The notes under the pieces: model-generated
Databases searched by the model: none
What the model was told of the DNA's origin: nothing
What the model saw: the letters and a program-made list of their open reading frames with translations, nothing else
Shown: piece after piece, positions 1 through 35,558 of the stretch
How positions within the stretch are numbered: the first letter of the stretch is position 1
How the letters are laid out: each line of letters starts with the position of its first letter
Position numbers and translations under genes: made by a program
Assembly (NCBI GenBank): GCA_964456465.1
Contig: CAYVZL010000001.1
Span: forward strand, 1 to 35,558
DNA length: 35,558 bases
Direction of reading: 5' to 3'
Source of the DNA: Candidatus Micrarchaeota archaeon
GTDB taxonomy: Archaea > B1Sed10-29 > CAYVZL01

Positions 1-2
1 CT

Positions 3-971
3 CTAGCCTTTCTTCTTTTCCTCGTCCACGTCTTCCACGCCTTTCTCGGTCACACGAAAGATAGCTTCTCCTTCTGGCATGGACGGCGAATCGACCAGTC
101 GCGCTATTCTCTTGTCTTCTTTTGATTTCCTGAGGTACAGACGGTAGGAGGTGGCATGGCCGAGCGTCGGGCCTCCGATGGGCATGGTGGGGTCTCCGAA
201 CATTATTCCTGGGTTCTCCATTACCTGGTTCGTGACATAGACGACGAGGTTATAGGCTTCGGCCAGCTTGTGCAAATCTCCTACATGCTTCCCTAACTTC
301 TGCTGACGATCTGACAATGTGGCTCTCCCAATGAAATCGGTCCTGAATTTCGCGGTGAGTGAATCGACTATTATCAGCTTTATGTTGTTGCTCTCTATCA
401 GCTCCGGGGCTTTCTTCAAGAGCGCCATCTGGTAGTCGGCGTTATAGGCTCTGGCCACGTGTATCCTCTTCAACGCCTCCGTGGCATCTAGCCCGGTTGC
501 TTCAGCTATCTGTGCAACCCTCTCAGGACTAAAGGTGTTCTCCGTATCTATGAAGAGACAGTCGCCCTCAAGCCCGCCCTTGTCCTTAGGCAGTTGGACG
601 TTGATGGCCAGTTGGAACGCTATCTGGCTTTTTCCAGAGCTGTATTTGCCATAAGCTTCTGTGACCTTCTGTGTCTCGAACCCGCCGCCAACCAGCTTAT
701 CGAGTTCCTTAGAGCCGCTAGCCAGTTTCACTATACTCGCCCTCCTCTCCATTATCTTGTCCGCTGTCTCGAAGCCCAGATCCAGCCCTTCCCTGGCGCC
801 TTCGATTATCTTGGAGGCGGTGGTCTCCCCTATGCCGGGTATCTCCCTTATCTCCCGTTCAGAAGCAGCCGCTAGTTGGGCTACGCTGCGAAAGCCCGCA
901 TCCCTCAGCTTTTGGGCGATGTTCTCGGTCACGCCGGGCAAATCCTCTATGCTTTCAATAGTTTTACTCAT
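3..971 (-). CDS. radA: DNA repair/recombination protein RadA (complete, 322 aa)
   Basis: N-terminal HhH segment (IEDLPGVTENIAQKLRDAGF, IPGIGETTASKI). RecA-fold P-loop GKYSSGKSQ and Walker B LIIVDS. Length and architecture are typical of archaeal RadA. Start overlaps the upstream RPA-like gene stop by 8 nt. Confidence 0.9.
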   Translation of the reverse strand: MSKTIESIEDLPGVTENIAQKLRDAGFRSVAQLAAASEREIREIPGIGETTASKIIEGAREGLDLGFETADKIMERRASIVKLASGSKELDKLVGGGFETQKVTEAYGKYSSGKSQIAFQLAINVQLPKDKGGLEGDCLFIDTENTFSPERVAQIAEATGLDATEALKRIHVARAYNADYQMALLKKAPELIESNNIKLIIVDSLTAKFRTDFIGRATLSDRQQKLGKHVGDLHKLAEAYNLVVYVTNQVMENPGIMFGDPTMPIGGPTLGHATSYRLYLRKSKEDKRIARLVDSPSMPEGEAIFRVTEKGVEDVDEEKKKG

Positions 972-1905
972 TAAGACACCTGGCCAGTTCTTTTTGAATG
1001 TCTATATTATTAAAACTTCGGATAATAAAATTCATTCGGTTGAAAGCCTGGTCGAACTTAGTCTCGCCAACGAAAACGTACTCATCTCCGAGCAATTTCC
1101 TCTTCCTGAGGTCGAATAATTCTGGTTTTTCCTTGAGCTCCTTGGCAGATATCCCTAAAAACTTCTCTCCGATAGCTCTATAGAACGTGCCTCTCACGAC
1201 ATCGGTCCCATCGTCCAGCTCAGCATTGGCTATCAGAGTATAGGCCGTCTCTACCTTTCCGCATTTAGGACAATCGGGCTTGAGCATGGAACCGCAATTA
1301 GGACAGATCTCGAGGATAGTGGGCTTGAACACATCCACTATAGTCGCTCTTATCTCCGCAAAGCTGTTGTTCTGCAAATCCTTCAGCTTGACCCTCCTGT
1401 CTATCTCTTTCCCTTCGCTGACAACAGAGATAGAGCCGAGATTGCCGACGTTGACCTCTAGCAAGTCATTCCTATTTCGCACATAGGCGTTCAGGACCCT
1501 TATCTGCGCTCCCGGCTTTATCTGGTTTAGGGTGTTCTGCTCCTTGTTCCACGCAACCAGGTTTATCTTTCCCGTATCGTCAGAAACAGTGAAATTGGTT
1601 ACGGTCCCCTTTCTCCCGTCCTTCTCAAACTCGCGGGAATGATAGGCCGACTCTATCGTGACGGACAGGTTGACGTTTGCCAGGCCGTCTGCCAAATCCT
1701 TTACCTTGACCTCGTTCTTGGACTCGAAATCAAAATCTAACCCCAGTTCTTTCGCAATAGAATAAGCAGCTCCAGCCTCGGTTAGCAGGCCGCCGTACTC
1801 CTCCTGCTTTTTACACACCTTCTCCTTGATCTCCTGCTCAGTGAAGCCTTTCTCGCGTATCTTCTTGATTATAGCGTCTGAGGAGTCTAAAATCTGAGAA
1901 ACCAT
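964..1905 (-). CDS. Replication protein A-like ssDNA-binding protein (OB folds plus C4 zinc ribbon)
   Basis: Two OB-fold-like segments (LSVTIESAY..., IRATIVDVF...). Zinc ribbon CPNCGSMLKPDCPKCGK. Co-oriented with and overlapping radA. I place the start at ATG 1905 (MVSQILD...) rather than the upstream alternative start of the track ORF (1953). Confidence 0.7.
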   Translation of the reverse strand: MVSQILDSSDAIIKKIREKGFTEQEIKEKVCKKQEEYGGLLTEAGAAYSIAKELGLDFDFESKNEVKVKDLADGLANVNLSVTIESAYHSREFEKDGRKGTVTNFTVSDDTGKINLVAWNKEQNTLNQIKPGAQIRVLNAYVRNRNDLLEVNVGNLGSISVVSEGKEIDRRVKLKDLQNNSFAEIRATIVDVFKPTILEICPNCGSMLKPDCPKCGKVETAYTLIANAELDDGTDVVRGTFYRAIGEKFLGISAKELKEKPELFDLRKRKLLGDEYVFVGETKFDQAFNRMNFIIRSFNNIDIQKELARCLNE

Positions 1906-2036
1906 AGTACTATTATGGGCGATAGTGTTTAAAAAAGCGATTTCAAGCAACAATGTTAGAAAAAGTTAAAAACAAACGTCAATTGTCTAAAAACAGAACG
2001 TTATTTTTTAAAGCTAACTAATCCTAATACTGCTGC

Positions 2037-3059
2037 ATGAAACACATCGTTCTTCCCCGAGATACTATTGTGGGAAAAAACGTGCTGGACAAGATAGCGG
2101 GAATAACTAAGGATTATGAAAGCATACTCGTGGTTACTGGCAGGACTACCGCTAAAATCGCCGGGAACAGGGTGATGGACCTTCTCGGCTGCGACAACAT
2201 GATTATAGAGAATGGCGCGACTAACATCGAGGTGGACAAGCTGCAGGGGAAAATCAGGGAGGATGCGATAACGCTCTCTGTCGCTGTTGGCGGCGGCACC
2301 ATAATCGATGTGACTAAGCTCGCTGCGTTCAGAACAAAGACGGATTGGGTGAGTGTTCCTACGACTTGCTCTAACGACGGGATATCAAGTCCTGTTGCTT
2401 CCATTAAGAACAACAGAACTAGCATCTCTACCAAGGCCTGCGCACCCATCGCCATCCTGGCAGACATGTCTATAATCGGGAAAGCGCCTTACGAGTTCAT
2501 ACGCGCCGGAGTCGGGGACACGATAGCCAAATACTCAGCAGTTAGGGATTGGAAGCTGGGGCATATCATCAAGGGCGAGTACTATGGAGACTACGCTTCC
2601 AGCCTCTCGATGATGGTCGCAGAGGTAGTTTTAAATAATGTAGCGGAGATAAAGGAACGGACCGATGTCGGGCTGAGCTGCCTGCTAGAAGCGCTCATAT
2701 CATCGGGGGCCGCGATGGCCATAGCTGGTTCCTCTCGCCCTGCCAGTGGGAGCGAACACAAGTTTTCGCACGCGTTGGACATGTTGGGCGGTTCTAAGGG
2801 GCTTCATGGGGACCAGTGCGGGATAGGCTGCATCATAATGTCCTATCTGCAGGGCGAGGACTGGAAGAGAATAAGGAACTCGCTGAAGGCGGCTGGGTGT
2901 CCTACCACAGCCAGAGAGATAGGGATAGACGAAAGTCTTGCTCTCAAGGCCCTGCTGAAGACAAAAGATATAAGACCGGAGCGCTATACTATCGTTGAGC
3001 ACATAAAAATCGACAAGGAGATAGCAGAAAACGCATTGCACAACACGGAGGTTGTATAA
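2037..3059 (+). CDS. egsA: sn-glycerol-1-phosphate dehydrogenase (archaeal ether lipid backbone)
   Basis: Iron/zinc ADH-like fold with glycine-rich VGGGTIIDVTK nucleotide loop. Metal ligand region GSEHKFSHALD and LHGDQCG. 340 aa, immediately coupled to GGGP synthase. Confidence 0.85.
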   Translation: MKHIVLPRDTIVGKNVLDKIAGITKDYESILVVTGRTTAKIAGNRVMDLLGCDNMIIENGATNIEVDKLQGKIREDAITLSVAVGGGTIIDVTKLAAFRTKTDWVSVPTTCSNDGISSPVASIKNNRTSISTKACAPIAILADMSIIGKAPYEFIRAGVGDTIAKYSAVRDWKLGHIIKGEYYGDYASSLSMMVAEVVLNNVAEIKERTDVGLSCLLEALISSGAAMAIAGSSRPASGSEHKFSHALDMLGGSKGLHGDQCGIGCIIMSYLQGEDWKRIRNSLKAAGCPTTAREIGIDESLALKALLKTKDIRPERYTIVEHIKIDKEIAENALHNTEVV

Positions 3060-3823
3060 TGAAAGTATACGATAAACTTTTAGAGGCCGTCAAGAAAGAC
3101 GGGGCTGCGCATTTGTCCCTAATCGACCCGGATGAAATTAACGGTAATAAAGTATGCGAGATGGCCAAAGTGATACAGAAATGCGGAAGCGAGGGGATCA
3201 TGGTGGGGGGCAGCGGGGTCGACCTAAGCGCAACAGACGCCTGTGTCAAAAACATCAAGAAAGTGACTGACATTCCAGTCATACTATTTCCAGGTAACAT
3301 CACTGGCATATCGGACAATGCAGATGCCATCTTCTTCATGAGCCTGCTTAACTCTCGTTCCAACTACTGGCTGTCGCTGTCGCAGGCGCTGGGCTCTTAC
3401 TCAGTCAAGCAGTTCGGGTTAGAGGTAATACCCATGGGTTACATCATAGTTGAATCTGGACAAAAGACATCAGTCGAGTTCTATGGGGATGCGAACGCTA
3501 TCCCACGAGGGAAACCGAAGATAGCCGCTGCCTTTGCTCTAGCCGCACAGTATATGGGGATGAAAATAGTCTATCTCGAGGCCGGCTCTCGTGCGCTGGC
3601 GCCTATCTCTAATGAGATGATAAAGTTCGTAAAGGGCATGATAGACATCCCCCTTATCGTCGGAGGCGGTATCAAGGACGGAAGCATCGCCTACGAGAAG
3701 GTCAAGGCAGGAGCTGACATCATAGTCACGGGCACTGCGCTTGAGAATGCCAGCAACCTCGAGGAAAAGCTAAAGGACATAGTCAACGGAGTCAAGAAAG
3801 CGGGAAAGGAAAAGTTAAAATAG
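3059..3823 (+). CDS. Geranylgeranylglyceryl phosphate synthase (PcrB/GGGPS family)
   Basis: TIM-barrel PcrB-family signatures MVGGSGV and LIVGGGIK phosphate loops, 254 aa. ATG shares a base with the egsA TAA (TAATG). Confidence 0.85.
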   Translation: MKVYDKLLEAVKKDGAAHLSLIDPDEINGNKVCEMAKVIQKCGSEGIMVGGSGVDLSATDACVKNIKKVTDIPVILFPGNITGISDNADAIFFMSLLNSRSNYWLSLSQALGSYSVKQFGLEVIPMGYIIVESGQKTSVEFYGDANAIPRGKPKIAAAFALAAQYMGMKIVYLEAGSRALAPISNEMIKFVKGMIDIPLIVGGGIKDGSIAYEKVKAGADIIVTGTALENASNLEEKLKDIVNGVKKAGKEKLK

Positions 3824-3844
3824 CCTGTATGTTTTCTTCCTAAC

Positions 3845-5098
3845 ATGGTCGATGTAGTCTTCGTCGAGGGCCTCGTAATATCGATGCTAGTTGGTGCTCT
3901 CTTGGGATTGGAGAGGGAGTACAGCAAAAAGCAGTCGGTGATAGGGCTCAGGAGCTTCTCCCTCGCAGCGCTGTTCGGCTTCTTGTCGGTGATACTATCG
4001 AAGCTGCTTAATAATAACCTGATTGTCTTCCTGGCATTCATATTCCTGGCCGCTTTCACCGTCATAATCTACTACACCAACGCGAGAAAGAGCTCTAACA
4101 TAGGGTTCACCACCTCCATCTCCCTGGTGATAACCTTCATGCTCGGGATTTTTGTCGGGTTCGGGTGGAGGACCGAGGCCATCTTCCTGGGCGTGCTCAT
4201 TTCTATAATCCTGTTCTCCAAGGAAAGGATGCACCAGCTGGTCTCAAGGCTGAACCAGAAGGAGGTCGGAGACTTGCTCGAGTTCCTGGTCCTGCTGGGA
4301 ATAATCTATCCGCTGCTGCCCTCCTCATTCGAGCTCTTCGGGGTGACTGTGCAGCCGCTCATGATTTGGGGCATTATAGTCATGATATCGGTCCTGAACT
4401 TCTGCGTATTCATGGGCGCGAGATACCTTCCTATCCAGCACAAGATAGAGCTGTTCGGCTTCCTGGGCGGCCTCATCAACACCCAGGCCATAATAGGCTC
4501 GCTGATGAACGTCTACAAGCAGAACAAGAAGATGTTCCAGAACGTTGCCAGCGGCTTCATACTCATCAACACGGCGATGTATCTCAGGAATTTCATTCTG
4601 ATAACGATAATAGCCCCATTGACATTGCTCTACGTAGGAATTCCTGTCGTCCTTGTCCTGGCCACCCTCATCCCGTTCTCACGGCTCTTTCTTATGATGA
4701 AGCACAAGGAAGCGCAGATAAAGATAGATTCGCCCTTCGGCGTCTGGCCCGCGGCTAAACTTGGCCTGGCCATCCTGCTGGTGTTCATACTCCTGGATTT
4801 CTCAATGACGTTGGGCGGGAATGCGCTTCTGATAACCGCTGTCCTGGGCGGCTTAGTCTACTCTCTTGCGGTGTGCGTCTCTCTTGGGACGCTGGCCTTG
4901 AACAACGCGATTACCCCCCAGCAGGCGGCTCTGGCGTTCATACTGGCTAATGCGGCAAGCGTGATAAGCAATTTCTTCGTGCTCTATGTCGCCGGCGGGA
5001 AAGAATTGATGCCAAAGGTGAACAAGGCGATGTTCATCTCTGTGGTCGCCTCTATCCTTGGGGTATTCCTCAGCATAGCGGCTTTTGGCCTAGCCTAG
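3845..5098 (+). CDS. MgtC/SapB-like plus DUF4010-like polytopic membrane protein
   Basis: N-terminal LLGLEREYSKKQSVIGLRSF resembles the MgtC/SapB GLERE...GLRT motif. About 12 hydrophobic helices across 417 aa. Confidence 0.6.
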   Translation: MVDVVFVEGLVISMLVGALLGLEREYSKKQSVIGLRSFSLAALFGFLSVILSKLLNNNLIVFLAFIFLAAFTVIIYYTNARKSSNIGFTTSISLVITFMLGIFVGFGWRTEAIFLGVLISIILFSKERMHQLVSRLNQKEVGDLLEFLVLLGIIYPLLPSSFELFGVTVQPLMIWGIIVMISVLNFCVFMGARYLPIQHKIELFGFLGGLINTQAIIGSLMNVYKQNKKMFQNVASGFILINTAMYLRNFILITIIAPLTLLYVGIPVVLVLATLIPFSRLFLMMKHKEAQIKIDSPFGVWPAAKLGLAILLVFILLDFSMTLGGNALLITAVLGGLVYSLAVCVSLGTLALNNAITPQQAALAFILANAASVISNFFVLYVAGGKELMPKVNKAMFISVVASILGVFLSIAAFGLA

Positions 5099-5965
5099 AG
5101 TCAGGAGATAGATAAAAACATCCCCGAACAGCAGATTCAGAACCAGTGACGCAAAGATATAGGGGACATACTTCGGCAAATCCTCGCAGACCATGACCGC
5201 CGTTATCTTGTACTTCCTAGCGCGCTCCCTAATCTTCTTCAGCTCTATTAGCGTGAATGTCTTTCGCCACAGCCCCAGCTTGGCGATGGTTGTTTTGCTC
5301 ATGCTCTCCAGTGCCAGAACATCATCGTCGTTCAGGTCAGCCACCCTCTTTTTCCTCGCAAAGAATAAGACAACGATATCATTCTTGAACGGGATAATCA
5401 TGAGGGCGAAGAACATCGGGACAAATATCAACGCTATTAGGATGGACTTCGTGAACCAGATCATGAGTATCGGCGAGAGTATCGCGCAGTAGACCAGGCC
5501 GGTTATGACCTTCCTTCTGAAATCTTTAATCTTTTTCCTTTTGGCGGACAGCTTTCTCAGGTAGATGAGGGGTATGAACAGCATGAAGAATATCCCGGAT
5601 AGGATGAAAACTGAGACTATGAAGGGGAGCGTGGAGGAAACGGGGTTAATCCCTATGGCTTCAGAGAGCGGCCTGAGCGAAGCGGGATAATATGGGATCA
5701 AGAGGGTCAGAGCGGTAAACAGTTTCACGTCCCCGCCCCCTATCTGACCGAAGATATAGAGGATAAAGCCTAGAGCGAACACTAAGATGCCAAGTCCTAT
5801 TATGGTAACGGCCTGCCAGAAGGGAAAGCTGAACGCGACCAGGATAGCCCCAAATCCTATCATCGCGTGGGATAGCCTGTCGGATACCTCGCCGGTCTTT
5901 ATGTCCGTGTAGGAAGAATAGGCCACCCCCAATAGCGCTATAACGGCTCCGATTATTTCCAGCAT
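5090..5965 (-). CDS. Archaeal prepilin/preflagellin peptidase (A24 family, EppA/FlaK/PibD type) with C-terminal extension
   Basis: Two catalytic Asp contexts: SYTDIKTGEVSD and GGGDVKLF (GxGDxK). Polytopic membrane protein. ATG at 5965 sits 1 nt after the pus10 stop; the track ORF uses GTG at 5974. About 90 extra C-terminal residues beyond the A24 core. Confidence 0.75.
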   Translation of the reverse strand: MLEIIGAVIALLGVAYSSYTDIKTGEVSDRLSHAMIGFGAILVAFSFPFWQAVTIIGLGILVFALGFILYIFGQIGGGDVKLFTALTLLIPYYPASLRPLSEAIGINPVSSTLPFIVSVFILSGIFFMLFIPLIYLRKLSAKRKKIKDFRRKVITGLVYCAILSPILMIWFTKSILIALIFVPMFFALMIIPFKNDIVVLFFARKKRVADLNDDDVLALESMSKTTIAKLGLWRKTFTLIELKKIRERARKYKITAVMVCEDLPKYVPYIFASLVLNLLFGDVFIYLLTLG

Positions 5966-5966
5966 A

Positions 5967-7193
5967 TCACTCACTTATCTCTATGACATCCAGCTCTTTC
6001 ACCAGGCAGGGCTTCTTTATGACGGAACTGAACGATGGGTCGGTCCTGCCGTTATCGCCGCTGACCAGCTCCTTGATATATGCGCCGGCCTGCGTTTTTA
6101 TCGCCACCCTGAATCCACCCTTGGCCATCTTGCCTTCCACTGACACTATCTTCCTTTTCCTGACCTTGTCCGCTCTACGATGCAGGACTCTGGCCGGGGT
6201 CTTCTGCGAGATTAGCCTATCGTGAAAATACTCCTCCAGCTTTTTTAAATCTTCCCTCCTGGCCCTGCATTCTACCAGCACATCATAGGTCTTATCGTGC
6301 ATTACCGCCTTTATGGCCTGGACCTCCCTCCTGCTCGAAGGCCTCAGATCAGACACTTCGACCTTGCCCTCAGCATGCTGGTTGATCCTCTTCTCAAGTT
6401 TTTTCAGGTCCAGCTCTCTCTTCCTGGGTTCGAAGGTTTCCAGCACGAACGGCCTCCCTCTGCCGAGCATCCTGGCGTCGATATCCTCCCTGCCTTCGCC
6501 ATGGAAACTCGATGACTTTCCGCCGGTCTCCTCCAGAACCTTCTCGGCGATAAGCTCCTCCACGGTCTCCTTGTACTGTTTTCCGGTGTGGCCGCATTTG
6601 GGACAGCCCCTGCCGCCGCACTCTCTGCAGGGCCACTTGGTCTGCGGTATCCCTCTGACCAGTTTCCTATATCTCCCGTAGATGTAGAGCGGGTTTAGCT
6701 TCGTCTCTATCCTGCCCCTCTTGAAATCTATCGTAAAAATTACATCAGGAAAACTGAATTCGGCGTTCTTCTTTGTCCATCCCCAGACCATCAGGCCGAA
6801 GGTCCTGTTAATCTCCCTCTTTATCGGCTCGCAGTGTTCAGCTCCTACCTTCTCCCAGAGCTTCTCCTCTACCTCTATCAGTTTCTTGTCTATCTTGCAG
6901 CCGACCAGGAAAGTGTCGAATTCGTGCTTTTTGTGTTCCGTCTTGAGCAGTTTCTCATATTTATCTAATTCAGCAAATATCCCGCTGCATAGGACGCACT
7001 TTTTGAGGGTCTTGGGCTTCAACTTCTTCTTCAGGCCCTTTTCTATATCCTTTTCCGCCTTGGCCTTCCGGATGGCTGCCCCTATCTGGCCGTTGGTATA
7101 ATCCTTGAACTTATTGTGGAACTGCCTTCCCAAACAGTGGTCGCACACTTTCTCTCCGGCTAGAATAAGGTCTCTCGTTTCCAACATATTCAC
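5967..7193 (-). CDS. pus10: tRNA pseudouridine(54/55) synthase Pus10
   Basis: N-terminal zinc cysteines (CDHCLGRQF, CVLC). Second ribbon CRECGGRGCPKCGH. Catalytic-Asp motif GREDIDARMLGRGRPFVLE. 408 aa. Ends in TGA. Confidence 0.8.
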   Translation of the reverse strand: MNMLETRDLILAGEKVCDHCLGRQFHNKFKDYTNGQIGAAIRKAKAEKDIEKGLKKKLKPKTLKKCVLCSGIFAELDKYEKLLKTEHKKHEFDTFLVGCKIDKKLIEVEEKLWEKVGAEHCEPIKREINRTFGLMVWGWTKKNAEFSFPDVIFTIDFKRGRIETKLNPLYIYGRYRKLVRGIPQTKWPCRECGGRGCPKCGHTGKQYKETVEELIAEKVLEETGGKSSSFHGEGREDIDARMLGRGRPFVLETFEPRKRELDLKKLEKRINQHAEGKVEVSDLRPSSRREVQAIKAVMHDKTYDVLVECRARREDLKKLEEYFHDRLISQKTPARVLHRRADKVRKRKIVSVEGKMAKGGFRVAIKTQAGAYIKELVSGDNGRTDPSFSSVIKKPCLVKELDVIEISE

Positions 7194-8506
7194 TGCAGAC
7201 CAGCTCCCTTGAATTGCTTCAGCAGACCGCCCAGCTGCCCGCCCATCCTCTTTCCTTTCTTGATCTTCTTCAGCATCTTCTTGCTCATGTCGAACTGCTT
7301 GAGCAGCTCGCGCACCTCTGCCTCTGCTGTGCCGCTGCCCTTGGCTATCCTCTTTATCCTCTCGCCCTTGATTACGCTCGGGTCATCCAGCTCTTTCTTG
7401 GTCATCGAGTCCATGATGAACTTGTAGGCTTTCATCTTCTCCTCGCTCGTCTGTACCAGCTCTTCGGGCATGGCAGACAGCCCTAACATTTCGAACACCT
7501 TCTTGAGCGGGCCCATCTTCTTCATCGCCTCCAGCTGCTTGTAGAACGTCTTTAGAGTATACTCCTCTTTCAGCAAATCCTCCGGCGAGAACTCAGACTC
7601 CTCAGCCGCTTCTTGCGCTTTTTTCAGGAGTTCGCCAAGGTCTGGGAAGCCGAGCAGTCTAGAGACAAACCTCTCGGCGTTGAAGACCTCGAAGTCCTCC
7701 ATCTTCTCGCCGGTAGAAATGAAAGTCACTGGCACTTTAGCGACATGGCACGCGGATAGGGCGCCTCCAGCCTTTCCTGACGTGTCTGTCTTCGTGGCTA
7801 TAACGCCCGTGAGGCCCAACGCCTGGTTGAAGGACTCGGCTTGCTTGACCGCTGTCTGGCCGATGTCCGCTGAGATGACCAAATAAATCTCATCAGGCTT
7901 AAGCATAGCCTTTATCTGCTTTATCTCTTCAGTCAGTTCTTTGCTGAGCGAGTCCCTTCCGGCTGAATCGACTATCACCAAATCAAAATCTTTCGTCTTG
8001 TCCAGATTGTCCTTGAGTATCTTTATCGGGTTCTTCTCGTTGTCCTCGCCAAAAACATGCACTTTCACCTGCTGGCCTATCTGTTTTACCTGGTCATAAG
8101 CAGCCGGTCGCCAGACATCCGTAGTCAGAATACAGGTCTTGAGCCCTCTTTTCGAATAGAACTTAGCCAGCTTGCCCGTGGCTGTGGTCTTTCCGCTCCC
8201 GAACAGCCCGACTAAGAGTATCTTGTGCTTGTCCATCCTCGGGCTATGCGTCTCTCCGCCCAGAATCTTTGCCAGCTCGTCGTAGATTATCCTTATCAAA
8301 TGCTCCTTTCTGGACAGGCCTGGCGGCAGCTTCTCGTCTTTTGCCTTTTCCTTTACTTCATTGGACAGCTTTTGGACCAGTTCTATATTGACATCGGAAG
8401 AGATGAGTATTCTCTGGATATCATTGGCTATCTCTTTTATCAGGCCGTCGTCCACTGTCCCGGCGCGAGTTATCTTCGCAAAGACCTCTTTCATCTTCCC
8501 TAGCAT
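7190..8506 (-). CDS. srp54: Signal recognition particle protein SRP54
   Basis: NG domain P-loop GLFGSGKTTATGKLA, DSAGR, TKTDTSGKAGGALS. Met-rich M domain (MKKMGPLKKVFEMLG). ATG at 8506 forms an ATGA overlap with the ftsY stop. Ends in TGA at a conserved-looking C-terminus. Confidence 0.9.
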   Translation of the reverse strand: MLGKMKEVFAKITRAGTVDDGLIKEIANDIQRILISSDVNIELVQKLSNEVKEKAKDEKLPPGLSRKEHLIRIIYDELAKILGGETHSPRMDKHKILLVGLFGSGKTTATGKLAKFYSKRGLKTCILTTDVWRPAAYDQVKQIGQQVKVHVFGEDNEKNPIKILKDNLDKTKDFDLVIVDSAGRDSLSKELTEEIKQIKAMLKPDEIYLVISADIGQTAVKQAESFNQALGLTGVIATKTDTSGKAGGALSACHVAKVPVTFISTGEKMEDFEVFNAERFVSRLLGFPDLGELLKKAQEAAEESEFSPEDLLKEEYTLKTFYKQLEAMKKMGPLKKVFEMLGLSAMPEELVQTSEEKMKAYKFIMDSMTKKELDDPSVIKGERIKRIAKGSGTAEAEVRELLKQFDMSKKMLKKIKKGKRMGGQLGGLLKQFKGAGLQ

Positions 8507-9498
8507 CAAATTACCTTTTCTATGAACCAATTCTCATCAAACGGCATTATATTGTCCAGTTCTTGGCCGGTCGTTATAAACAGCACAGGTTTTTGGGTAA
8601 CATAAGAGACTGAAAGAAGACTTCCTCCTTTTACATCACAATCGACTTTAGTCATTATTATCCCGTCGAGTCCTATCGCCTCGTTGAACTTCTTCGCCTC
8701 TTCCAGCGCTGCATTGCCTGCAAGCGCCTCGCTGATATAGATTTTCATATCCGGCTTAGCCACTCTGACTATCTTCTTCATCTGCTCCATCAGGTTGACA
8801 TTCAGCTCGCTTCTGCCTGCCGTATCTATCAGCACTACGCCCACCTTATGGGCCTCAGCGTACTTTATAGCATCGAAACAGACGGCAGCCGGATCGCTAC
8901 CATAATTCTGCTTTATGACCTTCACGCCGACTCTTCCGGCAATCTTCTCCACCTGCTCGATAGAGGCGGCCCTGAACGTGTCAGCGGCAGCTATGACTGA
9001 AGAGAAATTATTCTTTTGCAGATATTTCGCAACTTTCCCTATCGTGCTGGTCTTGCCATGGCCGTTGGGTCCTAAAAACATTATCACATAGGGTTTTTTC
9101 TTTGAAGCCCGGGCAAGCAAATCTACCTTCTCCTGCTTCAATACATCCCTCAGACTGTCCTTTATCGCCTGCTCGGAGATTGCCTTGACGTCATCCTTCC
9201 CAGATATCTCTTTTCCGACCAGTCTTTTCTTGATGTCCTCAGAAATCTTCTCGGCGACAGAAACAGCAACATCCGCTTCTAGCAACGAAAGCGTGAACTC
9301 GTCCAATAGGCTATGGATATCCTCCTCTTTTATGACTGCTTTCCTGACGATAGCTTTTTTCAGTTTAGTCCCAAGCGTCAGTCTGGGCTCTAGCTCTCTC
9401 TTTTCCTCAACAGAAGCAGGCCTCTCGGCTATCCTCTCTAAACTCTCTTCCTCTTTCTTAAAAAATCCGCTAATCTTCTTCTTCAGGAAATCAAACAT
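8506..9498 (-). CDS. ftsY: SRP receptor FtsY
   Basis: Acidic/basic N-terminal region, then NG domain with GPNGHGKTSTIGK, DTAGR, MTKVDCDVKGGSLLS. Start taken at MFDFLKKK (ATG 9498). Confidence 0.9.
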   Translation of the reverse strand: MFDFLKKKISGFFKKEEESLERIAERPASVEEKRELEPRLTLGTKLKKAIVRKAVIKEEDIHSLLDEFTLSLLEADVAVSVAEKISEDIKKRLVGKEISGKDDVKAISEQAIKDSLRDVLKQEKVDLLARASKKKPYVIMFLGPNGHGKTSTIGKVAKYLQKNNFSSVIAAADTFRAASIEQVEKIAGRVGVKVIKQNYGSDPAAVCFDAIKYAEAHKVGVVLIDTAGRSELNVNLMEQMKKIVRVAKPDMKIYISEALAGNAALEEAKKFNEAIGLDGIIMTKVDCDVKGGSLLSVSYVTQKPVLFITTGQELDNIMPFDENWFIEKVI

Positions 9499-9545
9499 AT
9501 TGACCAACACTGCACTACAGTTGTTCGGTCAGGTCAGGAATGAAG

Positions 9546-9974
9546 CTAACCAGTCAATGAGCGCGCTTTCTCAGCCAAATCGTTATACTGCTTCTCGAGG
9601 TTCGCTAATAGTTTTTGGTAGTTGGTTATGTTGGTCCTTATGTCGCCATCCCTCGATTGGAGTATCTTCTCAGCGTCTGTAATATCCTTTTCGATGATAG
9701 CGCCGGCCCCCACATCCACCAAGAGCTTGTCCTGCTTCATTAGCACGCCTTTCGCGAACATGCCGGAGCCAAGCGGATAGAGTGAACTGGCGTCCTTCTT
9801 CAGGTCTTTTATCGAATCCAGAGAGATCTTGGTGGTCCCTATCTCGATCAGCCCCCGCTCCAGAACCTGTAGTTGGCCCTGGACCGCAGCGATCTGACTC
9901 TCCAGATATTTTAGATTGACCAGGATTTCTTTCATCTGGTTTTCCTTGCTTTTCTCGGATGCTTTTTCAGCCAT
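9546..9974 (-). CDS. pfdA: Prefoldin alpha subunit
   Basis: 142 aa with coiled coil, central beta-hairpin region (YPLGSGMFAKGVL...VDVGAG) and coiled coil. Sits at the conserved position next to aIF6/L31e/L39e and ftsY. Confidence 0.75.
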   Translation of the reverse strand: MAEKASEKSKENQMKEILVNLKYLESQIAAVQGQLQVLERGLIEIGTTKISLDSIKDLKKDASSLYPLGSGMFAKGVLMKQDKLLVDVGAGAIIEKDITDAEKILQSRDGDIRTNITNYQKLLANLEKQYNDLAEKARSLTG

Positions 9975-9998
9975 TTCTTGTTCACCTATAGGTTATCG

Positions 9999-10637
9999 TT
10001 ATTTGAGCATAAAAACCTCGTCTACGCGCTGCATCTCAGGGCCGCTCGTAAACTTGCCGACCAGTATGCCTTTCTTATTGCCCATGATGCCCGACTTGAC
10101 CAGCGGGTCGCCGAAGTTTAGCGTCCCGATGTCCCCCTTTACCCTGAGGACAGCATGGATCTCTTCAAGTTCTTTCTGGGACGCATCCCTGTGGGCAAGG
10201 AAGCCGTGGTTGTTGGCATATATGGCCGAGCCGATGAGGTCCGAGTCCGCCACTCTTATTCTCTTTGCAGGGATCTCGTCGATGCTTTTAATATACCTGC
10301 TGCAGACCGCGCCATGGCCGTTCAGGCAGATCAGGTTTCCTAACGCGGTGTATCTCTCGTTTAGCACGACTATCTCGGAAACATGGTCTTTCAGGACCTT
10401 GATCTCTTCTTTCTCTATTACATCCGGGATTATTATCTTAGAGTTGTTCATGCAAGCGAAAATGCCGAGCAAAGGGGTGCCTGCAAGAGTCGTCCTGACC
10501 ACTTCCACGCCCAGCTCAGATTTAAGTAAGTGTTCGAATCTGGCCGGGGCGGAGTATGGGACAAAGGCCACATGGTCGTTCAGCAGACAGAATACCCCTA
10601 TGTGCGGCGACCCGTTGAACTCGGTTTTGATTATCAT
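9999..10637 (-). CDS. eif6: Translation initiation factor 6 (aIF6)
   Basis: FNGSPHIGVF start of the pentein fold. Repeated (G)N(L/H)... segments. About 212 aa from ATG 10637 (MIIKTEFNG). Confidence 0.9.
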   Translation of the reverse strand: MIIKTEFNGSPHIGVFCLLNDHVAFVPYSAPARFEHLLKSELGVEVVRTTLAGTPLLGIFACMNNSKIIIPDVIEKEEIKVLKDHVSEIVVLNERYTALGNLICLNGHGAVCSRYIKSIDEIPAKRIRVADSDLIGSAIYANNHGFLAHRDASQKELEEIHAVLRVKGDIGTLNFGDPLVKSGIMGNKKGILVGKFTSGPEMQRVDEVFMLK

Positions 10638-10638
10638 G

Positions 10639-11094
10639 CTACTCGACGAAGTAAGCTCTGGCAAAGTCCTTGTAGACTTTTACGTTGAGCTTTATCTTCC
10701 TGGGCGGGTTTCGTATGCCCCGCGTCCAGATTGCCCGGTTGACGGATATGTCCAGCTTGGTATCCTTCTTTATGTGCCTCTTCAGCTGCTCTTTAAGGAC
10801 TCTTACAGCCGCTTTCGCCCTCTTCTTCCTCGGTGCTTTCCACGCCTCTCTCAGGGACAGAGTGATGACCTTCTCCTCAAGAACCTCCTCCGGCTTCTTC
10901 AGTTCCTTCTTGACTTCTTTCTTCTCCTCGGTCTTCTTGGGAGCTTTCTCTTCCATCGCGGGCTTTTTCTCTTCGACTTTGGCCTCAACCTTTTCAGCAG
11001 CCAGCTCTTCCTTTTTCTTCTCGGCTTTCTCTTCCTCTTTTATCTTCGCTTTTACTTCTTTCGCAACATCAGCTTTCTTTGCCATAATCATCAC
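10639..11094 (-). CDS. rpl31e: 50S ribosomal protein L31e with ~65-aa Lys/Glu-rich N-terminal extension
   Basis: Core ITLSLREAWKAPRKKRAKAAVRVLKEQ...NRAIWTRGIRNPPRKIKL matches L31e. It is preceded by KEKE-type low complexity (AKEVKAKIKEEEKAEKKKEEL...). Confidence 0.85.
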   Translation of the reverse strand: MMIMAKKADVAKEVKAKIKEEEKAEKKKEELAAEKVEAKVEEKKPAMEEKAPKKTEEKKEVKKELKKPEEVLEEKVITLSLREAWKAPRKKRAKAAVRVLKEQLKRHIKKDTKLDISVNRAIWTRGIRNPPRKIKLNVKVYKDFARAYFVE

Positions 11095-11318
11095 TTGGAT
11101 TTTTTATTGAACTTGGGGTTTCGGTGCTTGACCAGCCTCGCGGCCTTCTTCTTGTGCTGGGTCTTTAGTCTTAACTTATCGAAACGCCAGTTCCTGCTCC
11201 TGCTTCGCCTTATGTCTCGGTCTTTCGTCTTCAGGTAGACCCATACTGGAGCTTTTTTATTCTTCGTCTTCGCTCTAATCAGATGCTCCTTGAACTTCTT
11301 GTCCTTGTGTCTCGCCAT
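11091..11318 (-). CDS. rpl39e: 50S ribosomal protein L39e with basic C-terminal tail
   Basis: KKAPVWVYLKTKDRDIRRSRSRNWRFDKL is the L39e core. 75 aa against the usual ~50. ATGA overlap with the L31e start. Confidence 0.8.
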   Translation of the reverse strand: MARHKDKKFKEHLIRAKTKNKKAPVWVYLKTKDRDIRRSRSRNWRFDKLRLKTQHKKKAARLVKHRNPKFNKKSK

Positions 11319-11322
11319 GGAA

Positions 11323-11631
11323 TCACTTTCTTATAATCTTGGTCTCCCGTTTTGTCGAGAGCTTCGTTAATATCTGCTTGAACAGCTCTTCGTTGATTTG
11401 TTGTTTCAGCTGGCCTGTCTGGTAAAGATAGGCAAGCATGGCCTCTATCTTCTCAGCCTGAAGCGGGTTTGCCGCCCTGATGTTTCCCAGCCTTTCCTGC
11501 GCTTTCGGGTCCAGCAGCTTTTGTATCAGCATCTGCCTTTGGAGCTCTTCCTGCTCTCTTTGCTCCTGCTCTTGCAACCTTTGCTGCAGCTCGGCCAACT
11601 TTCTCCTCTTCAAATCTTCTAGCTCGCTCAC
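11323..11631 (-). CDS. PDCD5/TFAR19-like dsDNA-binding protein
   Basis: RRKLAELQQRLQ...LLDPKAQERLGNIRAANPLQAEKIE matches the archaeal PDCD5-related family usually found beside S19e. GTG start preceded by GGGGGAG. Confidence 0.75.
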   Translation of the reverse strand: MSELEDLKRRKLAELQQRLQEQEQREQEELQRQMLIQKLLDPKAQERLGNIRAANPLQAEKIEAMLAYLYQTGQLKQQINEELFKQILTKLSTKRETKIIRK

Positions 11632-12052
11632 GTTTCTCCCCCGTGTAAAACTCCATTACAGTCTTGTCTATGAAGGATCGTCCTTTCGATGTAAGAGCCC
11701 TTCCTGTCTTCTCCTTCTTAACATAACCGGCGCTCTCTAGCTGTTGTAGCGCCTTTCGAATTATAGAACCGCCAGCATCGACATGGTGCTCTGGGCTACT
11801 GCCGTAGGATTTGCTTCTTCCGTACCAGGTCCTGAGCTTGCCCACGCCCACGTTCTTTTCCAGATAGAGCTTTCTCAGGATAGAGGCAGCCCTAACGTAC
11901 CAGAAGTCCTTCTCTTGGGGCTTTCTCTCGGCATGCGGTCCTGTCTTAGCATAGCCCATCCATACCGGTGCTTTAATAGCGCTCTCGCTCTTGAGCTTTT
12001 CGGCCAGTTTCTTGATGAGCTCGTCCGCTGGAGCCTCTAACGCTGATACCAT
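11453..12052 (-). CDS. rps19e: 30S ribosomal protein S19e (open frame runs ~60 aa past the conserved core into the next gene)
   Basis: FWYVRAASILRKLYL, GGSIIRKALQQLESAGYV and GRALTSKGRSFIDK are S19e hallmarks within aa 1-137. The remaining Ala/Lys/Gly-rich tail is the alternative frame of the PDCD5-like gene. Confidence 0.85.
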   Translation of the reverse strand: MVSALEAPADELIKKLAEKLKSESAIKAPVWMGYAKTGPHAERKPQEKDFWYVRAASILRKLYLEKNVGVGKLRTWYGRSKSYGSSPEHHVDAGGSIIRKALQQLESAGYVKKEKTGRALTSKGRSFIDKTVMEFYTGEKRERARRFEEEKVGRAAAKVARAGAKRAGRAPKADADTKAAGPESAGKAGKHQGGKPASG

Positions 12053-12280
12053 TCACTCACTTTTTTTCTTCTTTAGAACAACCGTAAACCCTATCGTCTT
12101 GATGACCTCGGCTTTCGGTAAATTAGAAACCTCGTTTAGTATTTTATCGAAGTCACTTTTCTTAGATTTTAGCACCTTAACCCTTATTAATCCTTTCGCC
12201 TTGAGCCTGGCGCTAATCTCCTTTTTCACGCTTTCTGTCAGGCCGTTTTTGCCTACATTAATGGTATCCAAACAAATCAC
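12053..12280 (-). CDS. YhbY/CRM-domain RNA-binding protein
   Basis: INVGKNGLTESVKKEISARLKAKGLIRVKVL matches the YhbY (CRS1/YhbY) GKNGLT...IKVK pattern. 75 aa, GTGA overlap with the rnp4 stop. Confidence 0.6.
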   Translation of the reverse strand: MICLDTINVGKNGLTESVKKEISARLKAKGLIRVKVLKSKKSDFDKILNEVSNLPKAEVIKTIGFTVVLKKKKSE

Positions 12281-12588
12281 TTATAGACATATTTTTTCTT
12301 GTGTCCGCATTCGAGGCATGTATAGACCATCGCCTTAGTGTTGCGATCTGCTCTGATGGCCAGGTTAAAGCCCGGTAGTAAGAAAGCGTCGCATTTCTTG
12401 CATATCTTTCTCTTGTGCTCTTTGGGTATCGTCACATTGTACTTGGACGATAGTTTTTTGGCCAATTCTACATAGCGGCGGGTCCTCTCCGGGTGCTTTT
12501 TCAGGTTAGACTCGGCCAGATCGAGCAGTTTGGCTATCCGTTTCCATGCCGTCTCCTTGACCCATTTCGGCTTGGAGCTTCTTCTCAT
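12277..12588 (-). CDS. rnp4: RNase P protein component 4 (Rpp21/Rpr2)
   Basis: Helical N-terminus (RIAKLLDLAE...RRYVELAKKLS) then zinc ribbon CKKCDAFLLPG...CLECGHKK. Confidence 0.8.
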   Translation of the reverse strand: MRRSSKPKWVKETAWKRIAKLLDLAESNLKKHPERTRRYVELAKKLSSKYNVTIPKEHKRKICKKCDAFLLPGFNLAIRADRNTKAMVYTCLECGHKKKYVYK

Positions 12589-12595
12589 GTCATCA

Positions 12596-12696
12596 TGCGT
12601 CGACAGGGATTTGAACCCTGGTTGTTAGCTGTTCTCGCGTTCCGGCAGAACCGAAACGTATGGAAGGCTAACGTCCTACCACTAGACTATCGACGC
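12596..12696 (-). tRNA. tRNA-Gly(UCC) with ~30-nt intron at or near the canonical 37/38 position
   Basis: Hand fold of the minus strand: GCGTCGA/TA/GTCT-AGTGGTA-GGAC/G/TTAGC-CTTCCA[intron]-GCTAA/CAAC/CAGGG-TTCAAAT-CCCTG/TCGACGC/A. G1-C72, C2-G71, G3-C70 and A73 fit Gly identity. Confidence 0.75.
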
Positions 12697-12942
12697 TCAG
12701 GTTATGTCTTTTCCACCGTAAATCTTGCCCTTGTCCGGTTTTCCCTCGCGGAATGCCAGCTTCTTGCCCTTCACATAGGGCGAAATGAATATCAGCCCGA
12801 TTATGATTAACAGTATGAGCAGGAGGAATACGATCAGATTCTCCGGCGTCACATTCTGCAGGTCTATGCTTTCCCAACCTCTTTTTAGGTAGATTATAGC
12901 TGCTACGCAGATGGCCAGCAGCACGTACAATGTCTTTCCCAT
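12697..12942 (-). CDS. Small membrane protein (81 aa, two hydrophobic helices)
   Basis: The ORF sits between tRNA genes with two clear TM segments (LYVLLAICVAAIIYL; IVFLLLILLIIIGLIFI). No recognisable family. Confidence 0.4.
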   Translation of the reverse strand: MGKTLYVLLAICVAAIIYLKRGWESIDLQNVTPENLIVFLLLILLIIIGLIFISPYVKGKKLAFREGKPDKGKIYGGKDIT

Positions 12943-12950
12943 GTTCTCAG

Positions 12951-13024
12951 TGGGGCAAGCGGGATTTGAACCCGCGACACCACGGTCTTCAGCCGTGTGC
13001 TCTCCCGGGCTGAGCTACCGCCCC
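12951..13024 (-). tRNA. tRNA-Phe(GAA), intron-less
   Basis: Minus strand: GGGGCGG/TA/GCTC-AGCCCGGGA-GAGC/A/CACGG-CTGAAGA-CCGTG/GTGTC/GCGGG-TTCAAAT-CCCGC/TTGCCCC/A. Confidence 0.9.
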
Positions 13025-13028
13025 GTTA

Positions 13029-13131
13029 CGGGCCTGACGCGATTTGAACGCGTGACTCCTGGATTAAAAGTCCAGTACTCTTGATTATTTACGATAGACC
13101 GTAAATATCTACCAGACTGAGTTACAGGCCC
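13029..13131 (-). tRNA. tRNA-Lys(UUU) with 29-nt non-canonical intron at the D-loop/D-stem junction
   Basis: Minus strand: GGGCCTG/TA/ACTC-AGTCTGGTA-[gatatttacggtctatcgtaaataatcaa]-GAGT/A/CTGGA-CTTTTAA-TCCAG/GAGTC/ACGCG-TTCAAAT-CGCGT/CAGGCCC/G. The insert (13081-13109) contains an 8-bp hairpin, TATTTACG/CGTAAATA. Confidence 0.75.
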
Positions 13132-13201
13132 AAGACTGCCACTCATTTATAATAAGAATGAGTGTTTATATTCCTATCTCGATATTTAAAAAGGTTATAT
13201 A

Positions 13202-13708
13202 ATGATAACGGTTTTGAGGCTCGGCCATCGGAAGAAACGGGACGCGCGATTGTCGACTCACTGCGGCCTGGCTGCGAGAGCTCTTGGCGCTGATTCCATC
13301 GTCTATTCCGGCGAGAAGGACCAAAAACTGCTGGAGAGCGTCAAGAAGGTCAGCAAGAACTGGGGCGGGAGATTCAAAGCCAGTTATGAGAAAGACTGGA
13401 GAAAGGCCATAAAGAGCTTCCGTGGCACTAAAGTCCACCTGACGATGTACGGTCTGCCTATCCAGGACCAGATGAAGAAGGTTAGGCGGGAGGGGAACGT
13501 TCTTGTGATAATCGGGGGGGAGAAAGTGCCTGGCTGGGTCTATCACAGCGTCGACTATAATCTTGCTGTCACTAACCAGCCCCACAGCGAGGTGGCTGCG
13601 CTTGCCGTTTTTTTGCATGAGTTTTTCGCCGGGAGAGAGCTCAAGAAGAAGTTCGACGGGCGTCTGAAAATCGTTCCGCAGGAGTTCGGAAAAAGGATAT
13701 CCATATAA
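13202..13708 (+). CDS. tRNA (cytidine56-2'-O)-methyltransferase aTrm56 (SPOUT)
   Basis: MITVLRLGHRKKRDARLSTHCGLAARALGAD and VLVIIGGEKVP...NQPHSEVAALAVFL match the aTrm56 family. 168 aa. Confidence 0.8.
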   Translation: MITVLRLGHRKKRDARLSTHCGLAARALGADSIVYSGEKDQKLLESVKKVSKNWGGRFKASYEKDWRKAIKSFRGTKVHLTMYGLPIQDQMKKVRREGNVLVIIGGEKVPGWVYHSVDYNLAVTNQPHSEVAALAVFLHEFFAGRELKKKFDGRLKIVPQEFGKRISI

Positions 13709-13739
13709 AGTTGTGTTGCTAAGAATATATACCGATGCG

Positions 13740-14249
13740 ATGAAACTTAGGATGGATAATCCATTGGTTGCTGATTTTGTAACTACCAATGCCGGTGACG
13801 CGGCTTTCGCGGTCGTGAAGACTCTTGACAATGTCGATAAGGGCCTCACTGACGAGCAGATAACGAAAAAGACCAAGACCGACGTTAATGAAGTCCGGGC
13901 TATCCTCAACAAATTACACTATCTTGGGATCATAGCTTATTCTAAGGAAAAGGCCAAGGAGAGCAACTGGTACAACTACACCTGGTTCTTGAAGAAGGAT
14001 AGGATAAAGGAGCTCATTGCCGAAAGATCTAAAGATGAGCTGGACAAACTGCAGAAAAAACTGAAGTATGAGCAGAACTATACGTTCTTCAAGTGCTCCA
14101 ATGGCTGCGAAAAGCTCCCTTTCGAGCTGGCGTGCGAGTATAACTTCAAGTGCCCGGAGTGCGGTACCGCGATGGAATCTATGGACGACCAAACGGATAA
14201 AGATGCGATAACTAAGAGGATAACTGAGATAAAGAAGTTCCTAGAATAA
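13740..14249 (+). CDS. tfe: Transcription factor E (TFE/TFIIE-alpha homologue)
   Basis: N-terminal winged helix (DEQITKKTKTDVNEVRAILNKLHYLGII). C-terminal zinc ribbon (FKCSNGC...FKCPECG). Start uncertain: ATG 13740 versus GTG 13713. Confidence 0.7.
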   Translation: MKLRMDNPLVADFVTTNAGDAAFAVVKTLDNVDKGLTDEQITKKTKTDVNEVRAILNKLHYLGIIAYSKEKAKESNWYNYTWFLKKDRIKELIAERSKDELDKLQKKLKYEQNYTFFKCSNGCEKLPFELACEYNFKCPECGTAMESMDDQTDKDAITKRITEIKKFLE

Positions 14250-14273
14250 GGACCGCTGTTTCTTGAAAATACT

Positions 14274-14298
14274 AAAAAAATCGTACAAAATTAAAAAA
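14274..14298 (-). terminator. Oligo-T terminator tracts downstream of the pilin gene
   Basis: The minus strand after the stop at 14313 reads ...TTTTTTAATTTTGTACGATTTTTTT, typical archaeal poly-T termination signals. Confidence 0.4.
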
Positions 14299-14312
14299 TC
14301 AAGTTAGTGGTT

Positions 14313-14765
14313 TTATACTGCTTTGATGTTGAACTGCGCGATGTCCCTCTGGTCCGCAATTCCGCCGGTCGCGGTGTACGTTGTTGTCACCGTGAACTTA
14401 TAGAACGACCCGGCAGTCACGCCCGGAGCTACAGGTGCTGTTAGGATTACTGCAATCTGACCTGTTTGTCCGCCCGCCTGTATTACCTGCGATACTACAC
14501 CGGAAGATCCCGTGATATCGCCAGCTGCATCTACCTGCGTGACAGTAACTTGGCCCCCGGTCTTGTCACCAAGTATCAGCGTCAGTGTTGTTCCTGTCAG
14601 CTTCTTGTCTATTACTTTGAACGCGCTTCCCTCTGAGACTGATTCTCCTGCCCACTTGGCGGGGCTGAAGACTCCATAGTACCAGAGCACTGCTAATACA
14701 ACTAGAATTACCAGAATCGCCCAACCGTAGGTAATGAGGTACTCTAGTGCTGTTTGTCCTTTCAT
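14313..14765 (-). CDS. Type IV pilin-like protein (class III signal peptide, Q+1/E+5; candidate major pilin)
   Basis: MKGQ|TALEYLITYGWAILVILVVLAVLWYYG: basic residue-Gly-Gln cleavage context, Glu at +5, then a hydrophobic helix. Thr/Gly/Val-rich beta-type body. Has its own TATA and GGGGTGA SD. Confidence 0.7.
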   Translation of the reverse strand: MKGQTALEYLITYGWAILVILVVLAVLWYYGVFSPAKWAGESVSEGSAFKVIDKKLTGTTLTLILGDKTGGQVTVTQVDAAGDITGSSGVVSQVIQAGGQTGQIAVILTAPVAPGVTAGSFYKFTVTTTYTATGGIADQRDIAQFNIKAV

Positions 14766-14810
14766 TAAATTTCACCCCTTAATATTATGATAGCAATAAG
14801 CAAAGAGGCA

Positions 14811-14818
14811 TTTATAAA
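14811..14818 (-). promoter_or_regulatory. TATA box (TTTATAAA) for the stand-alone pilin gene
   Basis: Palindromic TTTATAAA about 46-53 nt upstream of ATG 14765, followed by GGGGTGA 7 nt before the ATG. Confidence 0.4.
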
Positions 14819-14830
14819 TCTTTCGCCTGT

Positions 14831-15856
14831 CTATCGCAGTATATCGGCGAAAGCGCTGCTAACCAGCAAGTAACCGATGAAATAGACGGCGAGAGCTGCG
14901 CTAACGAACATGGGAATATACTTTATCCCTCGTCTGGAGGCGCCGTACTTGATGAGCCCTATCGAGAGGGAGCCGAAGGATGTCGTTATTAGGATGCAAG
15001 CGACTGCAAAAATCCTGACCTCGTCGAAAGTGAGGGCGTTCTCCTGCGAGACCTTGAGGACAGAGACCTCGCCTTGCTGCGACATGCCTCCGGCAAAGCC
15101 GCCTGCGGATGATTCCTGCGACTGGGACTGCCAAATCTTGTTGGTCGCCTGTACATAGAAACTGGAGACTGCGAACAGCATTGGTGCTGCCATGACTGAA
15201 GCGAATATTATGAATATGGTGTACATGGTCGTGGCCGCGGTTATCTCGTTCTTGAGCGCCTGGTTGGTCCTTATGTCGCCCGCTATCTCTGTAAGGAGGT
15301 TGGCCAGGGCGCCTCCGAGCTGTATGCCTTGGATGAGCAGGAGATACGCTCGGTCGAGAATGACGGATTTGACCCTTTTGGCGGATTCGGTCAGGGCTTG
15401 GGTGACCGGCTTACCGCCGAGGGTCTCTGCGGCCATCTTCCTTAGTTCTTTCTCAAATGGTCCGAACTCAGGCCTGGCGCACAGCCAGAGCGCTTTGTCT
15501 ATCGTCATGCCAGCCCTGATGTTGGCGGCCACCAGCTGTAACGCCTCTGGAAGGTAGTTCTCGATTTGCGCGGCCCTTGCATCCGACAACAGCGCTATCC
15601 TGACATAGAAGAAGGCCATGATGATCGCGCCGGTGATAAATCCGAGGGGCAGGGCGTATATGGGCGGCGCACCTATATTGAGGAAGAACATCGCCGAGAC
15701 GAAACCGCTCAGGATTGACAGGAGCAGGGTAAAGCCGATATAGGCTCTTGCGTCTATCTTGAGGTCGGCTGTTATCATGTACTGCTCGTATTTCTTGACG
15801 ATTCCCTTCGGGACTATCGACGAGACTTTTACGTAAAGCTTCGAATACACGTTCAT
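14831..15856 (-). CDS. Type IV pilus platform protein, TadC/FlaJ/PilC-like (T2SSF domain), second copy
   Basis: Polytopic protein with cytoplasmic helical T2SSF-like segment (LPEALQLVAANIRAGMTIDKALW...). ATG 15856 makes an ATGA overlap with the upstream platform gene; the track ORF extends to 16039. Confidence 0.75.
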   Translation of the reverse strand: MNVYSKLYVKVSSIVPKGIVKKYEQYMITADLKIDARAYIGFTLLLSILSGFVSAMFFLNIGAPPIYALPLGFITGAIIMAFFYVRIALLSDARAAQIENYLPEALQLVAANIRAGMTIDKALWLCARPEFGPFEKELRKMAAETLGGKPVTQALTESAKRVKSVILDRAYLLLIQGIQLGGALANLLTEIAGDIRTNQALKNEITAATTMYTIFIIFASVMAAPMLFAVSSFYVQATNKIWQSQSQESSAGGFAGGMSQQGEVSVLKVSQENALTFDEVRIFAVACILITTSFGSLSIGLIKYGASRRGIKYIPMFVSAALAVYFIGYLLVSSAFADILR

Positions 15857-16722
15857 ACTGCTGGCCTCTTGCTTTTGACGAAATTCATGAAGAACAGCTG
15901 GAATCCTAAAAGGAAGGCGCCTATCATCGGGTATATTATCTTCGGGATTATGGCCCCGGAGAATGCTGAGATTACTACGAGGAACGTAACCCCCAAGCTG
16001 GGAATAATCACGGCAGCCACCATGTAAATCATCGTCCATGGATTGAGCTCTTGGCCGTATCGTCTGATGGCGGTGATCTGCTCTTTAGTCAGGTCCTCTA
16101 TAATCGCCTTGAGCGCATCCCCTATGTCCGCGCCGCTGGTGATGGCGTTGCTAATCTGCCAAAGTCCTCTCCTGAAAGCGAACGATGGGTTCCTCTTTAC
16201 CGAGTCATTTAGGGCATCGACCTCTTTCGCGCCCGTGTTTATGTCCTTTATGACGCGCTTGAACTCCAGGGAGACTTCGCCGTAGCCTTTCGTGATGCCG
16301 GCCATGGCGTTGAACAGAGGGACTCCTGACTTTACCTCAATCAGCAGGTGCCTGAGCGCCGGGACCAGGTTCTTCTCAAGTTCCCTCATCCTCCTCTTCG
16401 CCACAATCTTGGGGTAATATAGGCCGGAAATCATCATGAATCCTCCAAACGCCAGCGCCAGAAGTATATTGATTGGGAATAAGTTTATACTCAAAATCAG
16501 GCTGAGGAAAACAAACACTAGCAGTATCATGACGATATAGAAAAGGGCAGTTATGAGCACCATCGAGATGTACTCTCTGACGTCAATGTCCATCTTAGCC
16601 TGGGCCAGATCCGACTTTAATGAGGGCACGCTCTTGTTTATGGGGTCGGCAAAGACGTAGAAATACTTGGAAAGCCGCTTCATGACCTTGGGTGGAAAAG
16701 GAGCGAACGGCAGTCTGTTCAT
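15853..16722 (-). CDS. Type IV pilus platform protein, TadB/FlaJ/PilC-like (T2SSF domain), first copy
   Basis: LVPALRHLLIEVKSGVPLFNAMAGI... T2SSF-like cytoplasmic domain flanked by TM helices. ATGA overlap with the ATPase stop. Confidence 0.75.
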   Translation of the reverse strand: MNRLPFAPFPPKVMKRLSKYFYVFADPINKSVPSLKSDLAQAKMDIDVREYISMVLITALFYIVMILLVFVFLSLILSINLFPINILLALAFGGFMMISGLYYPKIVAKRRMRELEKNLVPALRHLLIEVKSGVPLFNAMAGITKGYGEVSLEFKRVIKDINTGAKEVDALNDSVKRNPSFAFRRGLWQISNAITSGADIGDALKAIIEDLTKEQITAIRRYGQELNPWTMIYMVAAVIIPSLGVTFLVVISAFSGAIIPKIIYPMIGAFLLGFQLFFMNFVKSKRPAV

Positions 16723-18269
16723 TTACCAACGATCTCCTTCATCAGGTTTTCGTCCAATATTTCGGATGGCCTCTTGTTCTTCTCAGCGACGCCTATCACA
16801 AAATCCTTATTGTCGTAGTAGTCGGCGATGACCTTGCCCACGGCGTTTACTGTGGTTATCTTGTTCTTCAGCAGCCAGTTCAGGATTCCCTCCTTGTCCT
16901 TCATGTCGCGGTTGAGCTCTTTCTCGGTCATGCCGGTGTGCATCCCTATCTCGTCAAAGATTCGGCTGCTGGTCCATAGCTTTTCCAGGCTGTCTGTCTT
17001 CGGTTTCCAGCGGTAGAGAACATTCACTCCGACAAGGGTCTCTCCCGTCTCTTTATAGGAGGGCACCACTTCAGCGACCTCGAATGTCCTCCTTATGTTG
17101 AGCCTCCTATGCCTGTATTGGACTAAGATCAGATGGAGACATTCCAGCATTGCCTCGGGCAGGTCTATCGGCGGGTTGGTCAGCCTCTGTTTGACCTGGT
17201 CCGCTGTATCCGCGTGGACGGTCGAGTATACCGAGTGGCCGGTGTGCATCGCCTCGAACAGGACCTCGGCTTCCCTCTGCCTCCTGATCTCGCCGAAGAC
17301 TATCCTGTCCGGCCTCATCCTAAGGGAGTTAATCATCAAATCAAGCATGGTCACCTCGCCCTTGCCTTCTGGGTTCGGCTCTCTCGTGGTCAGTGGTATC
17401 CAGTGCAGGAACGAGGGCAGAGTCAGCTCTCGCGTATCCTCGATGCTGATGACCCTGTGATTTGGCGGGATGAACGGCAGGATGGCGTTCAACATCGACG
17501 TCTTCCCGCTCGCAGTGCCGCCGGAGACGACTACGTTCATCTCGTACTCCATGCACAGCCAGACTAACGATGCTATCTCCGAGCTGATTGTCTTGATTGT
17601 CGGGTCCAGGAAATTGACTATCGTCCAGGGGTTCCTAGCAAACTTCCTTATGGTTATCGTGTTGCCCATGGAAGATATGGGGAATAGAGTGGCGTTCACC
17701 CTGTCGCCGGACAGCAGGTGCGCATCCATGAGCGGGGTGAGATTGGTTATCTGCCTGCCTATCTTCCTGCCGATGATAGAAGCGTAGTTGAATATCTGCT
17801 CTTCCGTTGGGACCATCACGTTGGTCTTGAGCCAGCCGTGCTTCTTGTGGTAGACCCAGATAGGGTCTCGGGAGTTGTTGATCACTATCTCCTCTAGGTT
17901 CGGGTCGGCGAGTATCATCTCTATCGGCCCTAAGCCGAGCATCTCATGGACCAGTCTGCCGGTCAGTGTGTTCTGTTCTACCTTGCTGAGCTCCGGGAAC
18001 TCTTTTGCGATGAGCATCTTGGTGCTTTCCATGAACCTCTTCTTGATGGACTCGGACTGCTTCGGGTCAAGAATCTCGGAAATATGTACGGTGACTGTTT
18101 CTACCAGCTTCTCCCTGAGGAACTGCAGGACTATATCGGTGGCTTTCTCTACCTTCGGATAGGTGATTTCATATATCGGAATATACTCTTCGTCCACTTC
18201 GAAAATGCCCACATTGCATTTAACTTCATCCGCCACAACGAAATACTGGTCAAGTTTTTTCATAACCAT
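16719..18269 (-). CDS. Type IV pilus assembly ATPase (PilB/FlaI/GspE-VirB11 superfamily)
   Basis: Walker A GGTASGKTS, Asp box ISIEDTRE, Walker B RPDRIVFGEIR, His box HTGHSVYSTVHA. 516 aa. Confidence 0.9.
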   Translation of the reverse strand: MVMKKLDQYFVVADEVKCNVGIFEVDEEYIPIYEITYPKVEKATDIVLQFLREKLVETVTVHISEILDPKQSESIKKRFMESTKMLIAKEFPELSKVEQNTLTGRLVHEMLGLGPIEMILADPNLEEIVINNSRDPIWVYHKKHGWLKTNVMVPTEEQIFNYASIIGRKIGRQITNLTPLMDAHLLSGDRVNATLFPISSMGNTITIRKFARNPWTIVNFLDPTIKTISSEIASLVWLCMEYEMNVVVSGGTASGKTSMLNAILPFIPPNHRVISIEDTRELTLPSFLHWIPLTTREPNPEGKGEVTMLDLMINSLRMRPDRIVFGEIRRQREAEVLFEAMHTGHSVYSTVHADTADQVKQRLTNPPIDLPEAMLECLHLILVQYRHRRLNIRRTFEVAEVVPSYKETGETLVGVNVLYRWKPKTDSLEKLWTSSRIFDEIGMHTGMTEKELNRDMKDKEGILNWLLKNKITTVNAVGKVIADYYDNKDFVIGVAEKNKRPSEILDENLMKEIVGK

Positions 18270-19054
18270 CACTCTTTCCTGATTTTAATTCTGAATAATC
18301 TTAAAAGGCTGGAAAATTTGAATTTGACCGCCCTCTTGTGGGTCAGCTCCACCTGAGGCAAGAGCTCGTCCACTCTCCTCCTGAGGGACGTGACCTGCGC
18401 GATGAACTTTTCCTCCTTCCGTTTCGTCTCGAGCTGGTCCTTGTCCGCTTTGGAAAGGTAGTCGTAGAACGTGCCGAGGGCTTTTGACTTGGCCACGAGG
18501 GAGGCTTTCTTGTCTATCGTCAGGACGTCTTTCTTGAACTCGTCTACAGAGCGGCCCAAGTCTTTCTTGTCCCCCTGCAGCTCGGCCAACTCTTTTTCAT
18601 AGGACTCGAGCTTTTCATGGAGCAGTTTCATATCGTTGAAGAGAGGGATGAACTCTTTCTTGGTCATAGTCTTTGCTTCGCCTATCTTCTCGCGGTATCT
18701 CCTCTCTATCTCCTTCATATCATAGTCCAGCTCTGGCACTTGTTCGGCGTACTTTAGAAAGGCGCTCTCCAGCCTCTGCTGCTCCTTCTTCAGTTCCTCC
18801 TTCCTTATCTTGAACTCGTTGAGCTTGTTGGTCAGCTCTTTCTCGGAAAGTGGTTTGGAGACAAGGACCATGCCGTGCAGCGGGGAATATTTTATCCTTA
18901 TCATATTGCTCTCTTCAAGAGGCTTGGCCCACTCCTCTATCTGCTCCAGCGACAGGCCGAGCGCGTCTGCCGCCGTTGTGCTGGTAACCTCGCCTTTAGT
19001 ATAGACGTAATCGACAAGTTCATCAACCTTCGTCTCTATGGTGTCTTTTTTCAT
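18269..19054 (-). CDS. wHTH plus long coiled-coil protein embedded in the pilus operon
   Basis: N-terminal ~65 aa looks like a winged helix (VDELVDYVYTKGEVTSTTAADALGLSLEQIEEWAKPLEESNMIRIKY). The rest is heptad-rich K/E coiled coil. No TM segment. Start and stop overlap the neighbouring genes. Confidence 0.5.
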   Translation of the reverse strand: MKKDTIETKVDELVDYVYTKGEVTSTTAADALGLSLEQIEEWAKPLEESNMIRIKYSPLHGMVLVSKPLSEKELTNKLNEFKIRKEELKKEQQRLESAFLKYAEQVPELDYDMKEIERRYREKIGEAKTMTKKEFIPLFNDMKLLHEKLESYEKELAELQGDKKDLGRSVDEFKKDVLTIDKKASLVAKSKALGTFYDYLSKADKDQLETKRKEEKFIAQVTSLRRRVDELLPQVELTHKRAVKFKFSSLLRLFRIKIRKE

Positions 19055-19980
19055 ATCCTATCAATCTTGCTGGTGTTATAGTTAACGGCCTCCACGCCGA
19101 GGTTGGCCAGGTAACTAATATAGAAATCGCTTGTATTTAATATAAGTTGCGTTGTGATGTTTACCTCGACGTTGTGTAGCTCGACGTTCATCACTGTGTA
19201 CGGAAGCGCGCCCCACGTGACGGTCACCCAAAAGTCGCTGGAGCCGGAGGGATGGGCCATCGGAATGTTCCATGTTGTTTTCTTCGCTATGTCCAGGCAG
19301 CGCCGTGAGAAATTGTAGCTCTGGCCGAGATAGTCGGAAAGCGAGAAGTTCAGGTAAAGGGGGTAGGTCGGGCTGGGGCCGCAGGTGCTTAACGGCTGTA
19401 ATGTCCCAGGCCCCTCGCACGCCTTCAAGCCCGCGGGGTTGGCAGGGGTGCAGTCAAGATAGACATTCGAGAAGTTCAGGTGCACTATCAGGTCCTTTAT
19501 TGCGCTGAAGTTCTCTGCTGATGAGTTGATGACCAGTTCTCTCTTGGCCCAGGCATCGTAGTTGGCCGAGGAGGGGTAATAATACTGTATGTTCTGCGGC
19601 AGGATGGTTATGACCGCGGGTATGTCCCCCAAGTCCATAAGCTGGCCGCCAGGGGTTAGGAAGATTATGTCTATGTCCGGCGTCTCATAAAAGGTCTGTA
19701 TGAAAATGCCGTAGTAGTGGAGGTAGTCATAGACCCTGTTCTTTGCAGGCAGCTGGTCGTAGAAGCTGACGGTGTTATTTATTTTTTCTATGCGGATATT
19801 CGCCGCTTTTCGGATGTCGTCCTGGACATCAGACCAAGCATGGGCGACCTTTTCCGACGCCAGCAGGTCGGCGATTGTCTGGAGGTCTGAATTTTGCTTT
19901 GCTGCGAAGTTCTGCGTGTAGAGCAACATGACTATCAGAATTATCGTGATGGTTATTGCAATCACAAATCCTTTAGCCAT
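19051..19980 (-). CDS. Large pilin-like/secreted protein (309 aa) with N-terminal class-III-like signal
   Basis: MAKG|FVIAITITIILIVMLLY N-terminus. The body carries 8 N-x-S/T sequons (NNT, NSS, three NFS, NIT, NTS and the last Asn of NYNTS) and 4 Cys. Confidence 0.5.
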   Translation of the reverse strand: MAKGFVIAITITIILIVMLLYTQNFAAKQNSDLQTIADLLASEKVAHAWSDVQDDIRKAANIRIEKINNTVSFYDQLPAKNRVYDYLHYYGIFIQTFYETPDIDIIFLTPGGQLMDLGDIPAVITILPQNIQYYYPSSANYDAWAKRELVINSSAENFSAIKDLIVHLNFSNVYLDCTPANPAGLKACEGPGTLQPLSTCGPSPTYPLYLNFSLSDYLGQSYNFSRRCLDIAKKTTWNIPMAHPSGSSDFWVTVTWGALPYTVMNVELHNVEVNITTQLILNTSDFYISYLANLGVEAVNYNTSKIDRI

Positions 19981-20413
19981 ACCAAATCACCAGTTCTGCA
20001 ATTCCGTATTCCATGGAAGTGAAGCTTGAGAAGACCCGTTTGATGTGGGTCAGGCGGTCCGGGGGCACGGCGTCTGTGGGAGAAACGCCTTGTTTTTGCG
20101 TGTGGACCTCGTACCTGTGGCGGAAGGGATACCCGTCCAAATCGTATATCTTGATCGTGATGTTTGCATTGACGTTTCCCGGGAGGGTTGCCAGATAATA
20201 GTCCAGGGTCGCCCTTGCGTCAGCTTCCCCCTGGTAAAATATGTTATAGAAAACGTCATTTTTGTCTAGCGAAGTCATAAAGTTATCGCCCAGCTGCGGC
20301 AGCCAGTAGGGGTCTCTGGGCGCCCTCAGCTCCGTGGAGAATAAAGTCAGGAATACTGCGAGTATCGAAATCGCAAATAAAGCGTCCAGGGCCAGGATGA
20401 ATGCTCTCTTCAT
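19973..20413 (-). CDS. Pilin-like protein (class III signal peptide)
   Basis: MKRA|FILALDALFAISILAVFLTLF. ATG 20413 forms an ATGA overlap with the upstream gene. Confidence 0.5.
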   Translation of the reverse strand: MKRAFILALDALFAISILAVFLTLFSTELRAPRDPYWLPQLGDNFMTSLDKNDVFYNIFYQGEADARATLDYYLATLPGNVNANITIKIYDLDGYPFRHRYEVHTQKQGVSPTDAVPPDRLTHIKRVFSSFTSMEYGIAELVIWYG

Positions 20414-20895
20414 TTCCACACCGTGAAATAAATTTTAGACAGTTCGCCGTTGAACGACACGAAAGACATCACTCGGGCCGAAACAATTGGCTCGGTTGGG
20501 ACCAGGCCGGTGGAGTTTATAGTGGCTCCTGCGCCCGTCGTGAGGTTGATATGGACGTTGTATTCGGGTATTCCAATTTTCTCTCCAAGGGTATTGTTTT
20601 CGATATTCATTAGTTGCACGAATTTCCATCCGTCTATGATATTCTTTCTGTCTCTTCCCACTCCGACCACTACCACATTGGTGCTGTTCCAGTCGGCCGG
20701 ATATCCTTTTCCGCTGATTAAGGATAGCATTGAGGAATAGGCAGCCTTCTCCGCCGAAATCCTCAACTCGTAATTCTCAAAATTATCTAGCATGATGCCC
20801 CACTGCGCGTTTATCACCACTATCGTGGCCAAAGTCAGGATTAGCGCGAATATCAGATCCGTCGTTATTAACTGGCCCTTAAACAATTTTGACAA
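20410..20895 (-). CDS. Pilin-like protein (class III signal peptide, KGQ motif)
   Basis: (M)SKLFKGQ|LITTDLIFALILTLATIVVI. Only TTG starts are available upstream of the KGQ site. Confidence 0.5.
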   Translation of the reverse strand: MSKLFKGQLITTDLIFALILTLATIVVINAQWGIMLDNFENYELRISAEKAAYSSMLSLISGKGYPADWNSTNVVVVGVGRDRKNIIDGWKFVQLMNIENNTLGEKIGIPEYNVHINLTTGAGATINSTGLVPTEPIVSARVMSFVSFNGELSKIYFTVWK

Positions 20896-21289
20896 CTCCC
20901 ATGGAATTATTGAAAACGTGGCTCTGGACGGTCAGATTGAATGGAGGATATTTGTCGTCGAACGTTACATTTCGCGCCCTGATCTGGCAGTAAACGGCAC
21001 CCTTCCCCCACCAAACGCTGACTGAGTTGTTGTAGATGGTTATGTTATATTCTATGCCAGCCAGTCTCTGGGGCAGGACGACGCCCTTGCTGAAGCCGTT
21101 GTCATTGAAGGCAACGGTGTTTATCGCCGAGCTTAGGTCGTAACAAACGCTTTTTGCGCGGTAATAGGTCTGGGCGTAGTTAGACTCCTGCATCCTGGGG
21201 TACAGTATGAAGGCGTACACTATAAGCATGAAGGTCAGTACTACCCCAACCGCCATCATGGTCTCGATAGTTGTCTGGGCCTTTCGCAT
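20879..21289 (-). CDS. Pilin-like protein (class III signal peptide, Q+1/E+5)
   Basis: MRKAQ|TTIETMMAVGVVLTFMLIVYAFILY from ATG 21289; the track ORF starts further upstream at 21367. Confidence 0.55.
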   Translation of the reverse strand: MRKAQTTIETMMAVGVVLTFMLIVYAFILYPRMQESNYAQTYYRAKSVCYDLSSAINTVAFNDNGFSKGVVLPQRLAGIEYNITIYNNSVSVWWGKGAVYCQIRARNVTFDDKYPPFNLTVQSHVFNNSMGVVKIV

Positions 21290-21294
21290 TTCAT

Positions 21295-21708
21295 TCACGG
21301 GGCGCTTGCGTTGATTATTACATAACCGCTCTGATTTAGGGTAAAGGTCATGACGTGATAGCCCCAATACGGGGGGAGTCTGCCGCCGACATTACATTTG
21401 GCTATACCGATAATCTCGTATCTATCTCCACCCATCGAGGTATAATTCATGAGTATAGTCCTGTTTATGAGTCGAGAGCTGGCCGGTTGATAGCCTTTAG
21501 GAATATAGATGTTCGCAGATATTTTGGAGCCCGGTGATTGGGCATAGATAGTATTGACTGAGGTGACTAGAGCGTTCATGGCAATCCGTGCTTCGCCCTC
21601 GGTTCTGGATGATTCGAGCTTTTGGTTTGCATAATAGAATAAGGGGACAAGGATTGCGATTACCATTGCCACCACTACCATATACTCTAGACCTATCTGG
21701 GCCCTCAT
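21295..21708 (-). CDS. Pilin-like protein (class III signal peptide, Q+1/E+5), first gene of the operon
   Basis: MRAQ|IGLEYMVVVAMVIAILVPLFYY. Confidence 0.6.
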   Translation of the reverse strand: MRAQIGLEYMVVVAMVIAILVPLFYYANQKLESSRTEGEARIAMNALVTSVNTIYAQSPGSKISANIYIPKGYQPASSRLINRTILMNYTSMGGDRYEIIGIAKCNVGGRLPPYWGYHVMTFTLNQSGYVIINASAP

Positions 21709-21729
21709 GCGCTAAAAGAGGGAATTTTG

Positions 21730-21738
21730 ATATATAAT
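21730..21738 (-). promoter_or_regulatory. TATA box for the pilus operon (probable leaderless or short-leader mRNA)
   Basis: Minus strand ATTATATAT ends 21 nt before ATG 21708. No SD lies in between. Confidence 0.4.
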
Positions 21739-21910
21739 CCTTTCTTCCTCTAAGTGATTGTAAAAAACTTAAAAATAGCATACATTTCATACTTATAGTG
21801 GAAAAAAGGTTAGGAAATCAAACATAATCCTATATAAGAAACATCTGCCTATTCAATACTTCATCTAATTGCCTTACGATGAATTCAAAAAATGATGCAA
21901 GTGACACCCA

Positions 21911-23845
21911 ATGCCCGAAAACAAGAAAGACGCAACAGACTTATCGCTCTTTGTCAAGGTTTCTAGCGGAAATGTTGGACCATGGGACAGATCGAGAATT
22001 GTTAAAGCACTGTTGAGAGAAACATCCATAACTCCGGAACTTGCTGAGAAGATTAGCCTTGAAGCAGAAGAAGTCATCAAAAACTCTAAGGTCAAATCCA
22101 TAACTGCTCCGCTGATAAGGGAAGTAGTAGATACCAAACTCATTGAACACGGCCTTGAAGACATAAGGAAGCAGCACACCAGACTGGGTCTGCCAATCTA
22201 TGATGTGGATGAAATAATCATGCAGAGGAACAAGGAAAATGCCAATATACCACACGGCCCTGAAGCCACTAATCTCACTCTCGCTGAGTCTATAAAGAAA
22301 CAATATGCTCTTCTGAAAGTCTTTTCGCCGAACGTCGCGCTGGCCCATGAACGAGGCGACTTCCATCTCCATGATCTCGGCTTTATTGACAGACCGTATT
22401 GTTCTGGCAATTCTATCGAGTACATCAAAAAATTCGGCCTTAACCTGCCTAATGCCTTGTCGATAGCCAAGCCAGCAAAACACCCTGAAGTCCTTTTACT
22501 GCATTTAATAAAATTCTCAGCTGCTTTGCAGGGAAGTTTCAACGGTGCCATCGGATGGGACGCAGTTAATCTCTTCCTCGCCCCTTATCTGCATGGTTTG
22601 GATGACAAAAAGGTGGAACAGTTGGCCCAAATACTCGTCTTCGAATTTGCGCAACAAGCCGTCGCAAGAGGCGGCCAATCGATATTCTCCGACCTGAACA
22701 TTTACTGGGAGGTTCCAAAGCATTTCGAGGACGTCCCTGCGATAGGGCCGGGCGGAATAAATACTGGAAACACTTATTCCGATTATCTCGAAGACTCTCA
22801 GAAATTTGCCACCGCATTGTTTAAGGTCTATCTTAACGGCGATGCTTATGGCAGACCGTTCTTCTTTCCGAAACCAGACGTCCATATCACTGAAAAGTTC
22901 TTCAAGACCGAAGGCCATGAGGAATTCTTACATCTGTTATCACAAGTTGCTTCAGAAAAAGGAAACCCTTATTTCATCTTTGATAGAGGAGATACGGCGA
23001 AGATAAGCGAGTGCTGCCGACTATCGTTCAAGCTGGATGAGTCAGATCTGAACGATGCCAGACAGCCGTGGAAGATGAGATACTCAGCTATGCAAAACGT
23101 TACTCTCAATCTGCCGCGCATCGCATATGACTCTAATGGCAGTGATGCGAAACTGTTTGAGACAATTACCGAAAGACTAGAGCTGATGGCAAAAGCCCAC
23201 CAGCAGAAAAAGGCGTTTATCGAGAAACTGTTGAGCTTGAAAAAATACGGACCATTGGGCTTGCTTACTATGGAGCCTGATGGAGAGGCGTATTATAGAC
23301 TAAGAAGAACTACTTTCCTCATAGGTATGCTTGGCCTTAATGAGATGGTACAGTACCACACCGGAGAACAGCTGCATGAGAGCAATGAGGCGTTCAAATT
23401 CGGGCTCAAAGTTATATCATACCTGGAGCAGGAGGCGATCAGGCTGTCGAAAGAGAAGGACATGAGGTTCGTGCTCGAGCAGACGCCTGCTGAATCGACC
23501 GCCTATCGTATGGCTAAATTAGATTTGGAGCAGTTCCCTGATGAAGCAGTAAAAACAGTTAAGGGAAACATAGAAAATGGGGTCTATTACACTAACTCCA
23601 CCTATCTCAATGTCGGTGTGCCTGTGGATCCAGTAGAGCGCGTTAAAAAGGAGGGAAAATTCCATCCGATGATTCATGCCGGCTCTCTCACCCACGTCTG
23701 GCTTGGAGAGGCTAGGCCAGATCCCGAGTCTATCGCTAATTTCATCGTTAAAACTTTCAAGAACACAACAAATGACCAGATTGCGTTTAGTCCGGAATTT
23801 ACGAACTGTCTTGACTGCGGAAAAACGGTCCGCGGTCTGCATTGA
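21911..23845 (+). CDS. nrdD: Anaerobic ribonucleoside-triphosphate reductase NrdD, large part (ATP-cone plus barrel, ends in TGA after the first CxxC of the zinc ribbon)
   Basis: N-terminal ATP-cone-like segment (KVSSGNVGPWDRSRIVKALLRE). Catalytic ECCRLSF motif. C-terminus ...FTNCLDCGKTVRGLH then TGA. Confidence 0.9.
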   Translation: MPENKKDATDLSLFVKVSSGNVGPWDRSRIVKALLRETSITPELAEKISLEAEEVIKNSKVKSITAPLIREVVDTKLIEHGLEDIRKQHTRLGLPIYDVDEIIMQRNKENANIPHGPEATNLTLAESIKKQYALLKVFSPNVALAHERGDFHLHDLGFIDRPYCSGNSIEYIKKFGLNLPNALSIAKPAKHPEVLLLHLIKFSAALQGSFNGAIGWDAVNLFLAPYLHGLDDKKVEQLAQILVFEFAQQAVARGGQSIFSDLNIYWEVPKHFEDVPAIGPGGINTGNTYSDYLEDSQKFATALFKVYLNGDAYGRPFFFPKPDVHITEKFFKTEGHEEFLHLLSQVASEKGNPYFIFDRGDTAKISECCRLSFKLDESDLNDARQPWKMRYSAMQNVTLNLPRIAYDSNGSDAKLFETITERLELMAKAHQQKKAFIEKLLSLKKYGPLGLLTMEPDGEAYYRLRRTTFLIGMLGLNEMVQYHTGEQLHESNEAFKFGLKVISYLEQEAIRLSKEKDMRFVLEQTPAESTAYRMAKLDLEQFPDEAVKTVKGNIENGVYYTNSTYLNVGVPVDPVERVKKEGKFHPMIHAGSLTHVWLGEARPDPESIANFIVKTFKNTTNDQIAFSPEFTNCLDCGKTVRGLH

Positions 23846-23854
23846 GGTGAAACT

Positions 23855-24022
23855 ATGGAAGGTAAATGCCCGTGCTGTGGAAGCAAGAACGTAGAACACA
23901 TGACGAGAGTCACGGGGTTCTTTTCAAAGGTAGAGGGCTGGAACAAAGGAAAAATCGCAGAGCTCAGAGATAGAAGGATGGCTATAGAGGGGAATAAGAA
24001 AGCGTTGGAGGGAACTAAATGA
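23855..24022 (+). CDS. NrdD C-terminal glycyl-radical domain encoded as a separate 55-aa ORF (in frame with nrdD)
   Basis: MEGKCPCCGSKNVEHMTRVTGFFSKVEGWNKGKIAELRDR: second CxxC half of the NrdD zinc ribbon plus an RVxG(F/Y) glycyl-radical motif. GAGGTGA SD 4 nt upstream of the ATG. Below the 60-aa cut-off of the ORF track. Confidence 0.7.
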   Translation: MEGKCPCCGSKNVEHMTRVTGFFSKVEGWNKGKIAELRDRRMAIEGNKKALEGTK

Positions 24023-24294
24023 TAGTATATCAGACAAAACTGGTTAAATTTTTCAGCAAGGAGAACTGCCCGAACTGCGTGCCTATGAGGGATATAGTGA
24101 AAGACCTGCAGAAAAGGGGGATTATAGTGCAGAATTTCGATGTTGACAGCGTTGATGGCAGGGCAGAGGCGATGTTCTACGATGTGATGAGCGCGCCGAG
24201 TCTAGTTGTTGTCGATAGGAAAGGCAATGAGCTGACTTCTTGGAGGAGCATGGTCCCTAGCGCCCAGGAAATTCTTAGAAATTTTGAGGAATAG
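24019..24294 (+). CDS. Thioredoxin/glutaredoxin-fold redoxin (NrdH-like), CPNC active site
   Basis: KFFSKENCPNCVPM at the N-terminus of a 91-aa thioredoxin-fold-sized protein. ATGA overlap with the preceding ORF. Confidence 0.7.
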   Translation: MIVYQTKLVKFFSKENCPNCVPMRDIVKDLQKRGIIVQNFDVDSVDGRAEAMFYDVMSAPSLVVVDRKGNELTSWRSMVPSAQEILRNFEE

Positions 24295-24295
24295 C

Positions 24296-25003
24296 ATGGA
24301 GATAAGAGGATTCGTCCCAACGTCTATGGTGGACTGGGACGGGAACGTTGTATCGACGGTATTTACGTCTAAATGCAACTTTGAGTGCAACTTCTGCCAT
24401 AACCACGAGCTGATTTATAGCCCCGAGAAGTTCGATGTGATACCGGAAGAGAAGATATTCAACCATCTGAAAGAGAACTCGGACTTTATCGATGGCGTCT
24501 GCATAACCGGAGGAGAGCCCACGCTCCAGGCCGGCCTTTCCGAGTTCTGCGAGAAGGTGAAGTCTATCGGGCTGAAGGTGAAGCTGGATACCAACGGGAG
24601 CAACCCGCTGCTTCTGAAGAAATTGATCCAGAAAAAGCTCGTAGACTATGTCGCGATGGACATCAAAGCGCCAGTGACCTCGAAGAAATATGAGAAAGTG
24701 AGCGGCGTGAAAAGCAGCTACCTGATAGACAATGTCAGGGATAGCATACAAACGCTGTTGAAATCAGACATAGATTATGAGTTCAGGACCACCGTCGTTC
24801 CTAGCATTCACACAAAGGATGATCTGAAAGAAATCGTTCGCAGCCTGAACGGTTGTAAGAAGTATGTCCTGCAGAAATTCCAGCCAGAGCACGCATACAG
24901 GGAAGAACTGAGGAAGGAGAAGAGCCAGACCGATGAAGAAATGGAAGAATTAGTAAAGGTTATTAAAAAGTACGTGCCTAATTCCAAGTGGAGGGGTAAG
25001 TAA
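24296..25003 (+). CDS. nrdG: Anaerobic RNR activating radical-SAM protein NrdG
   Basis: CNFECNFCHN (CxxxCxxC) cluster motif, GGEPTLQ SAM motif. ATG 24296 is preceded by GAGGA. Confidence 0.85.
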   Translation: MEIRGFVPTSMVDWDGNVVSTVFTSKCNFECNFCHNHELIYSPEKFDVIPEEKIFNHLKENSDFIDGVCITGGEPTLQAGLSEFCEKVKSIGLKVKLDTNGSNPLLLKKLIQKKLVDYVAMDIKAPVTSKKYEKVSGVKSSYLIDNVRDSIQTLLKSDIDYEFRTTVVPSIHTKDDLKEIVRSLNGCKKYVLQKFQPEHAYREELRKEKSQTDEEMEELVKVIKKYVPNSKWRGK

Positions 25004-25191
25004 TGGTCAAGCTAAGCGTTGATAAGAACACTTGCATAGGCTGCGGCGCGTGTGCTGCGCTATGTCCTGATGTTTTTGAGATGGGTTCTGACGGCAAGTC
25101 ACATGTCAAGAACGCGAAGGCCTGTGCCAAGTGCGACTGCAAGGCTGCTGCTGACGGCTGCCCTGTGGGGGCTATAAAGTATTCGCCTTAA
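25003..25191 (+). CDS. Small [4Fe-4S]/[3Fe-4S] ferredoxin
   Basis: CIGCGACAALCPDVF ... CPVGAI, 62 aa, Pyrococcus-type mono-cluster ferredoxin pattern. Start shares a base with the nrdG stop. Confidence 0.8.
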   Translation: MVKLSVDKNTCIGCGACAALCPDVFEMGSDGKSHVKNAKACAKCDCKAAADGCPVGAIKYSP

Positions 25192-25865
25192 TTGACTATT
25201 TTTCCGTCATGGATCTTGAAAATCTTGTCTCCTCTTTTTATGTATTCCATGTCGTGAGTGACTATAACAAACGTCTTGTTGAATTTCTTGTTCATCATTC
25301 TGAGATAGTCGAATATCTCATTGCCAGTTACTGAGTCGACCTCTCCAGTAGGTTCATCGGCCAGCACTATGATCGGATCGTTGATTAAGGATCTGGCTAT
25401 GGCCACTCTCTGCTGTTGACCTCCAGAAAGCTGATTAGGTGTGTGGTAAATCCTATCCCTGAGGCCCAGCATGCTCATCAGCTTTATTGCCCTGTTGTTG
25501 GCCACTTCTTCATCTACTCCAGAGGGTATTAGCGGTATCGTGACGTTCTCAAGCGCGGTCAGAGAGGTCATGAGGTTGAACGCCTGGAAGATGAAGCCGA
25601 TCTTCTTTCTCCTGATTGTCGACAGTATGTCTTCTTCCATCTGCGATAGCTTTTTGCCCTCGAAGTATATCTCTCCGTCTGTCGGGACGTCTAGCGCCCC
25701 GATTAGATGCAGTAACGTGGATTTGCCAGAGCCCGACGGCCCTATTATGAACACGAAATCTCCCTGGTTTATGGTCATGGACACCCCGCGCAAGGCATGA
25801 ACCAGATTCTCGCCCATCTTGAAATACTTGTGGACATCCTTCACTTCGACTATCTTCTTAACCAT
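25188..25865 (-). CDS. ABC transporter ATP-binding protein (MacB/LolD-like)
   Basis: Walker A GPSGSGKST, signature LSGGQQQRVAIAR, Walker B IVLADEPTG, H-loop VTHD. Confidence 0.9.
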   Translation of the reverse strand: MVKKIVEVKDVHKYFKMGENLVHALRGVSMTINQGDFVFIIGPSGSGKSTLLHLIGALDVPTDGEIYFEGKKLSQMEEDILSTIRRKKIGFIFQAFNLMTSLTALENVTIPLIPSGVDEEVANNRAIKLMSMLGLRDRIYHTPNQLSGGQQQRVAIARSLINDPIIVLADEPTGEVDSVTGNEIFDYLRMMNKKFNKTFVIVTHDMEYIKRGDKIFKIHDGKIVN

Positions 25866-27006
25866 AACGAATCGCCTCGATGGGATTGAGCCTGCTTGCC
25901 CTGTATGCTGGATAGAGCCCGCCGATGAGACCTAAGAAGGATGCTAACAGGAATGCGGTTAGGGCTAGGGTGGGTGTGACCTGCATCGGAAAACCGAAGG
26001 TGGGTTTGGCTATCTCGACAAGCACGTACCCTGCCGCAATCCCTATCGTGCCTCCAACTGCACCCAGAATAATTGACTCCGAGATAACCAGCGTCATTAT
26101 GTTCGAGTTGGACCATCCGATGGCTTTGAGTATGCCAAAGTCTCTGAATCTCTCCATGACCGACATGAGCATCGTGTTCAATATGCCAACTCCTCCGACG
26201 ACAACCGCAATCAGGGATATCGCCCAGAAGAATAAGTCAAGGCTGCTGAAGACAGAGCTGACGTCCTTCGCATATTCGGAGCCAGATTTCGCATCAACGC
26301 CGTCTATCCTGAGTTCTATCTTCTTGGAGACTGACTCGATGGCCGTAGGATCTTTCGTATAGACGGTCAGCATGGCTGCCTTGTCGTTTGGGAAGCCGAA
26401 CACTTTTCTGGCTATATCGATTGGCATCAATATCGTGTTGTCGGTCGCAGAGCTGCCCGTGGTCCATATCCCAACGACCTTGAACCTTACGTCGTTGATT
26501 TCGATTACACTGCCCACCATCTTCTTATAGTCGTCTGCTATCGTCTTGCCAATCACGACAGAATAGGCATCGCTCGCCTTTAGAAAACGGCCTTGAGTGA
26601 TTTTTGCTGCCGAGAAGCCGGTCTTTCCTGAGCTCCCCTCCTTGACTGGGTCTATGCCTATAACCTCTCCTACACCCATCCCGAACCCTTCTCCTGAGAG
26701 GAACGGCTTTCCGTCTATGGATGAGGCTATACCAAAAACTCTCGGCGTTACTAAGTCGACTTCGGGAAAGCTCTCAATCTCATCGATTATATCCATATCG
26801 ACTTTTGAAAGCATTGGAGAGAGCGAGTCCTTCTGAACTACCTGGACTCCTTGCAGCTGGCCTAAGCTCTCGTTCACCATATTTTTAATGCCATCGCTAA
26901 TCGAAATCAGCCCGACTACGCCGACTACTGCTATCATAAGGCCCATTAAAGCCAAAAAAGTCCTAGTTTTCTTGGATAGCAGGTTCCTGAATGCTATCTT
27001 CCACAT
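25858..27006 (-). CDS. ABC transporter permease, FtsX/MacB family
   Basis: N-terminal TM, large extracytoplasmic MacB-like domain, C-terminal FtsX-type three-helix bundle (...GGLYPAYRASRLNPIEAIR). Confidence 0.85.
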   Translation of the reverse strand: MWKIAFRNLLSKKTRTFLALMGLMIAVVGVVGLISISDGIKNMVNESLGQLQGVQVVQKDSLSPMLSKVDMDIIDEIESFPEVDLVTPRVFGIASSIDGKPFLSGEGFGMGVGEVIGIDPVKEGSSGKTGFSAAKITQGRFLKASDAYSVVIGKTIADDYKKMVGSVIEINDVRFKVVGIWTTGSSATDNTILMPIDIARKVFGFPNDKAAMLTVYTKDPTAIESVSKKIELRIDGVDAKSGSEYAKDVSSVFSSLDLFFWAISLIAVVVGGVGILNTMLMSVMERFRDFGILKAIGWSNSNIMTLVISESIILGAVGGTIGIAAGYVLVEIAKPTFGFPMQVTPTLALTAFLLASFLGLIGGLYPAYRASRLNPIEAIRYG

Positions 27007-27007
27007 G

Positions 27008-28150
27008 CTAGTCAACTATCTTTTCGATGTGTCGTTTCCTTTTCCTTCCTTTCACCCAATACCAGACGACCACTATGATTATGCCCAGAACGATTATTCC
27101 GCTGAAGTCGAAGGGCCGGGTATAAATGAAAAGGGAGATGTTTTCGCTCTGAGTGTACGTGTTTCCTTCATCATCCGTATAGGTGTACTCCAGCGGGATG
27201 ATGTAGCTACCGGGTTTGTTTAGGGTTATATCAAAAATAGCTGAGCCGGTGTCATCCGACTCTATTGTCCCGATATAGGAGGCCAAAGCGCCAACAATTG
27301 CGCCGTCTTTTAGCCTGACTTGGACAGACCTTGCTTTTTCCTTGCCAACATCCTCCAGCTGCACTGAGAGGGTAAATTTCTCTCCGACATATGGAGTCTT
27401 GTCAGTCTGGCTGCCGGCTAGTTTCAGGTCGGGTGTGCCATGAACCTCCGCGTAGAAGGCATTAGAGACAGTAGTACCGGAGTAGATTAGGGTCACGGTT
27501 CCGGCGTATGCTCCTGGCTTGGTCTCTGAGCTGACTATCCCCTTGAAGACCAAGTCCTCGGCAGAATTTGCGCCGATGAAATTCATGATTTGCGAGTCAG
27601 GTATCCAAGTAATCTGGGCGGTCGGAGAGGATATCGTAGCCAAGACATTGGAGGCGGGGATCTGCGCGGTGTTATTTATCTTGAGAGTAACTGTAAACGG
27701 CTTGCCTATGTGCGGTGTCGGGTCGAATATTATGTCCTCGAACCTCAGAGTGGGGGTGGATGAGACCGAAAGATATATCTGCCGGCTAGTGCTCGTCTGG
27801 TAGGGCCCGCTGGTCTCAGTATATTTTATCGTGACTGGGAGCGTGTACGTGCCCGGGTCTATATCCCCCACATTAAATCTAAAGCTCATGGTTGCGGTTT
27901 GGCTGGGTAAGATTCTATCCACAGCGTAAGAGGTCCTTATGCCTTCGAACTGCTGGGGCAGGTTCAATTGGACGGTGATGTTTTCATAGGTTATCTTTCC
28001 CGTGTGGTATAAGTCGAACTGCAGTATTACGTCCTTGTCGCCCGCTTGGATGGCTGCCGGGAATGTCTTCTGGTTCTGGATTCTCAGCGCATCCTCTGCT
28101 GCGAAGCTCACTGTTATTAACAATAGAAGGACAATCAAAAATCGCTTCAT
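27008..28150 (-). CDS. Secreted beta-rich surface protein (COG1361/CARDB-like repeats) with C-terminal TM anchor
   Basis: Signal peptide MKRFLIVLLLLITVSFA. Repeated ~90-aa beta segments with ...PG(T/A)Y...(V/T)... motifs. C-terminal anchor IIVLGIIIVVVWYWVKGRKRKR. Immediately upstream of the MacB-type pair. Confidence 0.55.
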   Translation of the reverse strand: MKRFLIVLLLLITVSFAAEDALRIQNQKTFPAAIQAGDKDVILQFDLYHTGKITYENITVQLNLPQQFEGIRTSYAVDRILPSQTATMSFRFNVGDIDPGTYTLPVTIKYTETSGPYQTSTSRQIYLSVSSTPTLRFEDIIFDPTPHIGKPFTVTLKINNTAQIPASNVLATISSPTAQITWIPDSQIMNFIGANSAEDLVFKGIVSSETKPGAYAGTVTLIYSGTTVSNAFYAEVHGTPDLKLAGSQTDKTPYVGEKFTLSVQLEDVGKEKARSVQVRLKDGAIVGALASYIGTIESDDTGSAIFDITLNKPGSYIIPLEYTYTDDEGNTYTQSENISLFIYTRPFDFSGIIVLGIIIVVVWYWVKGRKRKRHIEKIVD

Positions 28151-28204
28151 TGGCCTCACCCTCACTCTTATATTTCTGGCGACATATCTATTTAAGGGTT
28201 TTGC

Positions 28205-28834
28205 ATGGACCAAAAAGAGCTGGTTAAGGCGCTAGTGGCGGAAGGATTGCTAAAATCGAGGAAGGTGATTGCGGCGTTTGGAGAAGTCCCGAGAGAGAAT
28301 TTCCTCCCAGAATCACTTAAAGGATTGGCTTATTCCGACACGCCTCTCCCGATTCCTGGCGGCCAGACCATATCGGCTCCTCATATGGTCGCGGTGATGA
28401 GCGAATATCTGGATGTCAAAGATGGGCAGAAAATTCTTGAGATAGGGGCAGGCTCAGGCTATCAGGCGGCGATTTTATCCAAGATGGCTCCGAGAGGAAA
28501 GATATATACCGTCGAAGTTGTACCCGAGCTTACCGAGTTTGCGAAAAAAAACTTGAAGGATTACAAGAATGTGCACGTCTTCTCTGGCGACGGTTCGATA
28601 GGCCTGCCGGAATACGCTCCTTACGATAGGATAATAGCGACTGCGGGCTGTCCAAGCATACCTAAGCCGTGGATGGACCAGCTAAAAGAAAATGGAAGGA
28701 TAGTCGCACCGGTTGGGGGGATGTACGAACAGCGGCTGATTTTACTTGAGAAAAAGAATGGGAAAATTTTAGAAGCTGACTTGAACTTTCCCTGCGTCTT
28801 CGTCCCTTTGCGCGGGCTCTACGGTTGGAGATAA
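28205..28834 (+). CDS. pcm: Protein-L-isoaspartate O-methyltransferase
   Basis: QTISAPHMVA, SAM motif ILEIGAGSGYQAA, 209 aa. Confidence 0.9.
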   Translation: MDQKELVKALVAEGLLKSRKVIAAFGEVPRENFLPESLKGLAYSDTPLPIPGGQTISAPHMVAVMSEYLDVKDGQKILEIGAGSGYQAAILSKMAPRGKIYTVEVVPELTEFAKKNLKDYKNVHVFSGDGSIGLPEYAPYDRIIATAGCPSIPKPWMDQLKENGRIVAPVGGMYEQRLILLEKKNGKILEADLNFPCVFVPLRGLYGWR

Positions 28835-28836
28835 TG

Positions 28837-29163
28837 TCATAATTTCTGCATTCTGATGCCTTTCACTGGCTTCGGTTGCTCCAGGGCTGTCTCACCAAAC
28901 TCTATCTTGTCTTTGATCAGGTCTCGGAGCTTAGCCTTGCCTGCCATGGAAACCATCTCCTGGCCCAGCTTGACGCTCCTTCCGGCGAGCAGGTCTTTCT
29001 CTATCAGCTTGAATGCGAGGCCGGCTTCTATCAGATTGGCCACCTCTGCTGAAAAATTGATCCTTTTTCCCTCTTTCTCTGGTGTCGACATGTACTCTTC
29101 AAGCCGGTCTATCAGGGCTTTCTCGAATGCTATCGATTTGGTGAATACGAGGCTTTTCTTCAT
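28837..29163 (-). CDS. Hypothetical protein (108 aa; N-terminus resembles a ribbon-helix-helix strand-helix)
   Basis: Clean ORF with no family recognised. KSLVFTKSIAFEKALIDRLEEY has the alternating pattern of RHH proteins, which is weak evidence. Confidence 0.35.
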   Translation of the reverse strand: MKKSLVFTKSIAFEKALIDRLEEYMSTPEKEGKRINFSAEVANLIEAGLAFKLIEKDLLAGRSVKLGQEMVSMAGKAKLRDLIKDKIEFGETALEQPKPVKGIRMQKL

Positions 29164-29284
29164 GAAATCACCGGTAGGACAAGGGATTTCTCCTATTTAA
29201 ACCTTATTGTTAATGATATTGTTGTTATTATTATCAATATTTACTGGAGAGAAACGAATAAAAGGCCCGGAAACAGCAAGAAAT

Positions 29285-29348
29285 AGTGGATGATGATACC
29301 TTTAAGTTCTGATGCGGCTGAATGAAGAATGATAGGCAGTCTGACACT
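29285..29348 (+). ncRNA. Candidate C/D box sRNA (2'-O-methylation guide)
   Basis: C box ATGATGA (29290-29296), 12-nt guide, D' CTGA (29309-29312), C' ATGAAGA (29322-29328), 12-nt guide, D CTGA (29341-29344). 4-bp terminal stem AGTG/CACT. Intergenic. Confidence 0.55.
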
Positions 29349-29554
29349 TAAAATTTAGGGGACTTTTTCTTTTTCTCTTCGTTCTCTTTTCTCCTTTCCT
29401 CCGCCCTTTGTTGTAATTTTTCATTGAGTTCTCTCGCCGCAAGTACGCGCGTCCTTTCTTGATCTGATAAAGAACTTAACTTTACTACTCGATCGTTCTT
29501 CCAGACCCGCTCTTCTGGATTTTGCAATAGCTTTCTCTTCCATGGCCAAGGCAT
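29348..29554 (-). CDS. Hypothetical small charged protein (68 aa)
   Basis: ORF only, with a K/E/R-rich helical C-terminus. No family recognised. Confidence 0.3.
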   Translation of the reverse strand: MPWPWKRKLLQNPEERVWKNDRVVKLSSLSDQERTRVLAARELNEKLQQRAEERRKENEEKKKKSPKF

Positions 29555-29603
29555 AATCGCACCTCAGATATAGTTATAGGCGCAGGCTTTTAAATAAGCT
29601 TAC

Positions 29604-29611
29604 TTAAAAAT
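29604..29611 (+). promoter_or_regulatory. TATA box (TTAAAAAT) for the initiator tRNA
   Basis: Ends 24 nt upstream of tRNA position +1 (29636). Confidence 0.4.
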
Positions 29612-29635
29612 TCTAATACTAGTTGTCTTGTTCAA

Positions 29636-29732
29636 AGCGAGGTAGGGCAGCCTGGAGTGCCCGTCGAAGATCCTAAAGATCTGCGGATGGCTCATAACCC
29701 GAAGGTCGTCGGTTCAAATCCGACCCTCGCTA
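29636..29732 (+). tRNA. Initiator tRNA-Met(CAU) with 22-nt non-canonical intron in the 5' strand of the anticodon stem
   Basis: AGCGAGG/TA/GGGC-AGCCTGGAGT-GCCC/G/TCG[aagatcctaaagatctgcggat]GG-CTCATAA-CCCGA/AGGTC/GTCGG-TTCAAAT-CCGAC/CCTCGCT/A. A1:U72 and three G:C pairs closing the anticodon loop are archaeal initiator hallmarks. Confidence 0.75.
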
Positions 29733-30017
29733 TTTAAAACTATAGAACTTCTTCTCAAAGTTAACTATCTTGCCTTGTTTGACTAAAACTCCTTCTTTCT
29801 TCAGTATCGCGATTTTCTTGGGCACGTTCCCATCGAAGCCGCCGATAGAACCGTCAGACATAACGACGCGGTGGCAGGGCACTCTCGGAGCATATGGATT
29901 GACATTCATCAGCTTTCCAACCGCTCTCTGATGATGGCCACTAGCTCTGCCAAGCTCTTTGTAGGTAGTCACGCGACCTTTAGGCACTTTCATCAAAATC
30001 TTGTAAATCTCTTTCAT
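29730..30017 (-). CDS. ogt: Methylated-DNA-protein-cysteine methyltransferase, stand-alone C-terminal (active-site) domain
   Basis: HTH-like TYKELGRASG, active site VPCHRVV. Only 95 aa, with no N-terminal Ada/Ogt domain. Confidence 0.8.
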   Translation of the reverse strand: MKEIYKILMKVPKGRVTTYKELGRASGHHQRAVGKLMNVNPYAPRVPCHRVVMSDGSIGGFDGNVPKKIAILKKEGVLVKQGKIVNFEKKFYSFK

Positions 30018-30652
30018 AACGCCCTCAAAAAATCTATAGCTTTGTCTGCGTCCGGCTTGAATGGAAAGGACTGAAAAAATGATTTGAACTCTGCGGAATA
30101 GTTCATGAAATTCTCCAATAGACCGCGCTCTTTTTCAGAGAAATTAAGCCGATATAATTCGATTTTCATCTTATCGCGTTCCGATTCGCATGAGTAGAGA
30201 AAATTCAGCATAGCCCAGAAAAAATTATCAATCTTCTTGTCTTTAATCATTGGATAAAATAAGGTAATCAAATCCAAATTGATGTCTTTTAGGACCGGCA
30301 GCTTGTAGATGTGCGGGGTGTGCTGGAGGTAAAGGAAGTTTATTTGGTACAGCGATGAGACTTTTCTGGGCGCAGTTAAATTGTGGTTCTTAAAAAAATG
30401 TTTCATGAGCTGGCGCGTTGACTTCCAAGTTTGATCCGCTCTGGAGTATTCAACAAGTATGTTTTTTGCAACAAGTTCTTCGAGATGGTTTTGCTTCAAG
30501 AACCTTACGACAAGATCCGGCCTGGATTTCGGATAAAAATCTTTCACTTCTTTTTTGAGAAAATGTACGAGTTCGGTGGGTGTTCTAGGAATCGGAAACC
30601 GGCAAAATTCGATGATTTTCTGGTTAGCTTCGAATTCGTTATAGTTTACCAT
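30014..30652 (-). CDS. Hypothetical protein (212 aa), translationally coupled to the MGMT domain gene
   Basis: ATGA overlap with the downstream MGMT gene. Phe/Asn/Lys-rich, lower GC. No motif recognised. Confidence 0.45.
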   Translation of the reverse strand: MVNYNEFEANQKIIEFCRFPIPRTPTELVHFLKKEVKDFYPKSRPDLVVRFLKQNHLEELVAKNILVEYSRADQTWKSTRQLMKHFFKNHNLTAPRKVSSLYQINFLYLQHTPHIYKLPVLKDINLDLITLFYPMIKDKKIDNFFWAMLNFLYSCESERDKMKIELYRLNFSEKERGLLENFMNYSAEFKSFFQSFPFKPDADKAIDFLRAL

Positions 30653-30856
30653 GACAACACTAAAGAATATATGTGTTAAGTAGAATATAATAATAGCTGG
30701 TTTCTATCTATGGTTAGACCCCATTGTTCGTGTATTCAAATAATAATGAAAATACGTTTATATATAATGAAATGTTTTTGCACTAATATAATAAATATAA
30801 TACTCTTTTAATAATTAATAAAACATCCAAAAGGAAAAAGAAAGGGAAAAAACGAG

Positions 30857-31189
30857 TTATCTCCTCTTCGCTAGAGAGTGCAAAGCGCCCTTTCTCGGAG
30901 CTTCTTCCATTTCAGCTTCTATTTCTTCTTCCTGGACAGCTCCGCCGCGCCTGCTTACTAGTAAAATGTCCTTCGCTGATCTAACGTTCTTATATAAAAC
31001 ACTCTTATCCCTAAGGACCTTCGCGGCCTCTTCTCTACTGGCCACCTTCAGGGTCTCTGTAGTCAGCCTTACAATTTCACCCTTCTCCAAATTGAGGATA
31101 ACATCATTTACCTTACCAATGTATCCTGCTTCATCGGTATAAATATCCATGCCGTATAATTTCGATAGTCGCATCGTCATTTTATTCAC
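30857..31189 (-). CDS. PRC-barrel domain protein
   Basis: LYGMDIYTDEAGYIGKVNDVILNLEKGEIVRL is the typical PRC-barrel core. Acidic/basic tail. Confidence 0.65.
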   Translation of the reverse strand: MNKMTMRLSKLYGMDIYTDEAGYIGKVNDVILNLEKGEIVRLTTETLKVASREEAAKVLRDKSVLYKNVRSAKDILLVSRRGGAVQEEEIEAEMEEAPRKGALHSLAKRR

Positions 31190-31290
31190 CCACCGTTGTT
31201 CGTGTCAGAATAAGGAAATACCTATTTAAAAACCTTTCGTTTCATCGATTTTACTCCCGACATATCGTCCATATACGTCGATTTTCGATA

Positions 31291-31309
31291 AATCGACGAG
31301 TCGACACAT
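31291..31309 (+). repeat. 19-nt direct repeat copy 1 (AATCGACGAGTCGACACAT)
   Basis: Perfect 19-mer also present at 31912-31930. Similarity extends to ~28 nt (TTTTCGATAAATCG...). Confidence 0.85.
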
Positions 31310-31369
31310 CAGAAAACCAAGAAAAACTAGAGAGCTAGCCAATGAATACAAGAAGTGGCGGGTGTCCGT

Positions 31370-31867
31370 CTAGGGGCCCATCTCTTGAGTGAATTTTGCA
31401 GAGGGGCCCGGGTTGAACCTATAGTAGACCTCGCGCCCCACGCGGTGCTTTTCAACATAATTTGCACGATACAGGGCGTTCAGAATCTCAGAGCACCGGT
31501 TCAGACTAAGTCCGGTTATCGTGGCGCTATCATCTGCCAGGATTTCGCCCTTTTCTTTGACTACATCTAGCACTTGTTTGAGTCTTGGCGATAGTATCGA
31601 TGAATCTGTCGATGCGTCGCGATGAATCGTCGATGTGTCTCGACTCATCCGACTCCTGGACTCTTTCGCGAGCTCGACCATCCAATCAAGCATATCCTCA
31701 TAGAGCTTCTTAATCTCTAGCAGCTCGTCAAGTTTGTGATCCATGCTGTCCAGCTTCTCTTCAGATTTTAGAGAGACGTGGCTTATCTGTACTGGTTTTT
31801 CCTCCTTTCTTTCTGGCTTCTTTTCCTTCTGGATGAGCGCCTGCCTGAGTTTTCCAAAGATGCCCAT
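31370..31867 (-). CDS. wHTH transcriptional regulator-like protein (165 aa)
   Basis: C-terminal LKQVLDVVKEKGEILADDSATITGLSLNRCSEILNALYRANYVEKHRVGREVYYRF has an ArsR/MarR-type winged-helix pattern. The N-terminal half is charged and helical. Confidence 0.55.
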   Translation of the reverse strand: MGIFGKLRQALIQKEKKPERKEEKPVQISHVSLKSEEKLDSMDHKLDELLEIKKLYEDMLDWMVELAKESRSRMSRDTSTIHRDASTDSSILSPRLKQVLDVVKEKGEILADDSATITGLSLNRCSEILNALYRANYVEKHRVGREVYYRFNPGPSAKFTQEMGP

Positions 31868-31911
31868 AGTGTCTATAGTAAATCAGAACCCATTTTTATA
31901 CTTTTCGGATG

Positions 31912-31930
31912 AATCGACGAGTCGACACAT
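31912..31930 (+). repeat. 19-nt direct repeat copy 2 (AATCGACGAGTCGACACAT)
   Basis: Identical to 31291-31309. The two copies bracket the wHTH gene. Confidence 0.85.
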
Positions 31931-32082
31931 TCCCGATAGATTGACGCAGCATGGCGATTTCATGAACCGATTAAAAATTCCAGGAAAAACTGAATTTTTG
32001 GCTTTCACAATCAGAAATTTTTCAATCACTCCTTAAAAAGTAAAATTATTGCACAAAAATATAGAAAAATTCCCAAAATCGG

Positions 32083-32399
32083 ATCTCTCACATTTCTTAC
32101 TCCCTCACCAATCATAACATACTAACTGGACACCAACCAACCGGCCCAAACTCCTGCTTTTTATCAATCTCTCACATTTTTAACCACGCTCAGAAGCCGC
32201 TCTATCCATAATAGCTGGGTTTTAGCTAAGACAATAACCCACCCCATAAGATCTCTCACAAGCAGTGCGGCTGAGCATGCTGATTCCATCGCTGTTCCAC
32301 GTGCGCCGCTTCAAACTAACCTTTACTCACCACGCTTTTTCAGTTTCAATCATTTTTGCACTATTCAGCCGGCTCAAATTTCTCAGTTTCCTCACATTT
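32083..32399 (+). repeat. Phased array of ATCTCTCACATTT-type motifs in a long non-coding region
   Basis: ATCTCTCACATTT at 32083 and 32167, ATCTCTCACA at 32251 (spacing exactly 84 and 84 bp). TTTCCTCACATTT at 32387 (136 bp further). No ORF of 60 aa or more on either strand. Confidence 0.7.

Positions 32400-35558: not shown

What the first reader, a model, noticed from the sequence alone, without database searches (positions are those of the whole stretch)
14313..21708. Ten-gene type IV pilus operon with five stacked class-III-signal proteins, split platform and a separately promoted pilin
Seen: nine minus-strand genes from 21708 to 14831 are nearly all joined by overlapping or adjacent start/stop codons, most of them ATGA overlaps. 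The order is five proteins with class III signal peptides, then a wHTH/coiled-coil protein, a PilB/FlaI-type ATPase, and two separate T2SSF-domain platform proteins. The signal peptides read MRAQ|IGLEY, MRKAQ|TTIET, KGQ|LITTD, MKRA|FILAL and MAKG|FVIAI. A tenth gene (MKGQ|TALEYL pilin, 14313-14765) follows with its own TATA and SD. Known: Q at +1 with an acidic residue near +5 is the DUF361/EppA-type pilin signature of methanogen Epd pili, and two PilC-like genes plus one ATPase is the Epd/Tad arrangement. Inference: this is a complete adhesion pilus machine. The five upstream pilin-like genes would be minor or tip subunits and the separately transcribed gene the abundant major pilin. In a small-genome archaeon this is a prime candidate for cell-cell or host attachment.
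Basis: partly seen in the sequence, partly recalled or inferred. Interest (0 to 1): 0.6.

Follow-up and report, generated by a model that had tools for sequence, protein, structure and literature searches.

The report
Conserved DPANN type IV pilus operon

Summary
Nine translationally coupled minus-strand genes (21708-14831) are followed by a pilin gene (14313-14765) with its own promoter. The order is five class-III-signal proteins, a cytoplasmic wHTH/coiled-coil protein, a FlaI/VirB11-family ATPase and two half-size T2SSF platform proteins.

The order 1-2-3-4-(5)-6-ATPase-F-f-pilin recurs in about 95 DPANN loci (Micrarchaeota, Aenigmatarchaeota, Iainarchaeota, Woesearchaeota, Nanohaloarchaeota, Undinarchaeota). 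Each pilin position keeps its own signature:
- P1, P2 and P10: Q+1 and E+5.
- P3 and P4: D+6.
- P5: no acidic residue.

The TATA box and SD before the pilin gene are also conserved. Loci of this kind were described by Hamm et al. 2024.

The Epd label is not supported:
- The ATPase forms its own DPANN-wide clade (100/99), apart from CpaF-type and from FlaI/afGspE-type ATPases.
- The minor pilins' orthologues match Haloferax-type families DUF7266 and DUF7287.
- The pilin has a β-sandwich domain.
- The genome's true Tad/Epd-like locus lies on another contig (C8). It has a CpaF-like ATPase, a peptidase with weak sub-threshold EppA/Arc_PepC matches, and a 53-aa Flp-sized pilin.

It is not an archaellum. 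Verdict: an ordinary new member of a known kind.

The parts
21709..21760 (-). Predicted operon promoter. The TATA-like box TTATATAT lies at 21737-21730, about 25 nt before the P1 ATG, which implies a leaderless first gene.
   Evidence: Sequence read. There is no SD before P1. This is an inference; no transcript data were available.
21295..21708 (-). P1, a pilin-like protein of 137 aa. Signal MRA|QIGLEY (Q+1, E+5, Y+6); 4 N-glycosylation sequons.
   Evidence: The family signature is conserved in 69 orthologues. Class_IIIsignal scores 13.7-15.5 bits, below the cut-off.
20879..21289 (-). P2, a pilin-like protein of 136 aa. Signal MRKA|QTTIET (Q+1, E+5).
   Evidence: Among the pooled P1+P2 orthologues, 10 of 73 match DUF7266. 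The window protein itself scores only E = 0.089.
20410..20895 (-). P3, a pilin-like protein of 161 aa. It starts at a TTG (20895 or 20886). Signal KG|QLITTD (Q+1, D+6).
   Evidence: Among the pooled P3+P4 orthologues, 16 of 60 match DUF7287. The P3 profile hits the first post-platform gene of haloarchaeal loci at 1.4e-9.
19973..20413 (-). P4, a pilin-like protein of 146 aa from ATG 20413. Signal MKRA|FILALD (F+1, D+6). In many relatives the orthologue is 600-1600 aa and carries a VWA domain.
   Evidence: VWA matched in 4 of 6 large P4 orthologues tested, three above the Pfam cut-off.
19051..19980 (-). P5, the largest pilin-like protein (309 aa). Signal MAKG|FVIAI, with no acidic residue at +1 to +8. 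It has 9 sequons and 4 Cys. It is the candidate tip or cap subunit.
   Evidence: AF2 model has pLDDT 92: helix 2-59 followed by an α/β and β domain. No PDB fold match.
18269..19054 (-). P6, a cytoplasmic protein of 261 aa with an N-terminal wHTH-like domain and a coiled coil. It is the likely ATPase-associated accessory subunit.
   Evidence: No TM segment. No sequons. The family gives weak wHTH hits. The wHTH domain is fused to the ATPase N-terminus in L035, L110 and L111 at E 1e-14 to 1e-15.
16719..18272 (-). P7, the assembly ATPase (517 aa) of the FlaI/VirB11 superfamily. Walker A is GGTASGKT. It has a PilB3_C-like C-terminus.
   Evidence: It lies in a DPANN-wide orthologue clade with 100/99 support.
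15853..16722 (-). P8, platform half 1 (289 aa). It has one T2SSF domain and aligns to the N-terminal half of FlaJ/UpsF.
14831..15856 (-). P9, platform half 2 (341 aa from ATG 15856). It has one T2SSF domain and aligns to the C-terminal half of UpsF.
14766..14830 (-). Spacer of 65 nt holding the predicted pilin promoter. A purine-rich BRE-like stretch precedes the TATA TTTATAAA (14818-14811). The SD GGGGTGA lies at 14778-14772.
   Evidence: In 56 orthologous spacers, 39 have a TATA-like box at -33 to -62 (shuffled mean 9.1) and 39 have an SD-like motif (shuffled mean 2.2).
14313..14765 (-). P10, the predicted major pilin (150 aa). Signal MKG|QTALEYLITYGWAIL (Q+1, A+3, E+5, Y+6). N-terminal helix followed by a β-sandwich. 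It has no N-glycosylation sequon.
14270..14312 (-). Oligo-T tracts (T6, T4, T7) after the pilin stop codon. This is the predicted archaeal terminator.
   Evidence: sequence. Inference.
5090..5974 (-). A24 prepilin peptidase (294 aa) and candidate processing enzyme. It lies 8.3 kb from the operon among housekeeping genes.
   Evidence: Peptidase_A24 at 3.6e-13. The catalytic motifs YTDIKTGE and GGGDVKL are visible in the sequence.

Best explanation
The locus is the DPANN-wide conserved type IV pilus (type IV filament) operon. Steps 1 to 6 give the proposed working.

1. Shown: the genes encode a FlaI/VirB11-family ATPase (P7), a platform split into two single-domain T2SSF proteins (P8 and P9), and six proteins with class III signals (P1 to P5 and P10).

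2. Inferred: an A24 prepilin peptidase cuts after [KR][GA]. The candidates are window 5090-5974 and the C8 copy.

3. Inferred from conserved order and signatures: P1 to P5 form a priming or tip complex.
- P5 is the largest and lacks any acidic residue near its N-terminus. It may sit at the distal end, as GspK does in bacterial pseudopili.
- P4 and P3 (D+6) and P2 and P1 (E+5) would follow.
- In relatives P4 or P1 are enlarged with VWA or other adhesin domains. Here they are reduced to the pilin module.

4. Inferred: P10 (E+5; helix plus β-sandwich) polymerises beneath this complex as the filament. It is made in excess from its own TATA/SD promoter and is ended by oligo-T tracts.

5. Inferred: P6 is a cytoplasmic partner of the ATPase that acts in scaffolding or regulation, not a surface attachment protein. 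Its wHTH domain always abuts the ATPase gene and is fused to the ATPase in three lineages.

6. Inferred: the function is adhesion to a surface or host cell.
For: Gene content, topology and signals:
- Gene content and domains.
- One N-terminal TM segment in each of P1-P5 and P10, and none in P6 or P7.
- FlaFind-like filter: 16 of 2989 ORFs pass, 5 of them in this locus, and most of the rest lie at the other T4P loci.
- Two A24 peptidases in the genome.

Conservation:
- ATPase orthologues at 51-65% identity in 17 of 31 genomes of the phylum, and in 9 of 11 high-quality ones.
- 562 or more relatives across DPANN phyla.
- Gene order 1-2-3-4-(5)-6-A-F-f-P in about 95 loci.
- Position-specific N-terminal signatures.

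Pilins:
- P10 family has Q+1 and E+5 invariant.
- P10 model has pLDDT 87, and its best full-length fold hits are archaeal T4P subunits 8q30 and 8fk7.
- Sequon density is 2.5-3.7 per 100 aa in P1, P2, P3 and P5, against 0.49 background and 0 in P6.
- AglB/STT3 is present.
- VWA domain in large P4 orthologues.

Other points:
- P6 wHTH domain fused to the ATPase.
- Conserved TATA and SD before the pilin.
- Literature: Hamm et al. 2024 (PMC11291902) describe conserved DPANN T4P loci with coiled-coil proteins and report several locus proteins, including the coiled-coil ones, in proteomes of Ca. Nanohaloarchaeum antarcticus.
Against: - No experimental or transcript evidence exists for this genome.
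- None of the window's pilin-like proteins reaches a curated Pfam or NCBIfam cut-off.
- The fold match of P10 is weak (E = 3e-3, TM 0.38-0.49).
- P5 has no structural relative, so the GspK analogy rests only on size and the missing acidic residue.
- The VWA adhesin module found in relatives is absent here, so the adhesive part is unidentified.
- Which of the two peptidases acts on these pilins is unknown.
- The genome is 77% complete.
Confidence: 0.8

Rival explanations
1. It is a member of the Epd (EppA-dependent) pilus family, that is System 1 or clade 1, as in Methanococcus maripaludis.
For: - Two platform genes plus one ATPase.
- Q at +1 and E at +5 in P1, P2 and P10.
- Sub-threshold Class_IIIsignal hits: P1 at 13.7 bits, 14 of 56 P10 orthologues, and 27 of 73 pooled P1+P2 orthologues.
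- Sivabalasarma & Albers 2026 report System 1 pilins in many Nanobdellati.
Against: - The best PDB hit of P7 is afGspE at 231 bits, ahead of FlaI at 190 and CpaF at 170. The C8 paralogue gives CpaF at 266 bits.
- In the tree the P7 clade (100/99) is separate from the CpaF plus C8-type group. The AU test of exclusive sisterhood gives p = 0.018.
- Proteins above the Class_IIIsignal cut-off lie on C8, C6, C20, C5 and C31, not in this locus.
- The window peptidase lacks the weak EppA hit that the C8 peptidase has.
- P10 has a globular domain.
- Minor-pilin orthologues match DUF7287. Among the 14 control genomes this family is found only in Haloferax, not in M. jannaschii.
- Two tadC genes also occur in clade 2 (PMC4858521).
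Confidence: 0.12
2. The machine builds a short pseudopilus for uptake or secretion (DNA, nutrients or binding proteins, as in a competence pilus or bindosome) and not an adhesive filament.
For: - DPANN depend on imported building blocks.
- This genome lacks the VWA adhesin module on P4.
- Archaeal T4F machines do serve bindosomes (PMC13705601).
- The genome carries six T2SSE ATPases, so the loci are probably specialised.
Against: - There is a dedicated, separately promoted pilin that is sometimes tandemly duplicated, which is typical of filament subunits.
- Relatives carry adhesin-type domains.
- No substrate-binding proteins or DNA-handling genes lie in the conserved cassette.
Confidence: 0.1
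3. It is an archaellum or a derived motility organelle.
For: The best NCBIfam hit of P7 is the FlaI model.
Against: - The score of 289 is far below the 550-bit cut-off.
- No Arch_flagellin is found in the genome, while the archaeal control genomes do match.
- The platform is split.
- No FlaH, FlaG or FlaF genes were recognised in the locus.
- The AU test rejects a FlaI sister relationship at p = 2e-4.
Confidence: 0.01
4. The locus is a decaying remnant that no longer makes a pilus.
For: - P4 and P1 are reduced to their minimal pilin modules compared with relatives.
- The genome is highly reduced.
Against: - All ten frames are intact, with coupled junctions and conserved motifs.
- The Walker motifs are intact.
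- The closest relative, G015, shares the same compact form.
- Both promoters and the SD are preserved.
Confidence: 0.03

Closest known systems
Conserved DPANN type IV pilus loci with coiled-coil proteins (Hamm et al. 2024, Nat Commun, PMC11291902)
   Same: - A coiled-coil protein lies next to the ATPase, followed by TadC-type platform genes and pilin genes.
- Orthologous loci from Nanohaloarchaeota (L088, L101, L113), Woesearchaeota, Aenigmatarchaeota and Undinarchaeota share the order 6-A-F-f-P with this window.
   Different: - That paper reports the loci in 'cluster 2' DPANN and Undinarchaeota. This genome groups with MAGs labelled Micrarchaeota, and Iainarchaeota also carry the locus.
- They liken the coiled-coil protein to viral attachment proteins. 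Here it looks cytoplasmic and ATPase-linked.
- I did not match gene identifiers directly.
Haloarchaeal multi-pilin T4P loci (Makarova 2016 clade 2 'Fig. 4B' type or System 2; for example Haloferax mediterranei pHM500 and Halobaculum plasmid loci)
   Same: - A stack of five overlapping pilin-like genes plus a pilin.
- The DPANN P3 profile hits the first of them (1.4e-9). The P1, P2 and P10 profiles hit others weakly.
- DUF7266 and DUF7287 are shared.
   Different: - Haloarchaea have one large platform gene and a much larger ATPase.
- There the pilin stack follows the platform gene instead of preceding the ATPase.
- No wHTH/coiled-coil gene is present.
- The haloarchaeal ATPase clusters with afGspE, not with P7.
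Epd pilus of Methanococcus maripaludis (System 1, clade 1)
   Same: - Split platform and a single ATPase.
- Several minor pilins.
- Q at +1.
- The major pilin is expressed apart from the machinery genes.
   Different: - The Epd ATPase is CpaF-type, the system has a dedicated EppA peptidase, and its major pilin is about 70 aa without a globular domain (PMC13705601, PMC4858521).
- None of these is met here. This genome's C8 locus fits them better.
Bacterial Tad/Flp pilus and T2SS/T4aP minor-pilin tip complexes
   Same: - A TadB/TadC-like split platform.
- P10 and P1 carry the Flp-type G/XXXXEY processing motif (motif recalled from the Tad literature).
- There is an ordered set of minor pilins in which the largest member lacks the acidic residue, like GspK (analogy recalled from the T2SS literature).
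- Modular pilins with a VWA domain occur in relatives, as in Streptococcus sanguinis PilB (recalled from the literature).
   Different: - The ATPase is not CpaF-like.
- The pilin is 150 aa, not about 50 aa.
- No secretin or TadZ/CpaE is present.
- The P5 fold has no PDB relative.

Membership tests
Type IV filament superfamily (archaeal T4P core) | VirB11/FlaI-type secretion ATPase | tested here: met
   T2SSE at 6.9e-31. Walker A GGTASGKT is present.
Type IV filament superfamily (archaeal T4P core) | T2SSF/TadC platform protein | tested here: met
   P8 and P9 each hold one T2SSF domain (5e-14 and 6e-17).
Type IV filament superfamily (archaeal T4P core) | Filament proteins with a class III signal peptide | tested here: met
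   FlaFind-like pattern plus a single N-terminal TM segment. P10 is modelled as a helix plus β-sandwich. Cleavage itself was not tested.
Type IV filament superfamily (archaeal T4P core) | Class III signal peptidase (A24) | tested here: met
   Two copies in the genome, one at window 5090-5974. Neither lies in the operon.
Epd pilus / System 1 / clade 1 | Two platform genes | tested here: met
   This feature is also found in clade 2 (PMC4858521).
Epd pilus / System 1 / clade 1 | CpaF-family (arCOG01819) ATPase | tested here: not met
   PDB scores, tree and AU test with CpaF as a proxy. No Methanococcus EpdL reference was available.
Epd pilus / System 1 / clade 1 | Dedicated EppA-type peptidase | tested here: not met
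   The window peptidase gives only a weak FlaK hit. The weak EppA and Arc_PepC hits belong to the C8 peptidase.
Epd pilus / System 1 / clade 1 | DUF361 / Class_IIIsignal (PF04021) pilins | tested here: not met
   P1 scores 13.7-15.5 bits and P10 scores 10.7 bits against a 23.7-bit cut-off. Orthologues hit only below threshold.
Epd pilus / System 1 / clade 1 | Small major pilin (about 70 aa) without a globular domain | tested here: not met
   P10 is 150 aa with an eight-strand β domain.
Archaellum | Archaellin (PF01917) genes | tested here: not met
   No match in the genome. The archaeal control genomes do match.
Archaellum | FlaI equivalog and a single FlaJ | tested here: not met
   289 bits against a 550-bit cut-off. 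AU test p = 2e-4. The platform is split.
DPANN conserved T4P locus with coiled-coil protein (Hamm et al. 2024) | Coiled-coil protein adjacent to ATPase and TadC genes, conserved across DPANN | tested here: met
   A P6-type gene was found in 96 loci, lying directly upstream of the ATPase in the gene-order maps. Orthologous loci in Nanohaloarchaeota and other phyla. Paper text read. Gene-by-gene identity with their loci was not checked.
Euryarchaeal (Haloferax-type) multi-pilin T4P, clade 2 / System 2 | Pilin families shared with haloarchaeal loci | tested here: inconclusive
   Orthologues hit DUF7287 (16 of 60) and DUF7266 (10 of 73). DPANN profiles hit haloarchaeal genes. The window's own proteins stay below threshold.
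Euryarchaeal (Haloferax-type) multi-pilin T4P, clade 2 / System 2 | ATPase in the afGspE/PilB3 clade; single platform gene | tested here: not met
   The P7 clade is separate from the afGspE, Salinibaculum and C21-type group. The platform is split.
Makarova clade 4 / arCOG01818 ATPases (Ups, Aap, 4C, 4F) | ATPase groups with crenarchaeal-type references | not testable with these tools
   No named clade-4 reference sequence could be obtained. The BasE model scores low (132 bits).

The most novel reading that the evidence does not exclude
The DPANN-wide cassette may be a distinct type IV filament subsystem that the current arCOG- and MacSyFinder-based classification does not capture. That classification reports Nanobdellati loci as 'rarely ordered' and 'ambiguous'. 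The cassette would have these features:
- its own deep ATPase clade;
- a split platform;
- a pilin set that shares ancestry with haloarchaeal loci;
- a fixed series of five minor pilins with graded N-terminal acidic residues;
- a cytoplasmic wHTH/coiled-coil subunit that is an integral partner of the ATPase, and not a surface attachment protein as Hamm et al. suggested.
Probability: 0.35. Interest if true: 0.5.

Novelty: new member of a known kind. Interest (0 to 1): 0.3.

Why it matters
DPANN archaea live attached to hosts, and type IV pili are prime candidates for making that contact. This window adds one more intact copy of the cassette shared across DPANN. That in itself is ordinary.

Three points are useful beyond this window:
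- Comparative evidence shows that the cassette is strictly ordered and conserved, with position-specific pilin signatures and an internal pilin promoter. A recent survey found Nanobdellati loci scattered or ambiguous.
- The 'Epd/Tad-like' label commonly attached to it fits a different paralogous locus in the same genome.
- The coiled-coil protein behaves as a cytoplasmic partner of the ATPase.

All three are testable in the few cultivated DPANN that carry the orthologous locus.

Tried and rejected
- Direct Pfam and NCBIfam scans of the window's six pilin-like proteins gave nothing above threshold. Family-level scans of orthologues were needed.
- The sigma-70 promoter and hairpin-terminator scan is not applicable to archaea, and its counts were at or below the shuffled expectation. 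It was ignored.
- A fold search of the confident P5 model found no PDB relative (best E = 0.14). A structural GspK or PilX relationship therefore could not be shown.
- The P10 fold search gave only weak E-values.
- The first AU test used a wrongly specified group that omitted L100, L101 and L115. It is discarded, and one search replaces it.
- The prepilin peptidase is not syntenic with the cassette, except in two Nanohaloarchaeota loci.
- A search of plasmid records for named reference ATPases yielded only haloarchaeal and bacterial CpaF hits at 30-36% identity. Named clade-1 (Methanococcus) and clade-4 (Sulfolobus Ups/Aap) ATPases could not be obtained. Placement in the Makarova/Albers scheme therefore remains by proxy.
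- Supplementary tables of PMC13705601 are not held.

Full report
**Observation**

The ten minus-strand ORFs are present as described.
- P7 carries a T2SSE domain (6.9e-31).
- P8 and P9 each carry one T2SSF domain. P8 aligns to the N-terminal half and P9 to the C-terminal half of two-domain FlaJ/UpsF models.
- P6 has no TM segment. The six putative pilins each have exactly one, at the N-terminus.
- The junctions are 4-nt overlaps at P3/P4, P5/P6, P6/P7, P7/P8 and P8/P9. P4/P5 overlaps by 8 nt and P2/P3 by 8 or 17 nt (TTG start). P1/P2 has a 5-nt gap.
- A 65-nt spacer precedes P10.
- The true starts of P4 (ATG 20413) and P9 (ATG 15856) are internal to the longest ORFs.

A FlaFind-like pattern plus hydrophobicity filter passes only 16 of 2989 ORFs in the genome. 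Five of these lie in this locus, and P1 misses only through a G at +3. Most of the others lie at the genome's other T4P loci.

**Context**

The window is chromosomal archaeal DNA. It encodes RadA, RPA, GGGP synthase, Pus10, SRP54, FtsY, prefoldin, eIF6, TFE and NrdD.

The assembly is 478 kb in 36 contigs and is 77% complete. It shares a GTDB order with MAGs labelled Candidatus Micrarchaeota. This follows from contig-length matches.

The genome holds two A24 prepilin peptidases, one at window 5090-5974. It holds six T2SSE ATPases, no archaellin and AglB/STT3.

**Conservation**

- ATPase orthologues (51-65% identity, E about 1e-144 to 1e-222) occur in 17 of 31 genomes of the phylum, and in 9 of 11 high-quality ones.
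- At least 562 relatives occur in GTDB species representatives. The best 80 are labelled Micrarchaeota (29), Aenigmatarchaeota (21), Iainarchaeota (5), Nanohaloarchaeota (3), Woesearchaeota (2) and Undinarchaeota (1).
- Profiles built from the window's proteins recover the order 1-2-3-4-(5)-6-ATPase-F-f-pilin in about 95 loci.

Each position keeps its own N-terminal signature:

| Position | Signature |
|---|---|
| P1 | [KR][AG]\|Q...EY |
| P2 | Q..(S).EF |
| P3 | Q[LVI]FS.D |
| P4 | FVF[TS]LD |
| P5 | [FIL].[FY][TS], with no acidic residue at +1 to +8 |
| P10 | Q.A.EYL.TYGWA |

Q+1 and E+5 are invariant in the 56 aligned P10 sequences.

P1 and P4 vary greatly in size, up to 1200 and 1600 aa. 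Four of six large P4 orthologues match a VWA domain, three of them above the Pfam cut-off. In this genome, and in its closest relative G015, both are reduced to the pilin module.

**Pilin and promoter**

The P10 model (pLDDT 87) is a 28-residue helix followed by an eight-strand β-sandwich. The best full-length fold matches are the Sulfolobus Aap and Pyrobaculum T4P subunits, though at weak E-values.

The spacer before P10 holds TTTATAAA about 49 nt before the ATG and GGGGTGA about 7 nt before it. Oligo-T tracts follow the stop codon.

In 56 distinct orthologous spacers:
- 39 have a TATA-like box at -33 to -62. The shuffled mean is 9.1 and the maximum is 17.
- 39 have an SD-like motif. The shuffled mean is 2.2.
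- The spacer is usually 40-95 nt, while the upstream genes overlap.

Some loci carry two or three tandem pilin copies. P1 has a TATA-like box about 25 nt before its ATG and no SD, which implies a leaderless first gene. No transcript data could be obtained.

**Location of the products**

P1, P2, P3 and P5 have 2.5-3.7 N-X-S/T sequons per 100 aa. The genome background is 0.49, and P6 has none. The same contrast holds across the families. This fits extracellular minor pilins and a cytoplasmic P6.

**P6**

The conserved part is a domain of about 70-80 aa that gives weak hits to several wHTH families: HTH_29, MarR, TrmB and HVO_A0114. It always lies next to the ATPase gene.
- It is at the N-terminus of a coiled-coil protein, as here.
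- Or it is at the C-terminus of CBS-domain or other proteins.
- Or it is fused to the ATPase N-terminus, as in L035, L110 and L111 (E 1e-14 to 1e-15).

This gene-fusion pattern suggests that P6 binds the ATPase. Hamm et al. 2024 likened these coiled-coil proteins to viral attachment proteins. The data here favour a cytoplasmic role.

**P5**

The P5 model is confident (pLDDT 92). It has a 58-residue N-terminal helix and a mixed α/β and β domain. It has no PDB fold relative.

**Classification**

The literature defines System 1, or clade 1 (Epd), by these features:
- a CpaF-family ATPase;
- two platform genes;
- an EppA peptidase;
- DUF361 pilins;
- a small major pilin without a globular domain.

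Clade 2 loci also often have two tadC genes, so that feature alone is not diagnostic.

The evidence for this locus is as follows.
- P7 scores best against afGspE (231 bits), then FlaI (190) and CpaF (170). The paralogue on contig C8 scores best against CpaF (266).
- An ML tree of 53 sequences was built from five DPANN paralogue families, CpaF, afGspE, FlaI and a haloarchaeal ATPase.
  - The P7 orthologues form one clade (100/99).
  - CpaF joins the C8-type group (84/83).
  - afGspE, the haloarchaeal ATPase, the C21-type group and FlaI join each other (100/99).
- AU tests reject P7 with CpaF/C8 (p = 0.018) and P7 with FlaI (p = 2e-4).
- Proteins above the Class_IIIsignal cut-off lie on C8, C6, C20, C5 and C31. 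In this locus only P1 (15.5 bits) and P10 (10.7 bits) match, below the cut-off.
- The C8 locus (about 3408-11623) also has its own peptidase with weak EppA and Arc_PepC hits, and a 53-aa Flp-sized pilin. C8 is therefore the Epd/Tad-like system of this genome.
- Orthologues of P3/P4 match DUF7287 (16 of 60) and orthologues of P1/P2 match DUF7266 (10 of 73).
- Among the 14 control genomes, DUF7287 is found only in Haloferax volcanii.
- The DPANN profiles hit the stacked pilin-like genes of haloarchaeal T4P loci. P3 scores 1.4e-9.

The pilin set therefore shares ancestry with euryarchaeal systems, while the ATPase forms a separate clade. Placement relative to Makarova's clade 4 could not be tested, because no named references were available.

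**Mechanism**

- Shown: the parts list, the topology, and the conserved order, signatures and promoter motifs.
- Inferred: the peptidase cleaves after [KR][GA]. P1-P5 prime the pilus and sit at its tip, with P5 distal. P10 forms the shaft and is made in excess from its own promoter. P7 drives assembly on the P8-P9 platform with P6 attached. The function is adhesion.

**Verdict**

This is a real, intact and well-conserved DPANN type IV pilus operon. It is ordinary for this group and already catalogued (Hamm 2024). Earlier notes of this scan on other genomes say the same. The Epd label should be dropped for this locus.

Noticed in passing
G000 contig C8, about 3408-11623 (minus strand): A second T4P locus that fits the Tad/Epd type. 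It has a CpaF-like ATPase (10040-11623), two T2SSF genes (7892-10043) and its own A24 peptidase with weak EppA and Arc_PepC hits (5499-6425). It also has a 53-aa Flp-sized pilin (5310-5471) and two proteins above the Class_IIIsignal cut-off (about 7272-7828).
   Followed up: partly
G000 contigs C21, C33, C4, C15: There are six T2SSE ATPases in a genome of about 0.5 Mb. C21 is afGspE/PilB3-like, with two T2SSF genes and a class-III-signal protein downstream. C33 has an N-terminal multi-[4Fe-4S] ferredoxin-like domain, reminiscent of Makarova's Cys-rich subclade 4F. C4 and C15 have no adjacent platform gene. Each type has orthologues in related genomes.
   Followed up: partly
window 14313-14765: The window's major pilin has no N-X-S/T sequon and only one Asn. 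The P10 family median is 1.3 per 100 aa, and the neighbouring minor pilins have 2.5-3.7. Only 7 of 84 family members have none.
   Followed up: partly
L023-L034 and others, downstream of the pilin gene: A KaiC/RecA-like ATPase gene of about 222-227 aa (GFDxLxxGGIPKGSSVLLxGPxGAGK) flanks the cassette in 29 loci. It may be an ArlH-like partner. It is absent beside the window's cassette, but homologues lie at G000 C5:17857-18558 and C4:6397-7104.
   Followed up: partly
L029-L033 (family f9 of the same class): In these loci P6 is split into a small wHTH protein (75-92 aa), a coiled-coil protein of 400-480 aa and a protein of about 118 aa. The ATPase there has an N-terminal extension of about 50 aa.
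   Followed up: no
L074, L085, L093, L097: In some Aenigmatarchaeota-labelled loci the ATPase-adjacent wHTH domain is fused to a CBS pair. This hints at nucleotide or energy sensing by the pilus motor.
   Followed up: no
L078: A 4.4-kb contig labelled Candidatus Heimdallarchaeota carries this DPANN-type ATPase (54% identity) with P1-, P2- and P6-type neighbours. It is probably a mis-binned DPANN contig.
   Followed up: no
window 25188-28213: A MacB/FtsX-type ABC exporter pair (25188-27015) lies next to a 401-aa protein with weak, mostly sub-threshold CARDB, DUF11 and Ig-like matches (27008-28213). This may be another surface-protein module.
   Followed up: no
L135 (Haloferax mediterranei pHM500) and L136 (Halobaculum plasmid): Haloarchaeal megaplasmid T4P loci have the order ATPase, single T2SSF gene, then five overlapping 'hypothetical' genes. 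In pHM500 an annotated pilin gene follows the stack. The five genes are distant homologues of the DPANN minor pilins but are annotated as hypothetical.
   Followed up: partly
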